Shown here: positions 1-64,000 of the stretch, one piece after another
Layout of the letters: the number at the start of each line of letters is the position of its first letter
Position numbering within the stretch: the first letter of the stretch is position 1
Virus record (IMG/VR): IMGVR_UViG_3300033490_000001
From: a virus
Length of the DNA stretch: 64,000 nt
Direction: 5' to 3' (one strand)
Program-made: the position numbers and the translations under genes
The notes under the pieces: model-generated
Databases searched by the model: none
What the model was told of the DNA's origin: nothing
Seen by the model: only the letters and a program-made list of their open reading frames with translations

Positions 1-4
1 TGTA

Positions 5-577
5 ATGATTACGATTGGAGAACTTGTAAAACGCGGTGTCCTCTCAATTAAGCGCGGACACGAGGTCGGGTCAATTTACTACGGCCGAGGTCCGATTCCG
101 TTTGTCAGAACAACTGACATTGTCAATTGGGAAGTAAAAATCGACCCAGTAAAGGGCTTGCCTGAGGAAATTTATGAACGCTTTCGTCGAAAGCAAGATG
201 TCAGACCAAACGATATTCTACTTGTCACCGACGGAACCTTTCTCATCGGTCGCACGGCACTCGTGACAGAAGCAGATGGTAAAATGGTCATTCAAAGCCA
301 CATTCGACGAATTCGCTGCTTGAAGCCTCACGAACTTCATCCTTATTTGCTGTTGTATCTCTTAAATACAAAACTCGTTCAGCAGCAAATAAAGGATAAG
401 ACATTCGTTCAAGCCACGATCTCTACTGTTGGTGAGCGATTACTCGAAATAGTGCTTCCTATTCCCAAGGATCCAGAAGAACGAGCACGCATTATTGCTG
501 AAGTCGGTGCTATAATAGAGTTGAAAAAGCAAGCTAGAACTCGCATTGCCCAGTTGCTTGATCGACCGCTCTCTTGA
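5..577 (+). CDS. C-terminal target-recognition (type I HsdS-like) region of an N6-adenine MTase/specificity protein; probably 5'-truncated by the window edge
   Basis: TRD-like motifs (IPFVRTTDIVN, DILLVTDGTFLIGRTALV, YLLYLLN, LEIVLPIP) and a C-terminal helix; directly upstream of a REase-like gene. Confidence 0.7.
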   Translation: MITIGELVKRGVLSIKRGHEVGSIYYGRGPIPFVRTTDIVNWEVKIDPVKGLPEEIYERFRRKQDVRPNDILLVTDGTFLIGRTALVTEADGKMVIQSHIRRIRCLKPHELHPYLLLYLLNTKLVQQQIKDKTFVQATISTVGERLLEIVLPIPKDPEERARIIAEVGAIIELKKQARTRIAQLLDRPLS

Positions 578-653
578 AGCGGTTCCGAAGACAGTGTAGT
601 GGATTGTGATGAGGGAGGAGAAACCAATGTGAAAAGTCGGAGGGGGATGTGTT

Positions 654-1709
654 ATGGCTAAAGGGCGAACTGTGTCGGCTCGGGAATTGACTGAATTTGA
701 CCGCAAGTGGTTAAAGATCGCTCAGAGCTTATCCTCAGCGCTCGGAAAATTAATTCGCGAAGAAGACAAACGCGAGGAATTTCTCTCAGAGTGGGCTAAA
801 ATTTCTTTTACCCGCGATGCTGGAGCTGGGAGAGGCGGCGGGAAATTGCAGCGTGATGCTCTCTGCACGAGAGGAAGGACTGACCAATCTCCGTTCTCGA
901 ATCGTAATTTGCGCTGGCATCCACTTATAATTGCGTATGAAACTCCCAGTTGGGCAATCACGGTCGAGGATATATCGATACGAGATGATAAAATACATTT
1001 TGTCATTAATAATAGAGTCTATAGCTCAGAAGAGGTTTATAAGCTCGAGAGTGAACAGTCTTTGGGCGATTACCTAAATGAACCGCAGATTACAACAAAG
1101 AAACCATATTGTGCACCGCATCGATTATGGGAAAATTATGCCAAAAGCTTAGAAAACTGGAATGATGAAAAATGGACGAAAAATTCGTGTGCTATCCCAG
1201 CTGCCGAATATAGTCCAGCTGAATATTGTATTGAAGTGTTCGCTCTTCTGGCAGTCATTGTGTTAGATAACCGCTTCAATGTTAATTACGAAACATCAGT
1301 GGAGGTAATAATGAAAGTTTTTAAAGATAGTCATTACACGCCAACACGTCAATTTTCCGAGGTAGTAGATCCAATTTCAATCGAAGATATACTGCTATGC
1401 CCATTATGTAAAGCAAGATTGAATGAACCACCCGCAGGAATTCCGACGAAGGTTCGTCCGTCAGTCTTTCAGCCTCCATGGCGAGAACCCAAGCGCGAAG
1501 AAGGCGAGCCTGAAAGTATCCAATTGTTCCACGTTGAACCGTTGATCGAGACGGAAATACGACACACTCCAAAATTGACCCGCTATGGTCACCGGTGGTG
1601 CAATGTCGCAATGGCCGATCGTTCTCTTGAGGAAACAATCAACTTTATGGAAGCAGTAGTTAAAGCGCACCGAAGTTCGTGTAACACCGCTCCGCAACAA
1701 GAATCATAG
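654..1709 (+). CDS. Putative type II restriction endonuclease, BstXI-like/HNH-like
   Basis: C-terminal LCPLC...LFHVEPL...H...YGHRWCNVAM resembles the His-Me/BstXI-type pattern; more AT-rich than its flanks; adjacent to the MTase/TRD gene. Confidence 0.55.
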   Translation: MAKGRTVSARELTEFDRKWLKIAQSLSSALGKLIREEDKREEFLSEWAKISFTRDAGAGRGGGKLQRDALCTRGRTDQSPFSNRNLRWHPLIIAYETPSWAITVEDISIRDDKIHFVINNRVYSSEEVYKLESEQSLGDYLNEPQITTKKPYCAPHRLWENYAKSLENWNDEKWTKNSCAIPAAEYSPAEYCIEVFALLAVIVLDNRFNVNYETSVEVIMKVFKDSHYTPTRQFSEVVDPISIEDILLCPLCKARLNEPPAGIPTKVRPSVFQPPWREPKREEGEPESIQLFHVEPLIETEIRHTPKLTRYGHRWCNVAMADRSLEETINFMEAVVKAHRSSCNTAPQQES

Positions 1710-1774
1710 TCATTCAGTATTCGACGAAAGGACGCTGAAGCGGTTGTCAGTCCCTTGAACGGGAGGCAGTTGAG

Positions 1775-2437
1775 ATGCGATGGGCTTATCTGAGTTTGGG
1801 CTTCGTGGTCGGTTTGGTTGCCGCTCAAACCGTCAAGTTTCCCGTCCCTCAAGGTCAAACCATCAAAGCAACCGTTGTCAGCGTCACTGACGGAGACACA
1901 ATCAAAGTCCGTGTCGGCAACGAACTTCAAACCGTCCGCATCATCGGCTACGATGCTCCCGAACTAAACCAACCCTTCGGCGACAAGGCTTTCCTTTACC
2001 TGAAAACGCTGCTTGAAGGTCGTGAAGTCATCTTGGAGAGCGATGTTCAAGCGACGGACAAGTATGGACGAAGTCTTTACCATGTCTGGCTTCCTCAGGT
2101 TTTGGTCGGAGAGTTGATGCTGCTTTCTGGTTTAGGTCAAATCATGACCATCCCGCCCAATGTCCGCCATTCCGATTACTATCAGCGGGTTCAGACCGCC
2201 GCAAGGTCTGTCGGGCTCGGCATTTGGGCAGTTCCTTTCCCGACTGGTAGGGAAACTCAGGAACGGGCAACGCAAGGGAGAGCGACACAGGAAGGCTCTG
2301 ACATCGTTTACATCACCCGAACAGGGACGAAGTTCCATCGGGCTGGCTGCCGCTACCTGCAATATAGCGCCATCCCAATTAGACGATCTGAGGCTATCGC
2401 TCAGGGCTATTCACCTTGCTCGGTTTGCAGACCTTAA
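1775..2437 (+). CDS. Secreted or membrane-anchored thermonuclease (SNase) with C-terminal Cys/His metal-binding domain
   Basis: Signal peptide; VTDGDTIKV, VRIIGYDAPE, DKYGRSL motifs; C-terminal VYITRTGTKFHRAGC...GYSPCSVCRP. Confidence 0.9.
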   Translation: MRWAYLSLGFVVGLVAAQTVKFPVPQGQTIKATVVSVTDGDTIKVRVGNELQTVRIIGYDAPELNQPFGDKAFLYLKTLLEGREVILESDVQATDKYGRSLYHVWLPQVLVGELMLLSGLGQIMTIPPNVRHSDYYQRVQTAARSVGLGIWAVPFPTGRETQERATQGRATQEGSDIVYITRTGTKFHRAGCRYLQYSAIPIRRSEAIAQGYSPCSVCRP

Positions 2438-2450
2438 GGAGGCGATTGTT

Positions 2451-2838
2451 GTGGTTCGCAGTGCCATTGTTGTGGGAATGGCTATTCTACTTGTGACCGT
2501 TTCGCTTGCGGGCTGTGGGAAATCAACCACTACAACGACAGCGCAAAAGCAGCAACCAACTTTTACCTTACAGCAACCAACCTTTAAAGCGCAACCTGCA
2601 ATGCAACAACAACCGAGACAGTCAATACAACAACCGACCCAAGTCAACCCAACTCAGCAGTGGCAGCAATATCCCACAACGCAACAACCGACTCAAATGG
2701 ACATCGTTTACATCACTCAATTCGGAAAGCGCTATCACCGTGATGGATGTAGGTGTCTTCAACAAAGTAGCATTCCCTATTTCCCGTTCTGATGCCATCG
2801 CGAAAGGCTACGCTCCTTGCGAAGTCTGTCGCCCTTAG
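2451..2838 (+). pseudogene. Q/T-rich lipoprotein with the same C-terminal metal-binding domain; +1 frameshift at 2775-2777 (real or assembly error)
   Basis: AGGAGG RBS then GTG at 2451; lipobox LAGC; VYITQFGKRYHRDGC in one frame and ISRSDAIAKGYAPCEVCRP in another; removing one C from ATTCCCTATT restores the paralog of the SNase C-terminus. Confidence 0.75.
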
Positions 2839-2888
2839 AATTATTATTGTCTTAGGTTACATTCTGCATTCCAAGAGAGGAGGAGATC

Positions 2889-3890
2889 ATGATCGGAAAG
2901 AAAAATGCAAAAGGAACTCCTCGCCGACGTGCATCGCGATCTAAAAGACCAGATACCCTCAAACTTAAGCTAAAGGGAGGTTGGGAAAATAATGTAGAAG
3001 GGTCTCGCTATCGCCGTCTGGCGTTGTTGACAATTGTTGCTATATGCGCTTTCATCTTCCGCGCGTGCGTCAATTTCCTTTCGGATCAAATTGATAGGTC
3101 TATTGATAAGTCCATGCGAATAATTGACGAAGAAATGATGCAGAAACTGGTTGAGATCTGGTATCGACATGATTTTTCGAGATCGGATGATTTCGACTTC
3201 GGAGGCGTAGGCATCGTTATTGCACCGAACATGGTTCTTACGAGCGCTCGCGCTGCAGGCTGGAAAGGTACTGGTAGTGTGTGGTGTTATGTCGATGAAG
3301 GAAAGCAAAAGTATATCGAGGCTCCAGATTTAAATTACGATTTCATCCCTAAGCCAGTTCAGTGGATCGTGAAATCATTCAGGCATGAGCTTAGCGCATA
3401 TCCAGTTTTGGTTATGCCGAAAGGCTACGGTGTGGCTATACTACGCGTAGAAGGGCTCACGGCTTTACGTTACCCGAGAATCGCTAACACCAGACCAAGC
3501 AAAGACAGTTTTATTCGAGTTCGAGAGGTGTTCTTTGTACCGAGACGTCATGGTGGTGTGGTTGAGAATGAAGAAGTGCATCATTTGCAGGTTGAGCAAC
3601 CAGAAGTTACCTTTGTTCGTTGCTTTCCTTATAGCTGGAACAGGATTGAAATACCAGTCAAAGTAATACTTGCAAGCACTCTACGCGAAACAGAACACTT
3701 CCTGTCTGATATACGAAGCGGCGCTCCAGTTTATAATCAGAACGGTGAACTTTGTGGAGTAGTGCTTGAATCATCAGTTTACGCAGAATCCCTTCATGGC
3801 TTCTACTCAGGGCAAGAGCAGTTGTGTGTCTGGATTGAGCCGCTCAACGAAGTAGAAGATATGATTGAGGCAGTTCTAATTAACAAGTAG
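2889..3890 (+). CDS. Membrane-anchored trypsin-like serine protease fold protein, possibly inactive
   Basis: One TM helix; GVGIVIAPNMVLTSAR (His position is Arg) and RSGAPVYNQNGELCGV, which resemble trypsin motifs. Confidence 0.55.
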   Translation: MIGKKNAKGTPRRRASRSKRPDTLKLKLKGGWENNVEGSRYRRLALLTIVAICAFIFRACVNFLSDQIDRSIDKSMRIIDEEMMQKLVEIWYRHDFSRSDDFDFGGVGIVIAPNMVLTSARAAGWKGTGSVWCYVDEGKQKYIEAPDLNYDFIPKPVQWIVKSFRHELSAYPVLVMPKGYGVAILRVEGLTALRYPRIANTRPSKDSFIRVREVFFVPRRHGGVVENEEVHHLQVEQPEVTFVRCFPYSWNRIEIPVKVILASTLRETEHFLSDIRSGAPVYNQNGELCGVVLESSVYAESLHGFYSGQEQLCVWIEPLNEVEDMIEAVLINK

Positions 3891-3909
3891 GCGGAGTCAT
3901 TTGAGTCGT

Positions 3910-4233
3910 CTACTTCACTGCCAGCCTCTTCAATATCCTTCCATCTTCAGCGAACCATTCTATCACGGCGTTTCCTTGATCATCAAGGGTGATTCCAAGC
4001 CGTTTCTTGCCATGCTGGTCATTGATGAGAACGATTGGGTCACCAAGCGGGTTTGTGCTGAAGACAACAAGAGCTGGCTTGTAAATAGGACCGATTTCAA
4101 GCCTTTGCGTCCTGATGTTTTCCCAGCGATGAACTCCAGTTGACCACACGAAGAGCACGCCCAAGACCAAAACGCAGATGCTTAGAAACACGCACCACTT
4201 CTCTAACCGCTTCAACCTGCGCTCAACTGACAT
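3910..4233 (-). CDS. Small membrane-anchored hypothetical protein
   Basis: GGAGG RBS before ATG at 4233 (MSVERRL); one TM segment. Confidence 0.6.
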   Translation of the reverse strand: MSVERRLKRLEKWCVFLSICVLVLGVLFVWSTGVHRWENIRTQRLEIGPIYKPALVVFSTNPLGDPIVLINDQHGKKRLGITLDDQGNAVIEWFAEDGRILKRLAVK

Positions 4234-4304
4234 AGTCTCTTCGCCTCCAGTTACATGTCCGCCGGTAAATCGACCAAACGCTGAATACAATCTAAATCGT
4301 CCGA

Positions 4305-4748
4305 CTATGCTTGGTAGATGAGCACACCGCGATGCCAGTCAATATCCTCTTCTTCCTCAGTGCTTTTAGTTCGCAATGATTCTAACTCGCAAATTGCTCG
4401 TTTATTGAGCAAACTGGTCGCCAGCGTCAGAAACACTGATACTGTGTTGCCAATCTGAAATCCAATGTCTTGCGGTAATTCTTCGGGCACTAGTAACACC
4501 AAAACGGCGCAGTCTTGAATCCATAACAACAGCGTTTCATTATCACCTAGCTGAAACGAGACAGCAAACGGATCTACATCCGGACGCCAACTCAATCTCA
4601 TCCCTGCCAACTGCCAATCGCTTTCGACAATCGTCGATAGAATTTGCCTGAATGTAGCTCCTGCCATCGGCCACGCCCTCTCAACCCGCCACCCTTCCTC
4701 CTCGCAGTCGAATTGCCATTCCTCGCCGTTTAGAAAGTAACGAACCAT
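4305..4748 (-). CDS. Hypothetical protein
   Basis: 147-aa ORF with RBS, co-oriented with the operon. Confidence 0.6.
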   Translation of the reverse strand: MVRYFLNGEEWQFDCEEEGWRVERAWPMAGATFRQILSTIVESDWQLAGMRLSWRPDVDPFAVSFQLGDNETLLLWIQDCAVLVLLVPEELPQDIGFQIGNTVSVFLTLATSLLNKRAICELESLRTKSTEEEEDIDWHRGVLIYQA

Positions 4749-4847
4749 TAGCAGTAAGCCTCCCTTCGCAGTGTTGGATTTCCCGAGTACCCAAAGCCGA
4801 TCACCGCCCGCTATTGTCGTTTTCGATTCAAATCAACGATCGGCCGA

Positions 4848-5294
4848 TCAATTGTCAGTTTCATCCGATGTTCGCTGACGAACACTTCGTACCTTAGGTC
4901 TCGATTCCACAGCCATTGGTTTCTTATCAGTTTCAATTTCGGCGCGCAGCCTTTTGTGAAGCTCGAGTAATTCCCGCTCTAAAACTTCAGGTGGAACTTT
5001 CTCAAGCAGGTAAGGGTTGATTTGACCCATCGCAGAAAAAACTTCATCAGGATCGACTTCGAGAAGTTCAGCAAGCAAAACCGCATTTTGTGGAGAAAGG
5101 AGACGCCCATACGGTTTCTCCTTGCCGAGGAATGCCACATAGGAGTAAGAGATTCGAAGGTGATAAGCGATGTCAACCAATCCCATTCGCTTGCGGTCCA
5201 TCCACTCTTTCAACCGCTTCCCGAAATGACCCATAATCCGCATCGCTACATCGTCCGGCACGTTCCGCAGATGCACGCCGATTGGACGCTTCAT
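4848..5294 (-). CDS. XRE-family HTH transcriptional regulator
   Basis: FGKRLKEWMDRKRMGLVDIAYHLRISYSYVAFL HTH pattern; AVLLAELLEVDPDEV. Confidence 0.7.
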   Translation of the reverse strand: MKRPIGVHLRNVPDDVAMRIMGHFGKRLKEWMDRKRMGLVDIAYHLRISYSYVAFLGKEKPYGRLLSPQNAVLLAELLEVDPDEVFSAMGQINPYLLEKVPPEVLERELLELHKRLRAEIETDKKPMAVESRPKVRSVRQRTSDETDN

Positions 5295-5345
5295 GCCATT
5301 CGCCTCCTTCTGTGATTGTCGCTCCTAATGCTACTGGTCTAAAGT

Positions 5346-5789
5346 TTAATCGCTTGTAGGAGATTTCGCAAGTGCATCGCACAACCAGCCATCAGTTGTC
5401 AGTGCGTAAATCTCACCTGACTCTCGCGATGATCGACGAATAATTCTGAACTTGTAATAGGTGCACGGTATCATCGCTGCAAGTTCTTTTGCAGCTGCGT
5501 CCTTGCGGTGCTCACATCCGATTGCGTTGTGAAGCGCAACCCAGACGACATCATAATGCGTCCATGCTTCTTGAGAGTTGTCTCCAACTACATCGGCAAT
5601 TTCTAGGATGCTTTTCAGAAAGTCTGCGGCAAGGTCGGGATGTTCGGCATCGATTTCATGAACGACTCTATCCCACAGTTCATCGTCATCTTGAATTGCT
5701 CTCAGAACTGCTAACAGTGGTTGTGGAATGTCGCTCATCACTTCCTCTGCTAACCGTCGTTCAAGCTCTTCAGCTGGCAACTCACGCAT
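5346..5789 (-). CDS. Hypothetical protein
   Basis: 147-aa acidic ORF with GGAGGTG RBS. Confidence 0.6.
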   Translation of the reverse strand: MRELPAEELERRLAEEVMSDIPQPLLAVLRAIQDDDELWDRVVHEIDAEHPDLAADFLKSILEIADVVGDNSQEAWTHYDVVWVALHNAIGCEHRKDAAAKELAAMIPCTYYKFRIIRRSSRESGEIYALTTDGWLCDALAKSPTSD

Positions 5790-5806
5790 GCTTCTTCACC
5801 TCCGTC

Positions 5807-8629
5807 TTATTTCACTTCGATAGTCTCAGCAGCTTCTTGGACTTGACGCCAAAGTTTCTGCCATTCGTCGGGCGTTATGCCTACAGAACGCTCAATTACC
5901 GTCCCATCGAGCACCGTCTTTGCTGCTTCGTCCTTTCTGCGAAGCAAGTCAAACAAGTAATCATCGAGTGTCCGGCTACCGCAAATGACATGGACTTCGA
6001 CAGGTTTCTCTGAGACGATCCTGTGAACGCGCATGATCGCTTGCGCGTATTGGTCATAGGCAAAGCACAACGAATGAATTATCGCTCTCGGCACGAACGC
6101 TAAGTCGTGACCGTGAGCCATTGCTGAAATCGAAGCAAGTAGCACTCCACCCTGACGCTCAAATGCCGTGATGACCTGTCCGCGCCGTGCTGGCGAAAGC
6201 GATTGAGTCTTTCCGCCTTTATTCTCAACCGCTAAGTGAACTGGAACGCCTCGCTTGCCAAGTTCTTGTGCGATGAACGGCAATACACCAACCGTTTGAG
6301 CGAACACGACAGCGTAGCCGTGTTCTCTATAGAATTCGGTTGCAAGGTCAATAGTCAGTCGGTTCTTGTGCGTCCATTCAGTCGGTTGTGGCAGCTCTCT
6401 GAACGCTGACAGTTTCACTGGATAGCCAGTCGCTGTCGTTGAAGTTGGGTGACCGATGACGAACAGAAGGTGTGACATTTGGCTGAGGATCTTCGCTATT
6501 GGGTGAATTTCACGGTTGTGAGTTTCAACGAACCAGCGCTCGAACACATCGTCATCGCACCAAGCGCGATACCACTCTGCTTGCGTCGGTGTCAGCGGAA
6601 CCCTGTGCACTTCGATCTTCAACGGTACGATGTCTTCGCCAGTTTGGTCCTTGGTGCGACGAAGGATTATCGCTGACAGAAGCCGTTGCGCTACCGCGAT
6701 GTTCGTCGGTTCAGGCGCTAACTTGCGCCGTCCAGTTTCGAGGTTTCGTTCGACAACCATGAACTGTTTTGAGAACCTGTTTACGCCTTCAGATTCAGCA
6801 GGAAATGGATAGGCGTCGGAGTTTGGCTTAGCTGCAAGTTGTAGGAGCATAGGCAAGTCCGAGAGCAGGTTCTTGATTGGCGTTCCTGTCAGTAGCAAGC
6901 GGTATTTTGCCGTGACTAACCGCCTTGCAGCGATTCCGCGCTTGCTCGTGCTGCTTTTGATGTAAGTTGCTTCGTCAATCACAAGCACACCGCCTTTGAC
7001 GAATTTTTTGAGATACCAAGCTGCGTCACGCGCCTTGAGTAGATGCGTTGCTTCATTGTAAGGACAGCCTTCGGAACACTTGTTGTGCCGAACGACGCGA
7101 TTGCACGCTGGACAGACATCGCCGTCATCTCGACGCAAAAGTTTCTCTTCCGAAGTTGTCGACCGGAGAACTTCATACCAAGTGATCGCGTAGATTGGAA
7201 TGTGTTTTGGGACAATCTTGGACAGCCAAGTCAAGTAAATCGATTCCTCGATGTTGTGAACGATGATGAACTGGTCAGCAAATTCGTCACCGAAGAATTT
7301 TCGGATTTCGCGCATCCATTGGTGAACCAAGTCCTGCGGGCACACGATGAGAACTCTCGGTCTAGCGCCCATCGAGACTGCGCCGAGCGCGAACACCAAG
7401 CCTGCAATTGTCTTGCCTAGACCTGGGTCCCAACCTAAGATGCCAGAACCCTTAGCCAGCATTCTAATCAAGTCTTCACGCTGAAACTTGAGAAGATGCT
7501 TGCCTGTGCTGTCTTTGATGACTTCTTCAATCATGTCGACGATCATTGTCGCTTTCTCAACTCTAGCTGGTACTACCTCGGCAACTGTCGGAATTTCTGG
7601 AAGATGGAAGACGGCTGCGAATTCATCAACTTCATCTTCACTGAACGAGCTTTTCCCGTTGTATTCCGATGGCAAGTAGACATGAAGCTTTCTGTGCGTT
7701 CGTTCCACGCGAGCCCACTCAACCGAACCGTCTTCGTGAAAGGTTAAAACCTCACCAAGTTCGGTCTTGTAGCGATGAATCGGAGTAACTGGGTAGATTT
7801 TGTTAGTCTCTTTCTCGACAATTGTAGGGCTGCTGGTTCGCAAAAGCTCAGCCATTCTAGCCAGTGGCGATGCTTGATGGATTGGAGCAGTCGCAAGCGT
7901 CGTCGCCGAACGCGTCTTGAGATCCATCAAAGCTTTCACGACTTCAGGGTCAGCAGTGATCGTTTCGCGATGAATCAAACTGAGAAGCTTCTCAGCGTCA
8001 GTAGGATTATTGATAAATATTCGATAGTCTTGTCTATTATAACGGTAAACAAAATCTCCTAGTCCAAGCTGCGAAAAGAACCACCTTCGTGCTGGGTCTT
8101 GTGCGAAGCTGATCTTACCATTCTCGATGCGGACATCAGGCGATGATTTTCGCGCGAACACAACTGATAAAGCGTAGTCGAAGTTGAGGACTTCGTTGGA
8201 GTTAGCGAGTTGCTGTAATGCTGTGCTTGAGAGGCTGGAGTGGATTGACAAGTTCGTGAACACTGCAATCGCGTCACCGAACAGTAACTTGATTCTCGGG
8301 TCATTTACTTGTGGTTTGCCGTCCCATTCAAGCACAATGAGAATGGGACGAATCCACGCTATTTCGGCGGCACGGTCAAGTGCTTGTCTGTGATGAGCGA
8401 TAACCGCTGGCGTTCTGACATCTCTGAGAACCGACAGGACCCTGTAGAGTTCTTCATACTGGACTGCCTTCATCGTTTTCGTGGACGGTTCGATGGCGTT
8501 AGCGAACTGCAACTTGAGCGACGCCTTTCGGCTGATGTTGTGCCGCAAGAAGAAGGTCTCATCCAGCACCAACACCGTCGACTTTGATACCAACTTGAGC
8601 GCATCACTTACCTTTGACATTCTTACCAC
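5807..8629 (-). CDS. SNF2/SWI2-family (SF2) helicase/translocase
   Basis: WDPGLGKT (motif I), LIVCP, VIDEATYIKS (II), LLLTGTPIKN (III), ILRRTKDQ, QAIMRVHRI (VI); Cys-rich insertion CPAC...C...C. Confidence 0.9.
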   Translation of the reverse strand: MVRMSKVSDALKLVSKSTVLVLDETFFLRHNISRKASLKLQFANAIEPSTKTMKAVQYEELYRVLSVLRDVRTPAVIAHHRQALDRAAEIAWIRPILIVLEWDGKPQVNDPRIKLLFGDAIAVFTNLSIHSSLSSTALQQLANSNEVLNFDYALSVVFARKSSPDVRIENGKISFAQDPARRWFFSQLGLGDFVYRYNRQDYRIFINNPTDAEKLLSLIHRETITADPEVVKALMDLKTRSATTLATAPIHQASPLARMAELLRTSSPTIVEKETNKIYPVTPIHRYKTELGEVLTFHEDGSVEWARVERTHRKLHVYLPSEYNGKSSFSEDEVDEFAAVFHLPEIPTVAEVVPARVEKATMIVDMIEEVIKDSTGKHLLKFQREDLIRMLAKGSGILGWDPGLGKTIAGLVFALGAVSMGARPRVLIVCPQDLVHQWMREIRKFFGDEFADQFIIVHNIEESIYLTWLSKIVPKHIPIYAITWYEVLRSTTSEEKLLRRDDGDVCPACNRVVRHNKCSEGCPYNEATHLLKARDAAWYLKKFVKGGVLVIDEATYIKSSTSKRGIAARRLVTAKYRLLLTGTPIKNLLSDLPMLLQLAAKPNSDAYPFPAESEGVNRFSKQFMVVERNLETGRRKLAPEPTNIAVAQRLLSAIILRRTKDQTGEDIVPLKIEVHRVPLTPTQAEWYRAWCDDDVFERWFVETHNREIHPIAKILSQMSHLLFVIGHPTSTTATGYPVKLSAFRELPQPTEWTHKNRLTIDLATEFYREHGYAVVFAQTVGVLPFIAQELGKRGVPVHLAVENKGGKTQSLSPARRGQVITAFERQGGVLLASISAMAHGHDLAFVPRAIIHSLCFAYDQYAQAIMRVHRIVSEKPVEVHVICGSRTLDDYLFDLLRRKDEAAKTVLDGTVIERSVGITPDEWQKLWRQVQEAAETIEVK

Positions 8630-9926
8630 CTCCGACGATCGGCGTAATATTTTGGTCCAATTCTACAAACCGCATCAACGGCGCAATAAACAACGCAGGA
8701 ACGGTCACTGTCGGACCGTTCCTGTTCTTAGTCAATGCGAGGTTAATTGGGCGAATCTTAGAGTTCTCTTCTTGGAAAGCGGGCAGCTGAATTGGCGGCA
8801 TTTGCATGGGTCTTAACATTACGACTTGCGATGCTGCGTGTGCAATCGCTGATGAGTAGTAGATTTGTTCTAAGTCAGCTTCGGACGCTTGTGCTGTACG
8901 ATTTATCTGCGACAAACCGACGATTATGCACCCGAACCTTAGCGCCAATCTCTTCAGCTCTCTGCTTAGGTCAGAAAGCGCTTCTACCATGCCATCATCT
9001 TTGGCAGAAGCCATCAGATGCAGGTAGTCGATAATTACGATGTGCGGCGAAAACTTCTGAAGTATCATCGCAAGTTGTGGAATATCGAACGCTTCAGGGT
9101 TGATTGACGGGTCAACGATCTCGATGTGAAGCTGGTTGAACAATTTGATCGAGAGCGCAAGCGGTTTTATCAGCGATAGTCTTTTGCTGCTGAACCATCC
9201 AAGCGGAAACATTCCTGAGTGCGCGAGAAATCTGGAGAGAATCTCTTGCTGGCGCATCTCAAGCGTGACATAGACGACTCTCTTGCCCGTCAATGCGGAT
9301 TTGATCGCAAGTTGGATTGCAAACGCAGTCTTGCCAACTGAAGTTCGACCTGCAACAACGAACAAGTCACCCGGCGCTGCCGATACCAAAGCGTTGTCTA
9401 AAGTCGGCAGCCCAGTTACAATACCTTGCTTTTCGCGGTTCAGCAGCGACCTAACTTGAGATAGAAGCGGAGGCTCATTGTCTTCGTCGAGTTCAAATCT
9501 CGCTAAAACTTCTCCGATTACATTTTCAGCTTCAGCGATTACCTCAGCGAGATCGTTCGGCGACCTAATGGCGCTGGACGCAAGTTCTGAGAGGCGTTTA
9601 GCAAGCGATTTTGCAAGCACAACTCGTTTGAGCATCTTGATGCGTTCAAGCGCAATCTTCTCTCGCGCTTGACCGTCCAAATTCTCGAATCCGAAACTTG
9701 TCAACTTCAACAGGTTTCCATCGAAATCTTGAATGGAAGTTGCAACCGAGAACGGGTCTATGTATGATTGCGTATCGACAAGTTTTTTGATCGCAACGAA
9801 CACGCGTTTGTGAACTGGGTCTTCAAAGTAATCTTCGGTCAGCATCGTTGTCAGTAATTCTGCAACTTTGTAGTCGTGGATGGCGAGCGATAACAAACTC
9901 TTTTCAAGTTGAGCCTGCGTGAGCAT
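8604..9926 (-). CDS. dnaB: DnaB-like replicative helicase
   Basis: N-terminal EKSLL...FEDPVHKRVF; VAGRTSVGKT, VTLEM, IIDYLHLM, LSQINR, KNRNGPT. Confidence 0.92.
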   Translation of the reverse strand: MLTQAQLEKSLLSLAIHDYKVAELLTTMLTEDYFEDPVHKRVFVAIKKLVDTQSYIDPFSVATSIQDFDGNLLKLTSFGFENLDGQAREKIALERIKMLKRVVLAKSLAKRLSELASSAIRSPNDLAEVIAEAENVIGEVLARFELDEDNEPPLLSQVRSLLNREKQGIVTGLPTLDNALVSAAPGDLFVVAGRTSVGKTAFAIQLAIKSALTGKRVVYVTLEMRQQEILSRFLAHSGMFPLGWFSSKRLSLIKPLALSIKLFNQLHIEIVDPSINPEAFDIPQLAMILQKFSPHIVIIDYLHLMASAKDDGMVEALSDLSRELKRLALRFGCIIVGLSQINRTAQASEADLEQIYYSSAIAHAASQVVMLRPMQMPPIQLPAFQEENSKIRPINLALTKNRNGPTVTVPALFIAPLMRFVELDQNITPIVGGGKNVKGK

Positions 9927-9944
9927 CTCGTTTCACCTCCGTTC

Positions 9945-9972
9945 TTGACAGTTACGACTGTGCGGCTATAAT
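9945..9972 (+). promoter_or_regulatory. sigma70-type promoter
   Basis: TTGACA(9945-9950)-16 nt-TATAAT(9967-9972). Confidence 0.8.
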
Positions 9973-10037
9973 TTCTCGTAGGTAGCTTCTACGCGGTCCG
10001 GAAGTGCTTCTTTATGTGCGAATTGGAGGAAGTGCGA

Positions 10038-10928
10038 ATGGATTTGCTTCTCTTTGCCTCAGACTTTCACTACGGCAGGCGCACTGCCGGATGGAACTCC
10101 CGCAAAGCAGCAGCTTGCCTTCAAAGAATAACCAAACAGACCTCCAAGATAGCGGCGGATCTCAAAGTCGATCGGATATTCGTGCTCTTTCTCGGAGACA
10201 TCCTTGACGGTGAAAGCGTCTATCCCGACCAAGCGTATGAACTCGAACTTGTCGGTTTCGAGCAGGTCTATGAAGGCGCTGAGCTTTTCGCAGAGCACTT
10301 CATCAGACCGCTCGCTGCGATCGCACAAGTTCACCTCGATGGTGTTCCCGGGAATCACGCGTACTTGCGATTCGCTAACAAAAAGACCAACCTTGACGCC
10401 CTCTTTTATGCGACTCTCGTTCAGTTTTTGAGGGAAATGAATGTCAGGTTCACGAGCTCTTTCTTTCAACGAAGCAGAAATGATGCTTTGGAAGTGAAAG
10501 TGACGACCTGCAATCAAGTGCGAGTTCTCATCGGTCACGGTCACTTCATCAGGACAGCGGCAGAACTTCCGTTTGCTGGCGCGCAGCGGAGAGTGCTTTC
10601 GTGGTTGTCCACCTACGCAGTGGACAACACACGATTCGAAGTTGCAGCGTTCGGGCATTTCCATAGATTCGCTTTCTTCGCGGTTCCGGGCAACAGGCTT
10701 GTTTTGTTCAACGGTTGCATGCTCGCTCATGATGAATTCTCCCTCACGCGTTATGGTCATCACGGCGATCGCGTTTGGACTGCTTTGGCTTTCGAAGGCA
10801 AGAAGCTGCTTTCTTTGCACTTGATAGCTGACCAAGAGCTTCGAAAGGATTCTTTACTTCGAATGGCAACTCCCGTGAGAGAAGTCTCCGACCTGCGAAC
10901 ACAAAAACGACAGCTTCCATCGCCCTGA
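10038..10928 (+). CDS. Calcineurin-like metallophosphoesterase
   Basis: SDFHYG, LGDILDG, GNH, GHGH, FGHFH motifs; GGAGG RBS before ATG at 10038. Confidence 0.9.
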   Translation: MDLLLFASDFHYGRRTAGWNSRKAAACLQRITKQTSKIAADLKVDRIFVLFLGDILDGESVYPDQAYELELVGFEQVYEGAELFAEHFIRPLAAIAQVHLDGVPGNHAYLRFANKKTNLDALFYATLVQFLREMNVRFTSSFFQRSRNDALEVKVTTCNQVRVLIGHGHFIRTAAELPFAGAQRRVLSWLSTYAVDNTRFEVAAFGHFHRFAFFAVPGNRLVLFNGCMLAHDEFSLTRYGHHGDRVWTALAFEGKKLLSLHLIADQELRKDSLLRMATPVREVSDLRTQKRQLPSP

Positions 10929-11151
10929 ATGTCCCAGTCTGGATGATTACCTTCGGTTTAGATAACGGTATCTGTGCTTTGACTTGGATGAGCAAAATGT
11001 CTACATGACCTCTTCGGAACCTGAACGCTACCAAGTCCCAATAACCGTGAGAGCCGGCTGAACGAACAACCGTCCAGCCGGCTCTCTCAAGTTCCGATTT
11101 CAACTTGTACTCAGCACGAGCACCTTTTCTGTAGCTTTTAATTCGTCCCAT
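10744..11151 (-). CDS. Hjc-type (PD-(D/E)XK) Holliday junction resolvase
   Basis: YRKGARAEYKL...GWTVVRSAGSHGYWDLVA...LIQVK; ATG at 11151. Confidence 0.85.
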   Translation of the reverse strand: MGRIKSYRKGARAEYKLKSELERAGWTVVRSAGSHGYWDLVAFRFRRGHVDILLIQVKAQIPLSKPKVIIQTGTFRAMEAVVFVFAGRRLLSRELPFEVKNPFEALGQLSSAKKAASCLRKPKQSKRDRRDDHNA

Positions 11152-11173
11152 CGCAGCCCAGCCTCCCTGCTGG

Positions 11174-11413
11174 CTAGAACAGCATCGCAAGTCTCTCTAA
11201 CACCTCGAAGGCATCGCCAGAAACCTCGTTCAGGATTTTCTCCAGCCGCTGAATGTCTCCATCAGATGAAATCTTCGATGCGACTTGCTTCAGCAGCGAT
11301 TCTACGTACTCCCTGTCTTCTCGTTGCAATGACGAAAGATTCCAATGGGCGAAGTCATTGGTCTTCAGAATTATCCAAGTCCACAATCCATCAGGGCTCA
11401 CTTTTCGTCTCAT
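11174..11413 (-). CDS. Hypothetical protein
   Basis: Coupled by a 4-nt overlap to the upstream gene. Confidence 0.55.
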   Translation of the reverse strand: MRRKVSPDGLWTWIILKTNDFAHWNLSSLQREDREYVESLLKQVASKISSDGDIQRLEKILNEVSGDAFEVLERLAMLF

Positions 11414-11673
11414 CGCTTATCACCACCTATGCGCCTTTTGGCAGCTTCTTCCTTCGAAGTCCTCGAAAGCAAAAGAATTTCAAGCTTGTCGACAACATAC
11501 CAAGTCTTCCCGTCAGCATCTCTGAACGTCTCTCCATCGCTGCTGGTAGCAGGTAGGACATCGACGGGTCTAGCGTTGAGAACGCGCAAGAAAATGTTCC
11601 ACGCCGAAGTTGGAATCAACAACGCCGCAGTAATGCCATCTGGAGAAACTCTCAGTCCGTGCTTGATTTTCAT
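11410..11673 (-). CDS. Hypothetical protein
   Basis: ATGA coupling on both sides; GGAGGTG RBS. Confidence 0.6.
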   Translation of the reverse strand: MKIKHGLRVSPDGITAALLIPTSAWNIFLRVLNARPVDVLPATSSDGETFRDADGKTWYVVDKLEILLLSRTSKEEAAKRRIGGDKR

Positions 11674-11912
11674 TGGCGCTCACCTCCAAGCAAGGATGGT
11701 TGCTTTGAAAGCTGCTTTTCTTGCTCGTCCATGCTGCTTAGAATCGCTGAGAGAATTTCGATCGCGTAGTTCAACGCTTCCAGCCGACGCTGTGCTTCGT
11801 TCTCAGTGAGCTTTCGCTCTGCAATGGCGTGCGGGTAGTATTTCTCCCTGATGTTGCGTTCTCGTGTGAGTTCGGCAAGTGCGATTTGAACTTTGCGCTT
11901 TTCAAATTTCAT
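11670..11912 (-). CDS. Small helical phage protein
   Basis: ELTRERNIREKYYP...EAQRRLEAL; ATGA coupling. Confidence 0.6.
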   Translation of the reverse strand: MKFEKRKVQIALAELTRERNIREKYYPHAIAERKLTENEAQRRLEALNYAIEILSAILSSMDEQEKQLSKQPSLLGGERQ

Positions 11913-13084
11913 GCTTGGCTCACCTCCGACATCCGGCTCTTGTAATCAGTTCCTTTTACCGTCGCAGCCAGCATCAAAGACGAGCTTCCGCGAACTAACC
12001 GAATCGCTGGGATATCGGAACTTACGATGAACTCGATCCGTTCTGGCACGATGATGAATTCGAGTGCGTCGTAGATCAAGTCGGCGGCGAAGCTGATGAC
12101 TTCCCAGCCGTCGATGGGAGCGCCGTCAACGATCTTAGGGAATTCGCCAGAGACATAGCAGATTTCTGGCTTTGAGTAGTCAGACTCCCAGAGATAACAC
12201 TTGAATTCCTGAAAATCGAAATCGAGCTTCAAGTATTTTCTGGAATGCTTTGAGCGAGAGGACGAGCTCGTTTTGATCGCCTTCTTCAGGTTCTGCCAAA
12301 AAGTGACAGAAGCAACCGCGACGAGCGACGGCTCTTTGTTGAACAGCTCGTTGGTCACTTGAACGATTTGCTTGTTCTCTTCGGTCAAGTTGAAGGATGG
12401 AAAAGCAGAGAACCCGCCATCGTTAAGGGCGATAATCCAACAGTTCCTCTCGTTCGGCAAGACCGCGAGATTCTTCACCTCAGCATCGACGATGCCGACT
12501 GGCACTACGATCATGTCCTTGGAGAACACTTCGGCAGGAACTTCATCTTTCGCCGCAAGGTGCGGTAAAATACTCATTACTGTAACGAACCCATCTTCGG
12601 GAACGAATATGAAACCGCTGAAATAAGCACCGCTGACGAATTTCTTCATTCGCGTGAGAGTCTGTTTCAACAACACATCAGTTGGGAAGAACGCGAACAG
12701 TTGAGCTTCTTCGAGCTTGATGTCTTGCACGATCGACAGCGGAGTGTCATCGGCATCGAAGTATGGGATGAGATACACGCTTTCAGTTCCGTTTTCAGCC
12801 TCGAACTTGATGCGAAGTCGGTTCATGCCGTCAACGAGCGACAGTTCGACATCCTGACTTCCGATGCCTTTGAGCAGTGTCCTGAGCATCGTAATGTCGG
12901 GTGAGACTCGTCCGGGTATTTCTACTCGCGCTGGAATGGAGATGCTGGTTACCGCTCGGCTATCGGCATTCGTGATAGTCAGAGCATCGCCACTTGCCTC
13001 AAGCAGGCAACCGCGAAAGATTGGTGATGGCTTAATTTGTGCGAGCATTTTCTCCAATTGAGCCGCATTGACCACGCACTTCAT
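11909..13084 (-). CDS. dnaN: DNA polymerase III beta sliding clamp-like protein
   Basis: 391 aa; N-terminus (MKCVVNAAQLEKML...IFRGCLLEASGDALTITNAD...EIPGRV...LLKGIGSQDVELSL) and C-terminal ISFAADLIYDALEFI match the clamp architecture. Confidence 0.75.
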   Translation of the reverse strand: MKCVVNAAQLEKMLAQIKPSPIFRGCLLEASGDALTITNADSRAVTSISIPARVEIPGRVSPDITMLRTLLKGIGSQDVELSLVDGMNRLRIKFEAENGTESVYLIPYFDADDTPLSIVQDIKLEEAQLFAFFPTDVLLKQTLTRMKKFVSGAYFSGFIFVPEDGFVTVMSILPHLAAKDEVPAEVFSKDMIVVPVGIVDAEVKNLAVLPNERNCWIIALNDGGFSAFPSFNLTEENKQIVQVTNELFNKEPSLVAVASVTFWQNLKKAIKTSSSSRSKHSRKYLKLDFDFQEFKCYLWESDYSKPEICYVSGEFPKIVDGAPIDGWEVISFAADLIYDALEFIIVPERIEFIVSSDIPAIRLVRGSSSLMLAATVKGTDYKSRMSEVSQA

Positions 13085-13371
13085 CGCTCCTCACCTCCAT
13101 CCAGCACGACAGTTTCCGTCAGGTCTACATAGCGAACTTTGAGAAAGCCACCATCCAGAGAATCGATGACAGGGTAGAGCCTGTCACCGTAAAGGACGCA
13201 ATCGAACCCGTAGACCATCATCGTCTTCACTAACCAACCGCGTCCGATCCTGACTTTCGCGCCAATAAAATCGGCGATAATTCTCGCGAACGACTCAAGA
13301 TCAGCGTTCGACAACAACAATCCCTTTGTCCCATCCTGATTGAGCAGAATCCGCACTGGCTCCATCGTCAT
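13081..13371 (-). CDS. Hypothetical protein
   Basis: ORF with RBS, coupled to the clamp gene. Confidence 0.55.
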   Translation of the reverse strand: MTMEPVRILLNQDGTKGLLLSNADLESFARIIADFIGAKVRIGRGWLVKTMMVYGFDCVLYGDRLYPVIDSLDGGFLKVRYVDLTETVVLDGGEER

Positions 13372-13600
13372 GGCTCATCCCTCCTTCCAAAGTTTCGTCA
13401 ACAAGCTCAAGCACACCATCTTGCTCAAACCGAGCAAGAAGGCTCAGCAATGAGACTAGACGCAAGCGGCTCTTCTGCATACCGACGAGCCGCTTGCGCT
13501 TGTCTTCAGGGAGAATTCCCAGTTCATTCTCGATGCGTTTGATTTGAAACCAAAGTTCTCGTTTGAATTCTTTCAGTTGAAATCTCGTCATCTTTGCCAT
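13301..13600 (-). CDS. Hypothetical protein
   Basis: GGAGG RBS, co-oriented. Confidence 0.45.
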   Translation of the reverse strand: MAKMTRFQLKEFKRELWFQIKRIENELGILPEDKRKRLVGMQKSRLRLVSLLSLLARFEQDGVLELVDETLEGGMSHDDGASADSAQSGWDKGIVVVER

Positions 13601-13826
13601 CCGCACCAGCCTCCTTTGTTGGGTAGATTTGCTTCAGCAACGCGATAAACTTCTGTGCGTCATGCTTGAGAACCCAAACTTTGCCGTAGTACTTGAAGTG
13701 AGGAATGCCGAGCCGCCGCAGGCTAATCCAGACAGTAAAGTACGGCAGCCCGGCAATTCTCGAGATTTCCATGACATTCAAGCAGTTAACTGGTCTAGCT
13801 GGAGGCTTATACTTTTGCTTACTCAT
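13524..13826 (-). CDS. Small HTH-like DNA-binding protein
   Basis: LNVMEISRIAGLPYFTVWISLRRLGIP resembles an excisionase/MerR-like HTH. Confidence 0.5.
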   Translation of the reverse strand: MSKQKYKPPARPVNCLNVMEISRIAGLPYFTVWISLRRLGIPHFKYYGKVWVLKHDAQKFIALLKQIYPTKEAGADGKDDEISTERIQTRTLVSNQTHRE

Positions 13827-15139
13827 GACTGTTCACCTCGCAATTCAGCAATGATTTCTCTAAGCAATTCATTCGAGACTGCTGCAAGCCAATAGCGGTC
13901 ATCTGGGAGTTGTGCGAAGTCGAAGGAGCGGTCAAGTAATTTCTCGGAGATAGCAGCCTCAAGTTCGTCGGGCAGCCAGTTGTTCTTGACAGCGATTTCT
14001 GCAAGTTCAGCTTCAAAGTCGAACGATTCATCGCTGCCTCTGGCTTGCCGCCACGAAGTCAGAAATTCGATAACAGCTCCGTCGTCCTGAGTGGGCTGTT
14101 GCTTGTCCTCTCGTCTTTTCGCAGCAAGTCGCTGTTCGAGATGCGCAAGCAATCGCGTCTTCTGATCGTCGTTGAGATCGCGGATGAATGAAGTGCCAAA
14201 ATAGGTTCGTGCCAGCCTACCAAGTGCTTTATTGTCGATGCCTAATTCGCGTGCGACCCTAAAGATCCGTCTGGTCAAATCCTCGGATGCTTCCTGCGAA
14301 GCTTCTTGAACTGGTTGTTCAGTCTCTTCAGGTTCAAGCGAAACGGGTTGATTTTCTTCAGGTTGCATTTCCTGCTTGCTAAGTTCTGCTTTCTCAGCGC
14401 CTACGACTGTAACAGCGAAAGTTGATTGTTCTACCGTCTCAGAGATAGAAAGGACTCGAAGCCAGCTAGCAAAATCTGGTGCTGCTACGGAAAGTTGGTG
14501 AAAACGAGATTTGACGGTAAGCTGGACGCTATTGGTCGGTTGGAAGATCACTTTTCGCTCAGTCTCATTTGGAAAGAGCGGGTCATTCGGACCGACAAGG
14601 TAGCCAACGAAGTCGCACGCGGCAACTAAGTCGTTTCGTAACGCTGGCGTTAAATCGATTGTCGCGCCGATGATCGGACCGACATCCCTGCCACGCTCAT
14701 CCTTCTCACGAATCCAGCGTGGCAAACAAGTCAGAAGCAAGTGCTTTCGTAGTTGGAGCAACGGCAACACAGCAGCTCTGACTTCGTTAGTGAGTTTCTG
14801 CCATTCATCCCAAGTTACGCGTTCCTTGGTGCCACGAAGTTCTTGAACGCGGCGCTTGACGAAAATGGAAAGCCCATCGAACACTACTGAGCGAAACTGA
14901 GTGTCGGATTGAAGTTCTCTAACTGTCTGCAGAAGGTCTTCGGTAGACTTGATCGGGCAGACTAAGATGCCTTCAGTGTTGAGAAGCGACAGGACGCCGC
15001 CCTCAAAGTCCAGCACCAAGACGGGCTTGGGAATCGTCTTAGCAATTGAAGTCTTGCCCGACCCGGTGGGACCGTAAATGAGCACCTTCACGCCGATTTG
15101 AGAGATTGCGTCAGCGACAGAGAAAGTTTTTACTGCCAT
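13823..15139 (-). CDS. AAA_24/Sak4-like P-loop recombination ATPase with acidic C-terminal extension
   Basis: VLIYGPTGSGKTS, VLVLDFEGG, VVFDGLS, TVKSRF. Confidence 0.85.
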   Translation of the reverse strand: MAVKTFSVADAISQIGVKVLIYGPTGSGKTSIAKTIPKPVLVLDFEGGVLSLLNTEGILVCPIKSTEDLLQTVRELQSDTQFRSVVFDGLSIFVKRRVQELRGTKERVTWDEWQKLTNEVRAAVLPLLQLRKHLLLTCLPRWIREKDERGRDVGPIIGATIDLTPALRNDLVAACDFVGYLVGPNDPLFPNETERKVIFQPTNSVQLTVKSRFHQLSVAAPDFASWLRVLSISETVEQSTFAVTVVGAEKAELSKQEMQPEENQPVSLEPEETEQPVQEASQEASEDLTRRIFRVARELGIDNKALGRLARTYFGTSFIRDLNDDQKTRLLAHLEQRLAAKRREDKQQPTQDDGAVIEFLTSWRQARGSDESFDFEAELAEIAVKNNWLPDELEAAISEKLLDRSFDFAQLPDDRYWLAAVSNELLREIIAELRGEQS

Positions 15140-15163
15140 AGCAAATCACCCTCCTTCGTGAAT

Positions 15164-16195
15164 TTACATTCGCCTCCACACATCTACGACCGTCGCGACC
15201 GTGACCTTCCGGTATTCGTCGAGATTGATCACTTTCGCAAGTGCTTTCGTGTCCAAAGTTCGTCGCTCTTCGGTGTAGACATGCAAGCCGTACTCTTTGC
15301 CGACGAACTTTCCCTTGCGCTTCAGTCGCTTTTCAAGTGCTTCGAGAATTTCCTTGCGGACACTTTTCTCTTGGTCTTCAATGGATTTGCGTTGCTCGCG
15401 AAGGCTATGGAGCAACGCAACGAGGTCTTCAAGGTCTGCCGGAAGGTCTTCGACGCTGTCGGTGTCAGTTTCTTGAACTTGCGGTTCTTCTTCCGACTGA
15501 GCTTTCTTGGACGCCCAACACTGTTCATAGAATGGACATTGAACCATCATACGCGAGATCTTCGAAAACCACCTACACGGAAACTTACCGGGATCGTAGT
15601 CGACAGGAATCGGCGGCAGTTCGCCAGTCTCGATTGCGTGCTTGAGAAGTTCAATGCGGATGACAAGTTCGGAGTGCCAGCCTTCATCGTACTTGAAGGT
15701 GAAGACCCTGAACAGGCGAGGGTTTTCCCGCGGAAAGTATACAAGTGCGGCGAAATGCTCAGCGCCTGTCATCTCATAAAGTGCAGAAAGGTACGCGTGA
15801 ACTTGGATAACATGGTGCTCGACAGGCAGGAACTCTGACGAAACTCGTGCAGCTGCGATGGTCTTGCATTCGATTAGGAAGTTGCGGTTTGGGAAATAGA
15901 AGTCGATGTGACCTGTAATTCCAGCGAGTGTCACCTCATATTGCGGGATAACTTCTTCACCTTCAAATGCTTCTGCAATGAACTGTTCGTAGAGGTGACC
16001 AGCAGCGAGAATTCCAGTCGCTTCGGTCAAGTCAGCAGTAATGCCTGTTCTGACGGAGAGAACTGTCATTCTGGGACACAACCCGAGTTGCGAAAGTCTT
16101 AAGCGCGGTGGCTCAGATTGTGCTTTGGTTTCGAACAAGCGGGAGATTCGTCGGGAGACATCATCTCGCAGGGCTTCGAGAAGCTTTGCCTCCAT
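15164..16195 (-). CDS. Cas4-like PD-(D/E)XK exonuclease with C-terminal coiled coil
   Basis: RLSQLGLCPR, GHIDFY, IECKT, and C-x12-C-x5-C (CRW...CPFYEQC); ATG at 16195 after GGAGGTGG. Confidence 0.85.
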   Translation of the reverse strand: MEAKLLEALRDDVSRRISRLFETKAQSEPPRLRLSQLGLCPRMTVLSVRTGITADLTEATGILAAGHLYEQFIAEAFEGEEVIPQYEVTLAGITGHIDFYFPNRNFLIECKTIAAARVSSEFLPVEHHVIQVHAYLSALYEMTGAEHFAALVYFPRENPRLFRVFTFKYDEGWHSELVIRIELLKHAIETGELPPIPVDYDPGKFPCRWFSKISRMMVQCPFYEQCWASKKAQSEEEPQVQETDTDSVEDLPADLEDLVALLHSLREQRKSIEDQEKSVRKEILEALEKRLKRKGKFVGKEYGLHVYTEERRTLDTKALAKVINLDEYRKVTVATVVDVWRRM

Positions 16196-16490
16196 ATCGG
16201 ACCACCTCCGCACATTGATGCTCAAAGAACCTCCTAATCGCATTGTCCGCGTTGGAGACTACGCCATGACGCCAACTCCTTGGGTCATCTCTGCGAAGCG
16301 TGCAAATTTGAGCACGATAGCCGCATGTTTTGCAGCGGAGAAGAACCGCAAAGTGAGAGTCACCCTGCGGTTCAATTTCGAGGTAGACTTCGTCGTCCTC
16401 ACCGACCAACCCAGTCTCGTCCAGAAAGCGTTCCCGCAGTTGCTCAATCTCCTTTGCCTGCAACTCCTTGATACTTTTGAGAACTTCCAT
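16161..16490 (-). CDS. Hypothetical protein with CxxC
   Basis: ATG at 16490 after GGAGGTGG; RCKTCG. Confidence 0.6.
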   Translation of the reverse strand: MEVLKSIKELQAKEIEQLRERFLDETGLVGEDDEVYLEIEPQGDSHFAVLLRCKTCGYRAQICTLRRDDPRSWRHGVVSNADNAIRRFFEHQCAEVVRYGGKASRSPAR

Positions 16491-16567
16491 GTTCTCCCAC
16501 CTCCTAAGCACGAAGCTACGCACGAAATTATAGCGCATATTCTCGTCGGCATAAAGATTACGGACAC

Positions 16568-16616
16568 AAAAAAACAGGAGAGCGGCACGACAGAAGCAGC
16601 AGCCGTGCCGCTCTCC
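16568..16616 (-). terminator. Rho-independent terminator
   Basis: 13-bp stem GGAGAGCGGCACG/CGTGCCGCTCTCC followed by a T7 run on the - strand. Confidence 0.85.
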
Positions 16617-16630
16617 CGAGTTAGCGGTCA

Positions 16631-17341
16631 TCACTCGACACCGTAGGCTGGATAGCGAGCGATGACCTGTCCGTCGTACTTGAAGTAAACTACGTCATTT
16701 TCGAAGACAATCTCCTCGCGCCCATCTTTGGAGACTGAGCGAGAGTACGTAATACCAAACTTCTTGTGGGTTTTCCAGAGTTTACGAAGGGCGTCGAGGA
16801 GCTTGCCTTCGGGTGTCGAGGTGTCGATGACTTCGCGCTCTTTGCGGCGCGAGTCCTTCGACACCGCTGCGATGATTTGTTGGATCTGCTCGTCGCTGAA
16901 GCCTTGGGACCGCAAAACCGCCTGAAGTGCGATCGCCCATCGTGGAGTCTTAGCGCCATTCTGCGACATAGAAACCACCTCCTGTGAATCGTCTTGTTGC
17001 GGCTGAGCTTCTGCCGCAACCCGTTCGACCCGAACTTCTGTAGCAACTTCTGGCTCGGATCGAACAGGGACAGCGACAGGCTCAGCGGTCTTTGTTGCCT
17101 TCGTGATGACGAGACTGTCCGCATGGACGACCCACTCGCTGCCGTCCGGCAGAACGATCTTTGCGGACTGGACGGCAGGTTCGACAGAGACGGCAGATGG
17201 GTTCATGAAATACGCTCGCGTGAAAGTCGGAAGCGCCATAGACTTCTGGCGCTGCCCGTCCGAGATTTTGACGAAGCCAGACGGGCTGATGGTGAGAGTG
17301 ACTTGGATTTGATCTTGCGTCGTGATGCGAAGCTCCTTCAT
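16631..17341 (-). CDS. Hypothetical protein
   Basis: 236-aa ORF with RBS. Confidence 0.7.
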   Translation of the reverse strand: MKELRITTQDQIQVTLTISPSGFVKISDGQRQKSMALPTFTRAYFMNPSAVSVEPAVQSAKIVLPDGSEWVVHADSLVITKATKTAEPVAVPVRSEPEVATEVRVERVAAEAQPQQDDSQEVVSMSQNGAKTPRWAIALQAVLRSQGFSDEQIQQIIAAVSKDSRRKEREVIDTSTPEGKLLDALRKLWKTHKKFGITYSRSVSKDGREEIVFENDVVYFKYDGQVIARYPAYGVE

Positions 17342-17371
17342 ACGACATCCCTCCTTAGAGATTTAAATTTA

Positions 17372-17401
17372 AAGCCCGACGGCTCCTCTCACCGTCGGGC
17401 T
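17372..17401 (-). terminator. Terminator-like hairpin after the primase gene
   Basis: AGCCCGACGG/CCGTCGGGCT stem followed by an A/T-rich tract on the - strand. Confidence 0.6.
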
Positions 17402-17435
17402 CTCCTTTGCTTGGCGAAGGTTGTTGCAACGATGA

Positions 17436-19058
17436 TCAAGAACTAAACATTGAGTCGAAGAACTCAGCAAAGTTAAGTAGTTTGTCAGTATCTACACCGC
17501 GCAGCTTTTCGAATTCTTCCTTTGCTTTTAAATATTCTGGGCGTAATCGTTCAGCGTTCTCATGCGTTGGGTTCTTTGCGAATTCATCGAGTATTTCGCG
17601 AATCCGTCGATGCCAGTAAGCTTTGCGGATGCCATTCAGCAGAATTTCTCTGCTGACAATGAACGGTCTTGAGAGCGCTAACTTTGCGTAGAGTTGCTCT
17701 TCATCTTCGCTTAGCTGCACTTTCTCGCCGATCGCAAATTGGTACACCTTCTTCAGCCGGTCTGGCAAAATCGCAGCGACATCTATGTCATCGAGGTCAG
17801 TCTTAGGGTCAAAAACGCGATCTATCGCTGCGGCAACGACAAGCTCCCAGAAGTCGCCACGCAGGTTCGGCAGAAATCGTTTTGGCTGACGGCGCTTTTC
17901 ATCTTCAAAGCATTTGTGGATCGCTCTCATGTATTCCGTGCCGAAAACTTTTACCTTCGTGTTCATTAACGCCCACACGTTTTTGCGGATCGTGTCAGGA
18001 AGCCTCAGCAGCAGTTTCGCTGCGCTGGTTGGTGTCGGTCTGCGGCGAATTAGGTATTCGACGAATGCTGCGGTGATGGATAATCGCGGCATAGATTTAA
18101 GGCGCTCAGCCGAAATCTCGTCGGGATCGCGGTCGAGTAATACCACGCGGACTGGCACTTGAAGTGTCAGAAGTGAAAGTGCTGCATTAATCATCGCGTC
18201 CAAACCAGCAGGATCTGGGTCTAAGCCGAACACTACTGCGATGCTTCGCTTTAACGCGTGAATTCTCGCGACTATCTTGTGCGTCTGCGTTGGAGTGAGA
18301 GCGGTTCCCATCAGAGCGACCGCTGGAAGCTGATTGTAGAGTAAATGCATCGCATCAAAATAACCTTCGACTATCCACAGCTCTTCGTTTCCGCGATTTT
18401 TCTCCAAAAGCGATAATGCGTAGTTCATGCCGAACAGCACTAATCGCTTGTGAAACACGACGGAATTTCTCGTGTTCAAAAATTTCGGCTCGCTGTCGTC
18501 TATAGACCTGCCAGCGAAACCGATAAGTTGACCGTTTTCGTCGTGTATCGGAATCGTAATGCGGTTGCGCAATACAGGATAGAGCGATTTTCCAAACAGT
18601 CCACTTTGAATTAACAATTCGTTGGGAAAATTTGAGAGCGCCTCTCTTAAAGCTTTCGGGTCGGAAGGAGCGTAGCCGAGACCGAACCTGTCACGAAAGT
18701 GTTCACGTCCCTTCTCCTTCAACCAACGCTTGGCGTTTTCGTTTGATCGTAGCTGGTCACGGAAGAACAGTTGGGCTGCTTGTAAGACATCGTAGATGTT
18801 TGCCTTCGTTTCCTCAGAAACTTGTTCAGTTTGTGGTTGGAGCTTGAGAAGTTTCAGCAGACGAGTGAGCGTTCCTCCAACTCCGCAACCAAAGCAATAA
18901 AAGACACGTTTCTCAAAATTGACATAGAACGATGGTCTCGTTTCGGAATGGAACGGACACAAGCACTTGAACTCCGCTTGGTCAGAAGTCGGCTGAAGGT
19001 CAAGGACTCGTTCTAGCAGTGAGAGATGCTCGTAATCAATGGCACGCTCGATTCTCAT
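17436..19058 (-). CDS. dnaG: DnaG-type DNA primase
   Basis: CHC2 finger (CPFHSETRPSF...YCFGC), RNRITIPI...GFAGR...KFLN, VEGYFD, DPDPAG Toprim motifs. Confidence 0.95.
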   Translation of the reverse strand: MRIERAIDYEHLSLLERVLDLQPTSDQAEFKCLCPFHSETRPSFYVNFEKRVFYCFGCGVGGTLTRLLKLLKLQPQTEQVSEETKANIYDVLQAAQLFFRDQLRSNENAKRWLKEKGREHFRDRFGLGYAPSDPKALREALSNFPNELLIQSGLFGKSLYPVLRNRITIPIHDENGQLIGFAGRSIDDSEPKFLNTRNSVVFHKRLVLFGMNYALSLLEKNRGNEELWIVEGYFDAMHLLYNQLPAVALMGTALTPTQTHKIVARIHALKRSIAVVFGLDPDPAGLDAMINAALSLLTLQVPVRVVLLDRDPDEISAERLKSMPRLSITAAFVEYLIRRRPTPTSAAKLLLRLPDTIRKNVWALMNTKVKVFGTEYMRAIHKCFEDEKRRQPKRFLPNLRGDFWELVVAAAIDRVFDPKTDLDDIDVAAILPDRLKKVYQFAIGEKVQLSEDEEQLYAKLALSRPFIVSREILLNGIRKAYWHRRIREILDEFAKNPTHENAERLRPEYLKAKEEFEKLRGVDTDKLLNFAEFFDSMFSS

Positions 19059-19097
19059 CTCTGACCACGCTCCTTCCGAACTGCTACTGCCTGACGA

Positions 19098-19481
19098 CTA
19101 ATTCCACCCTTCGCGCAACTCAGCGTTCTTCTCAAGCCACTTGCGACTCGGTGTGAACAAGTAACCCGCTTCCGAAAGAACCGGATCGGTCATGTTGTAT
19201 GCGTAGCCATAGCCAAACAGTCCGTCTTCATTGTCCTTTTCAATCTCGAAATAGAGGTAGACCATGAAATGCTCGTCTGTCACGATTCCGGTCACGGCGA
19301 CAATAGGCTTGGAGCCGAAACGCAGCCAGCCACAATGAGCATAGAACTTCAGGTCCGCGATCAGGGCTTTCCAAAGTTGGAATTCGTCGAAGTCAGGATG
19401 GACTCGCTCGATTCCTTTCCGAACAAATTCTATCTGCGCGTGTAAAATCTCAAGCTGTAACAACAGATCCGACCTTTCCAT
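19098..19481 (-). CDS. Hypothetical protein
   Basis: 127-aa ORF with RBS. Confidence 0.6.
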   Translation of the reverse strand: MERSDLLLQLEILHAQIEFVRKGIERVHPDFDEFQLWKALIADLKFYAHCGWLRFGSKPIVAVTGIVTDEHFMVYLYFEIEKDNEDGLFGYGYAYNMTDPVLSEAGYLFTPSRKWLEKNAELREGWN

Positions 19482-19499
19482 TTGCCATCACCTCTTTCC

Positions 19500-19976
19500 T
19501 TACGGATTGCCCGTGGAACCCACGAATTTGACGATCCAGACACAGATTGCAGCAAGAACTGCCAGAAATGCAAGCACTGAGAGGACAGTGATGATAGGAT
19601 AGTCTTCTTCTTGCGGAATGTTGACTTGGATGTTCGGGTCTACGGTCAGTTTGACCTGTGTAGCGATGTCTATTGCGATTTTCTCGTTGCATTCGTAGGC
19701 ACGGCGTGTCGCGCTAACGATGTCGACGATCCACCAGACATAGAGCCCGAGAGCAGTAATGAATTTCAGGATCGCTCCCGCCCAGTCGCCGAGGTAGATT
19801 CGGTCAAAGGGCGGAAAGAACAACGCGAGCAAGAAGGTAGCGATCGGGTCTTTGCGGCGCTTGCGGTACATCGCGTTGAACACGGCAATCTGGCTCGGCG
19901 AAAGGCTTTGAAACATCGCCTGAACTTCCGGCGAAAACTTCTGCACATCCTTGTGTAACTCTACCTGTTGCGTCAT
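19500..19976 (-). CDS. TM2-domain membrane protein
   Basis: KRRKDPIATFLLALFFPPFDRIYLG...ILKFITALGLYVWWIVDI. Confidence 0.85.
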   Translation of the reverse strand: MTQQVELHKDVQKFSPEVQAMFQSLSPSQIAVFNAMYRKRRKDPIATFLLALFFPPFDRIYLGDWAGAILKFITALGLYVWWIVDIVSATRRAYECNEKIAIDIATQVKLTVDPNIQVNIPQEEDYPIITVLSVLAFLAVLAAICVWIVKFVGSTGNP

Positions 19977-19990
19977 CTCATCCCACCTCC

Positions 19991-20542
19991 TCACAAGTTA
20001 CGCAGTAAAGAATGCCACGCCTTGATAGACTCGTTGAGTGACATTAGCTTTCGCGCACCTTCAAGTTGTTCCCAGAGTTCTACCGCAGAATGCCAGTCGA
20101 GTTGCTGGGCAAAGATTTCGTGTGCGACAGATACGATGTAATCGACCGTTTCTTCATCGAGGGCGACTTGTTCAGAAATTCCGAGAACGCCCATTAGCAG
20201 CGATACCGTCCCGGTAAATAGATCATCTTCGGAGATGAACTCGTTGGAATGTTCGGCACAACTTGCGTAATCTTGACCGAAGATTAGGTTGAGAGCGAAC
20301 GCTTTCGCGCAAGTTTCACAGTCGAATACCGCGATGACGCTGTCCTGCTCGAACAATCTCTTCGCTCCGACATATGCAACGAATTTCACTTCCCATTTGT
20401 CAGCGTCTTTGTGAACGGTAATTCTCGCACGACGGTAAGACGCCGGGTCTGGCACATAGCCAGCGTCCCATTCGTAGCCTTCCTGCGGCTCGATACCTGT
20501 GGTTTCTCGCGATGCCTTAACAGTTCGCACCATACGAATCAC
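19991..20542 (-). CDS. Hypothetical early-region protein
   Basis: GGAGGTGA RBS; coupled to the upstream gene. Confidence 0.6.
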   Translation of the reverse strand: MIRMVRTVKASRETTGIEPQEGYEWDAGYVPDPASYRRARITVHKDADKWEVKFVAYVGAKRLFEQDSVIAVFDCETCAKAFALNLIFGQDYASCAEHSNEFISEDDLFTGTVSLLMGVLGISEQVALDEETVDYIVSVAHEIFAQQLDWHSAVELWEQLEGARKLMSLNESIKAWHSLLRNL

Positions 20543-21006
20543 CTCCGCTGCAAATTCAGTCTCACAGCGGTCACAACTTCGTTAACTTTGTGCACGAAAT
20601 CAGAAGCACGCCTGAAACGAATCCACCAAACGATGTCTGGCATGAGCAGACATCGTTCAGATTTCGCTTCGACGACGGTAAACCAAAATGCCCACTCTCC
20701 GTTGTGGACGCCGTGATAATCTACCGCGTGCCATGTCAGAACGCGAAGGTCGAAATTCTCCACGCACGCCTTTTCTACCGCCTTTCCAAACAGAAAGGCG
20801 ATGACATCAACATAAGTGTCGCAGACATAGTAGGAATCTTGACAATCTTTCAAAATCTCGAACAACTCGTTGGCAAGTTTCCGAAACGGCAACGATTCTC
20901 GTTCAAATCGTTCTGGTCCGAACACAGATGACAACATCGCTTTGGTTTCGTCGGGATCTGAGTAGTAGGCATAGTGAAGGACATCTCGCAGCAGCCGTTT
21001 CGTCAT
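20539..21006 (-). CDS. Hypothetical early-region protein
   Basis: GGAGGTGA RBS. Confidence 0.6.
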   Translation of the reverse strand: MTKRLLRDVLHYAYYSDPDETKAMLSSVFGPERFERESLPFRKLANELFEILKDCQDSYYVCDTYVDVIAFLFGKAVEKACVENFDLRVLTWHAVDYHGVHNGEWAFWFTVVEAKSERCLLMPDIVWWIRFRRASDFVHKVNEVVTAVRLNLQRR

Positions 21007-21044
21007 CGCAGATCACCTCCGAACTTAGAATCGTTCTTCTTCAG

Positions 21045-21375
21045 TCAATACCAGCCGATTATCGCATTTGCGAATTCAATAACGGCTTGGTTGAAATCTT
21101 CGTGCAGAATAGTCCGATACTGCCACGCTTTACTCCATTGTTGGCGAGAAAGTTCTTCGCCATAGGCACATCTGTGGAGTTTGTTCGCTAGTTCGTAAAA
21201 TTCGCCTTCGGTTGCGCATCGTTCCCACAGCGCTTTGAAGCGAGACCGCCAGTACGAATGTCTCAGCCTTCGGAAGACCTTATCCCACTGTTCACAAATT
21301 GCACGAACGAACTTTCTTCGCGTCATCTTCATTCCTGATCGTGTAGACGATCCACTTCTCTTTCTTCTTCGCCAT
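21045..21375 (-). pseudogene. Hypothetical early protein with a +1 frameshift at 21313-21315
   Basis: GGAGGTGA RBS and ATG at 21375 give MAKKKEKWIVYTIRNEDDAKK; deleting one base of the A3 run continues into FVRAICEQW...IGWY (331 nt = 110 codons + 1). Confidence 0.6.
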
Positions 21376-21415
21376 CGTAGGTCACCTCCGTGAGAATGCT
21401 GTTCGGCGCCCAGAT

Positions 21416-21471
21416 AAAAAACGAACGGCGGGAGCGCTACGCAAGCGCGAACCGTTCGCAGTACTCCCGCT
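21416..21471 (-). terminator. Rho-independent terminator with alternative pairing
   Basis: CGAACGG/CCGTTCG and GCGGGAG/CTCCCGC stems followed by a T7 run on the - strand. Confidence 0.7.
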
Positions 21472-21482
21472 GACGAATTCGT

Positions 21483-21941
21483 CTAAGTTGTGTTTACGAA
21501 CTTCTTGAGCTCGCGTGCCACATTCAACAGAAATTCTCGCAAGTCTTCATGTGTCTCGGCATATTCGCCGAGCCAGTCAGATGGCTCAAGCGAGATCAGG
21601 TCGTATTTGCCATTGACACTGATGAAAAGATATGGGATTGCGTCGCAAGATGGATAGTCGAAGTAAATCTCAGTCTTGATTTCGTCTGGAACCTGCACGA
21701 GCTTGCGAACGATCGCTTGCACAGCGATGCACCATGCGAGATAACTTTCTTCGTCTGTGGGAATTGCTTCGGAGAACTTGTCGAGCATGAAATACTTGAA
21801 GTTTTCAGGGACTTCGCGCGAGAGAATCCAGTGTTCAGGGAAAGAAATGTTTGTGTCACTTAAGGCTGGCACGACGATTTCACGAATTTTCTGCCAGAAC
21901 CTGTCCTCATCTTTAGGCAGTGTTATTCGCGGCTTGGGCAT
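21483..21941 (-). CDS. Hypothetical early-region protein
   Basis: 152-aa ORF with RBS. Confidence 0.65.
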   Translation of the reverse strand: MPKPRITLPKDEDRFWQKIREIVVPALSDTNISFPEHWILSREVPENFKYFMLDKFSEAIPTDEESYLAWCIAVQAIVRKLVQVPDEIKTEIYFDYPSCDAIPYLFISVNGKYDLISLEPSDWLGEYAETHEDLREFLLNVARELKKFVNTT

Positions 21942-22236
21942 AATTGGTCACCTCCTCTTTGAGAATCTTCAATGCATGTTCTGCGAATAGATCTGCGTCG
22001 TCAAGCCAAACGAGCTTTGTAGGCGCGACTCCGTAGCTGCCGTGTAAAATAAGAACTCCATCTACGCCTTCTGACCATTTGAGCGTCTCAAACCAAAGCT
22101 CCAGCTCGCTTCTCAGAATGTCCTCATCAGCGAGCTCCTCATCGGTTAGAGAACCGAAAACGAAGTCAAGCAGGCGCGTGTAGAATTCGTTTTCGTGCAT
22201 GACGATCATCTTGGTGAATTCACTCATCGCAATCAC
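21913..22236 (-). CDS. Hypothetical acidic early-region protein
   Basis: ORF with GGAGGTGA RBS. Confidence 0.6.
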   Translation of the reverse strand: MIAMSEFTKMIVMHENEFYTRLLDFVFGSLTDEELADEDILRSELELWFETLKWSEGVDGVLILHGSYGVAPTKLVWLDDADLFAEHALKILKEEVTNYAQAANNTA

Positions 22237-22263
22237 CTCCAGATTCTCAGATTGAACACAACG

Positions 22264-22308
22264 AAAAAAAGCGCCGAGACGCCGTGCGAACCTACAGCAT
22301 CTCGGCGC
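22264..22308 (-). terminator. Rho-independent terminator
   Basis: GCGCCGAGA/TCTCGGCGC stem followed by T7 on the - strand. Confidence 0.8.
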
Positions 22309-22334
22309 TCTGTCTCGCTCGGAAGTTCACGAAT

Positions 22335-22724
22335 TCACTTTACACCAGCGCACTTAAGAAGATATGAGACAAGATCTACTGCTTGCTCGATATTCTCGAG
22401 GGTAGTGACAACAGCAACGCTGAGAGTTTCGCAGTCAAGGGTCAAGCACTCTCTCGTCTCTGGATCGACCATGATGAACGCAAATTCGCCGGAATAGGCA
22501 TACTCGTCGCGGAGAAGCGGTTCCCAGTACCACGCGAATTGCTTGCCAGCGAGCCTATTAACAGTCTCAGTGATAGTGTCTGCGATGTCAAGAATAGGAT
22601 AGTCGAACCCGAGATCCCAATCTTTCAGCAGAGCCGCATAGGTATCATCTTCTTCTTCGGGCTCTGCCAGCTCGCGATAGACCTCCTCCAAAGTCTGCCG
22701 AATTTTCTCACGCTCCATAGTCAT
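22335..22724 (-). CDS. Hypothetical acidic protein (paralog of 22790-23242)
   Basis: Shared F.xVDPETxxCLTL motif; RBS GGAGGGTG. Confidence 0.65.
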   Translation of the reverse strand: MTMEREKIRQTLEEVYRELAEPEEEDDTYAALLKDWDLGFDYPILDIADTITETVNRLAGKQFAWYWEPLLRDEYAYSGEFAFIMVDPETRECLTLDCETLSVAVVTTLENIEQAVDLVSYLLKCAGVK

Positions 22725-22789
22725 CACCCTCCTTCGTGAATTAGGCAGGCGCACAGAATTTCCTGCACGCCCGCCGATTTTTTCCTCGC

Positions 22790-23242
22790 TCAACCTTCAG
22801 ACTTGACACCGAGATTTTCGAGGATGAGACAACTTAATTTCGTGACAGCTTCAACAGCTTCCTGTTCGTCCAGAATTCTGAACCGCGCAAGAATGGTCTT
22901 GCCGCGATAGTCGTCGTGCAATGTGAGGCATTGTCCGGTCTCAGGGTCAACCGCGATGAACGAATACCAGCCGTCTGGGTCAAACCTCTCAGCATCAGCG
23001 GATTCTACGATGTGCGCCCATAAGAAGACGCGGTCAACGGTAAGTTCTACTGAACGCTCGATAATTTCGGCAACTTGTTCGCACAAGCATGGGTCCGCGT
23101 CCTCCCACGCAAAGCGGATGAAACTTGTCGGGTTTTCCGGTTCTTCACCTTCAGCGAGATCTGAATTGACCTCCTCGTTGAATACCTCAAGAAACGATTC
23201 GCGTGCACGCTTCTTCAACTCGTCAAGGTTTACTCCTGTCAT
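22790..23242 (-). CDS. Hypothetical acidic protein (paralog of 22335-22724)
   Basis: YSFIAVDPETGQCLTLHD. Confidence 0.65.
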   Translation of the reverse strand: MTGVNLDELKKRARESFLEVFNEEVNSDLAEGEEPENPTSFIRFAWEDADPCLCEQVAEIIERSVELTVDRVFLWAHIVESADAERFDPDGWYSFIAVDPETGQCLTLHDDYRGKTILARFRILDEQEAVEAVTKLSCLILENLGVKSEG

Positions 23243-23733
23243 CGCCAGCTCACCTCCAGCACAGGTTCGTTTAGAACCGACGGGTCATAAATGACCCACT
23301 CGTCATTCACCCGCTCTGCGACTGGTTCGCCAACGAGTTCGAACCATTCGCAGAGAACGTCGTCTTCATGGTTGAAGATGTAGTTAATTCCAGTCGTCGC
23401 AAGAAATGAATCCGCCCACTCGACATCTTGAAGCACAAGCTCGCGCCATTTTCGCGCATATTCGGAATCAGCGAACAGCGGACAAGGGAAATATCGCGGC
23501 TGCGGGACAACCGGTTCGTAGTTAGCCCTCAGAATCGCTATATGCGGATGAGTCTCCGTCCACATGGCAGCAAAAAGTTTCGCTGCCAGAAAGTTGCGAG
23601 AAAGGAAAAACGGTCCGCCTTCATCGTAGCGCTCGTAAGGACGATAAATCCGTCGCGTCACAGGAATGATTGACGCATAGACAGGCGGTTCTACTTCGTC
23701 GAAAACTAGGACGACTTTGTAGCCAGTTCTCAT
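23239..23733 (-). CDS. Hypothetical early-region protein
   Basis: ATGA coupling; RBS. Confidence 0.6.
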   Translation of the reverse strand: MRTGYKVVLVFDEVEPPVYASIIPVTRRIYRPYERYDEGGPFFLSRNFLAAKLFAAMWTETHPHIAILRANYEPVVPQPRYFPCPLFADSEYARKWRELVLQDVEWADSFLATTGINYIFNHEDDVLCEWFELVGEPVAERVNDEWVIYDPSVLNEPVLEVSWR

Positions 23734-23957
23734 ACTTCCTCACCTCCGCCGAACAGCTTCTCGAGAAACTGAGGATGCGCATGTGAATCGAACTGGCATT
23801 CGCTTTCGTCATCATGCGTGACGATGACAGTAGTGCTCGAATCGTCTTCGCGCACGATGACTTCTTTGTCGTCAACTTGAACGAAGTCAAAGTAGGCGTA
23901 ATGCGAATGGATGACAGTAATAGTCGAAATTTCTCGGCTGCATTGCGGACACTTCAT
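23730..23957 (-). CDS. Small Zn-finger-like protein (paralog of 23972-24238)
   Basis: MKCPQC...HDDESEC. Confidence 0.6.
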   Translation of the reverse strand: MKCPQCSREISTITVIHSHYAYFDFVQVDDKEVIVREDDSSTTVIVTHDDESECQFDSHAHPQFLEKLFGGGEEV

Positions 23958-23971
23958 CGTCGTTCACCTCC

Positions 23972-24238
23972 TTAGTCTGCAAAGAGATGCGCAATCTCTT
24001 CAGGCGGTTGTTGCTCGATGTTGAAGAAGTAGCAGACTAACGGGTCATGGAATTCGTGGTCCGGATCAAGGAAGCACAGCTCTTCGTCATCTTCGTGTCG
24101 GAACATCATGCCGATGGGCTCATACTCGACATCCTTGTGGAATCGAAATGTTCCGTCTTCGTTAAATTGAACGACATGCCAGACCTGTTCTGAGATCTCG
24201 ATAGATGCGACTTTCTTTCCGCAGACCGGACACTTCAT
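23972..24238 (-). CDS. Small Zn-finger-like protein
   Basis: MKCPVC...HEDDEELC. Confidence 0.6.
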   Translation of the reverse strand: MKCPVCGKKVASIEISEQVWHVVQFNEDGTFRFHKDVEYEPIGMMFRHEDDEELCFLDPDHEFHDPLVCYFFNIEQQPPEEIAHLFAD

Positions 24239-24362
24239 TGGAGATCACCTCCGTCGCTGAAATTGATTGGAAAGAAAGAAACCGTGCGCTGGCTTGCGGA
24301 AGGTGCGTGGGAGGCTCTGGGACGAGGAGCAGAAAGAGCCAGCGCACGGCTCTATTTCTCGC

Positions 24363-24791
24363 TCACTTCTGTTGCTTGTTTCGCTCAAGTTCGGCGACTT
24401 TGATCTGCAATTTCTGCACAGCCGAACTGAGATCAGCGGTAGCTTGCGATACTAGCTTTTGCAAATAAGGTTCAAGCTCTCGAGCTATGGCGATAGCGGC
24501 AGCGAAGTTCGCAAACACGCCTTCGTCCTTGGCACGCTGGAGAACATTCTCGCACATAGCGATTAACTCAGAAGGTCTATGCGTCAGCCATTTGCCTTCG
24601 AAATCGTAAGGCTTCACTACTACATAGACATCCGTGTCGGATGCTTCGATCAGAATTCTGTCTGAGCCAGATACAAATTCGCGACGATCAACCAGAACTT
24701 TGCGAACTTCCCATTCGTCATGAAGCTCGGAAGGCAGAAGTAATTTCACTTCGCTCAGGCGGAATTTGATGCCATCACGAAGAATTTCCAT
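24363..24791 (-). CDS. Hypothetical protein with C-terminal coiled coil
   Basis: 142-aa ORF with RBS. Confidence 0.6.
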   Translation of the reverse strand: MEILRDGIKFRLSEVKLLLPSELHDEWEVRKVLVDRREFVSGSDRILIEASDTDVYVVVKPYDFEGKWLTHRPSELIAMCENVLQRAKDEGVFANFAAAIAIARELEPYLQKLVSQATADLSSAVQKLQIKVAELERNKQQK

Positions 24792-24809
24792 CTTCGATCA
24801 CCTCCGCGC

Positions 24810-25073
24810 TCACGACATCTCTGTAAGACGAATCCACTCACGGACATCTCTTGCGATTCGCCAACGCAGTGGTGTTCTCTCAGGATACAGCAACGAAGCA
24901 GTAATCACGAACGGAAGCAGAAGGATTCGGAGACTCCAACTCACGGTGCGCTCAGCAAAGTGCATAACGCAAATCGTCGCAAACAGCGAGAATGCTGCAA
25001 TGCCTCCGACAGTAATAGCCGCGATTTCACGCAGCCGCACGATCTTTTTTCGCATTTCGACCACCTCCTGCAA
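24810..25073 (-). CDS. Small membrane protein
   Basis: Two hydrophobic segments. Confidence 0.55.
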   Translation of the reverse strand: MQEVVEMRKKIVRLREIAAITVGGIAAFSLFATICVMHFAERTVSWSLRILLLPFVITASLLYPERTPLRWRIARDVREWIRLTEMS

Positions 25074-25083
25074 GAATTTCCCT

Positions 25084-25365
25084 TCATCGCTCCTTCATCG
25101 AACGAAACGTCTCAGGAAGTCGGTCTGGCGATGTGTAGGCGAGCCAGAACCGAACTTCCCAGCGAATCCGTTGCCAAAGCGACATCGGTAAAGGACTGAT
25201 GACCGCCGCCAAAACGATGAGCGGAACGAGAAAGTAGCGGGCAAGGTGAATAAAGAACAGGCATAGACCTCCCGAAAGAGCTACGATGCAGGCAAGTAAA
25301 ACGCCTGCAATCGCAGCGAGTAAATTCGACATGGCTTCCCTGACATTCGCAAAGAATTCACGCAC
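25084..25365 (-). CDS. Small membrane protein
   Basis: Two hydrophobic segments; layout similar to 24810-25073. Confidence 0.55.
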   Translation of the reverse strand: MREFFANVREAMSNLLAAIAGVLLACIVALSGGLCLFFIHLARYFLVPLIVLAAVISPLPMSLWQRIRWEVRFWLAYTSPDRLPETFRSMKER

Positions 25366-25592
25366 TACCGCCCACCTCCGAGAACTTTTTGAAGGTAGCG
25401 GTAGTGCTCCCAGAACAATTGGGAACGGAACCGGAGATAGTTCGGATGAAACGGCATCGTCTCTTTGAGGACATACCGAATTGACCTGACAACCGCTTCT
25501 TCTAGCGTGATTCCAACTTCCATCGCCATCTCTTCTAACGCCTGTGCTTCTGGTTCGCTGAGACGAATAGTTACTTCGCGCATCATAATCAC
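25365..25592 (-). CDS. Ribbon-helix-helix (CopG-like) DNA-binding protein
   Basis: REVTIRLSEPEAQALEEMAMEVGITLEEAVVRSIRY. Confidence 0.7.
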   Translation of the reverse strand: MIMMREVTIRLSEPEAQALEEMAMEVGITLEEAVVRSIRYVLKETMPFHPNYLRFRSQLFWEHYRYLQKVLGGGR

Positions 25593-25670
25593 CTCCGCGT
25601 TAAAATTTTAAGACGCGTGCGTAATATTCGCACGCGTCTAAATCCGCTACAAAGGACGGTGAAAAACGAG

Positions 25671-25931
25671 ATGCTTCCGTTGAATCTCATCCTAGACCTA
25701 GCGAAGATGTGGGTAGAAAGTCAGACTATCGAGAAGCTTCGCGAATACGCTTCTGATCCTAGGCCCGACATCCAATTCGACATGCCCATCGTCGGCGCGA
25801 AAGTCGACATCTGGATTCGGGATGTCGACAAGCCGCCGACGATGGCTCCGAAGGCGAAAAAAGCGATGAGAGTCGCTGTCGGAGATGTGCCGTTCTGGCT
25901 TTACTACCAACTAACCAGACCGAAGAAATGA
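25671..25931 (+). CDS. Hypothetical protein (lone + strand ORF in the early region)
   Basis: AAGGA-like RBS then ATG at 25671; reads more protein-like than the overlapping - strand ORF. Confidence 0.45.
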   Translation: MLPLNLILDLAKMWVESQTIEKLREYASDPRPDIQFDMPIVGAKVDIWIRDVDKPPTMAPKAKKAMRVAVGDVPFWLYYQLTRPKK

Positions 25932-25977
25932 GCGAACCGACAGCGGTTCGAACGCTGTCAGCCCGCTCAAGAATTCG

Positions 25978-26208
25978 TCACAATCGCAGAACTTGTCGGA
26001 ACAGGTCAGCGATTTGAGAAGGTTCGGTGTTCAAACTGAATGTGACAGAAGCAACCTCGAACCAATTTCCGCGATCGGCGATAATAACGGTAACTGAATC
26101 TTCCTCTATCGGACCAATCTTGGAGACATAACGGGAGACGAATTCTTCACCCAGCAGCGATTCGGCTTCGTTCAGAATGTGGTTGACTTTCTTGAGAGTT
26201 TCCCACAT
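25978..26208 (-). CDS. Hypothetical early-region protein
   Basis: GGAGGTGA RBS. Confidence 0.55.
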   Translation of the reverse strand: MWETLKKVNHILNEAESLLGEEFVSRYVSKIGPIEEDSVTVIIADRGNWFEVASVTFSLNTEPSQIADLFRQVLRL

Positions 26209-26224
26209 AGCATCTCACCTCCGT

Positions 26225-26842
26225 TCAGAGCGTTTGCGGTACGACCAACTCTGCAAGCGATTTCGCTTGCAGAATTTGCCGCAGATCAAAGACTTCGGCT
26301 TCTTTGTCGTCGGCGAATTGCAGAATTTGTTCGCCAACATACTGTTCGAATTCGTCGAAATCGCGATGTCGCCGAGTGACAATTTCGCAGTGAATGAAAA
26401 CATACGCAATATTGACGAGTTTGGCGAATTCTCCAGCAAGTTCGAGTCCGGAGAGTAGACTCATAGATTGTCGGTTCTGGTACGAACTGTAGACGCGATA
26501 GTGCAGCAGTAACTCGTCAAGCAGCGATTGGGTCTTTCGCCGCAGCGCAAGGCTGAGAAAATAGCAGAACTCCCAAACTGCCCAGTTCGCTTCATTTCTG
26601 GCTTCTTCAATGGCATCTTTTAGACCGAGGTGAATTTTCTGGAACGGAGCATCCGAGAACGCCCAAATTGCGCGGAACTCAGCAACTCCTCGGCCGCGCT
26701 TGACCGAAAGAATTACCTTCGTCGCGCCATCTGAGGGCGTGGTCTCAATGAAGTGCCACCGTGCACGAACTTCAAGTTCGACTTCATTGGAAACGATAAT
26801 TCGCTTCCGCACGACTGGACCCTTCGCGAACATAGAAACCAC
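26225..26842 (-). CDS. Hypothetical protein (paralog of 26851-27486)
   Basis: EVRARWH...LELAGEFAKLVNIAYVFIHCEI...FDLRQIL. Confidence 0.7.
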   Translation of the reverse strand: MVSMFAKGPVVRKRIIVSNEVELEVRARWHFIETTPSDGATKVILSVKRGRGVAEFRAIWAFSDAPFQKIHLGLKDAIEEARNEANWAVWEFCYFLSLALRRKTQSLLDELLLHYRVYSSYQNRQSMSLLSGLELAGEFAKLVNIAYVFIHCEIVTRRHRDFDEFEQYVGEQILQFADDKEAEVFDLRQILQAKSLAELVVPQTL

Positions 26843-26850
26843 CTCCTGAT

Positions 26851-27486
26851 TCAGATTTCGCTCATCGCAAGTTCTTTCAGCGTCTTCTTTGATACTTGAG
26901 CGATAATCGGGCGCAGGTCAAGCGTCTTCTCGACACGATCCCATGAGAATTCCGCAAGCCTGCGTCCAACCACGATTTCTACTTCTTCGGCTTTCGCTGA
27001 TTTTACGCAAAGTGCAATTTCGCAATGGATGTGCGCATACGCGATGCGAACGAGCTTGCCAAGCCGGGACGCGAGCTCGAGCGAGGAGAGAACTTCTCGC
27101 GGGTCAGGTCTGTAGAGTCTTACTTCGTAATCAAATCGCGAGAGGAGTTGCTTCGCCATATCTCCAGTTCGGTGCTGAAGACCGAGCCCGAGAATGAGTA
27201 GAAAGATGCCGACGGCGGCATCTGCCGCCATGTCGGCATCTTCCTTCGCTGCCTCGGGAGAGTGTTTCTCTAGAAGAATGGGTGCTTCGTCAATCGAAGC
27301 AACCGCCGACATCGTAATTTGCCTACGAAGTCCCTTATGACGCAGGATTAAAGTAATTCTCGTCTCGCCCGTGTCGTAGTCCTTTTCTCGTATCCTGTGC
27401 CAACGACCTCTCACCTCCATCTGCAAGTTATCGGACACGATAATCGTTCGTTTCGCGATGTTACTTCGAATGACCATAACCATCAC
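26851..27486 (-). CDS. Hypothetical protein (paralog of 26225-26842)
   Basis: EVRGRWH...LELASRLGKLVRIAYAHIHCEI...LDLRPII. Confidence 0.7.
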   Translation of the reverse strand: MMVMVIRSNIAKRTIIVSDNLQMEVRGRWHRIREKDYDTGETRITLILRHKGLRRQITMSAVASIDEAPILLEKHSPEAAKEDADMAADAAVGIFLLILGLGLQHRTGDMAKQLLSRFDYEVRLYRPDPREVLSSLELASRLGKLVRIAYAHIHCEIALCVKSAKAEEVEIVVGRRLAEFSWDRVEKTLDLRPIIAQVSKKTLKELAMSEI

Positions 27487-27552
27487 CTCCGAAGAATTTC
27501 ACAATCGGCGCGGTTCTCTATAAAACACCACGCCGATTCGATCCCGCAAACC

Positions 27553-27595
27553 AAAAAAAGAAGAGAGCGCGAGCCCGACTTGCGGACTCGCGCTC
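27553..27595 (-). terminator. Rho-independent terminator
   Basis: GAGCGCGAG/CTCGCGCTC stem followed by a T-rich tract on the - strand. Confidence 0.75.
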
Positions 27596-27641
27596 GCCAG
27601 CGGGAAAGAGGCGCGGAGAGGGGCGATTACTCGCATTCACA

Positions 27642-28004
27642 TCATCGTTCGGAATATAGTTCGTAGGTCGAATCGTCTACTTCGTCAGAAACCTCGTCGA
27701 AAATGTCGGCGAAGGTGATTAGCCGAAAGCGGATGCGATTTGCAATGAACTCGGCGGCATCTTCTACGACAGCTGACAAGTCTTCCGATTTGGCGATGAA
27801 TTCGCTCTCATAGTCGTCTCGGTAAACTTTGATGTGGATATTTGGGAACGAGTAAGTCGCGACGGTAATTTCGGCCCAGGTATCGTGCCCGTTCGTTACA
27901 GAAGCGATTGCCAGCCACCTATCCGCCTTTATGATCGTTCGCCAAATTAACGGCACTCCGTCAAGTAACTTAAGAAGAATTTCTTTTGCGTTCTGTTCCA
28001 TCAT
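27642..28004 (-). CDS. Hypothetical early-region protein
   Basis: GGAGGTGA RBS. Confidence 0.6.
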   Translation of the reverse strand: MMEQNAKEILLKLLDGVPLIWRTIIKADRWLAIASVTNGHDTWAEITVATYSFPNIHIKVYRDDYESEFIAKSEDLSAVVEDAAEFIANRIRFRLITFADIFDEVSDEVDDSTYELYSER

Positions 28005-28420
28005 CGCTCACCTCCGAGAATTTCTTCAGGCTGAAAATTCGTCACGACCGCAATCCAGCCCGAAGCAATTGCCTTGCCGATATTCTCGAAGTACTTCTGC
28101 AAATCGTGAAGTTCGAACAGTCCGAAGACATTGCCATCGAGAGAATTCACGAACTTCTCGACGAAACAGTTCCTTTCTCGGTCCCAGACAGACCAAGCAA
28201 CCTCGGGATGTCGTAGATGAATGAATCTTACGACTTTACCTGAAAGTAAAGCGTTCATGATTCGTTCCGCTTCGTCCAACGCGGAACGAACGAGAGGTGA
28301 ATCGCCTATGCGCTCGAACGGAAATTCGAAATATTCGATATGCGACGAGCACACAAAGCGAACTTCCTCTGGAGCATGCACAAGAAATAGTGCTTCGTTT
28401 TCGCACAAATCACACCTCAT
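28001..28420 (-). CDS. Cys/His-finger protein (paralog of 28410-28901)
   Basis: CDLCENEALFLV...FVCSSH...SPLVRSAL...LLSGKVVRF. Confidence 0.6.
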   Translation of the reverse strand: MRCDLCENEALFLVHAPEEVRFVCSSHIEYFEFPFERIGDSPLVRSALDEAERIMNALLSGKVVRFIHLRHPEVAWSVWDRERNCFVEKFVNSLDGNVFGLFELHDLQKYFENIGKAIASGWIAVVTNFQPEEILGGER

Positions 28421-28901
28421 CGTTCATCACCTCCTGATGGAGATTCTTCACGAATCGCCGCAAATCCGCCTCGTCGGAAACTCTACCTTCCAAAATCTCG
28501 ATCTGCCAGCCATTCACAAGTAACCGCACGAGCGATTGTTCATATCGTTCTAGTGTCAGATAAAGCGGACTGATAAATCGCTTCGCAGCTGGCGAATATC
28601 CAATGTCGCACACCCTTTCACCATCCATCGTCGGCACGAGTGCCGCATAGAACTCCCACTCGTCATACGGCGCACGCGGATTCGTTATCCGCAAAATTCG
28701 CCCATCACGAAGAGATTTCGCAATGGATACAGCAGCCTTCGTCGCGTCCCTTATCAACGCCGATTGCGAAATCGGCACGACATAGGAAGGAGAAAAGTTC
28801 TCGACATGTTTTTCGCAACTGAAGCGCCATCGCTGCCCTTCTCGGACAAGATACTTCGCCTCGTCGCGATGGTCCCAATCGCAAATGAATTTCTCCATCA
28901 T
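28410..28901 (-). CDS. Cys/His-finger protein (paralog of 28001-28420)
   Basis: CDWDHRDEAKYLV...FSCEKH...SALIRDAT...LRDGRILRI. Confidence 0.6.
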   Translation of the reverse strand: MMEKFICDWDHRDEAKYLVREGQRWRFSCEKHVENFSPSYVVPISQSALIRDATKAAVSIAKSLRDGRILRITNPRAPYDEWEFYAALVPTMDGERVCDIGYSPAAKRFISPLYLTLERYEQSLVRLLVNGWQIEILEGRVSDEADLRRFVKNLHQEVMNDEV

Positions 28902-28924
28902 AATCACCTCCATCGTAGAAATTT

Positions 28925-28977
28925 CCGCATCGCGAGAATTTTGCGCGATGCGGTCTCAATCCCACAATGGTGCGATT
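28925..28977 (-). promoter_or_regulatory. Repeated early leader element, copy 1 (19-bp motif + hairpin + RBS)
   Basis: On - strand: AATCGCACCATTGTGGGAT, then a CCGCATCGCG/CGCGATGCGG hairpin, then GGAGGTG. Confidence 0.65.
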
Positions 28978-28982
28978 GCGAG

Positions 28983-29039
28983 AAAAAAAAGAAGAGAGCG
29001 CCGACAGCGCCCGTCGCTCTCTAAGACGCCATCGGCGCT
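28983..29039 (-). terminator. Terminator with alternative pairing
   Basis: AGAGAGCG/CGCTCTCT or AGCGCCGA/TCGGCGCT stems before T8 on the - strand. Confidence 0.7.
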
Positions 29040-29049
29040 TCCTTCGCGA

Positions 29050-29328
29050 TTAGTGTTCGTCGCAGTCACACCTAGTAAGAACAACGACCAGTCTGTGGTT
29101 CTCGGCAATCTTGACCGCTCCTGGATAGTTCGTTACTTGGTCAACTTCGCGAGCTGGACGAATTCGGAACTTGCCAACCTGCATCCGATACTCTTCTACG
29201 GTTCGGATGAATTCGCGTTCCGCAACTCTTTTCGGCAGCGGTCTGCTCTCACGAATTGGATACGCTTTGTCTTCGTGAACGCAGAAAACATCAACATGAA
29301 AGTGATACCGCTTCACTTCTTCCATCAT
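29050..29328 (-). CDS. Hypothetical early-region protein
   Basis: GGAGGTGG RBS. Confidence 0.6.
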   Translation of the reverse strand: MMEEVKRYHFHVDVFCVHEDKAYPIRESRPLPKRVAEREFIRTVEEYRMQVGKFRIRPAREVDQVTNYPGAVKIAENHRLVVVLTRCDCDEH

Positions 29329-29354
29329 ATTCTCCCACCTCCATTAAAGAATTC

Positions 29355-29406
29355 GCGCACCGCGCCCATTCTGCGAACGCGGTGCGCATCCCACATTGGT
29401 GCGATT
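29355..29406 (-). promoter_or_regulatory. Repeated early leader element, copy 2
   Basis: AATCGCACCAATGTGGGAT (18/19 identical to copy 1) plus a GCGCACCGCG/CGCGGTGCGC hairpin. Confidence 0.65.
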
Positions 29407-29458
29407 GCAGAACGAGCGGGCGCCAGCCTCTCAACGAAACCAGCGCCCGCTGAGTTCT

Positions 29459-29746
29459 CTAAGCATCCCGATGTCGCTTGAAGAAGTCTTTAGGTCTGCC
29501 TAATTCGGAAGACCAGCCAACTTCTATCATCTCAGCGATGTCGTCCTCAGTGATGACATTCTCGTAGATGAGAATCCACAGACCGTTCTCCATCCGCTCA
29601 AAGAGACGGTAGCGAATTTTCCCGCCCACCATCTTCGCAACACCTTTTCTTTCGGGAATTTTCACGCTGCGAAAAACGATGACTCGCCCTTCCTTCAAAA
29701 GCTCGAGAGCTCGCGTCCATCGCTGATACTGCCACTCAGTTAACAT
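29459..29746 (-). CDS. Hypothetical early-region protein
   Basis: RALELLKEGRVIVF; GGAGGTGA RBS. Confidence 0.6.
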   Translation of the reverse strand: MLTEWQYQRWTRALELLKEGRVIVFRSVKIPERKGVAKMVGGKIRYRLFERMENGLWILIYENVITEDDIAEMIEVGWSSELGRPKDFFKRHRDA

Positions 29747-29825
29747 CTCTCCTCACCTCCATCAGAATTTTTCGCACGGCTTTTAAATCCTCTCAAAATC
29801 CTCCATTCGCAACCCTTTGCGAACA

Positions 29826-29873
29826 AAAGAAAAAGAGCGCGACGGGCGAACCTTCTCTCAAAGCCCGTCGCGC
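29826..29873 (-). terminator. Rho-independent terminator
   Basis: 11-bp stem GCGCGACGGGC/GCCCGTCGCGC plus a T-rich tail on the - strand. Confidence 0.8.
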
Positions 29874-29883
29874 CCGAATCGCT

Positions 29884-30162
29884 TCAGAGATAGCGCTTCG
29901 CAATCTCAAGCGCTCCTTCGACGCCAAGACATTTCGCAGGGTCCTTTCTCGCGAACAAATCGCAACGAATCAAGACATCGCCATCGTAAACGCGAACGCG
30001 AATTCGTTGGACAGTGTTATTGCCAACTTCGTCCAGCGAATCTAACACCGTAGAAATGCGAACACTTCGCGTTCCCTTCGTCACCAAGTAATTGTCGCCA
30101 GAATACTCACGAATCTCAATGTCGCCAATGCGATAAATCCAACACCCATCACCGCGAACCAT
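29884..30162 (-). CDS. Hypothetical early-region protein
   Basis: GGAGGTGA RBS before ATG at 30162. Confidence 0.55.
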   Translation of the reverse strand: MVRGDGCWIYRIGDIEIREYSGDNYLVTKGTRSVRISTVLDSLDEVGNNTVQRIRVRVYDGDVLIRCDLFARKDPAKCLGVEGALEIAKRYL

Positions 30163-30358
30163 AACTCTCACCTCCATTCGCGAACATTCGCAAACGACGA
30201 ACTTCACGCTTCGCTTCTGCTTGAGAAATTTCCGCACCAAATTCACGCAACACCGCAATGAGAATCCAACCAATGAATTCCGCAAGAATTTCGTTTATCC
30301 GACGAATCACTTCAACTTCGCACAGAACCGCATCCTTCGCTACTTCCACCAACTTCAT
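30149..30358 (-). CDS. Small hypothetical protein
   Basis: GAGGTGA RBS before ATG at 30358. Confidence 0.5.
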   Translation of the reverse strand: MKLVEVAKDAVLCEVEVIRRINEILAEFIGWILIAVLREFGAEISQAEAKREVRRLRMFANGGESYGSR

Positions 30359-30363
30359 CTCTA

Positions 30364-31068
30364 TCACCTCTCCTTTCGTGGCAAGATTTCGTAAGCGTCG
30401 AACCATCGCTCGCCATCGGCAGAAATCTCAACCCTGAGACACCGCAGGCAGAATGGCGGAATGGATTTCACGAGGTCTTTCCAATCACGAATATCCACTT
30501 CGCATTCTTCAACTTCTCCATCTTTCCTGTAAACGCGAAGCATCGCAACCGACGGTCTCTCGCGAAGTAAGTCGGGCGTGAGAGTTACGCCCGACATTCG
30601 CTGAGATGGAAAAGCCAAAACCATCGTGCCTTCTGGACGAGAAACCACAACCGACTTCACTTCGTAACTGCGAACACGAACCGACGGCAATCTCTGAGCC
30701 AGCATCCTCTTCGTGCTCGGTCGACGACGAACAACAGTCTTTCTCAAATCCCAAACTGTCACCTCGTCGCCAGAGCGAACAACCGCAATCGTCTTCGTCC
30801 CACCAACAAATCTCACATCCATTGCGAAATTACCATCTGACCTGTTGAATTCTCTCTCCGCCATCCGCAGAATTTGTTCCCTGCGAAATTGGTCTAGCGT
30901 TTCCGCATCTACGAACTCATGCCTGACCAATTTCGCACGCTTCCGACTTGGAAGCGGCTTTTCGGGAAAGACCCGTCCGAGAATATCATGGATTTTCTCC
31001 TCGGTAAGACCAGCCGCCGATAACTCTTCGGCGAGATACCGCCGAAGAGCGTCCGCCGAGACTTTCAT
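30364..31068 (-). CDS. Hypothetical basic early protein
   Basis: GGAGG RBS before MKVSADAL. Confidence 0.65.
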   Translation of the reverse strand: MKVSADALRRYLAEELSAAGLTEEKIHDILGRVFPEKPLPSRKRAKLVRHEFVDAETLDQFRREQILRMAEREFNRSDGNFAMDVRFVGGTKTIAVVRSGDEVTVWDLRKTVVRRRPSTKRMLAQRLPSVRVRSYEVKSVVVSRPEGTMVLAFPSQRMSGVTLTPDLLRERPSVAMLRVYRKDGEVEECEVDIRDWKDLVKSIPPFCLRCLRVEISADGERWFDAYEILPRKER

Positions 31069-31160
31069 CGCTCTCGCCTCCTTCTCTGAGTTTTCTAATC
31101 TCATCCTTTCGCCGAGAATTCTCGGGCGCGGGCAAATTCACCCGCGCCCGAAGCGAACGC

Positions 31161-31442
31161 TTAGTCGAGAACGCGCCATTCGACGCCAGAACAAAGTAAG
31201 TTACCAATTTTGTGTTCGTCTAATGTCTCTACATTGTCTAAGAGAAGTTCGCCGTTTTCGCCGTTTTCGCCGTTTCTGTAATACAAGATTCTCACCTTAG
31301 GCGGCGATTTCTTCACGAGTGTCATTACTTCGCGATACTCCAAATTCAGATACTTCTTTCGGATGATGAATTCAATCGTTTTCCCTGCGTCCAACAACTT
31401 CAGAATTTGTTCGCGCTCCAAGACATACTGCGGATACGCCAT
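31161..31442 (-). CDS. Hypothetical early protein with NGE x3 repeat
   Basis: GGAGGG RBS; QILKLLDAGKTIEF resembles 29459-29746. Confidence 0.55.
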   Translation of the reverse strand: MAYPQYVLEREQILKLLDAGKTIEFIIRKKYLNLEYREVMTLVKKSPPKVRILYYRNGENGENGELLLDNVETLDEHKIGNLLCSGVEWRVLD

Positions 31443-31471
31443 CGCAATCCCTCCTTCGCACAAGATTTCTC

Positions 31472-31533
31472 CATCGCGGCGCAACTTGAGAAAAAACTCT
31501 CATCGCGCCGCGATATCCCACAATGGTGCGATT
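31472..31533 (-). promoter_or_regulatory. Repeated early leader element, copy 3
   Basis: AATCGCACCATTGTGGGAT identical to copy 1, followed by an ATCGCGGCGC/GCGCCGCGAT hairpin. Confidence 0.65.
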
Positions 31534-31559
31534 TCTGATTTCTTTTCTCAAGTTTCTTT

Positions 31560-32292
31560 TTCTTGGCTTGGACTTGGACTTGGACTTTTTTTTGGGCTTT
31601 GGGCTTTTGGGCTTTGACTTGGGCTTTGGGCTTTTGGGCTTTGGGCTTGGGCTTGACCTTTTGGGCTTTGGGCTTGGGCTTGGACTGGCTCACTTGGGAC
31701 TTGGGACTTTGGACTTGGCTTTGGGCTTGACTTGACCTTTGGGCTTGACTTTGGACTTGGGCTTTGGGCTTTTGACTTGACCTTTTTGGCTTTTGGGTTT
31801 TGGCTTGGCTTGACTTGGGCTTTGAACTTGGCTTGGCTTTAAATCAAACTTGGCTTGGGCTTGACTTGGCTTTTTTGTGGCTTGGGCTTGACTGGCTGGC
31901 TTGGCTTTGCCAGCCAGATAGGCTTTGGCTTGACTTTGACTTTGGCTTTGGGCTTTGTGGCTTGACTTTGGGCTTAACTGGCTCACTTGGCTTGGGCTTT
32001 TGACTTGACTTTGGGCTTGGGCTTTTGTGGCTTGGGCTTTGACTTGACTTGGCTTTGGGCTTGGCTTTTTGGCTTTGACTTGGCTTTGTAAGCCAAGCGA
32101 CCTACAAAGCCCAAATTGTCAATTTGCTTTGGCTTTGACTTTGACTTTTTTTGGCTTTTGACTTGGCTTGGCTTTTGACTTTGGCTTGGCTTTAGAACTT
32201 GGCTTTGAAAAATGCTTTGGCATAAACTTTTGAAAAAAAAGCCCAAGCCCAAACTTTGGGCTTGGGCTTGGCTTTGGGCTTGGCTTTGGCTT
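31560..32292. repeat. Low-complexity array of TTGGGC/TTGGCT/TTGACT/TTGGAC-type units (telomere-like, G4-capable)
   Basis: About 730 bp; + strand nearly devoid of A and CpG; many GGG tracts spaced by 3-5 nt. Confidence 0.95.
32233..32267 (-). terminator. Terminator built from the repeat vocabulary
   Basis: GCCCAAGCCCAAA-C-TTTGGGCTTGGGC perfect inverted repeat adjacent to A8 on + (T8 on -). Confidence 0.7.
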
Positions 32293-32848
32293 AGTCAAGT
32301 TTAGCCGCTGGCGCATTCTCGGGCTTCCTTGTGTTCCATGCCTGTGCCAAAGCCACAACTTCCGCATCCAACTTTGCCTGCGGGCTTGACCGCACAATCC
32401 TTGTCAAGATTGTCCCTACATACCACGAAAGTTTGGCTTTCTCATAATCCTTGACTTGGACTCCATACCGAGAAGCCAAGTCAAGGACCTTCGCCCATTC
32501 TGACCTTGACTTGGCTTCCGCCTGGGCTTGGGCTTGGGCTTGGACTGGCTCTTGGACTTGTGGCAAGTCAACCTGCCCTTCCACCCTAATTTGCCCATAC
32601 CTGCCATGACTTGCGTCCAATTGCCAAGTCCAACCCACTAAATTGCCCTCCTCGTCCTCCTTGATGGCAACTTGGACTTGGACTTGACTAAAGCCATCCT
32701 GCCATCCACCCAAAGCCAAAATTTGCCTAACAAATTGTGCAACCTGCGACTGAAGTGTAGCCTTCAACTCCGACCGCCTGATGACTTCCTCAATTTGCGC
32801 CTCACTAAGCCCTAAACTTTGCAACTCACCCTTCAACACTTCCAACAT
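32291..32848 (-). CDS. Hypothetical protein, first gene of the leftward early unit
   Basis: AAAGGAGGT RBS; 185 aa; codon usage strongly skewed to CAA/GTC/GCC/AAG. Confidence 0.8.
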   Translation of the reverse strand: MLEVLKGELQSLGLSEAQIEEVIRRSELKATLQSQVAQFVRQILALGGWQDGFSQVQVQVAIKEDEEGNLVGWTWQLDASHGRYGQIRVEGQVDLPQVQEPVQAQAQAQAEAKSRSEWAKVLDLASRYGVQVKDYEKAKLSWYVGTILTRIVRSSPQAKLDAEVVALAQAWNTRKPENAPAAKLD

Positions 32849-32987
32849 TTTGACCGACCTCCTTTACACTTAGAATTTCTGGCGCTCTATCTTAGCGCCG
32901 TTAACATTTTGCCCTATCCCAACGCCGATGCAACAGCCTCTGTAACCGCTTAGCGCACCTTTCTTTTCAGATTGCACGAAAGTGCTG

Positions 32988-33015
32988 TTTACTTTCGCTG
33001 AGAATCGGCTATAAT
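32988..33015 (+). promoter_or_regulatory. sigma70-type promoter of the GNAT-TGT operon
   Basis: TTTACT-16 nt-TATAAT, with CGGC immediately before the -10 box. Confidence 0.7.
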
Positions 33016-33079
33016 TTACTTTCGAGTAGCAAGCAAGCTTGTTCGGAAGCGTCGTTCCGAATTGGAGTGATATGAACCT

Positions 33080-33499
33080 ATGCGGTTCATTCGTGTCAAT
33101 GAAGCGATTGACAAGTATGGTGTAGATAGAAAGATTTTGTTGGCGTTAAAGCGGTTGGGATTTGTGGTGTTTCACGGGTTCAAGTATGTTGATGAAGAAG
33201 GTTTATCGCTGATTGTTGAGAATGAAGCGATAATGAGTGCAATTAGAGAAGTTTTAGAAAGTAAGCCTTATGTTTACTATGACCCAAAGCGGTTTCGTTC
33301 GCTTTTCAAGAAAGCGATGCTAAGGCGTGAAGGTTTGGTAGGGACAGGTGAGTTAGCGCGGATGTTTGGGCGAAGTTTCCAATGGGCGAACAACATAGCG
33401 CGTCGGAAGCTAAATTCCGTGAAGATTGGCAAAAGGCGGTTCATCAAGGTCGATGAAGTGTTCTTTGATTTCGTTGACAAGGAGATGATGAAACGGTGA
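33080..33499 (+). CDS. Tandem HTH (excisionase/MerR-like) regulator
   Basis: IRVNEAIDKYGVDRKIL and VGTGELARMFGRSFQWANN...SVKIGKRRFI. Confidence 0.7.
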   Translation: MRFIRVNEAIDKYGVDRKILLALKRLGFVVFHGFKYVDEEGLSLIVENEAIMSAIREVLESKPYVYYDPKRFRSLFKKAMLRREGLVGTGELARMFGRSFQWANNIARRKLNSVKIGKRRFIKVDEVFFDFVDKEMMKR

Positions 33500-33927
33500 A
33501 TGTTTTAGCTCGGATGGCTGAGATGGGTGATCTTGGCGAGATCAAGGAGATTGCTGATGAGTTTCGTGACGAACTTGGGTTTGTGTATGAAGCTGAGCTT
33601 GTTCGTGGCGTTCAGGATCGTAGTGTGATTGTTGCTGAAGTTGACGGAAAAGTTGTCGGGTTCAATTATTTTCGTTGCCGAAAGGACAGGAAAGCGGTGA
33701 TTTACGCTATTGCGGTAACTTCACAGTTTCAGCGGCGCGGGATAGGAAGGCTGTTGCTTAGGAAGTTCATTGATATTGCGCGACAGCGTGGGTGCGTGGA
33801 AGTTGAACTCAAGTGTCCTGCGATGCTGCTTGGTGCGAACATGTTTTACAAGCGCTGTGGTTTCAAGTTCTGTGGCATTGTAGATGGCAAGAAGCAGAAG
33901 CTTGTAATTTGGAAGCTCGTGATTTGA
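33496..33927 (+). CDS. GNAT-family N-acetyltransferase
   Basis: VVGF, IYAIAVTSQFQRRGIGRLLL (motif A), ANMFYKRCGF; GTGA-coupled to the HTH gene. Confidence 0.92.
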   Translation: MNVLARMAEMGDLGEIKEIADEFRDELGFVYEAELVRGVQDRSVIVAEVDGKVVGFNYFRCRKDRKAVIYAIAVTSQFQRRGIGRLLLRKFIDIARQRGCVEVELKCPAMLLGANMFYKRCGFKFCGIVDGKKQKLVIWKLVI

Positions 33928-33934
33928 TTGGCAA

Positions 33935-34912
33935 GTGATAGTTATGAAGTTCTACAATGGTTCATTCGACCATTTAAAGCGAGTATTTGTGCTGATGGGC
34001 AAGCTTGTGGAAGGTTATGGTGGCAAGGTTGAGGTCAATCCGTTTGAGAACATGATTGTTGCTCCGTTGTTTTATTACAGACCTATCTTGGAATTTTATC
34101 GGTGTTGGCGGTTTGGAGAGATTGGTTTGCCGCTGAGGTTAAGTTCTGTAATCATGGACAGTGGTGGCTATCAAGTGCAGACCGGCAAGATAAGTTTTGG
34201 TGCGTTGCAGGTTAGGTTGAGACGGATTTGGTTAGAGAACGATTGGGCCGATTTTTATGTTTTGCCAGACCATGTGCCGAAGACTTCAGATTTAGACTTT
34301 GAAGTCGAACGCAAGGTCAAGGACACGCTTGAAGCTGGCGAACGGTTCTTGAAATTTCTGCCCAAAGGTAAGGTTGCTATAGGTGTTGTTCATGGCAGGA
34401 ACTTGCTTCAGGTTCTCGGTTGTGTGCGCAGGTGGCAGAGGCTTGGTGTCAGGTATGTTGCGTTTGGAAGTTTTGGAACTTCCGGACCGTATGGCGGTGC
34501 GAATGTGATTTCGCAGCGTTCGTTGAAGCTTTTGAAAGCAGTTCACGATGAAGCGAGATCGTTTGGCATGGACTTACATGTATTCGGGATAAGTTACCCG
34601 TCTTATGTTCGGCTGATAGTTGAGAACGGAATTAACCCGACCTCGGTAGATAGCGTTGGCTGGTGGAAGGCTGCTCAGTATAAGCAAGTATTTTTTGATG
34701 GAGCGCCGCAACGGTGCATTTTCACGGCGCGAACTATTCAAAAGAGGGTGCTTAGTATTGATGAAATTGAATCCGAAAAGGCTAGAGTAGGGCACAGCTG
34801 TCCATTTTGCGCTCGTGCTGAGATGCTTGCTGACAAGTTCAACTTGGCGTTGCACAACTTGATTGTGACGGTTGACACAATCTCCAATCTGTGCTATGAT
34901 AGACGCGAATGA
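33935..34912 (+). CDS. tRNA-guanine transglycosylase-fold enzyme, DpdA-like candidate DNA 7-deazaguanine inserter
   Basis: IMDSGGYQ, LPDHVP, GVVHG, AFGSFG, LHVFG, VDSVGW (nucleophile Asp), HSCPFC...LHNL Zn site. Confidence 0.85.
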   Translation: MIVMKFYNGSFDHLKRVFVLMGKLVEGYGGKVEVNPFENMIVAPLFYYRPILEFYRCWRFGEIGLPLRLSSVIMDSGGYQVQTGKISFGALQVRLRRIWLENDWADFYVLPDHVPKTSDLDFEVERKVKDTLEAGERFLKFLPKGKVAIGVVHGRNLLQVLGCVRRWQRLGVRYVAFGSFGTSGPYGGANVISQRSLKLLKAVHDEARSFGMDLHVFGISYPSYVRLIVENGINPTSVDSVGWWKAAQYKQVFFDGAPQRCIFTARTIQKRVLSIDEIESEKARVGHSCPFCARAEMLADKFNLALHNLIVTVDTISNLCYDRRE

Positions 34913-34930
34913 AACTTAAAAGGAGTGTGA

Positions 34931-35695
34931 TTGGCGATGGAGATCAAAGTAGATGAGCGGTTGAAGGGTTTACTTGAGCCGTTGCAAGGTGAAGAGCTTG
35001 ATGTGCTTGTAGAAGACATTTCCAAGCGTGGCATTCAGAACCCGATAATTGTTGACCAGAACGGTTACATCATTGATGGGCACACGCGCTATCAGATCGC
35101 TCAGATTCTCGGCATCGAGAACATTCCAATCAAGCAAATTGAAGTTTCCGATGAGGACGAACGGCTTGAGCGGGCATTAGCGTTGAACTTGCAACGCAGA
35201 AAGCAAGTTCCGACAAAGCGTTTGAAAGAACTTGCGCTTGAGCTTCATTCTCGTGGCTGGGATGTAGATAGGATCGCGCGGGCGTTATCGGTTCGGAAAG
35301 AGACAGTAAAGCACTGGATCAATCCAGTTCCGCCAAAAGACGAGCCTCCCGAAGTCAAAGGTTTGATGCAGTATTGGGCTATTGGGTTTTTGGTGAAGAT
35401 TCAGGGCTGGCTTGTTGGTGCTGAGAACTCGTTTGTGCTGATAGACAGGCGTTCTGACATGGTTGTAGTTTGGTTCACCCGTGGTGAGCGAAGTTTTGAA
35501 ATTGAAGTTCGGCAAGTTGGGCGTGACGAATATGTGGTTCAAGAGTGGCTTGTGGGATCTGAGGGCGTTCGTGAGATGAAGGTTGCTGAATTTACTGGCA
35601 CGATGAACAAGTCGATTGCTTTCATGCTCAGCAGGTTGAACCTTCCATTTGTTGACCTTGACGAAATTACGCAAGCAAGTTCGGTTGCAGGTTGA
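34931..35695 (+). CDS. ParB/Srx-like N-terminal domain protein with HTH
   Basis: LLEPLQGEELDVLVEDI...GIQNPIIVD...IIDGHTRY; WDVDRIARALSVRKETV. Confidence 0.85.
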   Translation: MAMEIKVDERLKGLLEPLQGEELDVLVEDISKRGIQNPIIVDQNGYIIDGHTRYQIAQILGIENIPIKQIEVSDEDERLERALALNLQRRKQVPTKRLKELALELHSRGWDVDRIARALSVRKETVKHWINPVPPKDEPPEVKGLMQYWAIGFLVKIQGWLVGAENSFVLIDRRSDMVVVWFTRGERSFEIEVRQVGRDEYVVQEWLVGSEGVREMKVAEFTGTMNKSIAFMLSRLNLPFVDLDEITQASSVAG

Positions 35696-37350
35696 AATTT
35701 TTGGCGGGCTGTGTTATAGATATAAGCGGACAACTTTGCTACATGGACAGGAGGTTGATACGCGTGGATGATTTCTTCAAAAATGGGATGCCGTGGCAGT
35801 ATCGCTATTGGGTTCCACATCTTCGGAAAGAGCTTACTGAGAACGCGATACTGAACATTTACTGGTTCTCCAGCAAAAGTTTCACCCACTTTTACCGCAA
35901 CGGGATGCGACTTGGTGTTGCTGAAGGGTCATTGACAGAGAATCTGAAAAAGCTTGAGGAAACTGAGTTTAAGTTCATACCGCTTGTAAGGCTAACTGAG
36001 GTAAGCGCTCTTGCTAAGTTGCGTAGGAAGGATGCTTACTTGGAATTGACGAGAGGCTTTGGTATTCCTGCGTTCCCAGTTGCCGTGAGCGACAAAGCTG
36101 TTTGGTGGTTCATCTTGCCGACGAAAGGGTTCAAACTGTTCTTGCAATCGCGGAAAGTTGAAACTCACAAAGTTCTGATGAGTTTCTGGATCGAGATCAG
36201 TGAATTTCCTGATGACTACCAGCGGAAGTTACTTGCTAGGTGTGCTGCTAATGGTGTGAGGTGGTGCAAGTTTGGTGGTCATATTTTCGTGCCGATCGGT
36301 GCTATTTTCAGCGAAGTTACCCAAGATGTCATTGATTTGCACCAGATTGGACCAGCTCGCTTCAGAGATGAGAGACGGTTTGTTGCTTTAAATCTGTTCA
36401 GGGCTGAAGTGGACACTGTTTGCGATGTCGTTGACGAGATAAACTTGTCGGTTGACACGATAGTTAAGAAAGGGTTCAATTTCCTGAGGCGCAAGGTTGC
36501 CGAGATGATGACTGCAGAAGTTAGCGATGAAGACATGATGCATCGTGATGAAGCGCTGATTGAAGTTGGCGAATTAAAAAAGCACGAATTTCTGCCGAAG
36601 CTGTTCAAGCTGAATTTCAGAACGCTCGAATGGCTCGACGATATTTCGATGTATTGCGAGCACATTTGTGGGCAAGTTTTTGGTGAAAACGAACGATATT
36701 TCACTGCGTATGTCAGGATGGTTGCCAACACAAAGTCGATGTTGCATCCGTATTCGCTGAAAGGACCGATAAAGGCAAGTCCATTCGAAGATGGAGATCC
36801 CGCCGTCCGGTTGTTGTTGCTTGCGCGGCAGCAGTTGTGCTTGAGAATTTACAGACGCCATGTCATACACGCTTATAGGGTGGATGTTTACCGACAGCGA
36901 ACGATGCCAGCTGACCTGTTAGCAAAGCATGTCGGTCATGCTATTAGGTGCATAGTTGACAAGTTCGAGCGGTTATGGAGCGACGAATCTGGCAGCAAGG
37001 TTGGAGTGGGAGTATTTTTCAAGGAATCGCAAATGAGCGTGAGAGTTCCGATGCCGAGAGAAGCTTTCGAAGCTATGATGGAACGGGTCAAAAGTTACAT
37101 TGAGACTAAGTGGAACAGAGATGCCACTGTGACGCTGGCGAGGACGGTTACGAAATCGTTTGTGAAGTGGTTTGTTGAGACATTCGGCGTTGCTGGGTTC
37201 AAGGTTCTGATAGGGAGCGCCTACGACGGCACGGTTCAACGCGTCATCGAAGCGTTTAACATCGTCAAGAGAAAGATTGACGACAGTTTGCGCCACTTCA
37301 TCGAACTTGCCGAAATGATGTTGATGCTTCCACAAACAGTCCCTCGCTAA
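35692..37350 (+). CDS. Large hypothetical protein
   Basis: 552-aa ORF overlapping the ParB-like gene by 4 nt; no motif recognised. Confidence 0.7.
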   Translation: MKFLAGCVIDISGQLCYMDRRLIRVDDFFKNGMPWQYRYWVPHLRKELTENAILNIYWFSSKSFTHFYRNGMRLGVAEGSLTENLKKLEETEFKFIPLVRLTEVSALAKLRRKDAYLELTRGFGIPAFPVAVSDKAVWWFILPTKGFKLFLQSRKVETHKVLMSFWIEISEFPDDYQRKLLARCAANGVRWCKFGGHIFVPIGAIFSEVTQDVIDLHQIGPARFRDERRFVALNLFRAEVDTVCDVVDEINLSVDTIVKKGFNFLRRKVAEMMTAEVSDEDMMHRDEALIEVGELKKHEFLPKLFKLNFRTLEWLDDISMYCEHICGQVFGENERYFTAYVRMVANTKSMLHPYSLKGPIKASPFEDGDPAVRLLLLARQQLCLRIYRRHVIHAYRVDVYRQRTMPADLLAKHVGHAIRCIVDKFERLWSDESGSKVGVGVFFKESQMSVRVPMPREAFEAMMERVKSYIETKWNRDATVTLARTVTKSFVKWFVETFGVAGFKVLIGSAYDGTVQRVIEAFNIVKRKIDDSLRHFIELAEMMLMLPQTVPR

Positions 37351-37463
37351 GCCGTTCCCGCTAAGTTGCACTCCATCACAGTAAGCCACCACTAAACCGC
37401 ACTAGACATTCGTCTACTCGCAACTAAACAACACTAACAGACGCGTGTCAACTTGATATTTCC

Positions 37464-37492
37464 TTGACATTGCTGGTCTGTATCACTATGCT
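37464..37492 (+). promoter_or_regulatory. sigma70-type promoter
   Basis: TTGACA-17 nt-TATGCT. Confidence 0.75.
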
Positions 37493-37498
37493 ACCGCA

Positions 37499-37730
37499 CC
37501 TCAGCAATTCGGAGTTGCAACTCCGAATGCTGAATGTTGGTAGCAACTTGCTTTATTCCTCTGTGTGTAGTCTTTGCTAGAGTGAATCGAAGCCAAACCT
37601 ACCTTGGAGAATAGAGTAACGAATTTATAACAGACTAACGTAACAACTACCCTCCTAACGGATTAAAAGACTCGATCTAGTAACGACTACACATAGCAGA
37701 CCTATAATAAAGCAACTTGCTACCAGCAAA
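37499..37730 (+). ncRNA. Candidate structured ncRNA (5' hairpin + long rod)
   Basis: Palindrome at 37501-37533; stems 37535-37557/37706-37728 (22/23 paired) and 37561-37580/37677-37696 (19/20 paired), with three G-U wobbles on the + strand. Confidence 0.6.
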
Positions 37731-37899
37731 TTTTCGCGAGTGACCTGACTATGATGCGAAACCGAGTTTATTTGGCAAGTGCTTGTGGCAATTTCGCGGA
37801 TGTGGTGGCGTGTATGGAGAGATGGTAGGCATGGTCGGTTCAGCTTGTGGTGTAGGTGAGAAGTTTCGGCTGTTTGTGCGTGGTGTCTATTGTTGCTGA

Positions 37900-37928
37900 T
37901 TGACAACCTTGCGTTTTTGTCTTATACT
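37900..37928 (+). promoter_or_regulatory. sigma70-type promoter
   Basis: TTGACA-17 nt-TATACT; implies the next gene starts at ATG 37962. Confidence 0.8.
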
Positions 37929-37961
37929 TTGTGCTGGTCGGTAGTCTGTTTACGCGAAATC

Positions 37962-38912
37962 ATGGGAATTGTAAGGAGGGTGTTTAGGTTGCGGAAGCGT
38001 GAGATTCGCGTGATTGAAGATCAAATCTATGTCGAGCGTAGTCCTTTTGGCGTTCGGTTCAACATGAAGGTTTACTGTTCTCCTGCCTTTTATGCTGAGA
38101 ACAAGCAACTTCCGCTCCTTGCGTTTCCCGAAGGTTCGCTTCCACCGTTACTGAGGTTGTTTCCGTTGTCTCCAGTTAGGCTGAAAAGTGGAATTGAAGC
38201 GTACCTATTTGTTCGGCACGAAGATTTCTTCAAGGTTGTTCGTTCGACGAAATACAGGCGTGCTGACAGTTCCCTTCTGTCGACCATCTTAAATCTCAGG
38301 AAGCTGATGGTCATGAGCATTGACACTGACAAGCACAACCGAGCCCGTTGCCTTGTCTTTCCGTTCATGACTGACAAAGATTTCTGGGAAGCTTTCGGGC
38401 TTGAGTCTATCCCACCGATCGGTCAAGTTTTTGTTTACGTTTCGCATTACCCTCGTGAAAGGCAACTTAACTTTGTCGCTGCGACTTTACTGAACCATTT
38501 CGCGTTACTTTACTATCTCCTGAAGCATGATGAGAAGGAGTGGTTTATCGATGAGATAGCCAAGACAAAGAACTTGATCGAGTTTGCTCCATTCGTAGTT
38601 GAGAGCAAAGTCAGCCAGAACCATGTCTTCGTGCCTGAACCTATGTTCGCGCTCGCGTTAGTTACTGAATTTCCTGACCAAATACGCGAAATTGCCGCGA
38701 AATATCTTGCCAGCACCAAGGGTTTCGGACCGTCAGCTTGGTTTGCGTACTCTGGCATGGCTTACCGCAAACTTCTCAAATCGGCGTTTGCCATCACTGA
38801 CGAACAGGTTTTCGAAAGGTTCAAGAAGTTAGTTGCTGAACGGTTCTCGGGTGCTGAGTATGAAGTTGACCTTTCCAAAACCAACTACGGAGGTGTTTTG
38901 GCGGCATCGTAG
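37962..38912 (+). CDS. Hypothetical protein
   Basis: Long ORF downstream of a consensus promoter. Confidence 0.7.
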   Translation: MGIVRRVFRLRKREIRVIEDQIYVERSPFGVRFNMKVYCSPAFYAENKQLPLLAFPEGSLPPLLRLFPLSPVRLKSGIEAYLFVRHEDFFKVVRSTKYRRADSSLLSTILNLRKLMVMSIDTDKHNRARCLVFPFMTDKDFWEAFGLESIPPIGQVFVYVSHYPRERQLNFVAATLLNHFALLYYLLKHDEKEWFIDEIAKTKNLIEFAPFVVESKVSQNHVFVPEPMFALALVTEFPDQIREIAAKYLASTKGFGPSAWFAYSGMAYRKLLKSAFAITDEQVFERFKKLVAERFSGAEYEVDLSKTNYGGVLAAS

Positions 38913-38929
38913 GTGCTGCCAATCAAATC

Positions 38930-39463
38930 ATGAGGCGAAAATCGGTGACGGACGAGCGTTTTGAATCTGAAGAAGACATTCCGACGAAAAGCATATGGCG
39001 GCGAACGAAACTTTTCTGGCGTTCGTTGCCTGCTTGGCTTAGAGTTCAGTATGTTCGAGCGCTAAGGGAAGCTGCTTCACAAGTGGTTCGTAAGCTCCTT
39101 GAACATTTCAGTGATGCTAACATGCGGGATGTCGTGCAGATGTATTTGCTTGGAGCGTTCCTTGAAAAGTTCAGGCAATTACGAGAGTTCAACTTGAAGT
39201 CTGCGAAGATCAAGATTTCGCACCCTCTATTTACCTTGCACTCTAACGGTTTCTGGCTCGATGAGTTATACTTTCCCGAAGAGACCGTATGGCTCAGTAT
39301 GACCGTACCTAGGCGCATCTGGTGGTGGCTTGTTATGGACCCTGTAAAGCGAGCGAAGTTCTTTGAGTTCGTGAACGAGCTGTTCAAAGAAGACATTCCG
39401 GTTATCGAGATTTCAGACGGAGATGATGGCGATGCCGGTGTTGCCGATGGAAAGTCTTCCTGA
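38930..39463 (+). CDS. Hypothetical protein
   Basis: 177-aa ORF with RBS. Confidence 0.6.
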   Translation: MRRKSVTDERFESEEDIPTKSIWRRTKLFWRSLPAWLRVQYVRALREAASQVVRKLLEHFSDANMRDVVQMYLLGAFLEKFRQLREFNLKSAKIKISHPLFTLHSNGFWLDELYFPEETVWLSMTVPRRIWWWLVMDPVKRAKFFEFVNELFKEDIPVIEISDGDDGDAGVADGKSS

Positions 39464-39836
39464 CCCGATAACTGAGCTTGGCAGAGAACTGACGCGTGAA
39501 ATCAGGGCATTCATGAAAACTTTGAAACGGTTCGAAGAGCTTAGAGACAGACTCGCTGAAATGCTTGACGATGCGATAGCGAGCGGAAAGGTTCAGGTTA
39601 AGACGGCGAAAGACATTCAAACGCTCGTTGACGCGTATTCCAAGCTTGCAGAGACTGAGGGCAAACTTGCGACGGCTATGGCGCAGTTGATGAAGGTTGC
39701 AAACGAACGGGACGCATTAACGGTAGCGGTATTTTCTCGAACCGATAGCGGAAAAGTCATTCAAGCAGAATTCAACCCAAAGGCGCTTATTCCTGTAATT
39801 GGCGTTTCGGAAGCAAACGATGAAGACTCGGAGTGA
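39423..39836 (+). CDS. Helical protein, possible terminase small subunit
   Basis: Coiled-coil ~130 aa at the head of the morphogenesis cluster; positional inference only. Confidence 0.35.
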   Translation: MMAMPVLPMESLPDPITELGRELTREIRAFMKTLKRFEELRDRLAEMLDDAIASGKVQVKTAKDIQTLVDAYSKLAETEGKLATAMAQLMKVANERDALTVAVFSRTDSGKVIQAEFNPKALIPVIGVSEANDEDSE

Positions 39837-39842
39837 ACGGTC

Positions 39843-40172
39843 ATGGAGCGCTTAAAGATCATTCGTGGAAACGATGAGACATTCAGGGTAGTAGTTACAG
39901 CTGGCGGTATTCCGTTGAACTTGACTGGCGTTACTTTAAAGTGCGAAGTCAAAGAAGCGCCTGGTGGAAGGAAATTGTTTGATGCGATCATTCAAGAAGA
40001 TGATTTGGTCAATGGCGCGTTTATGGTTCAATTTCCAAGTTACGAGACGCAAAAACTTATTCCGAACAGCGTGATTTACTTTGACATCATGATTACATTT
40101 CCGGATGGCACGGTCAGAAACGTCCCATCTCCTCCATTATCTGCGATTGTCGTTGAGCGTGTTACGGACTAA
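39843..40172 (+). CDS. BppU-N-like virion structural domain
   Basis: LKIIRGNDETFRVVV...PLNLTGVTL...YFDIMITFPDG. Confidence 0.65.
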   Translation: MERLKIIRGNDETFRVVVTAGGIPLNLTGVTLKCEVKEAPGGRKLFDAIIQEDDLVNGAFMVQFPSYETQKLIPNSVIYFDIMITFPDGTVRNVPSPPLSAIVVERVTD

Positions 40173-40238
40173 TTGCTGTAGTAGTGTCGAACAAATTTGC
40201 AGAAGCTGCGCAACCAGCAAGTTAGATGGTGAAATTCG

Positions 40239-40766
40239 ATGAGCGAAGTCAGAACTGAGCACATCGTAAATGATGACGAGCACAAAGAACAGTTGATTCC
40301 TGTTTTGACCGAGTTGCAACTGCAAGGTGGTGGCGTCTTTTACCTGATTATCGAGCGACACCGAGATGGTCAGAAAGAGCGTGAAATCATCGAAATCAAG
40401 AACCTCATCACTGACCTCGGGTTAGACATCTTCATTCGAAACCTCATCAACTCCAGCCCAGTTACTATCAGTCACATAGTTCTTTCCGACGCCACGACTG
40501 CTCCAAGTCCTGGCGAAACGACTATGCCCGGAACGAACAAGTGGGCTCAAGCAGCGACAGTTTCGAGACCTTCGGCACGGCAAGCACGCTGGCAGGCGTC
40601 TTGGGCGCAAGGAGCGATCGTTGGAACTATCGGTTCAATTGGGCTTTGTTCCGACAGCGCAGGAAACAACTTGTTTGCGCGTGTTCGACTGTCAACGCCA
40701 AAGACTGTTGGTGCAGACGATACTGTTTCGGTTGTCTATGATTTGACCTTGAGCCGACAATCGTGA
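40239..40766 (+). CDS. Tail-collar/fibre attachment-like structural protein
   Basis: KNLITDLGL...ISHIVLSD...GTIGSIGL...LFARVRL...KTVGADDTVSVVYDLT. Confidence 0.65.
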   Translation: MSEVRTEHIVNDDEHKEQLIPVLTELQLQGGGVFYLIIERHRDGQKEREIIEIKNLITDLGLDIFIRNLINSSPVTISHIVLSDATTAPSPGETTMPGTNKWAQAATVSRPSARQARWQASWAQGAIVGTIGSIGLCSDSAGNNLFARVRLSTPKTVGADDTVSVVYDLTLSRQS

Positions 40767-40821
40767 TAGTTACAGGAGCATCGGAATTTCCATCCGTCGA
40801 TTTATCGGGAGGTGAATAATT

Positions 40822-41205
40822 GTGACCGATGAACAGGTGCAATTGCTGCTTGAACTGTTTGCGCAAGTTTACAACGCTGATGAACCAACTACTGTCGATG
40901 ATGCTGGTCTTGACAGTTGGTGGGAAACTGTTGCGACAAAACTTGAAGCCATTGTTGCGATCTGCAAGAAGCAGGAAATTAAGGATCGAATGCAAGGGCA
41001 CATCAATTATGCCCGCAGGATTATCAAGGACACAGTTTCGTGGATGAGAGAGGTCGATAATGCGCTTTCTCGTAACCCTAAGAAAGCTGAACTCATGCGG
41101 ATTATTCGCAGAGGACTCGATGAGGGTCGCAAAGGAATGTTAGCTCGCATGAAGGAAGACATTAAACAAGCGTTAGCGCAAGAGTTAAGTGGAGGTGGTG
41201 GATAA
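40822..41205 (+). CDS. Hypothetical protein
   Basis: GGAGGTGA RBS. Confidence 0.6.
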   Translation: MTDEQVQLLLELFAQVYNADEPTTVDDAGLDSWWETVATKLEAIVAICKKQEIKDRMQGHINYARRIIKDTVSWMREVDNALSRNPKKAELMRIIRRGLDEGRKGMLARMKEDIKQALAQELSGGGG

Positions 41206-42074
41206 TGGGCTTTCGATACACTTTCATTGGTCGTCCAGCGACTGCTCTAGACTTGATGAATGTCATAAGGGATAACCTTGTGCAGGCTGGTTGGACTTTG
41301 CTGCGAGAATTTACCGATGGCAGCGGAAATAACATCAAATATCTCAAAACTGCACCTTACATCATGCCAGACAATTCCGATGCTGGTTCTGCAGTGCTTG
41401 AGCTTCGCAACCCTGCTGGAACTAACCATGTTGACATCAAAATGTGGAACGGTTGGGATTCACAGTCTAATTCTCCAGTCGGACCTGATTGTCCAAACTC
41501 TGCCAACGGCTCTTACCTTAGATTAGCATACTCATATCAAGCTGGGCTTTATTATTGGCTTTACGCTAACGAATTTTGGTTTGCTTTGCTTCAAACAGAC
41601 TCAACTGGAGGACCACCATATGGTGACAGTTACTACAAGACTGTTGCTGGCGTTGCCTTACCTCCAAGTGGCGTTCCAACTGCGCCTCCATACAAAGCGC
41701 TTTTCGTTGCTTCGCCATACAACACTTCAGGGTCTTTAATAGATTACAACGAAGGAACCCGAAATCTCATTCGTGACCAATATCGGTCAGCCTATGTGGC
41801 AGTAAACCCAATTGATGGAACTAACTTCTGGGCGAATTGGATGCCATTTACTGATGAACGAAGAACGCCAACCAGATACACGGGTCATCCAGACCAACCA
41901 CTTTATCTCTTCCCGCTGCTGCTTTTGACTGTCGGTGAAATCAAATACGCGAAAGTCACAGGTAACATGACAATGGGACTTGGCACACAACAAGTGATCA
42001 ATGGCGAGACTTGGGTGAACATCATCGCTGGCGCATACAACGGTCATGGTCAAATTTGGGTTCGGATAGCGTAA
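41205..42074 (+). CDS. Putative virion fibre/receptor-binding-associated protein, copy A
   Basis: G/S/Y/W-rich beta protein; tandem paralog of 42092-42970. Confidence 0.6.
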   Translation: MGFRYTFIGRPATALDLMNVIRDNLVQAGWTLLREFTDGSGNNIKYLKTAPYIMPDNSDAGSAVLELRNPAGTNHVDIKMWNGWDSQSNSPVGPDCPNSANGSYLRLAYSYQAGLYYWLYANEFWFALLQTDSTGGPPYGDSYYKTVAGVALPPSGVPTAPPYKALFVASPYNTSGSLIDYNEGTRNLIRDQYRSAYVAVNPIDGTNFWANWMPFTDERRTPTRYTGHPDQPLYLFPLLLLTVGEIKYAKVTGNMTMGLGTQQVINGETWVNIIAGAYNGHGQIWVRIA

Positions 42075-42091
42075 CATGAACGGGAGGTGAA

Positions 42092-42970
42092 ATGACGAAA
42101 ATGGGTTTCATTTACGAGTTCATCGGCAGACCTGCAACTGCCTTAGAACTAATGAATGTCATCAGAGACAAATTGGTGGCTGCAGGATGGACGCTGTTGC
42201 GTGAGTATCAAGATGCCAGTGGTAACAATTACAAGTTTCTGATGTGCGCTCCATACATCATGCCTGATGGAAGTGATGCTGGGTCAGCAGTTGTGGAGTT
42301 TAGAAACCCTGCAGGAACTAACCATGTAGATGTGAAAATGTGGACTGGCTGGGACAGCCAAACTAATACTCCAATTCCACCAGACTGCCCAAACGCTGCG
42401 AACGGTTCATATCTAAGGCTTGCGTATTCTTACCAAACAGGTCTTTACTATTGGCTTTACGCAAATGAATATTGGTTCGCTTTACTTGAAGCAAGTGGCG
42501 GCGCGGCTGCAGGTGCTCCAGTAGTGTCGTCTATGTTTAAAACAATCGTTGGACTTGCTTTACCGTTAGCTGGCATTCCTACAGCTCCACCTTTCAAAGC
42601 TCTGTTTGTCTGCTCGCCTTACAACACTTCTGGAGGTTTAATAGATAGTGGACAGGGAACACGGCTTCTCCTTGATCAAAACTGGCGATCAGCATTTATC
42701 TCCATTAATCCTTTATCAGGAACTCCTTGGTGGAGTAATTTTCGCGTGGATTGGTCGTGGATTCCGTCCGTTTATGTCGGTCATCCTGATCTTCCTCCAG
42801 TGTTGATTCCTTGGTTTCTTCACGGGTCAGGAGAATTTAAATATGCGCTTTACACGCGAAATGGTCGAACTGGAATGGGTTCGAGAATTAGGATTGGCAA
42901 CGAAGTTTGGGTCCCGATTATAGGCGGCGACTATGACTGGTATGGTCAAATTTGGGCGCGCATTGCGTAA
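42092..42970 (+). CDS. Putative virion fibre/receptor-binding-associated protein, copy B
   Basis: Shares long identical blocks with copy A (FIGRPATAL, APYIMPD, NPAGTNHVD, NGSYLRLAYSYQ, SPYNTSG, GQIWxRIA). Confidence 0.6.
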   Translation: MTKMGFIYEFIGRPATALELMNVIRDKLVAAGWTLLREYQDASGNNYKFLMCAPYIMPDGSDAGSAVVEFRNPAGTNHVDVKMWTGWDSQTNTPIPPDCPNAANGSYLRLAYSYQTGLYYWLYANEYWFALLEASGGAAAGAPVVSSMFKTIVGLALPLAGIPTAPPFKALFVCSPYNTSGGLIDSGQGTRLLLDQNWRSAFISINPLSGTPWWSNFRVDWSWIPSVYVGHPDLPPVLIPWFLHGSGEFKYALYTRNGRTGMGSRIRIGNEVWVPIIGGDYDWYGQIWARIA

Positions 42971-42990
42971 GACAAAGGGAGTGATGGGTA

Positions 42991-45336
42991 TTGCCGTTAG
43001 CGCCTATCATTTTCGATTATGTTATATCAAAGAAAATGGACAGGCTTGGTGGGTTTACCGGTGTCGGAGATTTCTCGTTAATGAAACCGATGAAGATTGG
43101 AGGTATGTTAGTTTATCCGAAAGCTGAACTTGCGCGACCCATCTTGCCTACAAACCAATCTGTTCGCTGCGAATTCCAAACTGGCTTTGTGCGTTATCGA
43201 TTCGATCAATCTTTGGGAGCCACTTTAGAATTCGTCCCAAACGCTTCGGGACAGATGTTTTTCGACTTTCGCGTCGGTATCAAGTCCTCATTTTTCACCA
43301 TCAGAGGCAATATTGTCCAGATAGCTTCAGGTGACTCTCTTGTAGTTTCGTTCTATCCAAGAGGGCTGCCAAATCAGGCAGCTTACTCTCAAACTATATC
43401 GTCTACTGGCAATTTCGCTGTAACTTGGTCTCCGGTAGCTGATGGAAATCGTGAGTGGATGTTACGCATAACGGCAATCTTCAATCAATCATCTATTCCA
43501 ATTGTCATCAATGGTCTAAGCATTGAGCGCGATAGATTAGATTACCCTCAACGGGAAGGGATGGTGTGGCAAGGAGTCTGGCTTGGAAGAGTTGAAGATG
43601 CCGGTGTCCTGCCACTTGGGCGAATTTGGTCGGACTGTGAAGGCGGATATGCTGCCAATCGGTTCTATGTCAGCCCGCCAGCCTACGATACCTTAGATTT
43701 CGTTCCGAGAAGATCGGGTCGTGTATTCTGTGATTTCCAGTGCGGTCTCACCAATTTAGCCATTGTCGTTAGAGGAAACATCACTCGAATGGCAGCTGGC
43801 GATAGCATAACAGTGCAGTTTTATCCAAGAGGCTTACCCGATCAGATTGCGTTCTCACAAAACATAAGTTCTACCGGAGAATTTCAAGTTATCTGGACGC
43901 CACCTCGTAGAGGAGAATGGATTGTGAGAGTAGCGGCGAACCTCAATCAAACTGAGTTGCCAATAACAATTACAAATTTCAGAGTTGAACGAGCGACAGG
44001 AGTAGGGACTGGTGGCGGAGGCGGTGTAAGTATCCAAGTAAGCGATCAGATGAGCATCATGTCATCAGAAACAATCTTGGCTCAGTTGTCTTTAAATCAA
44101 GTCGAACATGGAATGATTTCAGGAGCTGAACAAGTTAATCCGAATGTGCTTATGACCGTTGGTGATACAGAAACTCTGCAATCTATTGATTCTGCGATTG
44201 CACAGTTCAGCTTGCTTCCGTCAGAGTTAGCGCAAATCATTGCAAGCGAGGCAGTTCAGCCATCGTTGCAAGCTTCTGTCTCCGAAGTCATGCAGGCTTC
44301 AGTGCAAGATACAGTCCTCTCACAATTACTTGCGTCTCCATCAGAGACCGTCAGAGTTTCGACTTCTGAGTCTGTCATCTCGAGCATTTCTGTAGCAGCT
44401 ACAGACGCGACGCAGGTTCGAACTGATGAATCACAAGTCGTGCAGGTTAGCGTTGGCATTTCGGAAAGTTTGCGAATTTCAACGGCTGAGCAAGCAACTC
44501 CGGTTATCTCGTTTGCATTAGCTGAAAGCCAACAAGTTCTCGCAAGCGAAGGCGTCAATGTCTTTACAGGATTCCAACTACTCGTCAGCGATTCAATGCA
44601 AGTGGCTACATCCGAATCGCAGAGCACGAACATCGCTGCTCAGATCGTCCAACAAGAAGCGATTCAGACTGCCGAAGCACCGACTACTCAGCTTGGCGTT
44701 TCTGTCGCAGACTCAGCAAGCATTTTATCCGCTGAGTCTATTATCCCTACGCTGCAACCGCGTGTTTCAGAAACCGTCCAAGTCCTTGCGTCAGAATCTC
44801 AGTCTGTCGGCATCGCAATCAACTTCACGCAACAAGAAAATGTGAGAGCCTCAGAAACTCCGGTAACTCAGATCGGAATTGTTGTCTCAGACCAAGCGAT
44901 AGCGTCAGCAAGCGAAGTAATTGCGCCAACGATTGTCCCACAAGTATCAGAAACGACGCGCATCAGCGCGTCTGAGCAAACACCTGTCGCAATGCAAATT
45001 GCAGCAGCGACTACAGCGCAAATTAGGGCAACAGAGTCGGTGTTACCGTCAATTCAAGTTGCTGCATCAGATGTTGGCGAAATTGTAGTCTCTGAGGAAA
45101 GTTCTGCTCAGATCGCCAGCTCAATTAGTGAAACGATCCGAATTATAACCACAGAGCAGCCCACCACTCAAGTTCAGTTCAGTGCAGTTGAGTCTGTCAC
45201 GCAGATTGAAGCAGAAATTGCGCCGTTCGTCGGTCTTATCCAGCGACTGATGATCCCAGTGTCAGTTGATCTTCTCAAAGCCGTTGAATTGTCGATTTCC
45301 ATCACGCAAGTGAGTTTAGATCTCGGAATAGATTGA
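42991..45336 (+). CDS. Fibre-like protein: two duplicated beta-sandwich domains, Gly linker and ~20 copies of a 20-aa repeat
   Basis: FYPRGLPxQ...SSTGxFxVxW duplicated; GTGGGGG linker; 20-residue periodicity with acidic residues at positions 7 and 15. Confidence 0.7.
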   Translation: MPLAPIIFDYVISKKMDRLGGFTGVGDFSLMKPMKIGGMLVYPKAELARPILPTNQSVRCEFQTGFVRYRFDQSLGATLEFVPNASGQMFFDFRVGIKSSFFTIRGNIVQIASGDSLVVSFYPRGLPNQAAYSQTISSTGNFAVTWSPVADGNREWMLRITAIFNQSSIPIVINGLSIERDRLDYPQREGMVWQGVWLGRVEDAGVLPLGRIWSDCEGGYAANRFYVSPPAYDTLDFVPRRSGRVFCDFQCGLTNLAIVVRGNITRMAAGDSITVQFYPRGLPDQIAFSQNISSTGEFQVIWTPPRRGEWIVRVAANLNQTELPITITNFRVERATGVGTGGGGGVSIQVSDQMSIMSSETILAQLSLNQVEHGMISGAEQVNPNVLMTVGDTETLQSIDSAIAQFSLLPSELAQIIASEAVQPSLQASVSEVMQASVQDTVLSQLLASPSETVRVSTSESVISSISVAATDATQVRTDESQVVQVSVGISESLRISTAEQATPVISFALAESQQVLASEGVNVFTGFQLLVSDSMQVATSESQSTNIAAQIVQQEAIQTAEAPTTQLGVSVADSASILSAESIIPTLQPRVSETVQVLASESQSVGIAINFTQQENVRASETPVTQIGIVVSDQAIASASEVIAPTIVPQVSETTRISASEQTPVAMQIAAATTAQIRATESVLPSIQVAASDVGEIVVSEESSAQIASSISETIRIITTEQPTTQVQFSAVESVTQIEAEIAPFVGLIQRLMIPVSVDLLKAVELSISITQVSLDLGID

Positions 45337-46952
45337 TGCGAAGGAGTGAGACATGGATGTCATGGCAGCCAGATTTGGAATTTCTGGAATTCCTGAAGAG
45401 CTTCAAACTGCCAAAAGGTAGACCGTTTGTTTTCAAGCCACACCTTCTCGCTCTCTACGCTTACCCACTTCGGCAACGCAAATTTCTTGCGATTCAGAAG
45501 GCATCGCAGCTTGGAATTTCGACATACGCAATTGCGCGAGCGATTTTCGAGTGCATTCATCGCAAGCTCGATGTCATGTATGTTCTGTCATCGTGGCCTG
45601 TTGTCAAGAAGTTCGTTCTGAGCAAAATTGATCCGATATTGTCTGCGATGGGCATTCAGCCCAATCCAGATAGCATAGACACAAAGGGTGTAATCAATGG
45701 GATTATTCACTTCACTGGCGGTCAAAAGGTCACGCAAGCAATCTCAATCACTGCTGACTTTCTAATTCTCGACGAATTTTCGTTTTTAGACCCGACAACG
45801 CGGGATACGTTCGAAGACAGGCTATTGGCATCTGATGAAGGCATGATCCTACAGCTTTCTATTCCGTCAGGAACTGAGAGTGGCATCGAAGCTGTTGTGG
45901 CTGCAACCAAATTGTTTATCTGGCACGTTCAGTGTCGGTCATGCAAGCGAATAGTTCCACTTGATCCGAGGGAATATGAGCGGCTTATTACTCTCGATGA
46001 CAGCGGGAAACAGTGGATTTTCAGGTGCTTAGTTTGCGGCAATCCTCTCGATCCCAATGACCCAAATGCTGTACAGGTTAGGACATCAGGCTTTTACGCT
46101 GCCATGAACCCTGAAGCTGAACGAGATGGTTTTCTGATCTCGACTGTCTATGATCCGGAACGAACCGCTGAATGGTTCAAGCAAATTGAGCAAAAACGCG
46201 ATGCAAGTAGGTTCTATCCGGGTGTCATCGGAATTCCGTATGTTATCTCGATGCGAATCGCATTTTCTGATCTACTTAACCTTGTGCTGCCAGATTCTGA
46301 ATGGAATGAACCCAAATTTGTGCCTATCGTTGCTGGAGTCGACTACGGTAAACTATTCCACATCGCTTACCTAACGCTGACCGATCCGCCTCAAGTGGTT
46401 CGACTATCCGTCGCTGCCGACTGGCAACAAGCTCTCGATGAACTTTCGATCTTTAGACCTGTTTTGACGCTCATAGACGAGCTTCCACCAGGCGACAATT
46501 ACTTGTTACGGGACGAACTTTCGGCAAGAGGTGCTGATGCAAGGCTTGCTCTCGCTAGAGCGCCACACAACATATCTGGCGACTTTCACGTAGACAGAAG
46601 GCGAGTAGTTTACAACAATGTCCAAGCTTTCAACATGCTATTTGGCGCAATCCAAAGCGGTCAGGTTCGGTTCCTTCGAAGCAGGCGGCTTGAAGAATTA
46701 TTTGTGCACATCCTTCGCGCACGGAGAGCAATTGCGTCATTGAAAGGGCGATACTACCACACTTGGGTTATCGGCGAAACTGCTCACTTTCTTGATGCCC
46801 TTAAGATGGCTTGGATAGCGAAACTCATAGCATCTACGAGCCCGAACGCTAACCAGCCGGTAATCAGAGACAGCGATGGAGAGCATTTCGATCGCACAAT
46901 GACTGAAGATGAGTTCATAGAACGAGTGTTGCAATCGCTTGGAATCGGATAG
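45333..46952 (+). CDS. Terminase large subunit (GpA-like)
   Basis: IQKASQLGISTY (Walker A-like), LILDEF, WHVQCRSC...CLVC Zn ribbon, VAGVDYG, HFLDALKMA nuclease motifs. Confidence 0.85.
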   Translation: MMRRSETWMSWQPDLEFLEFLKSFKLPKGRPFVFKPHLLALYAYPLRQRKFLAIQKASQLGISTYAIARAIFECIHRKLDVMYVLSSWPVVKKFVLSKIDPILSAMGIQPNPDSIDTKGVINGIIHFTGGQKVTQAISITADFLILDEFSFLDPTTRDTFEDRLLASDEGMILQLSIPSGTESGIEAVVAATKLFIWHVQCRSCKRIVPLDPREYERLITLDDSGKQWIFRCLVCGNPLDPNDPNAVQVRTSGFYAAMNPEAERDGFLISTVYDPERTAEWFKQIEQKRDASRFYPGVIGIPYVISMRIAFSDLLNLVLPDSEWNEPKFVPIVAGVDYGKLFHIAYLTLTDPPQVVRLSVAADWQQALDELSIFRPVLTLIDELPPGDNYLLRDELSARGADARLALARAPHNISGDFHVDRRRVVYNNVQAFNMLFGAIQSGQVRFLRSRRLEELFVHILRARRAIASLKGRYYHTWVIGETAHFLDALKMAWIAKLIASTSPNANQPVIRDSDGEHFDRTMTEDEFIERVLQSLGIG

Positions 46953-46954
46953 GC

Positions 46955-46983
46955 TTTCATTTTTCGGTTGCGTGCGTTATACT
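46955..46983 (+). promoter_or_regulatory. Possible sigma70-type promoter for the head operon
   Basis: TTTCAT-17 nt-TATACT. Confidence 0.45.
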
Positions 46984-47013
46984 CACCAGAACGAAGGTTA
47001 GGAGTGTGAAGAT

Positions 47014-47691
47014 ATGGAAATGAGTGTGCTGGTTGTAACTCACTGTTTCAAGCAGGTTCATTACGAAGCGTTAATGTCAGTCTTTGAAAGCTGGCTAGAA
47101 AGGCTAAGTGGATGTCAGTTTGTTATCGGCTTTATGAGCGATAGAGCGCCAGATGCGTTTAACAGCTGGGCTGAATCGATTTCTGGAAGAACTGCAAATG
47201 TCGTGTTTCATCCTTTTGAGAGCCCGCTTTCTTACGGACAGGCGTACAATACGCTCATCGAGAATCGAAACTTCGATGTCTTGTTGGTATTAGCTCCATT
47301 CGTCGTTCCGAAACATTGGTTGCTTGGTTCGATTTCTGAGTGGACCAAAAGCTATTCGCTGATAGGTCATTACAAGCCACCGAGAGTCCTGATAGCTGAG
47401 CAACTGCTATTGCCGTTAGTCGCACCTGTAATCATCGAACTTGGCAGGATGAACTTGGATTGCGTTGTGGCGAAACCTGATTTCTCTATCGATTTCTCAT
47501 ACACCGAGCACTTGTTTGGAACAGTTCTCGTTCGAGGAAGACCTGGAGCCAATCTTCTCTTCAATGCTCTGATCGCCGGTTGTTCGGTTTTGGCATTGCC
47601 ATACGCGTGCAAGCCAGTCAAATATGTCGTAAAGGAACACAACTTTGGATCGAGTTCGTTGAAAGAGGCGATCGGCAATGCGGATCTCTGA
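47014..47691 (+). CDS. Divergent GT-A (GT2-like) fold protein
   Basis: VLVVTH...YGQAYNTLIENRNFDVLLVL...KHWL resembles the GT2 N-terminal half; no DxD seen. Confidence 0.4.
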   Translation: MEMSVLVVTHCFKQVHYEALMSVFESWLERLSGCQFVIGFMSDRAPDAFNSWAESISGRTANVVFHPFESPLSYGQAYNTLIENRNFDVLLVLAPFVVPKHWLLGSISEWTKSYSLIGHYKPPRVLIAEQLLLPLVAPVIIELGRMNLDCVVAKPDFSIDFSYTEHLFGTVLVRGRPGANLLFNALIAGCSVLALPYACKPVKYVVKEHNFGSSSLKEAIGNADL

Positions 47692-48601
47692 TGCAATTGA
47701 CAGGCAAAGGGTCGCTGTATCGCCTGGCTCGCGAAGTTACCGTCGCGCAATAAATGCCATATTGAGACAGCTAGCTGCCATCGCGTTCTCTGGCAGGAAA
47801 GGTCTGACCACACGCGATGAAGTCGCTCTATTCACGCTCGTTCCTGAGTATGCTATGCTGGCTATAGAAGCTGCAACTTTGGCTTCATCCGCGATTGTCA
47901 CGATCGATTTTCCAAATGGAAGTTTTGTGCTTCCAGAGAACTTGATTTCGATGCTATACTTAGACCACCTAATTTTCGGATACGCAGCCTTCGAACGAGC
48001 CGGAGATACGGTCGTCTATGCCGATCCAACGCAATTTACCTCAATCACGCTCAAAGAGGATGGCAGCCTGTCGGTGATAATTAGGGAGATGGAAGATGTT
48101 TCTGATCGTGTTGGCGTAATTACGCTCCATCCAAACCCGTATGTATTTGGTTTTTCAGTGCCGGAATTGATACCTCAGACATTCGTTACCCTTCTGCTCG
48201 TTAGAAACAGAATCGTGTATGAAGTGTCTCAGTTCAGGAAACCAGAAGTAATGATTGTAACCAATGAAATCATGTCGACTGACGAAGTGAATTCCCGTCG
48301 CAGGCAGATCATCGAACAAGCTGAAGACGATTACGGTTCATTTATCCTGTATTCGCACAACGCTGAGGACAAACCGCAGGTTGTCGTGTTGGACAAAAAG
48401 GAAGTAGATCTCAAAGACTTAGATTCGATTATTGAGCGCGAAGTCGCGATTTTGCGGAAAGCGTGTGGTCTTCCTGCTGACGGAAGGCTGTCAGCTGTTA
48501 TGGTGTCATTCTTCGATCAGCTTCAGTCCGAACTTGAACGCCTGTTTGTAGAAGCTAGAGTGCAAGTCGGCTTGCCTGACATCGCAGGTGATGGAGAATG
48601 A
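47678..48601 (+). CDS. Portal-like protein (unusually short)
   Basis: LDHLIFGYAAFER...YADPTQF...EDG resembles an HK97-type portal; lies between terminase and protease. Confidence 0.55.
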   Translation: MRISDAIDRQRVAVSPGSRSYRRAINAILRQLAAIAFSGRKGLTTRDEVALFTLVPEYAMLAIEAATLASSAIVTIDFPNGSFVLPENLISMLYLDHLIFGYAAFERAGDTVVYADPTQFTSITLKEDGSLSVIIREMEDVSDRVGVITLHPNPYVFGFSVPELIPQTFVTLLLVRNRIVYEVSQFRKPEVMIVTNEIMSTDEVNSRRRQIIEQAEDDYGSFILYSHNAEDKPQVVVLDKKEVDLKDLDSIIEREVAILRKACGLPADGRLSAVMVSFFDQLQSELERLFVEARVQVGLPDIAGDGE

Positions 48602-50559
48602 ATGACATTCTCGCTATAACTCAGGCAAGTGCAGTCGCGTCGTTTCCTGTGAAACTGACAGTTTCCGACGAAGTCCAAGCGAACAGGCGTCCTGTCACGG
48701 CTGTTTTGTTCAGAGCAGGAATTTTGTCGATCGCACCACCTTTTGGCGCTGATAAGCGAGTTCTGATAGACAGGCAAGCCATTGAAAAGATTGACTTAGA
48801 CAAGCTCGTCGGGTTGCCTTTCCACGCTGATTTCAACTTGTCATCGCACTGGTCTGATATAGGCGGAAGGAAATTGGCTATTGCCGTTGGAGCGATAGTC
48901 GAAGCCGAGAGAAACGACAACTCAATCATCGGTCATGGTTTTCTGTGGGACTTGGATTACCCTGACATCGTTGCAAAGATACGCGAGGCTTCAAATGAAG
49001 ACAAGCTGGCTATCTCTTGGGAGATCATCGATGTCGTCATGAAAGACGAAGGCGATTACTACCGAATCTATTCGTTCACTCCGACTGGGTTTGCGCTACT
49101 TAGGGCTGAGAACGCAGCGTTTAGGGACCTGATGCCAGCATTGGCTGCTATTCAGGACAAGCAACGATACATTCCAAGCGAACAAAAACTTGCAGTGCTT
49201 CTAGATGACCATCGGATACTTCACGCGTATTACGCGACATTGCGTCGTGGCGGAACTGTTGCCGATTGGACCATATCTGAGGTCGTAAAGCTTCACGCTA
49301 AGATCGTCGATGAGATGATGTTACGGCATGTCCACCACAAGCGCGGTGATGGGCTTTCTAGGTCGCTTAACGAAGAAAGCTTATCGCACCAGAACTTTCA
49401 ATTCTTCACCGATGAAATGTTGAACAATGTTGCCGAGATTTGGGCTGTCGATAAGCAGTTCGCGTCGAAAGCGATCAAGAAGGCATCGCGTCACGAGAAA
49501 ATTCAGTTGGATGACAAGCCAGAAGGAATTCCGTTGGGCGTTCCGGTAGCGCTGAGCGTTGATGACAAGATCGTAGCGTGTGGTGCAATTGCCAAGATAG
49601 AAGGCTCTTACTTCCTTGCATTGCCGGAAGTCTACAAGCGCCCAGTTTCTCTGAAGAAAGTTCAAGCATCGATCAGCAATTGGAAGGAGAAGTTGAAGAT
49701 CGCTGCCGAATTAATCGACAAGCTTCCAGATGTCGTTGTCATTCCTGGTTATGTCGCAGTCACAGGTTCGTCATTGCTGACGCCAAAAGCCCGAGACTTG
49801 GACATTTTGATCTGCGACAATGGGTTGTTCTCCAAGCTTTCAAGTTACTTTGGCGATTTCAACCCGCACATCACTCTCACCGATAAGCCAGCTGGATTGG
49901 CGATACCAACCTACGATGTAATGCTGGTCAAGAATGTTCGCAACCCTATCGAGCCCGTAGCGGACGCATTTACAGAGAAACTCGTTGAGCATGTCACTGT
50001 CACATCGGAAGATCCAATCGGTTTAGTTGCTGCAAGGATGCGGTCTCTTGGCGATCTAGATGTCTACCCGCTTGGCGCGTATTACACTGAGACAATTCCG
50101 ACTAAGCGCGGATTGCTGAAAGTCACTGACGAATTAGCGGAAATTTACACTGACGAAGATGAAGTTATCGCTATGACCTACCTTCTTGCCTACAAACCTG
50201 CATCGTGTTTGTCGCTTACCGCAGAAGTCTGGTATTCCGAAGATGCGTCTTGGATGGTTGCTGATTGTCTTTGGTGGAACGCTACCAAAGTGTCTGATTT
50301 ACCGTTCCCTTGGCGCTTAGCTTTTGCCAGAAAGATCGCCGAAGCGTTCATGTTGCCGATGGTTGAGTGGAGGATGCTAATGAACCCTAAGGAAGTCGGC
50401 AGCCTGCGGGCGTTCGTTCTTCAAGACCAGCAGGCTGTGTACAGCGCGCCTAGATTAGTCGTACTCAACAAATCAACAGGAGGTGCAAATTATGGCAGAA
50501 GCGGAAGTGATTGTTCAGTCAGCCCAAGCGAAGGTGGCTGCAATGAAGCGACATGTTAA
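48598..50559 (+). CDS. Prohead protease-like domain fused to a Pol-beta-type nucleotidyltransferase motif and a degenerate ligase-like domain
   Basis: N-terminal FHAD...H...AVGAIVEA...GHGFLW...ISWEI...TGFALL; VAVTGSSL...RDLDILI; C-terminal ADCLWWNATKVSDLPFPWRLAF aligns with the ligase FDVLYLDGEDIHKKPFRERRKLL. Confidence 0.6.
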   Translation: MNDILAITQASAVASFPVKLTVSDEVQANRRPVTAVLFRAGILSIAPPFGADKRVLIDRQAIEKIDLDKLVGLPFHADFNLSSHWSDIGGRKLAIAVGAIVEAERNDNSIIGHGFLWDLDYPDIVAKIREASNEDKLAISWEIIDVVMKDEGDYYRIYSFTPTGFALLRAENAAFRDLMPALAAIQDKQRYIPSEQKLAVLLDDHRILHAYYATLRRGGTVADWTISEVVKLHAKIVDEMMLRHVHHKRGDGLSRSLNEESLSHQNFQFFTDEMLNNVAEIWAVDKQFASKAIKKASRHEKIQLDDKPEGIPLGVPVALSVDDKIVACGAIAKIEGSYFLALPEVYKRPVSLKKVQASISNWKEKLKIAAELIDKLPDVVVIPGYVAVTGSSLLTPKARDLDILICDNGLFSKLSSYFGDFNPHITLTDKPAGLAIPTYDVMLVKNVRNPIEPVADAFTEKLVEHVTVTSEDPIGLVAARMRSLGDLDVYPLGAYYTETIPTKRGLLKVTDELAEIYTDEDEVIAMTYLLAYKPASCLSLTAEVWYSEDASWMVADCLWWNATKVSDLPFPWRLAFARKIAEAFMLPMVEWRMLMNPKEVGSLRAFVLQDQQAVYSAPRLVVLNKSTGGANYGRSGSDCSVSPSEGGCNEATC

Positions 50560-51205
50560 GCAAAAAGACATGAAGGTTTACTTCTCAAACGGTGTCGATC
50601 AGAGGCGTCGAAAATTCATTTCGGCGCTTCTCAAATGGCGTTACGGAATCTTGCAGCGAACCTATCAGCTGGAGGACGCTGACGTCATTATCGCCGCTAC
50701 AGAGTCTGAAGTCCAGTCGTATGCTACCAGTCCTGAGAAGTTGATTGTGTTGCCAGGTTACGATCTAGGACTGCTCCGTCGCGTTGGAGACGAAGTTCTG
50801 CATACAGGTCATACAAACAATGTCCCAACCTTATTAATTCCTCCCGGAGACGATTGGCTTATCAACCAATTTGAGCGAAGGCACTACAGGGTCGACAAGT
50901 GCCTCGCAGTCCAATCTGAACTCAACAAATTCAACAGCGCTGTCACTTCGGAACAACAAAATCAGATAAGGTCTGAAATCAGACGGCTTCTTATGGAATC
51001 GATGGAGAATGTCGATTACGTTGTTGTCTCTGAACGGTGCGGTACGATGCACGTAATTGTAGCTTCGATGGCTTCAGTTTTCGGCAAGCCAGTAATGGCT
51101 GAAGCTTATACTCCAGTTCTATCAGCGATCGTAGATTACTTCGTTGGAAGGCGAGAAGACTTGATTGCTTTGGTAGATGCGATGACGACAATGCGCGGTG
51201 GTTGA
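50483..51205 (+). CDS. Divergent GT-B-like fold protein
   Basis: DADVIIAA and DYVVVSERCG...ASVFGKPVM resemble the GT-B C-terminal signature. Confidence 0.4.
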   Translation: MQIMAEAEVIVQSAQAKVAAMKRHVKQKDMKVYFSNGVDQRRRKFISALLKWRYGILQRTYQLEDADVIIAATESEVQSYATSPEKLIVLPGYDLGLLRRVGDEVLHTGHTNNVPTLLIPPGDDWLINQFERRHYRVDKCLAVQSELNKFNSAVTSEQQNQIRSEIRRLLMESMENVDYVVVSERCGTMHVIVASMASVFGKPVMAEAYTPVLSAIVDYFVGRREDLIALVDAMTTMRGG

Positions 51206-54200
51206 AAATGAGACCTCTTCAGCCATTCAAGCCACTAAAGCCCGCTGAGGGCTATGGCAAGTATGAGTTCGATGACATCGATGAAGTCGTAGCGAACTTT
51301 GCATCCGAGCTTCTCGAAGAAGAAGGCGAACTTGTGGTTGAGCCCAAGTGGGATGGCATCAGGTTAGTCGTCCATTATGATGGTGAGCGTGTCGCCGCTT
51401 ACACCGAAGACAAGCAGCGCGACAGGGCTGAGATACTTCCAGCGCTTGTTGAAGAGATTCAGGAGAAATTCGGAAATCGCTCTGTCATCCTTGACGGCGA
51501 AATTCTTCTAGGTCGGATTGTCGATGGTAAATTCATGCCAGTTATGAGACCTGACATGATGAGAGTCGTCGTCGGCAAAGAGCCGATTACTGACCCGATC
51601 AGGTATGAAGTTTTCGATGTTCTTTACCTTGACGGCGAGGACATCCATAAGAAGCCATTCAGAGAGCGCCGAAAATTGCTTGAAAAACTGTTCGATTCGC
51701 TTGGGACAACAGATGTGTTGAAGCTCACTGAACAGCGCACCGTCAAATCTGTTGAAGAACTTCGCGATGCCATTGAATGGGCTTGTAATTTCATCGGGTC
51801 TGAAGGTGCGATGATAAAGTCGCTTGAGTCAGAATATGAGACCGATGGCAGGACAACTTCATGGGCTAAATACAAGCGATGGAAAGCGATCAAATGCTTG
51901 ATCATCGGAATTAGCAAAGTCTTTCCGCCAAACACTGATCCAGATGAGTGGCGAGAAGCTTTCAAACAGTCTAGGACATATATCTTCAGGTGCGCTGTTT
52001 ATGGGCCTGACGGCGAGACTTTGATTCCGATCGAATCTAAGCGAACACTGACTGAAAGTGACATGAAGCTTCGATATGTCCGAGCTGGCGAAGAGGATCC
52101 AGTTACTGGCAAAGTCGCTTCCAAGAGTGAATGGCGTGGCAGAGACGATCCTAGACTGTGGGAGATGGATGAACGGTTTATTCGTGAACCCGGAGATTTC
52201 GCTCTTGGTCAAACCTACGCAATCAAGGTTGAGGAAGGTGAGCCAAAGCTTGGTGATGTCGTTGAAGTTGCTCCGATAGCGCTGAACTGGTTTGAAGACG
52301 ATGAAGGCTACATGCACCTTACATGGATGCATCCTAAAGCTTTAGGAGTCGGCATAGATGACCAGTCCGAAGTCGCTGGCTGGGATCGAGTGACAGAACT
52401 TGTGTTGGCGTCTGGGCAGGATATGCCGGAAGTTAAAGTTGTCGATGGCAAATTGAAGATCGTCAAACAAGCAGTTGGCGTTCCTTCGATAGTCATCGCT
52501 TCAAAAGACAAGGACGATGAAGAAAGCGATGATGAGGATGAGCCAAAGAAGCAGATGCTACCGCGAATTTTTAAAGAAGCGTTCGGAGTAGGGTTGCCGC
52601 GATCGGTAATCAAAGCATGTGTCGCTGTCTTGCCTGACGATTACAAGACATACATTGAACTGTTCGCTGGTGCTAGCTGTGGTCTGTTACGATGGAAAGA
52701 TCGAAGACCGGATGAAACTGAGATTCTGATTGACATAGACCCATTTGTTGTAGCCTTCCTGAAAGTGCTTAAGTCCGGCGATTGGCGAAAGCTTCGCAGG
52801 TTTCGCTGGAACCCGAATAAGGAGCGATGGCTCGAAATTCGACAGGCGATTAGAGAAGGAGACTACGATGATGCTCCGATACTCAAGAAAGCGTATGCCT
52901 TTGCATACACTACTTTTTACTCCAACAGTAGATATGGACCAACTGGCTCGTATTCTCCAGTAAGGCGATACGAGTGGCGCAAAGAATTAGAGCGTGTCTG
53001 GGAAAGGTGTGCTCGGTGGGAGCAGCGGTTGAAGGGAGTTCGCATATATTGCATGGACGCTTTCGATGCTATGGAAAAATTTGACGCGCATGATACTTTT
53101 TTCTTTGCTGACCCGCCATGGGTAGTACCATCAGTCATCAAGAAAGGCGATAATCCATTCTACACGTTCTCTTGGGACATGGAAGAACACGAACGCTTCA
53201 TTGAAGCGTGCTCTCAATTGAAAGGCAGGATCTTAATCTTGAACCAAGCATTTGCCAAGAAATTCGCCAATCTAGGAAGCAAATGGAATTATCGGGTATT
53301 CACATACGTCACCGGTCATTCTCCATGGACAACAATTCCTGAGAACGTAAAGCGCGATAGGAGTTTAAAAGGCAACTTCTACAGGCACAAGATCTACCTA
53401 ATTGCCAACTACGAACTGCCTGAGATCCCGTCGGCTATCAAGAGAGAAGCTCTCATGCGGTCGGCTGATTCATCTATCGAGCGTTTAGTCGAAGAAGAAG
53501 AAATGACCCATGAAGAGCAAAGGCTTGAAGAGGAGCGCCGTTTTGGCGATCCATACAAAGTCAGGCACGATGTCAAGAACTTCGAGGATGGCTATGAGTT
53601 CGTTTTGATGCGACATTATCGTGGCTTGTGGAGCGATGCGGAGAGAAGCGCGATTGTTAAGCGCTTGAAAGAGTGGAAAGCTGCTGGATCAGAACGCCGT
53701 CGAGAAATCTGGGACGAGCTTGTCAAGGATTTGCATGTCTTACGACTTACAGTAGACATTGACACGCTCATAGAGCGAGCGCAGAAAGCCTCGGATGAAA
53801 GGCGAGATGTCTCCAAAGTTATCGATGACGCATTGTCCGATGAGATGCCGGAAGATGTCGATTCAATTGACGACTTGATCGGCGAAATTGTTAACTTGGC
53901 GAGTCTCCATAGCGATCTCAGGATAGTCAACCCAGCACAGCCCAAGACACAGCTTATCGGTTGGACGTTGACCACGCCGCCAGCTGCAATTCAGTTTCTC
54001 GACGGCGAAATTGTTCCAGTCCTGAGAGACAAGTTCCTTAACTACAAAGAAGGCGATCGAATTGTGGCTATCAGGAAAGCTCGGCAGCCTAAGGTGTGGC
54101 TTACTATTGTGACTCCATCCGAACCAATTCTTTGGGCGCCGCCCGGATCTGCTGGTTCTACTCCTGGAACTTGGGCGATGTTTGAATGGAAAGCTAATGG

Positions 54201-54588
54201 CGTTGTGTGGTTTGGTGTGCAGAGACCGGATTACCATGAAATGTGGCTGAAGTTCGAAGAATACGACGACGATGCTGAGCCATTAGATGGGAAGTGGGTT
54301 GCTAGGTTGCTCAAAGGTGAAGGACCTAAGATCGGGAAGGGCAGTGAGTATTGGCAATTTTGGTATCCTGAAGATCAAGGTCAACTGCCGTATGTTCTTA
54401 CGCACACTCCAGAACAAGCACGCAGCGAATGGAAAGGTAGACGCTACGAGTATGTAATCTTGAACTTGGATGTCGTGCCCATCGTGCTGGAACAGTTTCC
54501 TGAGATCAACGAAATCTTGCAATCAAGCAGGAAAGCACAGAAAATGCTTGAACAACTTGACAAGTGGCTCAAACTCGAGAAAGATTGA
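51202..54588 (+). CDS. Multidomain ATP-dependent DNA ligase + D12-class (Dam-like) N6-adenine MTase + LigD phosphoesterase-like domain
   Basis: VEPKWDGIR, ILDGEI, FDVLYLDG, EGAMIK, WAKYK, OB fold; ELFAG, IDID, FFADPPW; FVLMRH...LHSDLRI. Confidence 0.88.
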   Translation: MKMRPLQPFKPLKPAEGYGKYEFDDIDEVVANFASELLEEEGELVVEPKWDGIRLVVHYDGERVAAYTEDKQRDRAEILPALVEEIQEKFGNRSVILDGEILLGRIVDGKFMPVMRPDMMRVVVGKEPITDPIRYEVFDVLYLDGEDIHKKPFRERRKLLEKLFDSLGTTDVLKLTEQRTVKSVEELRDAIEWACNFIGSEGAMIKSLESEYETDGRTTSWAKYKRWKAIKCLIIGISKVFPPNTDPDEWREAFKQSRTYIFRCAVYGPDGETLIPIESKRTLTESDMKLRYVRAGEEDPVTGKVASKSEWRGRDDPRLWEMDERFIREPGDFALGQTYAIKVEEGEPKLGDVVEVAPIALNWFEDDEGYMHLTWMHPKALGVGIDDQSEVAGWDRVTELVLASGQDMPEVKVVDGKLKIVKQAVGVPSIVIASKDKDDEESDDEDEPKKQMLPRIFKEAFGVGLPRSVIKACVAVLPDDYKTYIELFAGASCGLLRWKDRRPDETEILIDIDPFVVAFLKVLKSGDWRKLRRFRWNPNKERWLEIRQAIREGDYDDAPILKKAYAFAYTTFYSNSRYGPTGSYSPVRRYEWRKELERVWERCARWEQRLKGVRIYCMDAFDAMEKFDAHDTFFFADPPWVVPSVIKKGDNPFYTFSWDMEEHERFIEACSQLKGRILILNQAFAKKFANLGSKWNYRVFTYVTGHSPWTTIPENVKRDRSLKGNFYRHKIYLIANYELPEIPSAIKREALMRSADSSIERLVEEEEMTHEEQRLEEERRFGDPYKVRHDVKNFEDGYEFVLMRHYRGLWSDAERSAIVKRLKEWKAAGSERRREIWDELVKDLHVLRLTVDIDTLIERAQKASDERRDVSKVIDDALSDEMPEDVDSIDDLIGEIVNLASLHSDLRIVNPAQPKTQLIGWTLTTPPAAIQFLDGEIVPVLRDKFLNYKEGDRIVAIRKARQPKVWLTIVTPSEPILWAPPGSAGSTPGTWAMFEWKANGVVWFGVQRPDYHEMWLKFEEYDDDAEPLDGKWVARLLKGEGPKIGKGSEYWQFWYPEDQGQLPYVLTHTPEQARSEWKGRRYEYVILNLDVVPIVLEQFPEINEILQSSRKAQKMLEQLDKWLKLEKD

Positions 54589-54594
54589 GATGTC

Positions 54595-54623
54595 TTGACG
54601 AGCACAGTAGGTTCGGCTATAAT
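54595..54623 (+). promoter_or_regulatory. sigma70-type promoter for the scaffold/capsid genes
   Basis: TTGACG-17 nt-TATAAT, with CGGC before the -10 box. Confidence 0.8.
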
Positions 54624-54730
54624 TATGCGCGAGTGTAACTTAAGATTGAATAAATTAGTCATGGTAGCGATGTCTTATCGCGTGGAAGCTACTGGCAGTT
54701 CAGTTGAGATGATCGAAGGAGGCGACGAAC

Positions 54731-55858
54731 ATGCCGAAAATTCCAGCCGAGGTTGCTGAGGCGCTTCAACTGGAGTCTGCTGCCAATGATTCCGAAGACA
54801 CTATCGTGCAGCGTGTAGTCAAGCGGATTATTTCTATGTTCGGTCAACTTGCGGCATCTGAAGAGAGCAATCAAGTTGGTGAACAGATCCAGTCTAATGA
54901 ATCTACGGACAATGGGACGAATGCACCTTCAGAGAACACATCCTATGGCTACCAGCCAGCCTACGGTTACCCACCTGCTTACGGAGTTCCTGCTAATGTT
55001 GCTGTTAAGCTTCTTCAAGAAGCGCTTGCCGTTTTAGAGAAGGTCGCAGATAGTAACAGCAAAGTGAAAGATGAAGCTGCTGCTGTTGTCGAGAAGATTC
55101 GAGAAGCTCTTGGTATAGCGAGTTCCGGCAAGATGAGCAGCCAGATGGTGGACTGGCTGAGCGAGCTTCGGCTTGCTGTCACTGTCCAGCAAGGAACACA
55201 GCCAGTTTTGCCACCATCCGAAGCAGCTAGTCGGCTGAATGCTGCATGGGAACAGTGGGTTGATCTGGTCAAGTCCGGCGTGAGTGTCGGCGTAGGTCAA
55301 GTATTCGACGTGATGTTTGCATTGAGAGCTGCTGTCCAAATTGCCTATCGTTCACTTCTAGCAGTTCAGGCTAGTGAGAGTTCGGAGAAAGATGAGAAAG
55401 AAACCGACGAAGAACCTGAGAAGGTTGAAGCACAAGTTAATCAAGAGGCAGCACAAGAAGTTGTCGATGCTGACCAAGGTTCAAACGCCACGCAAACACA
55501 GCATGACGGACAAGGCGAGCAGGTTCAAGACGGCTTAGTTGCTCAATCGGCAGAACAAGCAGCTGACCAAGTTGCCAACTCAACGAGCGCTGATTCATCT
55601 GGCGATTCGGATCTGAAGTCAGTAGTGATGCAACTTTTAGAGCAGGTTTCTGCGCTCAATCAGAAGGTCGATACTTTAGAAACACAAATTCGCGAGCGGC
55701 GACGCGTCACTTTGTTCGCGTCGACTCAGCGTGATGAAGGTCCAGAAGACGACTTGATCAAGCGCTGGAGCTCAGCGACTACTGAATCTGAGCGAAAGCG
55801 CATTTTGAGGGAAGCCCAAAAGTTATTGGCAGCTCCGCGTCCATTGGAGCGAGATTGA
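54731..55858 (+). CDS. Capsid scaffolding-like protein
   Basis: Acidic, low-complexity, coiled-coil; immediately upstream of the capsid gene. Confidence 0.65.
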   Translation: MPKIPAEVAEALQLESAANDSEDTIVQRVVKRIISMFGQLAASEESNQVGEQIQSNESTDNGTNAPSENTSYGYQPAYGYPPAYGVPANVAVKLLQEALAVLEKVADSNSKVKDEAAAVVEKIREALGIASSGKMSSQMVDWLSELRLAVTVQQGTQPVLPPSEAASRLNAAWEQWVDLVKSGVSVGVGQVFDVMFALRAAVQIAYRSLLAVQASESSEKDEKETDEEPEKVEAQVNQEAAQEVVDADQGSNATQTQHDGQGEQVQDGLVAQSAEQAADQVANSTSADSSGDSDLKSVVMQLLEQVSALNQKVDTLETQIRERRRVTLFASTQRDEGPEDDLIKRWSSATTESERKRILREAQKLLAAPRPLERD

Positions 55859-55935
55859 AAACACAAATAGCTAACTAGAAGCGACAGTTCTAGCAGTTAC
55901 TCGCATTGAGCAATCTAAGTTGGAGGTGCACAATT

Positions 55936-56889
55936 ATGGCTGATCTCGAAACCAAAGTCGCGAAGGCACTTGCAGCTGCCGACATCACATCGACTACGGA
56001 GTTCTTGTGGACTCCGATTACCTCGGTCGTTCAGGTCATTCTTGACGGCATGTCCGAGCCGATCGCGTTAAAGCGGTTCGATCGGATCAAGGGCGATGGC
56101 GGCGAGTATGTCGCTTTCTATGCAGCCAAGACGCGCTACGGTCGTGCCCGCGCAATCAACTGGCGAACGGCAACGGAGTTTCCGCAGTTCAACTGGGACT
56201 CTGGCGAGCGCGTCCAAGTTCCATACGGTGTCTATGCAATCAAGGCGGTGACTAACAGAGCTCTCGAACTGTTTGGCAAGAACTTGGGCAGCGAGCACGA
56301 GCGCCGAGTCAACGCAGCACTGCGAGACTTGCTCATCACTGTCGAATATGACTGCTTCTTTGGCGTTCACGATCCAGATAACAATCAGTTTGGGCTTGAT
56401 GGCCTTACCGAACTCATCCCATCGGAAAACGTTGTCTCGGCGAGCGGTGCTCTGACGTATGAGGATGTCGTTGAGGCTGCTAGGATTGTCCGCTCACGCG
56501 GTGGAATTCCAAGAGAGCTTTATGCTTCGACTGCTGATATCGAGAATGTCGTTAAGGAACTGGCTAAGACCTACGGTATTGGTCCTGAAGGTCAAGCTAA
56601 GTGGTTGACCGGTGAGCTGCCTATTCCTACTCCATATGGCAACATCAAGCCCATCGTTCACCCACTCTTCCCTTCAACTGGAAACCGCAGCGCATTCTTA
56701 CTTGACCCAGACACCATGACCGATGAAGGTCCAGCTTTGCACTTGCGCTATCTTGGCGATGAAATGCCACTTCGGATCGATTTGCCCGGTTCTGACATGT
56801 CGATCGCTCAAGGCTTCTTGTGGATTGTCGCGCTCGTTGCTCCCGGGCGATACTGGCAGGCACGCATTGCAATTTCCGCTAGCGCATAA
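55936..56889 (+). CDS. Major capsid protein (HK97 fold)
   Basis: GGAGGTG RBS; EYDCFFG...FGLDGLTELI; size and position; followed by a strong hairpin. Confidence 0.8.
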   Translation: MADLETKVAKALAAADITSTTEFLWTPITSVVQVILDGMSEPIALKRFDRIKGDGGEYVAFYAAKTRYGRARAINWRTATEFPQFNWDSGERVQVPYGVYAIKAVTNRALELFGKNLGSEHERRVNAALRDLLITVEYDCFFGVHDPDNNQFGLDGLTELIPSENVVSASGALTYEDVVEAARIVRSRGGIPRELYASTADIENVVKELAKTYGIGPEGQAKWLTGELPIPTPYGNIKPIVHPLFPSTGNRSAFLLDPDTMTDEGPALHLRYLGDEMPLRIDLPGSDMSIAQGFLWIVALVAPGRYWQARIAISASA

Positions 56890-56917
56890 TAGTCGTGCTC
56901 TAACCTAAGATAGAATG

Positions 56918-56958
56918 AGCCAGCACTGGCAAGGATTGTATCCTGCCAGTGCTGGGCT
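56918..56958 (+). terminator. Strong hairpin after the capsid gene (attenuator/stabiliser)
   Basis: CCAGCACTGGCAAGGAT/ATCCTGCCAGTGCTGG stem; no clear U tract. Confidence 0.6.
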
Positions 56959-56988
56959 TACCATCATATCATAGGAGCGAGATGGGTT

Positions 56989-57708
56989 ATGGTTGTTATT
57001 GGCTCTGAAGCTCCGCTTTGGGTCAGTGTGCCTGTCGTTTCTATGCCGACATTCATTGGGACTAGGGATTCAGACCCATACGGTCACACTTTCTACAATT
57101 ACTTCGTTGGAACTTCGATTGATTCGCTCACGCCAGTGGTAGTTATCGATCAAGACGCACCTGAGATAGCATATGCTGTGTCTGAGCGGTTGCTTCCGTT
57201 CGTCCATCCAGACGCTTTGATGCCGTTCGTCCAGACAGCAAAGCTTAGGCTTTTATCGTTTGGTCTTGCACGGAGAGAGCACGTTATACTCACGCGCGAC
57301 GATCCAGCTTCTAGATGGTGGCTTTACGCTCCAATTGCGGAAGTCAACAAGTTCGTGGTTGACGGAGTGTACTACGAAGCGAGCGTGATCAATGGAGACA
57401 TTTACATTGGCGACGATAAAGTGACGCAGCTTGATGGCAATGGTCGAGCGGTTTTACTTATTCCAGCTGAATCGGTTGAAGTTCACTATGCTATTTCAGC
57501 TGTTTCTCCAATAGTCAACGAAGCGATTCAGTATTTCACTGCTGCTGCGTACCTGCGTGCTGCTTCTGACCAGCAAAGTGGCATCTACGAAAGCATCAGA
57601 GTTGGTGCAGTGACATTTAGCTTTAGAACGGTCAAGGAACTAAAGGACAAAGCGCAACAATTGGAGCGGTTAGGGTTTCAGCTTCTAAGGGTTGGTGGGC
57701 GATTATGA
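56989..57708 (+). CDS. Head-tail adaptor-like protein
   Basis: C-terminal AIQYFTAAAYL...ESIRVGAVTFSF, typical of connector proteins; position. Confidence 0.55.
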   Translation: MVVIGSEAPLWVSVPVVSMPTFIGTRDSDPYGHTFYNYFVGTSIDSLTPVVVIDQDAPEIAYAVSERLLPFVHPDALMPFVQTAKLRLLSFGLARREHVILTRDDPASRWWLYAPIAEVNKFVVDGVYYEASVINGDIYIGDDKVTQLDGNGRAVLLIPAESVEVHYAISAVSPIVNEAIQYFTAAAYLRAASDQQSGIYESIRVGAVTFSFRTVKELKDKAQQLERLGFQLLRVGGRL

Positions 57709-58013
57709 TTTCGCTGCCAGCGATAATCGACAGGCACGAGTTTCAAGTCATCAGGGATAATCAGGTATTTGGACCTTTCAAAGGCTGGTTTCAATCGATC
57801 AGATCAACCGCAAGACCATTCTATCTAGTTCCGATCGATGCTGATTATGTGCTTTACATTCGCAAAGAAGCTCTCGGTTCGTTCCAGCTTAGACCAGGTG
57901 ACAGAATCAAGCGGCTGTCTAATGGCGACGAGTTTATAGTGTCTACGCTCCCAGAAGACCCGTCAGGAGAAGGTTGGTTATTTGAAGTCTACCTTCAGTA
58001 TGTGAGGCTTTAA
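57705..58013 (+). CDS. Head closure/stopper-like protein
   Basis: 102 aa; LRPGDRI...EFIV; position. Confidence 0.5.
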   Translation: MISLPAIIDRHEFQVIRDNQVFGPFKGWFQSIRSTARPFYLVPIDADYVLYIRKEALGSFQLRPGDRIKRLSNGDEFIVSTLPEDPSGEGWLFEVYLQYVRL

Positions 58014-58016
58014 GAT

Positions 58017-59687
58017 ATGCCTAGAGCGCGAAAGAGTTTGCCTGTGATTCCGGAATTCATATCTGTAGTCAAAGACATTAACGAGGCTGCTAGGTCATAC
58101 AGAACTAAGGTTAAAGGCGGGTACAAACAAATCGTCACTCCGATGATGCCGCTAGTGCTTCACGGATTCAAGCGTCCAGAAAATCTCTTTGCGACTGATC
58201 CATTCCTCAAAAGTGACCCTAGACCAATTGCGTTCATACGACAAGTTCTTTCTCAAGTTGAAGAAGAGCTTCGAGTCTACGACATCAATGTCAGGAACAT
58301 GCGGGAAATAAAGACGATGATGCCGAGAGTCCAGCTGTTCAAGCGGTGGGCTTCATCACTTGCCACTTCTGCAGCTGGAGAAGTCTTCAACAAGCAAAGG
58401 CTTGTAAAACTCATGGCTGATCACGCTTACAAGCTTCGTCGAGCTGTTGAACTTGAGCCCAGCAAGATGGTCGTTCAGTATGGCAGGACTAGGATGCTGA
58501 CTATGGAAGATTGGCTGACGAAGTTTGTCGAACCAGCGATTTCGTCGCTTACTGATCTTAAACCAGGGTCATTTGGCTTTGTCGTCGACTTTTCTGCAGC
58601 TGGAAACATAAACCAATTTCTCGGAGCGTTCTTTTCAGGACTTGGCAAGAAAAGTTCAGTTCGAAGGCAGATTGAAGCGATAATGGGAGAGATCGGTGGT
58701 CAGTATGTGATTACGCCTGAAGGGATAATGCAACCGATAAAGGGCGGTAGGATGAGAGCGTTTCCACGAGGCAAACTCGAAGCTGCAGCGAACAGAATCT
58801 TCGAGTCGATTTTGATTCCGGCAATGAAAAAACTCTGGGAGGAAGTTGTTAATGATTTCTTCCTTGTTGAGCCAACATCGGTTAGCAGGTGGTTTCCTAA
58901 CAGACCGATGTCTCGGAAAGGACTAAGCAACAGACCTGACTCGCTACGTGCGATGCTACTAACTGGCAAGGTTGACTTGGACTTCACGCAAACCGAAAAG
59001 GGCGTTGTTGGTAAGTTTTGGAACTTCGAGACTGATCGTGCTCCGTATTGGCCGATCGTAGAATACGGCTATCCTGGGACAATTACAGCGAAGCGTGGAA
59101 AGTTCCTGACACTGAAGGATCCAGATCCTGCTTGGTGGCGCAAAGTTCAATGGGCGTTCGGTTTACGCAGGGAAAGTACTGGTCTAATTAGTCGAAGATC
59201 GAAAGAGACGATACTTCACCCGATGACGACCATGAAAGTCAAAGGCGTCGGAGAATTTTATGTCACGAAACAATCGAGGGCTAAGATTCCGCTGCTCATG
59301 CCGTCTGGCGAGCGTTTCGGAATGTCGTTCCATCCATCATTGTTCAAGCCAGGAGCGACCGCTCCTGTTCTACAGAGCTACTATTCTGGCAGCAAACAGA
59401 AATTCAAGCACATTACATATTCATTGACCATCACTCCTACGAAAATCAGGAGAAAGGAAGTCAAAGGTCAGCGAGCTTCTTTGTTCATTGAGCGGCTTGT
59501 CGCCATGATGGCTGAACGCCAGAAGATACTTGAGCGTTCATTCTTTAACGCAGCTTCGGCTTATCTGACCGTTGGCGAGCAAGTATGGCATGACATCGTT
59601 TGGAGATTCAGGCAAACTCACATTCCAAAGCTTGGCGGAAGAATACCGAGAAGATCTAGAGAGTCAACTGGCGGCAATGTTTTCTGA
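58017..59687 (+). CDS. Neck/tail-completion-like protein, enlarged
   Basis: Basic protein with APYWPIVEYG (HK97 gp10-like motif); position. Confidence 0.45.
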   Translation: MPRARKSLPVIPEFISVVKDINEAARSYRTKVKGGYKQIVTPMMPLVLHGFKRPENLFATDPFLKSDPRPIAFIRQVLSQVEEELRVYDINVRNMREIKTMMPRVQLFKRWASSLATSAAGEVFNKQRLVKLMADHAYKLRRAVELEPSKMVVQYGRTRMLTMEDWLTKFVEPAISSLTDLKPGSFGFVVDFSAAGNINQFLGAFFSGLGKKSSVRRQIEAIMGEIGGQYVITPEGIMQPIKGGRMRAFPRGKLEAAANRIFESILIPAMKKLWEEVVNDFFLVEPTSVSRWFPNRPMSRKGLSNRPDSLRAMLLTGKVDLDFTQTEKGVVGKFWNFETDRAPYWPIVEYGYPGTITAKRGKFLTLKDPDPAWWRKVQWAFGLRRESTGLISRRSKETILHPMTTMKVKGVGEFYVTKQSRAKIPLLMPSGERFGMSFHPSLFKPGATAPVLQSYYSGSKQKFKHITYSLTITPTKIRRKEVKGQRASLFIERLVAMMAERQKILERSFFNAASAYLTVGEQVWHDIVWRFRQTHIPKLGGRIPRRSRESTGGNVF

Positions 59688-59710
59688 TACAATTCCGGAG
59701 GCGATCAGTA

Positions 59711-60181
59711 GTGACTGATTTGCAGGAAATTCTCGTCGAGATTCAAAGTCGTGTTTATAACGCGCTGCTTGAGTTCTCTGGCAAAACACCCGAAGTTGCT
59801 GACTTGAATGCTCGCAAAGAACCATCAGGCGTCCCTTATGCCCGTGTCGGGATAGCAGAAGCGGCGCACTCGGATTTTACTGTGTCATCTGATTCGTTGA
59901 TGATCGGCATTCAACTTGTTGCTGTAGTTAGCAGGAACGGCAGGCAGCCTCAGGAAGTTCAGTTTGAGCTTGCCAAAACGCTTCATTTTCATCTATTCGG
60001 CGAGAATTATGAAAATTGCTTGCTTGAACTTTCATCTGGCAGGGTAGCGAGGATAATTCCATCGACGAGAACGACATTTTTTAGTGATGTCGAGCAAGCA
60101 GTAGCTGAGCGAATTCCCGATTGCACTTCAGTTGTAATTGTCTTGACGGTGGAGCTTCCGCTTGGTGGAAAAGTGTTCTGA
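59711..60181 (+). CDS. Tail terminator-like protein
   Basis: 156 aa, directly before the tail tube gene; PYARVG. Confidence 0.5.
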   Translation: MTDLQEILVEIQSRVYNALLEFSGKTPEVADLNARKEPSGVPYARVGIAEAAHSDFTVSSDSLMIGIQLVAVVSRNGRQPQEVQFELAKTLHFHLFGENYENCLLELSSGRVARIIPSTRTTFFSDVEQAVAERIPDCTSVVIVLTVELPLGGKVF

Positions 60182-60294
60182 CGGTTATGCTACCTTTGCG
60201 TTAAAATACTTCTATCGGAAATGTTATGGTTGCCAAATGTAAGCAGCAGAGTCAATCCAGTAGTTGCTGCTGGCATTTTTGAGGTGACAGATCC

Positions 60295-61239
60295 ATGTAC
60301 GCACGATCTAACTACTCATGGGCTGGAATTGCTGTTCAGCCGGCTAAGGGAACAGCTGCGACTATCAGCATGGCGCTTCCACTTGCTGGTGGAGAATCAA
60401 TTGAGCGACAATGGGATTTTCAGTATTCAGAGTTTCCTGACGGTCAAATCTACGATGTCTGGAGCGTCAAGCGTGGCGAATGGGCGCAAGGCGACTTGCC
60501 AGTCTTCCTGCACCCTGACCTGCTTGCGACGCTGAGCGGCATTATGGCACTGCAGTCCGACGGTCAACCGCCGTATGTAACAGCTGTCGTCGGAATCGGT
60601 AACAGGTACACCAAGCAGATCACTGACGCTCGGGTTACCGGTGTCAGGTTCTCGTTCTCACGCCGTGACCTTCCGCAAATCACGTTCACACTTCAAGGTC
60701 GAATGGTGACATTGAGCCCTTCGGCACCGCCAACTGTTATTGCTCTTACAACGCCACCATTCACTCGACAGGAAACGCTAATGTTCGGAACTGTTGTTGC
60801 TGGCGGCGTTCAAAACATCGCCGACGCCGCTTTTGGAACAAGCCACTGGGCGAATTCTTACATCCAATCGGTTGAAGTCAACATTGAGTTCAACCCTATC
60901 GACGCCAACGAATTGATCCCGTTCGGAGACATCTATCCGATCGATGTCTTGACTACTGTGGTTCGAGTTACAGGTAACATGACCCTCTATGCTCCAAATC
61001 CGGTCATTAACGAAATTTTCCAGATCGTTCAAGGTTCAGAGTTCGCGCTTGGAATCTACCTCAAGCGTGGGACGAAGACAGCGAAGCTGACTTTGCGTCG
61101 GTTGATTGCTGAGCGCGCACCAGCTAACGCCAGCGGCGATAAAACATCGCTTGAACAGTTCTCAATTGACTTTCGAGGTCTCGCTCCAATCTTCTCTGGA
61201 ACCGTTTACGCACCATATGATTTCACCGTCGTTCCGTGA
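60295..61239 (+). CDS. Major tail tube protein
   Basis: WAGIAVQPAKGTA...; VTGNMTL; position before chaperone and tape measure. Confidence 0.7.
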   Translation: MYARSNYSWAGIAVQPAKGTAATISMALPLAGGESIERQWDFQYSEFPDGQIYDVWSVKRGEWAQGDLPVFLHPDLLATLSGIMALQSDGQPPYVTAVVGIGNRYTKQITDARVTGVRFSFSRRDLPQITFTLQGRMVTLSPSAPPTVIALTTPPFTRQETLMFGTVVAGGVQNIADAAFGTSHWANSYIQSVEVNIEFNPIDANELIPFGDIYPIDVLTTVVRVTGNMTLYAPNPVINEIFQIVQGSEFALGIYLKRGTKTAKLTLRRLIAERAPANASGDKTSLEQFSIDFRGLAPIFSGTVYAPYDFTVVP

Positions 61240-61283
61240 TGAATTGAGAAGCAATTAAATCTGAACAGAGGAGGCGAAAGGCA

Positions 61284-61814
61284 GTGGAGCAATTTAGCAG
61301 GCAAGAAGTGCTTCAAGCCCTAAGGGCTGCTATTCGGTCTGTCAGGCGCACACCAGTTAGGATTAACTGGCTTGGAGACGACAGGTTTTACATCGAAATC
61401 AGAATTCCGAGGATGGCTGAAAGGCTAGACATTTACATGGCAGCACAGACGGTAATCGGTGGGTTTGGTGGGTCTGACAGGCTGATAGCAGCCATTCAAC
61501 CTTTAATTACACGGTTTCGACTGCCTGCCGAAGATGAGAACGGTGAACTGATGCAGGCAGTCTACAATGAAGAGCCGCTTCCAGACCTGCCCGTCATCCA
61601 GATGACTCCGCAAGACCTATTCTCCGACGATAGTGCATTCAACGCTTCACCGTTGCTAATTCTGATGTTGATAACTGAGCTGATGGAGACTGGTGGCAGA
61701 ACTAGGCTGACATCGGCAGGGATGACTGAACTGATGGAGCTGTTTCCGACAACTGCTCAGAATTCCACAAATTTACTGGAGCAAGGAAGTCTTGGGTTGC
61801 AACGATCTGAGTGA
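61284..61814 (+). CDS. Tail assembly chaperone (G-like)
   Basis: Lies between the tail tube and tape measure genes; GGAGG RBS. Confidence 0.65.
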   Translation: MEQFSRQEVLQALRAAIRSVRRTPVRINWLGDDRFYIEIRIPRMAERLDIYMAAQTVIGGFGGSDRLIAAIQPLITRFRLPAEDENGELMQAVYNEEPLPDLPVIQMTPQDLFSDDSAFNASPLLILMLITELMETGGRTRLTSAGMTELMELFPTTAQNSTNLLEQGSLGLQRSE

Positions 61815-61986
61815 TGACCTTTACCATTGGGTGATGTCGATGTTTTCCGTTTGTCTTGAGCTTGCGTCGGCGCTTGACAAGGAGCATCACGATCGCTGGC
61901 ATCCGATTGTCTGGGAGCTTGCACGGCAGCTAAGGCATGAAGCAGAAGAACTTGCATGGGAGAAGGCTCGTTCATCGCACAGATGA
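61737..61986 (+). CDS. Frameshift extension of the chaperone (GT-like), +1 frame
   Basis: The +1 frame is open from ~61737 to TGA 61986 and has no RBS of its own; candidate slip site TTT-CCG at 61743-61748. Confidence 0.5.
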
Positions 61987-61992
61987 TAGCGT

Positions 61993-64000
61993 ATGGCTCG
62001 TGAACTAATTATTCCGTTCCTGATCACAGCAAACTACCAAACATCGCTGGCGATCAGACAACTTCGTGGCGAGCTCGGTCAGCTTCCAGCAGAGCTCACC
62101 GCCTTGCGGGCTGCTGCTGCGGAAGTCTACGCTATCGGTGCAATGGGTTTGTTCTCGCTTGGAATGCTTGCTGTAGGAGCGCAGCAGCTCGCAAGTTCCT
62201 TACTTGCAGCACAACGAATGGCTGCCCTTGCCGCAGTCGCTTCTAGCCAACATGCTGCTGCTACACTGTTAGCGACAGAAATTCTCCGTGAAGCTGCATC
62301 TGTCTCCCGTGGCAGTGCTGCGTCGCTCGAAGAAATTTCAGCTGCTTATCTAGAAGCCGCACGTGCTGGTCTTAGCCTCTACGAGTCATCGTCGTTATTG
62401 CCTGATGCATTGAAGCTCGCTGTAACCTCCGGTGGCGAAGTCGCTGAGACTTTCAGAATGACGTTCGCAATTTTAAGGAACATGGGCATTCCAATTACAC
62501 AGCAGACCGCCAATGTCCTCACTTCGCAACTGTCCTACGCGTTAGACCAGTCATTGATGGACATTGAAGATGTAATGAACGCGATAAAGTATGTCGGTCC
62601 AATAGCTGGTCAGCTGAGAATTCCTCTCAATGACCTACTCGCTGCTCTGATGCTTTTGCACGATGCTGGCATTCGAGGCTCAATTGCAGGTACTGGGTTG
62701 GCGCGAATGCTCATCAGGCTTGAAGCGCCGACGCAGCAAGCGCGCAGAGCGCTTGCAGAACTCGGGATCAACTGGCAAGAGCTTAGACCTTCTGGTCGGA
62801 ATCTTGCCGATGTTCTCGACATTCTTGCCCAACGAGCCGATGAACTTACAATTAGGTTGCTTCTTGGTGAACGCGCAGAACGAGCGTTCTACGCCATCAT
62901 AACGCAAGGAACTGGCAGGTTGAGAGAATTATCGCAAGAGCTCTACAACGCTGGTTACTCATCTGATTACCTGCAAAAGAAGTTCGAGCAGCTGATGCGC
63001 ACTCCGGCGTTTAGGATGCAGCGTGCAATGGTCGACATCAGAACGATGTCGATGCAGCTTGTCGAACCTCTGGTCAAGCTTCAGCTCATTCTCGCTGAAG
63101 GTCTTAGAGACTTCCTCGCCTTAATTACTTCATCTCCAGCGCTTCAAATAATTGCCAAGATGGTGATCGGGTTTGGAAGCTTAGGTGGCACTATCGCGTT
63201 GGTATCGGCATCGCTTTCATGGCTTATCGGTCGGTTCCTCGAGCTTGGAACAATTTGGCATCACTTGTTGCTCGTTTTAGACAGGCTTCAAGCTGCTGTT
63301 AGAGCATTAACGCTTTCAGCGCTTAAAGCACCGTTTGTTGGAATTTTCGAATTCTTCAGAGCGTTATTTACTGGTGGTGGAATCGAGAGGCTTGCAACTT
63401 GGATTTCGGAGCGCTTGCGAATTTCAGAATTGGCTTCAGCAATAGCGCAGCCACTGGTCTTTCACAGGCGTGCTAGGCGAATCCCGCCAGAACTTCAACC
63501 GCTGCCAGAGTTTCTCGCGCTTCAATTCGGCTCGATGGCTGCTGCTGTCAGAAGGCTTGGAATTCCGATTGAGACTTATCTGATGGCTGCTACTACATTT
63601 GCTGGCATGCGAGCCACAGTCCCTCAATTTCGTGTCTCCAAAGAAGCGATTTCAGAACTGATCCGCGAATACTATGTTACTTTCTTCACAGACGCACTTA
63701 TCCAGCGAGCAGACAGGCTGGCTGAAGCCATAACAGGCGGAGATCAAATGCTGATGCCTATAGTTGCTGGTATTATTAAGAGAAATCTTCCTGCGCGAAT
63801 CATGCGGTTAGCTACTCTCGTCAAAGGCACTGATCTCATCAATTTTGTAATCAATTTGCAGAAAGAGATTGTAAGTGCCATCGCGACTAAAGACATCATA
63901 CTTCAGCCTGCCGAACTGCAACTGATGGGCATTCAACCAGAAGATCTCATCAAGCGAAATCAACTTGCTCAATTGTTTGCATCTGCGATGAATGAGATCA
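61993..64000 (+). CDS. Tail tape measure protein (TP901-type), runs off the window end
   Basis: Manual translation from ATG 61993 gives Ala/Leu-rich helices with MNAIKYVGPIAGQL...GIRGSIAGTGLARMLIRL...ALAELGI. Absent from the ORF track because it has no stop within the window. Confidence 0.92.
   Translation, partial: MARELIIPFLITANYQTSLAIRQLRGELGQLPAELTALRAAAAEVYAIGAMGLFSLGMLAVGAQQLASSLLAAQRMAALAAVASSQHAAATLLATEILREAASVSRGSAASLEEISAAYLEAARAGLSLYESSSLLPDALKLAVTSGGEVAETFRMTFAILRNMGIPITQQTANVLTSQLSYALDQSLMDIEDVMNAIKYVGPIAGQLRIPLNDLLAALMLLHDAGIRGSIAGTGLARMLIRLEAPTQQARRALAELGINWQELRPSGRNLADVLDILAQRADELTIRLLLGERAERAFYAIITQGTGRLRELSQELYNAGYSSDYLQKKFEQLMRTPAFRMQRAMVDIRTMSMQLVEPLVKLQLILAEGLRDFLALITSSPALQIIAKMVIGFGSLGGTIALVSASLSWLIGRFLELGTIWHHLLLVLDRLQAAVRALTLSALKAPFVGIFEFFRALFTGGGIERLATWISERLRISELASAIAQPLVFHRRARRIPPELQPLPEFLALQFGSMAAAVRRLGIPIETYLMAATTFAGMRATVPQFRVSKEAISELIREYYVTFFTDALIQRADRLAEAITGGDQMLMPIVAGIIKRNLPARIMRLATLVKGTDLINFVINLQKEIVSAIATKDIILQPAELQLMGIQPEDLIKRNQLAQLFASAMNEI

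Follow-up and report, generated by a model that had tools for sequence, protein, structure and literature searches.

Local avoidance of GATC and TCGA in a putative early gene module of a phage

The DNA analysed here (the window, 64 kb in length), from an uncultured hot-spring phage, contains nine small genes that are arranged around a divergent transcription point and lie, together with a 730-bp low-complexity array, in an interval lacking GATC (Table 1). Most of the seven small leftward ORFs beyond the array have an individual leader, a GGAGG ribosome-binding site and terminator hairpins, and a strong terminator hairpin (32239-32269) is located 3' of the first leftward ORF. The coding strand is purine-rich. 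None of the seven ORFs matched a known family, and the early proteins showed no likeness to any known anti-restriction protein, nor to T5 A1/A2 or T7 Ocr. The rightward GNAT, TGT and ParB-N genes have a normal GATC density. Our best reading of the interval as a whole, given with moderate confidence, is that it represents an early module for host takeover and anti-defence in a virulent phage of ~81 kb.

Table 1. Features of the early zone and further phage genes in the window.
Feature	Coordinates	Strand	Remarks
Gamma-class N6-adenine methylase	2..577	+	C-terminal part of 709 aa; N6_Mtase/Eco57I Pfam families; second phage methylase
Depletion shoulder	25000..28503		GATC 0.26-0.57 and TCGA ~0.7-0.9 of expectation; bulk values ~7.5 kb from the divergence point
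GATC-free interval	28504..33528		Also without CCGG, ACGT, GTAC and GGCC; TCGA at ~1/4 of expectation
Seven small early ORFs	28410..31442	-	31161-31442, 30364-31068, 30149-30358, 29884-30162, 29459-29746, 29050-29328, 28410-28901
Solitary CRISPR-repeat-like unit 3	28953..28982	-	26 of 30 positions as in the G010 repeat, TTGAGAC handle included
Solitary CRISPR-repeat-like unit 2	29382..29411	-	Early-gene leader
Solitary CRISPR-repeat-like unit 1	31509..31538	-	Early-gene leader; core AATCGCACCATTGTGGGAT matching the hairpin of the 30-nt repeat in the host family
Low-complexity array	31560..32290		CTTGG / CTTTGGG / CTTGA-type units, A-poor on the + strand
First leftward early ORF	32291..32848	-	185 aa; matches no known family
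Divergent intergenic region	32849..33079		Start of the leftward early genes and of the rightward HTH-GNAT-TGT-ParB operon; cumulative GC-skew minimum
First rightward gene	33080..33499	+	139 aa, basic; without GATC, which returns 30 bp past its end
GNAT acetyltransferase, DpdA-like TGT (33935-34912), ParB-N/HTH protein (34937-35695)	33496..35695	+	Candidate bulk-DNA modification genes
Large terminase	45333..46952	+	Cultured-phage relatives, among the matches listed, SPO1-, K- and A511-type (Herelleviridae), 24-27% identity
Ligase fused to D12-class (Dam-type) adenine methylase domain	51202..54588	+	Candidate protector of bulk GATC

CRISPR repeats of the Fervidibacter family are 30 nt long, and their Cas6-hairpin core recurs in the early leaders; these repeat units could serve as anti-defence decoys within the early module. 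They resemble the solitary repeat units of viruses known as RNA anti-CRISPRs (Racr; PMC10651486) in that phage early transcripts carry single copies of the host repeat in sense orientation. In contrast to Racr, there are 3-5 copies per genome, each serving a protein-coding early gene as its 5' leader, and most copies are reduced to the hairpin of the repeat.

Among the virion genes were those for a tape measure protein of 2458 aa, an SU10-type capsid and a tail tube; neither a tail sheath nor a phage RNA polymerase was seen in this phage. Altogether 567 of the 579 cultured-phage matches of the large terminase were to phages of Staphylococcus, Bacillus, Listeria, Enterococcus and Lactobacillus, those listed being SPO1-type, and at 24-27% identity the sequences suggest a weak likeness to that type. 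Phages with SPO1-type terminases have fixed genome ends and long terminal repeats with early genes inside.

The window has 250 GATC sites, one per 256 bp. Two of these sites (28500-28503 and 33529-33532) flank a gap of 5029 bp, and the runner-up gap anywhere in the window measures 1291 bp. A preliminary description of this DNA had claimed the long gap from a manual scan. The computed counts reproduced it, with no missed GATC between the two sites and the left site shifted by one base, and they also reproduced the site frequencies given for other regions (9 in the final 2 kb, 19-20 in 21-25 kb, and sparser from 25 to 28.5 kb). The probability of one such gap among 250 sites is ~7 × 10−7, and ~1.3 × 10−5 when the 730-bp array is removed; in the array, which is nearly devoid of A on the + strand, GATC-type words are impossible. 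Whether derived from base composition, from Markov models of order 1 and 2 or from the rest-of-window rate, the expected number of sites in the interval is 19-21. The nine genes of the interval were also shuffled 3000 times with proteins and codon usage preserved. They contain one GATC (the site at 28500) against 12.5 expected, and none of the shuffles was as low. The shortage thus persisted under codon-preserving and Markov models, much as had been proposed as a check, and composition and codon bias do not account for the gap.

Other words were depleted as well. Under a local order-2 model with the array excluded, GATC (0 observed vs. 21.3 expected) and TCGA (9 vs. 36.6), both with z = −4.6, were the two most depleted of 136 tetramer classes, and both are palindromes. 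The codon shuffle gave 19 expected TCGA for 9 observed (P = 0.003) and 9.5 expected CCGG for none observed. The absence of CCGG reported for about 27.1-34.1 kb corresponds to a gap at 27064-34182. The lack of TCGA, CGCG and AGCT reported for 31.5-33.0 kb proved real for each word (gaps at 31180-33022, 31509-33357 and 29708-33036, respectively), but their joint lack is largely due to the nearly A-free array. Seven AGCT were observed where the local order-2 model predicts 10.7, and the codon shuffle gave 8.4 expected for 5 observed, neither being a significant shortage. A depletion appeared only when the seven sites were set against the 16.4 of a dinucleotide model or the 20.7 of the bulk rate, largely because AGC and GCT triplets are rare. 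Most of the AGCT and CGCG shortfall is a by-product of the array and local composition. GAATTC, the negative control, was enriched both in the zone and genome-wide. In the phage bulk, GGCC, ACGT and GTAC are avoided throughout, and GATC, TCGA and AGCT occur at chance frequency.

The depletion is produced by synonymous codon choice that depends on the neighbouring codon. In the early genes, the Ile codon ATC was never used after G-ending codons (0/22 vs. 15/43 elsewhere, P = 7 × 10−4) and the Arg codon CGA only once after T (1/43 vs. 19/77, P = 8 × 10−4). Likewise, Asp GAT was absent before C (0/6 vs. 27/55) and Ser TCG before A (0/8 vs. 18/48). The early genes of five relatives have the same bias. 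The homologous zones of six relatives (L007, L009, L010, L011, L012 and L013) have observed/expected ratios of 0-0.4 for GATC and 0.13-0.33 for TCGA (P < 0.01 in every case), with some GATC sites remaining in the modules of L007 and L013. No other part of these genomes has diverged as far as the early zone, where nucleotide identity is patchy (70-84% vs. ~90% in the adjoining DNA). Their early proteins are just 36-59% identical, and the depletion is kept there while the flanks retain the words. The array is held at the same position in the relatives, whose contigs break inside or beside it or in a variable region ~29 kb off; these ends do not coincide, and assemblies run uninterrupted through the early zone.

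The gap might have a passive origin, in composition, codon bias, low complexity or the recent acquisition of the module from a phage lineage devoid of GATC genome-wide. This would agree with the array, the purine-rich coding strand, the rare AGC and GCT triplets behind the AGCT shortage, and the mosaic, fast-evolving nature of the module. However, the depletion remained when the array was taken out, under every Markov order and in the codon shuffle, it arises from context-dependent synonymous choices and is kept in the diverged relatives, and the module has the G+C content and the GGCC/ACGT/GTAC purge of the whole genome. We rejected this origin as extremely improbable, as it is contradicted by the codon shuffle, the local Markov ranking, the relatives and the codon-context bias. 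The depletion of GATC and TCGA in the early module is selection on DNA words, not composition, and the codon shuffle, the codon context and the diverged relatives bear out the site avoidance put forward in the preliminary description.

The depletion is one-sided. Along the early arm, the observed/expected ratio in successive 2.5-kb bins was 0.00, 0.07, 0.43 and 0.76 for GATC and 0.24, 0.39, 0.49 and 0.72 for TCGA, so that it fades over ~7.5 kb, while on the opposite arm GATC stood at ~0.7 immediately from the divergence point. Such a graded profile could reflect a replication origin in the zone, which would be copied first and most before late methylases build up, so that unmethylated daughters select against sites. 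The cumulative GC-skew minimum at ~32-33 kb, the conserved repeat array adjoining the divergence point and the position of the D12 methylase in the late head module are in line with this. The skew switch is, however, wholly confounded with the switch of coding strand, replication in both directions should leave a trough on both sides whereas the right side recovers at once, and the loss of one replicating copy is weak selection compared with the loss of a single incoming genome. We therefore regard an origin effect as highly unlikely.

The closest cellular homologues of the phage genes were found in genomes of the Fervidibacter family (Armatimonadota). Together with the repeat cores in the early leaders, they indicate that the host probably belongs to this family, the level to which it is assigned, and lives in hot springs. 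Comparison of 85 CRISPR spacers with the phage gave no matches. Genes of the RE_TaqI family were present in 10 of 20 genomes of the host family and in 1 of 14 controls, and those of the DpnII family in 6/20 and 1/14, respectively; one DpnII-like gene adjoins a D12 methylase. Their specificities (TCGA for TaqI, GATC for DpnII) were deduced from the Pfam family only. No EcoRI, HaeIII, NgoPII, HpaII or DpnI family genes were found in the 20 genomes; as GGCC is the most avoided word and no GGCC-cutting family was found, the enzyme-presence test is limited in power. The host-family DNA itself is purged of TCGA (0.08 of expectation), AGCT (0.06), GGCC (0.08) and ACGT (0.09), and GATC stands at 0.47 overall and lower in most genomes; only for GGCC, ACGT and GTAC is the purge common to host and phage bulk. 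With such genes frequent and the same words purged in the probable host family, the earlier suggestion that the avoided site is the target of a host enzyme is credible.

The explanation that we favour, to which we give about an even chance, is a first-exposed early module under restriction pressure in the style of T5 or T7, in a genome whose bulk is otherwise protected. Selection would have removed GATC and TCGA from the module, finished the removal of CCGG, ACGT, GTAC and GGCC, and trimmed AGCT more weakly, the avoided words being putative targets of Type II restriction enzymes of the host lineage. Since the bulk keeps GATC, TCGA and AGCT at chance frequency, it must have other protection, the candidates being the two adenine methylases, the TGT/GNAT/ParB genes, or an inhibitor or repair kit that is either made early or co-injected. 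The early module would face the host enzymes without this cover, most likely because it enters and is transcribed first, through T5-like first-step transfer or T7-type transcription-coupled entry. Such a polar or staged entry, with the module as leading DNA, would account for a depletion that is deepest at the divergence point and fades over ~7.5 kb in the direction of early transcription. The likeness of the terminase to those of long-terminal-repeat phages is an indirect hint of a leading or terminal position. This would fit the known pattern that phages keep first-exposed DNA free of cut sites. If, however, the virion DNA is covalently modified at GATC or TCGA, first entry alone creates no local risk.

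In a rather unlikely alternative, a word-specific phage modification guards GATC, TCGA and AGCT in the bulk, and the early module, which leaves the cell un- or half-modified, must lack these words irrespective of staged entry. The modification could come from the two adenine methylases (D12 and gamma class), from 7-deazaguanine inserted by the TGT, or from both. The module might escape them as a terminal repeat whose second copy is made at packaging, or through a ParB-like complex seeded on the array that excludes the modifying enzymes. The two-tier pattern (GGCC, ACGT and GTAC everywhere; GATC, TCGA and AGCT early only) does suggest word-specific covalent protection of the bulk. Moreover, the TGT/GNAT/ParB-N operon adjoins the zone, both methylases are encoded, GATC and TCGA are the sole 4-bp palindromes containing GA, the depletion has its centre near the array and weakens away from it, and the terminase relatives, among the matches listed, are all long-terminal-repeat phages. 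On the other hand, the strongly one-sided profile is atypical of spreading from a loading site, and hemi-modified DNA usually resists Type II cleavage.

It is less probable still, and in our view clearly unlikely, that GATC and TCGA are targets of the phage's own enzymes, purged so that the early DNA stays chemically host-like. The DNA might then be read efficiently by unmodified host RNA polymerase, or modification-dependent (Type IV) nucleases would stay blind to it until anti-defence genes are expressed. The Dam-type domain and second adenine methylase agree with this, as do the putative CRISPR-repeat decoys as further anti-defence features of the module, which lacks precisely the words avoided by the host but tolerated in the bulk. 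However, we know of no case in which m6A in gene bodies hinders bacterial RNA polymerase, and a Type IV cut is lethal at any genome position, so that a local purge would again need staged entry. In addition, CCGG is locally depleted with no obvious phage enzyme for it, and the DpnI family was found in none of the 20 host-family genomes, although it was equally absent from the controls.

Among known systems, the first-exposed module that we favour is comparable to the first-step-transfer region of T5, BF23 and other Tequintavirus phages, being a multi-kb block of small early genes of no assigned function in divergent units, beside a repeat-rich non-coding stretch and without restriction sites common elsewhere in the genome. 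In T5-like phages, T5 and BF23 among them, restriction by Type I and Type II systems depends solely on sites in that region (PMC10644984). Here, in contrast, no homologues of the pre-early genes were found, the terminase is not T5-like, the depletion is graded without a block edge at an injection stop signal, and the terminal-repeat position and two-step entry of T5 can at most be inferred. As the bulk still avoids GGCC, ACGT and GTAC, which a T5-like general shield would leave unexplained, any shield is not general. A gradient along early transcription would suit transcription-coupled entry as in the leading regions of T7 and the Marinomonas murciaviruses (Autographiviridae), the latter being restricted only via motifs in a first-injected, hypervariable region rich in anti-defence genes (PMC12455610). 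Those cases involve Type I motifs and co-directional podovirus genomes with their own RNA polymerase, whereas the present phage, with a genome of ~81 kb, avoids 4-bp Type II palindromes and has a module that begins at a divergence point.

The numerous small early genes with individual strong leaders and terminators also recall the host-takeover module of SPO1 and other Herelleviridae, which in SPO1 reportedly lies in the long terminal redundancy, as Stewart and colleagues are said to have described in 1998. The SU10-type capsid and the tail tube with no sheath seen differ from this group, and terminal redundancy is a feature of SPO1; furthermore, SPO1 depends on hydroxymethyluracil and not on local site avoidance. 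Finally, the strong purge of GGCC, ACGT and GTAC from both phage bulk and host resembles the genome-wide palindrome avoidance of phages and bacteria, whereas GATC and TCGA (AGCT weakly) are avoided in only ~5-8 kb of the phage, though the host avoids them throughout.

Within the 64-kb window GATC occurs 250 times, which is the random rate of one per 256 bp, and not once between positions 28504 and 33528, so that the roughly 5-kb GATC-free stretch claimed in the preliminary description is confirmed. The second-largest GATC gap in the window is 1291 bp. The probability of such a gap among 250 sites is about 7e-7, or about 1e-5 when the 730-bp low-complexity array within it, where GATC is impossible, is taken out. 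The expectation for the interval was 19-21 sites whether calculated from base composition, order-1 or order-2 Markov models or the rate in the rest of the window. Overall, the early zone has 0 GATC against about 21 expected and 9 TCGA against 30-37 expected, compared with 0.8-1.0 of expectation in the bulk, i.e., the phage genome outside the zone. The other gaps that had been described are real as well, for CCGG between 27064 and 34182 and for TCGA, CGCG and AGCT near 31.5-33 kb. In a sliding profile, all 4-bp palindromes together reach 0.45-0.55 of expectation at 28-33 kb versus 0.65-0.88 elsewhere. Among the 136 strand-symmetric tetramer classes, the two most depleted were GATC and TCGA (z = -4.6 each in a local order-2 model with the array excluded). 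Because both of these top-ranked words are DNA palindromes, an RNA-level cause, namely the avoidance of endoribonuclease sites, was set aside. The depletion of AGCT was not significant either in the local order-2 model, as the AGC and GCT triplets are rarer there, or in the codon shuffle.

In this shuffle, synonymous codons were permuted among the nine early genes so that both the proteins and the codon usage were preserved. It still left 1 GATC against 12.5 expected, and composition or codon bias therefore does not fully explain the gap; passive causes are extremely unlikely. In the same shuffle, the GATC ratio was 0.57 across the genes at 24-28.4 kb, 0.76 across those for replication and 0.92 across the right arm. 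The early genes use the Ile codon ATC after a G-ending codon in 0/22 cases versus 15/43 elsewhere, and the Asp codon GAT before a C-starting codon in 0/6 versus 27/55 otherwise. Likewise, the Arg codon CGA follows a T-ending codon in 1/43 cases versus 19/77 otherwise, and the Ser codon TCG precedes an A-starting codon in 0/8 versus 18/48. The absence of the words is produced by context-dependent codon choice and is maintained by selection on the words. GAATTC, in contrast, is enriched, with 55 copies per 64 kb versus approximately 16 expected from length alone. Its density is 1.6-2.3 per kb within the early region (25000-33528) versus 0.7 per kb elsewhere, and it is often found in leaders immediately before the ribosome-binding site.

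Palindromic words in host DNA and phage DNA, as observed/expected under a dinucleotide model, and in the synonymous-codon shuffle of the nine early genes
Word	Host DNA	Phage bulk	Early zone	Shuffle, observed	Shuffle, expected	P
AGCT	0.06	0.99	0.43	5	8.4	not significant
TCGA	0.08	0.95	0.25	9	19	0.003
GGCC	0.08	0.08	0			
CTAG	0.08	0.49	0.47			
ACGT	0.09	0.18	0			
GTAC	0.18	0.42	0			
GATC	0.47 (0.1-0.3 in most host genomes)	0.81	0	1 (boundary site)	12.5	< 1/3000
CCGG	0.57	0.66	0	0	9.5	< 1/3000

The depletion trough is one-sided and graded. In 2.5-kb bins that start at the divergence point and follow the early arm, the observed/expected ratio of GATC is 0.00, 0.07, 0.43 and 0.76 and then fluctuates at bulk values, and that of TCGA is 0.24, 0.39, 0.49 and 0.72, while the first 2.5-kb bin of the opposite arm is already at 0.72. 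As the preliminary description had proposed, the gap covers the early module, which is located where transcription diverges. The minus-strand genes extend leftward from 32848 to about 3900, and plus-strand genes begin at 33080. Most of the early genes have their own leader, a GGAGG site and hairpin terminators; a scan for sigma-70 promoters and terminators showed no enrichment over shuffles. The array is conserved in position, with a length of 0.7-0.9 kb, in three relatives (L007, at 8612-9465, L012 and L013), and nearly all short contigs of relatives end within or beside it. It may be a site where a protein is loaded, an origin, or a signal at which entry pauses, comparable to the repeat-rich injection-stop region of T5.

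Features of the phage genome and of its relatives (window coordinates unless a locus is named)
Feature	Position	Strand	Remark
Nine to ten small ORFs without family	first minus-strand genes from 32848	-	
Primase, Sak4-like protein, DnaB-like helicase, SNF2-type helicase	after the small early ORFs	-	
Basic 139-aa protein, GNAT acetyltransferase, DpdA-like TGT, ParB-N/HTH protein, in this order		+	
Terminase, SU10-type capsid protein, tail tube, 2458-aa tape measure	farther along the plus strand	+	
Array	31560-32290		CTTGG, CTTTGGG and CTTGA units; between the first leftward ORF and the other early ORFs
CRISPR-repeat-like leader units, phage	28953-28982, 29382-29411, 31509-31538	-	
CRISPR-repeat-like leader units, relative L007	9451, 11693, 12124, 13523		
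CRISPR-repeat-like leader units, relative L010	8430, 8826, 9353, 10188, 10653		
709-aa N6_Mtase/Eco57I-type methylase and staphylococcal-nuclease-like gene	2-2437; 242-2371 in L014, the locus extending upstream		convergent end of the replication arm

The ORFs of the early zone had no match in PHROG, Pfam or the protein atlas, and homologues of the T5 pre-early proteins A1, A2 and dmp were not found among them by PHROG or Pfam. When the conserved 234-aa early protein was modelled with AlphaFold, the model had a pLDDT of 69 and a pTM of 0.31, and gave no Foldseek/PDB match at E <= 0.001. No strongly acidic candidate for a DNA mimic was present among the core-zone proteins.

The phage contig is 80.9 kb in size. 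Megablast revealed no close DNA relative among cultured phages, and neither the TGT nor the terminase had a match when IMG/VR was scanned. Contigs of relatives, one of them an 83.9-kb genome, were reached via homologues of the TGT and of the 234-aa early protein. Divergence among these genomes is greatest in the early module, where nucleotide identity is patchy at 70-84% compared with about 90% in the adjoining right arm, and the early proteins are 36-84% identical. Nevertheless, the homologous zone is depleted in all six loci (L007 and L009-L013), which have 0-0.4 of the locally expected GATC and 0.13-0.33 of the locally expected TCGA (P < 0.01 in every case), with the flanks at 0.5-0.8, and the early genes of the relatives share the codon-context bias. 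The strength of the depletion varies, from zero GATC in 3.3 kb in L010 to 8 versus 19.7 expected in L013, as would be expected if the pressure depends on the enzymes carried by local hosts. The ends of contigs were considered as a proxy for genome ends and rejected, because an identical 72-kb ENA contig from another assembly runs through the zone, because the 83.9-kb and 28.2-kb relatives end about 0.9 kb apart within a variable region, and because the many short contigs stop inside the low-complexity array. The convergence point (~2.4-3.9 kb) is strain-variable, and the contigs of two relatives end there.

Among cellular proteins, the phage TGT is most closely related to GNAT-TGT fusions from Fervidibacter and other Armatimonadota. 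The cellular fusions are single proteins of 460-560 aa with 40-47% identity, and in the phage GNAT and TGT are separate genes (33496-34912). This suggests that the phage has copied a DNA- or RNA-modification system of its host. An annotated homologue in Fervidibacter sacchari shares 43% identity with a 333-aa phage protein (2889-3890) that the 83.9-kb relative lacks. One Fervidibacter species is in culture.

The phage DNA was searched against 20 Fervidibacter-family genomes. The 19-nt motif AATCGCACCATTGTGGGAT in the early-gene leaders turned out to be the hairpin core of the 30-nt CRISPR repeat of the family. It is identical to positions 6-24 of the repeat of genome G010, GCAGCAATCGCACCATTGTGGGATTGAAAC, of which three further genomes (G011, G013 and G015) have a close variant, and one phage copy agrees with the G010 repeat at 26/30 positions. 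Such leader units are present in all relatives, three in the phage and three to five in the others, all in sense orientation to the early genes, and the motif is directly followed by a GC hairpin and GGAGG. Solitary repeat units that act as RNA anti-CRISPRs are a known kind of element resembling the leader motif (PMC10651486). The likeness lies in the identity to the host CRISPR repeat and in the sense orientation. The leader units probably serve either as an RNA anti-CRISPR that decoys Cas6 or to have early mRNA processed by Cas6. They would mark the early module as anti-defence DNA, not as anti-restriction DNA. The repeat copies are also the best link to a host, at the family level. Matches between the 85 spacers from host arrays and the phage loci were limited to 14-18 nt (E ~0.02).

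Enzymes matching the avoided words were found in the same genomes. Of the 20 family genomes, 10 have the RE_TaqI family (TCGA) and 6 the DpnII family (GATC), versus 1/14 controls for each; in G021, the DpnII-like gene has a D12 methylase 0.8 kb upstream. The suggestion that the avoided sites are the target of a host enzyme is thus credible at the family level, with specificity inferred from the Pfam family. Neither the EcoRI and DpnI families nor those that cut GGCC or CCGG (HaeIII, NgoPII and HpaII) had a member in the 20 genomes, although the blanks for HaeIII, NgoPII and DpnI say little since the control genomes gave no match either; no HaeIII- or NgoPII-family enzyme is thus at hand among them to explain the GGCC purge. 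TCGA, AGCT and GATC are purged from host DNA and tolerated in the phage bulk; within the phage, their purge is confined to the early module and is strong for GATC and TCGA and weak for AGCT. Over 16 palindromes, the ratios of host and early zone show a weak rank correlation (rho 0.36, P = 0.17); the agreement comes from particular words and does not extend over the entire spectrum. The phage window as such is purged of GGCC (12 in 64 kb), ACGT (36) and GTAC (41) and partly of CTAG, CCGG and TTAA. Purging is stronger still in Fervidibacter-family DNA (L017-L022, L043-L050), where it extends to TCGA and AGCT.

As the depletion is selective and regional, and falls on words that enzymes of the likely host cut, exposure would have to differ between regions. 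Origin-proximal exposure is a very unlikely source of such a difference. We give about an even chance to a reading in which the early module is the first DNA to enter the cell and would be exposed to host restriction before the rest of the genome. T5 and its relatives are subject to Type I and Type II restriction only via sites in the first-step-transfer region (PMC10644984), and murciaviruses only through motifs in the first-injected region, a logic that according to their authors fails for headful packaging (PMC12455610). The leading-DNA reading fits because the gradient is one-sided along the direction of early transcription, because the content of the module is hypervariable and anti-defence, and because the layout is one of many small self-contained early units. 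It also fits because the terminase is related almost only to long-terminal-repeat phages. In tblastn (E <= 1e-5) the terminase matched almost only phages of Staphylococcus, Bacillus, Listeria, Enterococcus and Lactobacillus, and the top matches, of SPO1 type, are weak (24-27% identity over 62-66% of the protein).

A weak point of the leading-DNA reading is that the bulk still avoids GGCC, ACGT and GTAC, which a general post-entry shield would not explain. These two tiers suggest that the bulk is protected at specific words, and they keep two other explanations alive. One, that the early module is the part of the genome left unmodified, is somewhat unlikely; the other, that the phage has removed its own target words from the module, is quite improbable. 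Candidate protectors of the bulk are the D12 domain, a Dam-type adenine methylase domain without a relative in PDB, the 709-aa gamma-class methylase, and the TGT operon. The 709-aa protein is similar to BsaXI and to the M subunits of Type I systems, and not to M.TaqI. GATC is unusually dense around its gene, with 15 sites in the 1.8 kb upstream of the window.

A broader, rather unlikely reading would be that of a two-compartment genome, with a stealth leader kept outside the DNA-marking system of the phage and an armoured body. Taken together, its parts would be that GATC, TCGA and perhaps AGCT are written by the two adenine methylases and the GNAT/TGT/ParB operon, that this marking lets the bulk ignore the commonest restriction enzymes of the host, and that the purged module enters host-like, unmarked and uncuttable, together with Cas6 decoys. 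If this were true, the compartment boundary could be read in metagenomes from word statistics alone.

Restriction pressure can act sub-genomically, which is recovered here from the DNA of an uncultured hot-spring phage-host pair: the local avoidance spectrum of the early module matches, through specific words, the spectrum and the enzymes of the host. Such zones could be used for host assignment, to predict the first-exposed end of a phage genome, and to infer the restriction specificities that are neutralised by phage methylases or base modifications. Closest in behaviour are the first-step-transfer region of T5 and the leading region of T7-type phages, with the leading position inferred in the present case. 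The phage is not a member of these families, as it shares no early genes with them and differs in terminase and morphology. The principle of site avoidance in a leading region is already known; new are its occurrence in an uncultured thermophilic phage-host pair, the 4-bp Type II words, the graded profile, and the match to the host's own word spectrum.

Follow-up and report, generated by a model that had tools for sequence, protein, structure and literature searches.

A hypervariable repeat array retained between early genes of hot-spring phages is probably a cis-acting site

Background

Short repeats beside a gene for their binding protein are known from lambda O/ori, where the initiator gene is accompanied by iterons and further repeats lie within the stretch of the gene that encodes the linker. 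Iterons described to date are 7-22 bp long, have fixed spacing and occur in a few to about 20 copies; like centromere repeats, they have units of fixed length. Long low-complexity tracts reportedly fill the largest early-region gap of the Thermus phages P23-45 and P74-26, an account that goes back to Minakhin et al. in 2008. At the injection stop of phage T5 there is a 1.6-kb non-coding repeat region whose repeats are conserved in sequence and order, DnaA boxes included (doi 10.1101/866236). At the RNA level, Racrs described so far are short and have their promoter no more than ~250 bp away, and RacrIF1 owes its activity to the upstream RNA (Camara-Wilpert et al. 2023, PMC10651486). The present study examined a repeat array in the early region of a phage genome and its counterparts in relatives.

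Results and Discussion

Location, composition and unit structure

The stretch of DNA analysed (64 kb, hereafter the window) contains one low-complexity segment, a T/G-rich tract of 733 nt at 31560-32292 (T 298, G 219, C 131, A 85), and such a segment was likewise the only one in the examined stretches of the relatives L001 and L008. An earlier note on this DNA had pointed to the tract, and its character was confirmed by base counts, by Tandem Repeats Finder (overlapping periods of 5, 6, 7, 12, 18 and 27) and by 5-mer diversity, which falls to 37 distinct 5-mers per 150-nt window compared with a median of 133 across the 64 kb. The description of the + strand as nearly A-free proved too strong, since A accounts for 11.6% of the tract and for 5-9% only in 31550-31750. 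On the minus strand, which is the early-gene strand, the array lies between the intrinsic terminator of one early gene (gene A) and the leader of the next (gene B). Like the tract of P23-45, it fills the widest gap between genes of the early cluster, close to the divergence point. The features of the locus, in the direction of early transcription, are as follows.

32291 to 32848, minus strand: gene A, a 185-aa early protein of unknown function, from the ORF, its homologues and alignments
32229 to 32290, minus strand: a 3' trailer of repeat units, then the gene A intrinsic terminator (terminator scan: 14 pairs, 8 of them G-C, with a T-rich tail)
32210 to 32227, minus strand: post-terminator box GTTTATGCCAAAGCATTT (family consensus GTTTTTGMCAAAGCATTT), marking the 5' edge of the array
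32128 to 32209, minus strand: array part 1, AAGCC/AAGTC-type units, with 58-65% identical columns between relatives, with gaps
32082 to 32127, minus strand: conserved 46-bp island, a 15-bp perfect palindrome plus a hairpin
31560 to 32081, minus strand: array part 2, ~80 irregular units (AAGCCC, AAAGCC, AAGTC and similar), hypervariable between relatives
31977 to 31990, no strand assigned: punctuation motif, copy 1, a 14-mer reading CCAAGTGAGCCAGT on the minus strand
31892 to 31917, no strand assigned: polarity-flip hairpin in the array, CTGGCTGGC / GCCAGCCAG, with an 8-nt loop
31684 to 31697, no strand assigned: punctuation motif, copy 2, the same 14-mer
31621 to 31651, plus strand: the sole canonical G-quadruplex motif, in which loops of 3-5 nt separate five GGG tracts
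31515 to 31533, minus strand: 3' border of the array, a solitary CRISPR-repeat-like unit AATCGCACCATTGTGGGAT; downstream of it lie a GC hairpin, then a Shine-Dalgarno sequence, then gene B
31161 to 31442, minus strand: gene B, the next early gene (listed ORF 31161-31484; ATG at 31442 preceded by a Shine-Dalgarno sequence)

Across the whole array the units measure 5 nt (18 units), 6 nt (33), 7 nt (18) and 8 nt (8), with a mean of ~6 nt, and they are irregular, including homopolymer runs of varying length. Autocorrelation is lowest at lag 3 and blurs beyond two units, and the intermixing of units of 5, 6, 7 and 8 nt departs from the fixed length and regular spacing of iterons. The earlier note had also proposed a higher-order repeat of ~293 bp, based on an identical 14-mer at 31684 and 31977. 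Both copies are present and there is no further one; in long-range autocorrelation, however, a lag of 293 does not rank with the best, and the 14-mer is better described as a recurring punctuation motif, variants of which ([AG]TG[AG]AGCCAGT) occur twice in the L005 array and once in the L012 array, with the same word in the linker-coding part of gene A. An identification as a CRISPR array was rejected, as the 5-8-mers are contiguous and have no spacers between them. No DnaA boxes were found in the array, Rfam returned only sub-threshold matches for 30800-33300 and none at gathering score, and blastn in distant mode gave no match between 29000-35000 and phages.

Conservation and turnover among relatives

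A repeat array lies downstream of gene A at all 16 of the homologue loci for which downstream DNA was read, a set that ranges from an identical copy to remote homologues with profile E values of ~1e-17 to 1e-20 (4e-17, 5e-20) and that extends down to ~28% protein identity with the gene A of the window. Array lengths vary from ~100 to >1100 bp, as given by short-read assemblies in which repeats may be collapsed. The unit types are lineage-specific (for example AAGCC/AAGTC, AAGCGC, CATAGCGCCA, CACAGCG and GGCATGCC), and despite this turnover the sense strand is T-poor throughout. The differences among five near-identical relatives amount to one substitution and two indels, of 5 and 37 nt, while the repeats of relatives with 90% identical gene A proteins are not alignable; array part 2 shows 43-45% identical columns and 9-13 gaps, mostly of lengths that are not multiples of 3, between relatives whose gene A DNA is 74-90% identical. 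These comparisons show that unit sequence and length turn over rapidly through slippage-type indels and that position, polarity and the embedded unique sites are retained. The locus is a conserved module on the early-gene strand, running from gene A through the intrinsic terminator, the box and the array with its palindromes to the leader of the next early gene.

The terminator occupies the same place in all relatives, although its stem sequence differs in other lineages. In the window the stem, running from 32269 to 32239, is built of repeat units in direct and inverted orientation, with 15-nt arms that are 100% complementary and a T-run after the stem. The inverted repeats described in the earlier note are real, and lie at 32239-32253/32255-32269 and at 32082-32090/32103-32111. 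The latter pair forms the island hairpin (9-bp stem, 12-nt loop), which is made partly of polarity-flipped units and adjoins the perfect 15-bp palindrome at 32112-32126 (CAAATTGTCAATTTG on the + strand). All 46 bp of the island are identical in the window, L012 and L005, where gene A DNA is 74-90% identical; L013 has the full island, L007 has its first part, at which the L007 contig ends, and the core recurs as ATTGACAAT in L014 and as TTGACAATTG in L083. A search for the island in IMG/VR and the genome contigs gave no match. The post-terminator box is an imperfect palindrome around TTGNCAA that is unique in the 64-kb window; it was found at loci with gene A proteins 46-100% identical to that of the window and is recognisable in L014 and L083. 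Its 24 matches in IMG/VR fall in unrelated, mostly AT-rich contigs, a number judged to be about chance level. Box and island are far better conserved than the repeats.

One potential explanation for the turnover is a neutral, self-perpetuating microsatellite, in which slippage-prone units were seeded from the low-complexity gene A linker or trailer into a tolerated gap at a mosaic boundary, where they would grow and shrink without serving any function. The indels between near-identical relatives, the unalignable repeats beside closely similar proteins, the irregular units and the variable homopolymer runs are all consistent with this origin, as is the presence of the same units in the gene A linker, 3' trailer and terminator stem. 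The array is also the break point of many relatives' contigs, and the downstream gene varies by lineage: gene B, which from the ATG at 31442 begins MAYPQYV... and is called as 93 aa in L018, has homologues downstream of the array in L005, L012, L014 and L018, with other genes there in L001, L010 and L083. However, arrays of unrelated unit types at all 16 loci would require repeated re-seeding at one spot or long retention, the phage genomes are otherwise compact, the T-poor sense strand persists through unit turnover, and strictly conserved unique sites lie within the array. A neutral microsatellite is considered rather unlikely.

Coding potential

The earlier note had raised the possibility of coupled small genes for basic DNA-binding peptides, rich in K, P, Q and S, on the minus strand. 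The three ORFs (31983-32252, 31690-31986 and 31400-31693; 89-98 aa) are joined by GTGA stop/start overlaps as described, and the junction motif recurs in relatives. However, none of the ORFs has a Shine-Dalgarno sequence, in contrast to the genuine early genes of this region, and relatives whose neighbouring protein is 71-90% identical have not kept them. The counterpart at this position in L014 has 24-29 stops in every sense frame, and in L005 the ORF starting at the conserved junction motif ends after 8 codons. The first ORF begins within the terminator stem and the third crosses the leader of the next gene into gene B. The 5- and 37-nt indels between near-identical relatives, the gaps in part 2 and the mixture of 5-8-nt units likewise disregard a reading frame. 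The ORFs are a consequence of the T-poor strand, which leaves all three frames open, about equally so in AAGCC-type and AAGCGC-type arrays; the earlier note had itself called them weak evidence. Pfam gave no match for four array ORFs. Comparison of the sequences thus shows that the array is not translated; peptide genes are highly improbable, and annotation pipelines that call K/P/Q/S-rich ORFs here, such as those of 116 aa in L003 and of 57 aa in L005, are best regarded as reporting artefacts.

G-quadruplex and telomere-like structure

The motif at 31621-31651 has the five GGG tracts reported earlier (starts at 31621, 31628, 31636, 31643 and 31649) and conforms to the G-quadruplex definition of at least four tracts of three or more G separated by 1-7 nt. 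In all, 28-31 GGG tracts occur on the + strand of this array. Among the 13 relatives scored, however, none has a G3-type motif, so that the canonical motif is confined to the window phage; GGG tracts number zero in the L001-L004/L008 lineage and the partial L007 array, and one each in L009, L010, L011 and L014. The comparison with a telomere is not supported: the tract is internal in two assembled records, lying >30 kb from both window ends and ~33 kb into a second public record, a contig of 72 kb whose array is identical. Structural DNA of a telomere-like or G-quadruplex-forming kind is extremely improbable. Of the earlier proposal, the general class of a cis-acting DNA element is upheld by the conservation of position, polarity and embedded sites, while its telomere and G-quadruplex framing is not.

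A DNA barrier near a genome end

A structural element that halts or pauses DNA entry near the leading genome end would have analogues in the triplex tracts of P23-45/P74-26 and in the T5 injection stop, itself within a 1.6-kb non-coding repeat region. The genome of P23-45 is laid out in the same way, with early genes running leftward, then a divergence point, a ParB-like gene and terminase. The widest of its gaps (848 bp, gp68-gp69) contains a 125-nt pyrimidine tract and CTAGC(GC) repeats at the same relative position, and the genes by its divergence point are at the physical left end and thought to enter first. The array also falls within a GATC-free zone of 5029 bp (window average, 3.9 GATC per kb), which would fit first-entering DNA. 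On the other hand, the longest purine/pyrimidine runs in the 14 arrays scored are 4-12 nt, so H-DNA is not predicted in any of them; G-quadruplex motifs are not conserved; and the repeats of the window family are hypervariable, unlike those of T5, which keep both sequence and order. Contig breaks in the divergent region had been considered as a physical genome end, a candidate rejected since their positions are scattered and resemble strain-mosaic breaks. For the two window proteins compared with the whole P23-45 record no homologue was found there, and tblastn of all window ORFs of at least 90 aa against L047-L049 and the first 45 kb of P23-45 gave no matches. A barrier function appears distinctly unlikely.

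Readings at the RNA level

It could also be that the array acts as RNA, insulating the first early unit from the units that follow: read-through from gene A would enter an untranslated, U-poor zone with more C than G that loads Rho or another RNA-dependent terminator. On the sense strand, C minus G ranges from +0.03 to +0.15 across the 14 arrays scored, with G-rich flanking genes, and the arrays have no Shine-Dalgarno sequences or conserved ORFs and the same polarity at every locus. Sense RNA is structure-poor in 7 of the 10 arrays folded, the AAGCC-type folding at -0.14 to -0.24 kcal/nt compared with -0.25 to -0.39 for gene A. The exceptions, L001, L008 and L014, are structured like coding RNA (-0.31 to -0.34 kcal/nt), however, and the C/G ratio is just 1.1 in the L001 lineage, with G slightly exceeding C in L084. 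A strong intrinsic terminator already stands upstream, Rho loading needs just 80-100 nt while arrays reach >1.1 kb, and no such zone is seen at other early-gene junctions. The DxDxD signature of a P23-45-style RNA polymerase is absent from the 2458-aa tape-measure protein, and the stricter motif D[FYLIVMA]D[GANST]D had no match in window ORFs of at least 300 aa. Taken together, an RNA insulator is unlikely.

The 3' border of the array raises another RNA-level explanation. The border motif has three copies in the window, compared with 0.03 expected, and its 18-mer is the exact core of 30-nt CRISPR repeats in hot-spring MAGs. The copy at 28976 matches the repeat of Ca. Thermosaccharophagus at 28 of 30 nt, and the motif agrees with host-type CRISPR repeats over 18-28 of 30 nt, in sense orientation, with identity to Armatimonadota repeats (the repeat of one Armatimonadota system is GTCGCAATCGCACCATTGTGGGATTGAAAC) reaching 28 of 30 nt. 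Judged by sequence, the motif bounding the array, previously read as an early promoter, is a CRISPR-repeat mimic in the same orientation and outside any CRISPR array, as expected of a solitary repeat unit, and it links the early region to a putative CRISPR conflict with Armatimonadota- or Bacteroidia-type systems. The 349 spacers examined from CRISPR arrays gave only 15-nt chance matches to the phage and its relatives, and host CRISPR leaders were compared with the array and rejected as a likeness, showing no resemblance.

Array and mimic could form one transcript, a candidate giant RNA anti-CRISPR that titrates the host CRISPR machinery, with Cas6 docking on the mimic and the RNA upstream of it coated by Cas7-type backbone subunits, each covering 6 nt. 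The array ends ~10-35 nt before the mimic at all nine loci that show both, oriented as in CRISPR transcription; the mean unit length is also ~6 nt; and the inhibitory part of RacrIF1 is the RNA upstream of the Cas6 cut, bearing an extended Cas7 filament. In such a sponge the unit sequence would be irrelevant and length would add capacity, which fits the observed turnover and, if true, would explain why length and polarity are kept while unit sequence drifts. However, a strong terminator stands upstream, no promoter was found from there to the array (a sigma-70-type scan of the minus strand from terminator to gene B found none), and the mimic precedes every early gene and may itself be the promoter. 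The remote relative L084 has an array but no mimic, sense RNA is not structure-poor in three lineages, and the absence of any match among the 349 spacers leaves the link to a host unproven. A sponge of this kind is quite improbable.

A platform for protein assembly beside gene A

The array is thus probably a cis-acting site rather than a telomere or G-quadruplex element or a series of peptide genes. A non-coding array of 0.1-1.1 kb that every relative examined keeps in a compact phage genome points to a function in cis, and the array is tied to an uncharacterised early protein family. The reading we favour, tentatively and as a possibility among several, is a platform on which a phage protein assembles, paired with gene A in the manner of an origin with iterons. 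The linkage of array and gene A at all 16 loci, with lineage-specific units, is consistent with such a pairing, although gene A has no recognised DNA-binding fold. In its protein the N-terminal half is variable, a low-complexity, Q/A-rich linker follows, and the helical domain at the C-terminus is conserved; the linker is encoded by array-type repeat units, with a 24-nt exact word common to 32528-32551 and array positions 31668-31691. Neither Pfam nor PHROG gave a match. The AlphaFold model (pLDDT 75) yielded no significant PDB match and no recognisable DNA-binding fold in structure searches, with a best Foldseek E of 0.065 and a best VIA-align Z of 5.6, which is within the noise range. For gene A, tblastn against phages found no match and an atlas look-up no usable one, and single-protein and profile scans of IMG/VR with gene A and a TGT-like gene returned nothing.

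The most economical candidate for the protein assembling on the array would be the gene A product itself. Its variable N-terminal half may read the lineage-specific units while the conserved C-terminal half contacts a conserved partner, and the embedded palindromes could serve as nucleation sites. It is important to note that the irregular 5-8-nt spacing is ill-suited to an ordered, cooperative protein filament, and that co-variation of the units with the N-terminal domain is, in the few lineages available, inseparable from shared descent. Within the platform class an origin-like function is favoured, doubtful as it is, because the array adjoins the switch of gene orientation and of GC skew: the divergence point, where cumulative GC skew is minimal, lies 0.6-1.5 kb away. 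The skew minimum falls where gene orientation switches and so says little about an origin, while the distance of the replication genes (DnaB-like helicase, primase), 13-25 kb from the array, and the lack of DnaA boxes count against one. If gene A and the array do form an initiator-origin pair, the origin would be of an unusual, microsatellite-like kind and would offer a handle on replication in uncultured hot-spring phages.

Comparison with known systems

The locus resembles that of P23-45, a hot-spring siphovirus of ~80 kb, in the order of early genes, divergence point, ParB-like gene and packaging genes, and in having, among the early genes and a few kb away from that point, an ~850-bp gap in which strand-asymmetric repeats take up the space and variation is concentrated. 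The P23-45 tract, however, is a pure pyrimidine/purine mirror repeat with triplex-capable runs of 25-49 nt, whereas the array described here has mixed 5-8-mers whose longest purine/pyrimidine run is 12 nt, short of the ~20 nt with mirror symmetry required for H-DNA; the resemblance is one of architecture and not of homology. Compared with the T5 injection stop, the repeats of the window family are hypervariable and without DnaA boxes. The array-edge motif recalls the Racrs in matching host-type CRISPR repeats in sense orientation, but it differs in heading every early gene leader and in being preceded, at the array, by a terminator and 0.1-1.1 kb of repeats. Compared with iterons and centromeres, the window family has ~20-130 irregular units of 5-13 nt and no AT-rich unwinding element, and gene A is without a recognised DNA-binding fold. 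The features shared with that group (lambda O/ori, plasmid Rep/iterons, the omega heptads of pSM19035 and ParR parC) are an array adjoining a small early gene, lineage-specific repeats in which direct and inverted units are mixed, and a protein whose N-terminal half varies while the half beyond the linker is conserved, with repeat units also present in the linker-coding DNA.

Repeat array and its setting

The window, a metagenomic contig of phage type, encodes helicase, primase, ligase-methylase, capsid and tail proteins (gene A, an early gene of no assigned function, occurs on contigs of up to 80.9 kb), and its gene orientation switches at ~32.9 kb, from the minus strand on the left to the plus strand on the right. 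The repeat array at 31560-32292 is the sole low-complexity segment of the 64-kb window (minimum 37 distinct 5-mers per 150 nt versus a median of 133); its short units are of mixed length (5, 6, 7 and 8 nt), and TRF gave overlapping periods of 5, 6, 7, 12, 18 and 27. An earlier note on this DNA called the plus strand nearly A-free, which overstates the composition of a T/G-rich strand (T 41%, G 30%, C 18%, A 12%). The note's five-GGG motif at 31621-31651, 14-mer at 31684 and 31977, GTGA junctions between minus-strand ORFs and two inverted repeats are all present, and autocorrelation of the array showed its 293-bp higher-order repeat to be absent.

Features of the array locus, all on the minus (early-gene, sense) strand
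32291-32848: gene A (185 aa), with the array 3' of its stop codon
Between gene A stop and terminator: a few repeat units, the first element after gene A
32269 to 32239: strong intrinsic terminator with T-run, its stem itself composed of repeat units
32210-32227: post-terminator box, 18 bp, unique in the window
Between box and island: first repeat block, ~80 bp
32082-32127: island of 46 bp, comprising a perfect palindrome (15 bp) and a hairpin (9-bp stem)
Between island and CRISPR-repeat mimic: second repeat block, ~520 bp
31533 to 31515: motif AATCGCACCATTGTGGGAT, the 3' border of the array, then a GC hairpin and a Shine-Dalgarno sequence
31442: ATG of the next early gene, 3' of the Shine-Dalgarno sequence

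GATC is absent over 28500-33529 (5029 bp, covering the early genes, array and divergence point), against a window mean of 3.9 GATC per kb and a second-longest GATC-free gap of 1291 bp; within 31.5-32.5 kb, palindromes of 4 and 6 bp are underrepresented as well. In the divergent control region between gene A and a 139-aa gene (32849-33080 in the window, with its counterpart in L001-L021), long stretches are nearly the same in lineages with a gene A protein identity of only ~50%. Numerous short contigs start at scattered points within this region, a pattern resembling breaks in a strain-mosaic assembly and not a genome end.

Conservation of the array among relatives

Gene A homologues were found in hot-spring metagenomes, and the DNA downstream of gene A was read in 16 loci. 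These comprise L018, a second public record with an identical array, possibly derived from the same sample; closer relatives, with gene A protein identities of 90, 79, 71, 54, 52, 50, 46 and 40%; and two remote homologues (profile E 5e-20 and 4e-17). Gene A is followed by a terminator and a tandem array in 16/16 loci, then by the next gene's leader where the contig extends. From terminator T-run to next leader motif (or contig end), the 14 closer loci measure 318-1157 bp (one contig, L011, ends within the array after 871 bp), and the repeats proper span ~100-200 bp in the two remote homologues, lengths that are possibly collapsed because all sequences are metagenome assemblies, most of them short-read. 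Array position is kept despite lineage-specific units, and the strongest new fact is that such an array always accompanies gene A on its downstream side.

Typical repeat units by lineage
Window, L012, L013, L005, L007, L009: AAGCC(C), AAGTC(C/A)
L001 group, L010, L011: AAGCGC, AAAGCA(C), AAGTCA
L014: (CA)nTAGCGCCA, 8-14 nt
L083 (remote): CACAGCG(CC)
L084 (remote): units containing GGCATGCC

Also kept are the post-terminator box, a palindrome core of TTGACAAT type, occasional polarity flips that form palindromes, and the polarity itself, with 7-19% T on the sense strand and C exceeding G in 14/14 loci scored, against a G-rich coding background. The C excess is consistent with the array being an RNA-level insulator, a reading of low probability; however, the sense RNA is structure-poor in some lineages only, and a strong terminator already lies upstream.

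The telomere-like, G-quadruplex reading of the earlier note does not hold: the canonical motif occurs once in the window and in 0/13 relatives scored, GGG tracts are absent from whole lineages, and the tract is internal in two records. An H-DNA tract was likewise rejected, the longest purine or pyrimidine run being 12 nt in the 14 arrays scored.

The array is non-coding

The minus-strand ORFs had also been read as coupled genes for small basic peptides, but the array is non-coding. AAGCC- and AAGCGC-type arrays are about equally open in all three sense frames because a T is almost always followed by C, and the L014 array has 24-29 stops in each frame. Unit length varies, and among all autocorrelation lags, lag 3 scores lowest. 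The ORFs are without Shine-Dalgarno sequences; one begins in the terminator stem, one crosses the next gene's leader, and in L005 the ORF from the conserved junction motif ends after 8 codons. Four array ORFs had no Pfam match. In a relative with gene A DNA 90% identical, the aligned repeats agree in only 45% of columns and need 13 gaps, 8 of which are not multiples of three, while the 46-bp island is 100% identical. Among five near-identical sequences the differences come down to one substitution, a 37-nt indel and a 5-nt indel that two independent assemblies show. This indel spectrum fits a neutral microsatellite, which the array may be, although retention in every locus despite unrelated unit types and the conserved sites embedded in the array fit such an origin poorly.

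Public gene calls within arrays (L003 925-1275, 116 aa; L005 4131-4304, 57 aa; L014 950-1453, 167 aa; one on the opposite strand) are almost certainly spurious, products of low-complexity DNA that is poor in stops.

A CRISPR-repeat mimic borders the array

A 30-nt CRISPR repeat that forms long arrays in MAGs from hot springs (Bacteroidia SKW77 and KatS3mg025, bacterium HR23, Armatimonadota Bin S17, Ca. Thermosaccharophagus) has the conserved early-leader motif ATCGCACCAWTGTGGGAT as its core, and this identity of the motif bounding the repeat array changes the context of that array. The CRISPR arrays in the Bacteroidia, Armatimonadota and HR23 MAGs have 61-71-bp periods and up to 114 copies per fetched stretch. 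The motif also occurs in L001, L005, L010, L012, L014, L048, L049 and L083.

Copies of the early-leader motif in the window
31515-31532, minus
29388-29405, minus
28959-28976, minus

Phage copies match 18-28 of the 30 nt in sense orientation (the copy at 28976 is 28/30 nt identical to the Ca. Thermosaccharophagus repeat), and each early gene has one between hairpin/terminator and leader hairpin. On this match and placement the copies are classed as solitary repeat units, candidate RNA anti-CRISPRs or repeat-derived promoters; of 349 CRISPR spacers tested, none matched the phage. Solitary repeat units have been demonstrated as RNA anti-CRISPRs, in which inhibition comes from the RNA 5' of the Cas6 cleavage site, where each Cas7 subunit of the coat covers 6 nt (PMC10651486). 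Because of this likeness, array and mimic might, speculatively, form a giant Cas7 sponge, but this is very improbable given the terminator upstream of the array, the lack of a recognizable promoter, and the L084 array, which has no mimic.

Two IMG/VR contigs, L047 and L048, carry the CRISPR-repeat-like motif, yet their fetched parts have no protein similarity to the window. Both have strand-asymmetric arrays near gene starts (L048 11700-12060, ~10-nt units of TTTGTGAGGTT type; L047 1-230, ~9-10-nt units of AAAACCGCC type), and three repeats at 66-bp spacing form a mini CRISPR array at the end of L047.

Comparison with known systems

Less probably, the array is a structural barrier or entry-pause element, in view of its place within the 5-kb GATC-free zone and the strikingly similar layout of Thermus phage P23-45, in which the physical left end holds the early genes beside the divergence point. 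The largest intergenic gap of P23-45, 848 bp in the early region (38116-38964), holds a pyrimidine tract and many CTAGCGC/TAGCGCTA words, similar to the L014 array units TAGCGCC/TAGCGCTA. However, no non-B structure is common to the arrays.

Ranked first, if tentatively, is a cis-acting protein-binding platform, probably for the gene A product, which would be the candidate to assemble on it, and possibly origin-like. Against this ranking stand the irregular spacing of the units, the absence of a recognized DNA-binding fold in gene A, a co-variation of units and gene A that is indistinguishable from shared descent, and a GC-skew signal that gene orientation confounds. The ranking rests on the adjacency of the array to the orientation and GC-skew switches and on a likeness to initiator-iteron pairs. 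In lambda O and ori, a type-specific N-terminal domain binds repeats within the gene's linker-coding segment, and in pairs of this type the C-terminal domain contacts the helicase loader. In gene A, a Q/A/S-rich linker joins a variable N-terminal half (a long helix and three-stranded sheet) to a helical C-terminal domain that is conserved. As in lambda, repeats lie in its linker-coding DNA, which consists of array-type units and has an exact 24-nt word in common with the array (32528-32551 and 31668-31691); the longest word shared by gene A and array is also in the linker-coding region in L012, L005 and L010.

What the first reader, a model, noticed from the sequence alone, without database searches (positions are those of the whole stretch)
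33080..35695. GNAT + catalytically intact TGT/DpdA-like enzyme + ParB operon with no preQ0 synthesis genes: candidate acetylated 7-deazaguanine DNA modification
Seen: one promoter (32988-33015) drives HTH, GNAT, TGT-fold and ParB-like genes in a tightly packed operon. The TGT keeps DSGGYQ, the substrate Asp (PDH), the nucleophile Asp (VDS) and a Zn site (HxCxxC...H). No folE/queD/queE/queC is visible in the window. Established: phage DpdA transglycosylases exchange DNA guanine for 7-deazaguanine bases to resist restriction, and ParB-like genes often accompany DNA-modification loci. Inference: the enzyme salvages a host preQ0/preQ1 base, and the GNAT could N-acetylate the aminomethyl group of inserted preQ1. 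To my knowledge that product is not a described DNA base. The GNAT could instead modify a protein or another substrate.
Basis: partly seen in the sequence, partly recalled or inferred. Interest (0 to 1): 0.86.

Follow-up and report, generated by a model that had tools for sequence, protein, structure and literature searches.

The report
Phage GNAT plus DNA-transglycosylase-like modification module
A hot-spring phage carries an acetyltransferase and a guanine-exchange enzyme that are a split copy of the predicted DNA-marking part of its host lineage's BREX-like "BRC" defence system, so it probably forges or imitates the host's self-mark on DNA, and that mark may be a base not yet seen in DNA.

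Summary
The genes at 33080-35695 are tightly packed: a conserved 139-aa protein, a GNAT, a 325-aa TGT-fold enzyme with its catalytic and zinc residues intact, and a ParB-like protein. A conserved 552-aa gene follows. No folE, queD, queE, queC or queF is found in the 64-kb window.

The main result is a gene fusion. Most relatives of the TGT-like protein are single GNAT-TGT proteins. In cellular loci of at least six groups (Armatimonadota, Binatia, Ignavibacterium, Desulfovirgula, Chloroflexaceae, Anaerolineae) these head the BRC (BREX-Related Capture) operon, predicted by computer analysis in NAR 2026 (PMC12839542). The phage copies nest among Fervidibacter fusions and carry no BRC restriction genes.

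Sister phages vary: GNAT+TGT+ParB, TGT+ParB without GNAT, or fused GNAT-TGT without ParB. The Fervidibacter family lacks QueC and QueF but keeps Tgt and QueA. Distant family members sit in virus-like contigs beside preQ0 or QueF genes.

Best reading (about 0.5): the phage exchanges guanine in its own DNA for a 7-deazaguanine-type base, which the GNAT acylates, to evade BRC and restriction. The chemistry is untested. The acetyl-preQ1 idea is plausible but not shown, and was partly anticipated for the cellular systems. Earlier notes of this scan covered cellular BRC loci on other DNA.

The parts
32988..33015 (+). sigma-70-like promoter match (TTTACT-16-TATAAT) in the 231-bp divergent intergenic region
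   Evidence: 10 of 12 matches; sequence. Not above chance in shuffles, but plausible by position between the leftward early genes and the rightward block.
33080..33499 (+). 139-aa conserved first gene of the module, possibly DNA-binding (weak HTH_17)
   Evidence: E=0.044, below cut-off. Homologues stand directly upstream of the TGT, or of GNAT+TGT, in sister phages at 37-100% identity.
33496..33927 (+). GNAT acetyltransferase (143 aa), a split version of the N-terminal domain of GNAT-TGT fusion proteins
   Evidence: Acetyltransf_1 3e-17; RimI-like 4e-12. (36% identity, E=4e-24, to the GNAT domain of a cellular fusion). (32-45% identity to fusions in cellular loci).
33935..34912 (+). TGT-fold guanine transglycosylase-like enzyme (325 aa; the true start may be the ATG at 33944). 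It has the catalytic barrel and Zn subdomain only, with no PUA or tRNA-binding extension
   Evidence: D75, D112, H153, D239 and Zn ligands H287/C289/C292/H307 are conserved. H153 aligns with DpdA His181, where tRNA TGTs have Gln.
34872..34900 (+). internal sigma-70-like promoter match (TTGACA-17-TATGAT with TG) just upstream of the ParB-like gene
   Evidence: 11 of 12 matches. Function untested.
34931..35695 (+). ParB_N (DGHTR motif) + HTH protein (254 aa); a conserved partner of the phage TGT, absent from the cellular BRC loci examined
   Evidence: ParB_N 6e-7; many PHROG ParB-like and ParB-methyltransferase families; no DpdB model hit. (48% identity in the GNAT-less sister phage)..
35692..37350 (+). 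552-aa protein of unknown function whose gene overlaps the ParB gene by 4 nt; conserved after ParB in sister phages
   Evidence: 99%, 40% and 22% identity in L008, L005 and L006. No Pfam, PHROG or Atlas hit.

Best explanation
The window is part of a tailed phage of hot-spring Fervidibacter-like bacteria (Armatimonadota). The rightward gene block, which later holds the packaging and structural genes, opens with a DNA-modification module. The TGT-fold enzyme probably works like DpdA. It would flip out a guanine in double-stranded phage DNA and displace it through a covalent Asp239-deoxyribose intermediate, with Asp75 as acid/base and Asp112 and His153 reading the 2-amino-6-oxo edge. It would then insert a 7-deazaguanine-type base taken from the host pool, most likely preQ1, because the host family appears to import rather than make it. 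The GNAT uses acetyl- or acyl-CoA to acylate that base, either before or after insertion. The ParB-like protein plays the DNA-loading NTPase role that DpdB plays for DpdA. Because the GNAT+TGT pair is a split copy of the modification module of the host lineage's BRC defence operon, the mark most likely imitates the host's own self-mark. It would then protect phage DNA from BRC and from ordinary restriction enzymes. Shown here: fold, conserved catalytic residues, the GNAT-TGT fusion link, BRC context, phage context and absence of que genes. Inferred: DNA as substrate, identity of the base, acylation of the base, ParB as helper, and the anti-defence role.
For: Fold and residues; DpdA residue roles from PMC10164549. 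Fusion link. BRC context: every cellular locus with enough flank has GNAT-TGT followed by the same 281-aa, 166-aa, 1310-aa, 374-aa and HerA genes, matching PMC12839542. Phage context: terminase, primase, DnaB, capsid and tail genes; 27 phage-type loci carry TGT+ParB and none carries BRC restriction genes. Phylogeny: the phage clade (SH-aLRT 98) lies inside a clade (100) with Fervidibacter fusions. Deazaguanine link: distant family members sit beside QueC, FolE, QueD and QueE (L111) or QueF and QueD (L115) in virus-like contigs. Host pool: 19 of 20 genomes of the Fervidibacter family lack QueC and none tested has QueF, yet Tgt and QueA are present. Host link: three copies of a Fervidibacter-family CRISPR repeat core in the phage.
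Against: No chemistry was measured anywhere in this family. No que gene lies within 10 kb of any of about 95 close relatives. No YhhQ or QueT transporter was found in five genomes of or near the host family, so the base supply is unexplained. The family scores far below the DpdA model cut-off (at best 1.5e-11; 20.9 bits against 200 for the window protein) and is equally close to archaeosine tRNA TGT. The ParB-like protein matches no DpdB model. It is missing from sister phages with a fused GNAT-TGT, and the GNAT is missing from others. The complex prediction gave no verdict. No CRISPR spacer match confirms the host.
Confidence: 0.5

Rival explanations
1. Same purpose and same DNA base-exchange mechanism, but the incoming base is not a 7-deazaguanine. 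The GNAT makes an acylated guanine-like base from a common metabolite and the TGT domain inserts it, so the two-domain enzyme needs no que pathway.
For: No que gene lies near any of about 95 loci or in the window. The host family lacks QueC, QueF, YhhQ and QueT. The tight GNAT-TGT fusion across phyla fits a make-then-insert pair. GNAT-less phages could draw on a base pool made by the host's own GNAT.
Against: Every characterised TGT-superfamily enzyme inserts a 7-deazaguanine (established knowledge; PMC10516641, PMC10164549). Distant members of this same family are linked to preQ0 or QueF genes. The hosts keep Tgt and QueA, so they must hold preQ1. The Asp and His residues that read the N1/N2/O6 edge are conserved, which leaves little room for N2 acylation.
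Confidence: 0.2
2. The TGT-like enzyme inserts plain preQ1 or preQ0 into DNA and the GNAT does not touch the base. It acetylates a protein (the transglycosylase, ParB, or a host defence protein) or a small molecule as a regulator.
For: The GNAT is closest to RimI-type protein acetyltransferases (TIGR01575, 4e-12). Sister phages work without any GNAT at this position. In BRC systems the GNAT and TGT occur in only a subset of loci.
Against: Fusion of the GNAT to the transglycosylase in 105 of 245 relatives across several phyla argues for a joint catalytic task. RimI-like HMM similarity is generic for small GNATs.
Confidence: 0.15
3. The enzyme acts on tRNA (position 34 or 15), not DNA, and the phage reprogrammes host translation.
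For: The family profile hits archaeosine tRNA TGT as well as DpdA. Foldseek ranks tRNA TGT structures first.
Against: No PUA or other tRNA-binding extension is present; the protein is only the 325-aa barrel plus Zn subdomain. Cellular homologues sit at the head of BRC defence operons, where they are the only modification enzymes that the BRC paper lists. The phage partner is a ParB/HTH DNA-binding protein. His153 matches DpdA His181 rather than the Gln of tRNA TGTs. The host already has a canonical Tgt.
Confidence: 0.07

Closest known systems
GNAT/TGT modification module of BRC (BREX-Related Capture) systems (computational description, Nucleic Acids Res 2026, PMC12839542)
   Same: The phage GNAT and TGT are homologous to the cellular GNAT-TGT (32-45% and 30-46% identity). 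The cellular copies examined here head operons with DUF4007-like, small NTPase, BrxC-like, short PglZ-like and HerA genes, as that paper describes.
   Different: In the window the two domains are separate genes. No BRC restriction gene is present. A ParB-like protein, a 139-aa protein and a 552-aa protein accompany them instead, and the carrier is a phage. The paper has no phage-borne copies and does not mention que genes. The function is untested in both cases.
DpdA/DpdB of the bacterial Dpd system (PDB 7UI4; PMC10164549) and phage DpdA1-4 (PMC6884629, PMC10516641)
   Same: TIM-barrel TGT fold with a Zn subdomain. The general acid/base Asp, the nucleophile Asp, and the Asp+His pair on the base edge are all present. 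A ParB-superfamily partner is encoded next door, as DpdB is for DpdA. Some phages carry a transglycosylase alone and rely on host precursors.
   Different: The window protein scores 20.9 bits against a 200-bit cut-off on the DpdA model. tblastn against 50,697 phage records finds none of the characterised DpdA1-4 phages, only one hot-spring virus. The first Zn ligand is His, not Cys. The ParB-like protein matches no DpdB model. No DpdC or que genes are present. A GNAT partner is unknown among the described Dpd enzymes (no 'acetyl' or 'GNAT' in PMC10516641).
dPreQ1-decorating enzymes DpdN (formyltransferase) and DpdM (methyltransferase) of phages (PMC10516641)
   Same: The concept matches: an enzyme next to the transglycosylase modifies the aminomethyl nitrogen of preQ1/dPreQ1, giving fdPreQ1 or mdPreQ1. 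An N-acetyl analogue would be the next homologue.
   Different: DpdN is a PurN-like formyltransferase and DpdM has its own fold; neither is a GNAT. Those phages encode the full preQ1 pathway, whereas this one encodes none of it.
Thermocrinis Great Boiling Spring virus (BK013347.1), genes annotated 'acetyltransferase' and 'acetyltransferase/queosine tRNA-guanine transglycosylase'
   Same: An adjacent GNAT (40% identity) and TGT-like gene (44% identity over residues 4-254) in an uncultivated hot-spring virus.
   Different: It is an unrelated virus of Aquificae hosts. Its TGT ORF is short (257 aa) and lacks the Zn-binding C-terminus. The next gene is a sliding clamp and there is no ParB. The paper describing the virus does not discuss the pair.

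Membership tests
TGT superfamily (tRNA-guanine/DNA-guanine transglycosylases) | TIM-barrel fold with Zn-binding subdomain | tested here: met
   AF2 model pLDDT 94, pTM 0.92. Foldseek E about 1e-9 to 1e-10, TM 0.55-0.65 to bacterial, human and archaeal TGT and to DpdA. Zn ligands H287, C289, C292 and H307 are conserved.
TGT superfamily (tRNA-guanine/DNA-guanine transglycosylases) | Three active-site aspartates: acid/base, base-edge binder, nucleophile | tested here: met
   D75 and D239 are invariant and D112 is at least 90% conserved in 73 sequences. They align with the catalytic Asp columns of arcTGT and DpdA in the profile alignment (DpdA numbering D95/D130/D256).
bacterial DpdA (NCBIfam NF041059 equivalog) | Score above the curated model cut-off | tested here: not met
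   20.9 bits against a cut-off of 200. 42 of 73 family members hit the model, but the best E-value is only 1.5e-11.
DpdA-type DNA transglycosylases (functional class) | His, not Gln, on the O6/N1 edge of the base (DpdA His181) | tested here: met
   H153 (VVHGR) aligns with the VAHG of 7UI4, while T. maritima and P. horikoshii tRNA TGTs have Gln. More distant BRC copies (L016-L019) have Gln.
DpdA-type DNA transglycosylases (functional class) | Guanine exchange on double-stranded DNA | not testable with these tools
   Needs a [14C]guanine or preQ0/preQ1 exchange assay on DNA against tRNA.
DpdA-type DNA transglycosylases (functional class) | Genomic linkage to 7-deazaguanine synthesis genes | tested here: inconclusive
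   Absent from the window and from about 95 close loci. Present next to distant family members: L111 has QueC, FolE, QueD and QueE; L115 has QueF and QueD.
DpdB (ParB-like ATPase partner of DpdA) | Match to DpdB models; DGQQR-type NTPase motif | tested here: not met
   No DpdB hit in NCBIfam or PADLOC at E<=0.1. Only the generic ParB_N domain (6e-7) with a DGHTR motif is present. The functional analogy is inference.
GNAT acetyltransferases (Pfam PF00583) | Score above the gathering cut-off and the acetyl-CoA pyrophosphate-binding motif Q/R-x-x-G-x-G/A | tested here: met
   63.3 bits against 20.7. QRRGIGR is present, and a Tyr sits in the C-terminal FYKRCGF segment (sequence).
BRC (BREX-Related Capture) system | HerA/FtsK, PglZ, BrxC-like DUF6079, DUF4007 and the small NTPase in the same locus | tested here: not met
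   tblastn with the five L001 proteins finds none of them in the window. The window holds only the modification half, so it is a relative of the module and not a BRC system.

The most novel reading that the evidence does not exclude
The module writes an acylated base not yet known in DNA, either N-acetyl-dPreQ1 or an acylated guanine analogue made without the que pathway. By doing so it forges the self-mark of the host's BRC defence system. This would be the first case of a phage capturing the modification half of a BREX-like system that marks DNA without a methyltransferase.
Probability: 0.35. Interest if true: 0.85.

Novelty: new variant of a known kind. Interest (0 to 1): 0.7.

Why it matters
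Eight natural 7-deazaguanine DNA bases are known and none is acetylated, so an acyl derivative would extend DNA chemistry. BRC systems are a paper prediction with no experimental handle. Three things make their self-mark directly testable:
- a compact three-gene phage version of the module;
- natural variants with and without the GNAT or ParB;
- a cultured host relative, Fervidibacter sacchari, that encodes the fusion.

The case would also show phages countering a BREX-like system by copying its modification enzyme, as orphan methyltransferases do for classical restriction-modification. The thermophilic enzymes may also be useful for site-specific base exchange in DNA.

Tried and rejected
- Complex prediction of GNAT with TGT: no verdict, so it is evidence neither way.
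- IMG/VR scan with the single protein found no relative; the scan with the large alignment A1 could not run because it has no conserved stretch.
- No whole genome is held for the window, and the 76-kb sister contig could not be searched whole. Que genes outside the 64 kb cannot be excluded.
- CRISPR spacer search of about 60 kb of the window against 20 genomes of the Fervidibacter family: two candidate short matches proved to be a coding region and a ribosome-binding-site/start region, not spacers.
- Protein Atlas search for the 552-aa protein: nothing usable.
- ParB-like protein as a small terminase subunit: considered because of a Terminase_5/HTH_23 hit (3.8e-4). That hit covers only the HTH, and the large terminase gene lies 10 kb downstream, so I rejected it as the main reading.
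- Residue 181, which aligns with Ala232 of the Z. mobilis preQ1-pocket loop (numbering from memory), and residue 244. They are Gly/Trp in most GNAT-associated enzymes (residue 181 is Gly in 64 of 68). They are Glu/Arg in all 18 members of the GNAT-less phage lineage, which hints that GNAT-linked enzymes take a bulkier base. This is one clade, hence one evolutionary event, and L029 is a counter-example, so I do not use it as evidence.
- Fusion versus stand-alone state needs at least 6-12 changes on the tree, so the direction of transfer between phage and host is not resolved.
Full report
**Observation.** A fifth gene (35692-37350) overlaps the ParB gene by 4 nt. They open the rightward block of a divergent arrangement. 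GC skew changes sign near 32-33 kb, and a 231-bp intergenic region holds the promoter-like site 32988-33015. That site is a 10-of-12 match and is not statistically above shuffled sequence. A better match (11 of 12, with TG) lies at 34872-34900, ahead of the ParB gene.

**The window is a phage.** It encodes:
- a large terminase, DnaB-type helicase, primase, Sak4-like protein and SNF2-like helicase;
- a major capsid protein, tail tube and tape-measure protein.

The tape-measure gene runs off the 3' end, so the genome is larger than the window. The terminase is only about 27% identical to that of any phage in the 50,697-record phage collection.

**The proteins.**
- *GNAT (33496-33927).* It is a clear GNAT with an intact acetyl-CoA motif.
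- *TGT-like protein (33935-34912).* The 325-aa protein has no Pfam TGT hit of its own, only weak DpdA and queuine-TGT hits. A profile of 73 relatives matches archaeosine TGT (1iq8, 2e-11) and the DNA preQ0 insertase DpdA (7ui4, 3e-11) about equally. The AF2 model (pLDDT 94) has the TGT fold.
- *Catalytic residues.* D75, D112, D239 and the Zn ligands H287/C289/C292/H307 are invariant or nearly so. They align with the catalytic residues defined for DpdA: Asp95 acid/base, Asp130 and His181 on the base edge, Asp256 nucleophile (PMC10164549). H153 matches DpdA His181, whereas the tRNA enzymes in the same alignment have Gln.
- *Missing parts.* The protein is only the barrel plus the Zn subdomain, with no PUA or tRNA-binding extension.
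- *Family placement.* Across the family, 42 of 73 members touch the DpdA model, 23 the archaeosine TGT model and 18 the general tgt model, all far below the curated cut-offs. This is a separate branch of the superfamily.
- *ParB-like protein (34931-35695).* It has a ParB_N domain with a DGHTR motif plus an HTH, and matches no DpdB model.

**The fusion link.** Most relatives of the TGT-like protein are 455-560-aa proteins with an N-terminal GNAT domain. By phmmer, 105 of 245 collected relatives carry a GNAT homologous to the window's stand-alone GNAT. Pairwise identity is 36-45%. The phage pair is therefore a split version of one protein, which ties the two activities together far more strongly than adjacency alone.

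**Cellular context.** Fusions on cellular contigs of 0.2-1 Mb are followed by the same genes each time:
- a 281-aa protein;
- a 166-aa protein;
- a roughly 1310-aa protein;
- a 374-aa protein with a faint PglZ hit;
- a HerA-type ATPase (PADLOC mad8/HerA, 1e-22).

The same series recurs in named MAGs of Ca. Fervidibacter, other Armatimonadota, Binatia, Ignavibacterium, Desulfovirgula, Chloroflexaceae and Anaerolineae; the Planctomycetota locus shows only the large BrxC-like gene. It also recurs in about 50 further metagenome loci. This is the BRC (BREX-Related Capture) system described by computer analysis in Nucleic Acids Res 2026 (PMC12839542). That paper lists PglZ, DUF6079/BrxC-like, a STAND NTPase, DUF4007, HerA, GNAT and TGT. 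It notes occasional GNAT-TGT fusion and suggests 'acyl and 7-deazaguanine' self-marks. It mentions neither phage copies nor que genes.

**Phage context.** None of the BRC restriction genes occurs in the window or in any phage-type locus. None of the phage partners (139-aa protein, ParB, 552-aa protein) occurs in a BRC locus. Related phages, with terminase 74-79% identical, carry three versions of the module:
1. 139-aa protein, GNAT, TGT, ParB and the large protein: the window, L005, L008, L026, L027, L030 and L031.
2. The same without the GNAT: L006/L007 and about 18 more loci, plus L029 within the window's own subclade.
3. A fused GNAT-TGT followed by a 420-436-aa protein, with no ParB: L048 and L053. 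L097 carries a fusion in a different arrangement.

An unrelated Aquificae virus in GenBank (BK013347.1) also has an adjacent GNAT and a short TGT-like gene. Both are annotated, but the paper describing the virus does not discuss them.

In a maximum-likelihood tree, the phage stand-alone TGTs form a clade (SH-aLRT 98). That clade lies inside a fully supported clade that also holds the Fervidibacter-type fusions. This indicates exchange between these bacteria and their phages, but the direction is unresolved.

**Host.** Three copies of a 19-24-nt core lie in the early region at 28956-28979, 29388-29406 and 31515-31533. The first is an exact 24-nt match to the 30-nt CRISPR repeat of arrays in Fervidibacter-family MAGs, for example G010 contig 95. 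None is expected by chance. Together with the phylogeny, this points to a Fervidibacter-family host. No spacer match was found.

**Which base?**
- *No que genes nearby.* No folE, queD, queE, queC or queF is in the window or within 10 kb of any of about 95 close relatives. The queries were verified by Pfam and did detect a positive-control locus.
- *Host pathway.* In 20 genomes of the Ca. Fervidibacter family, 19 lack QueC. QueF is absent from the three Fervidibacter or related genomes tested. Canonical Tgt and QueA are present. That is the pattern of organisms that import preQ1, although no YhhQ or QueT transporter was found.
- *Link to deazaguanine synthesis.* Distant members of the same TGT-like family sit in virus-like contigs beside QueC, FolE, QueD and QueE (L111), or beside QueF and QueD (L115). 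In the tree they are sister to a BRC fusion, P0154.

These points make a 7-deazaguanine, and preQ1 in particular, the likeliest incoming base. Its primary amine is the obvious GNAT target. Formyl and methyl derivatives of dPreQ1 are already known, and no acetyl form or GNAT is reported (PMC10516641). An alternative remains open: the GNAT may build a different acylated base from a common metabolite.

**Verdict.**
- The enzyme is a DpdA-like member of a distinct TGT branch.
- The GNAT link is real.
- The idea of an acylated 7-deazaguanine is reasonable but untested, and was partly anticipated for the cellular BRC systems.

What is new here is the phage side: a split copy of the BRC modification half without any restriction genes, partnered with a ParB-like protein, in a phage family that shows natural GNAT-less and ParB-less variants. 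Earlier notes of this scan on other DNA described cellular BRC loci. I checked one of their leads, the QueF and preQ0 linkage, through L111 and L115. I rate this a new variant of a known kind, of fairly high interest.

Noticed in passing
window 28956-28979, 29388-29406, 31515-31533: Three copies of the core of a Fervidibacter-family CRISPR repeat (host repeat GTTTCAATCCCACAATGGTGCGATTGCTGC in G010 contig 95; the first copy is an exact 24-nt match). Each follows a GC-rich hairpin in the early region. They are candidate solitary repeat units or RNA anti-CRISPRs, or sites for host Cas6 processing, and they give a host link.
   Followed up: partly
window 51202-54588: A 1128-aa ORF in the head-gene region combines an ATP-dependent DNA ligase domain (PF01068, 5e-30) with a D12-class N6-adenine methyltransferase. 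It is a second DNA-modification activity in the same phage.
   Followed up: no
window 5-577: The first ORF of the window matches the type I restriction-modification specificity domain (Methylase_S, 5.5e-6). It is unclear whether it belongs to the phage or to a flanking element.
   Followed up: no
L116:3953-5130 (BK013347.1, Thermocrinis Great Boiling Spring virus): An unrelated Aquificae virus carries an adjacent GNAT (40% identity) and a 257-aa TGT-like ORF (44% identity) that lacks the Zn-binding C-terminus. The pair sits next to a sliding-clamp gene. It is annotated in GenBank but not discussed in the paper.
   Followed up: partly
L111:6816-20773 and L115:78-5447: Distant members of the same TGT-like family lie in virus-like contigs. 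L111 has QueC, the TGT-like gene, FolE, QueD and QueE, with a primase/D5 helicase and an IS605 OrfB/TnpB gene. L115 has two tandem TGT-like paralogues followed by QueF-like and two PTPS/QueD genes.
   Followed up: partly
TGT residues 181 and 244 (window 34475-34477 and 34664-34666), compared across L001-L105: Most GNAT-associated enzymes have Gly181 (64 of 68) and Trp244. All 18 members of the GNAT-less phage lineage have Glu181/Arg244. Residue 181 aligns with the preQ1-pocket loop of bacterial TGT. This is one clade only, and L029 is an exception.
   Followed up: partly
Genomes G001-G023 (Ca. Fervidibacter family): The family keeps Tgt and QueA, but 19 of 20 genomes lack QueC. QueF, YhhQ and QueT were not found in the three to five genomes tested for each, so how these bacteria obtain preQ1 is unexplained.
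   Followed up: partly
window 17336-17370 and G011 contig 401: The ribosome-binding-site and start region of a phage early gene is 91% identical over 35 nt to that of a host prepilin-like gene. It is probably a shared translation-initiation signal and not a spacer.
   Followed up: yes
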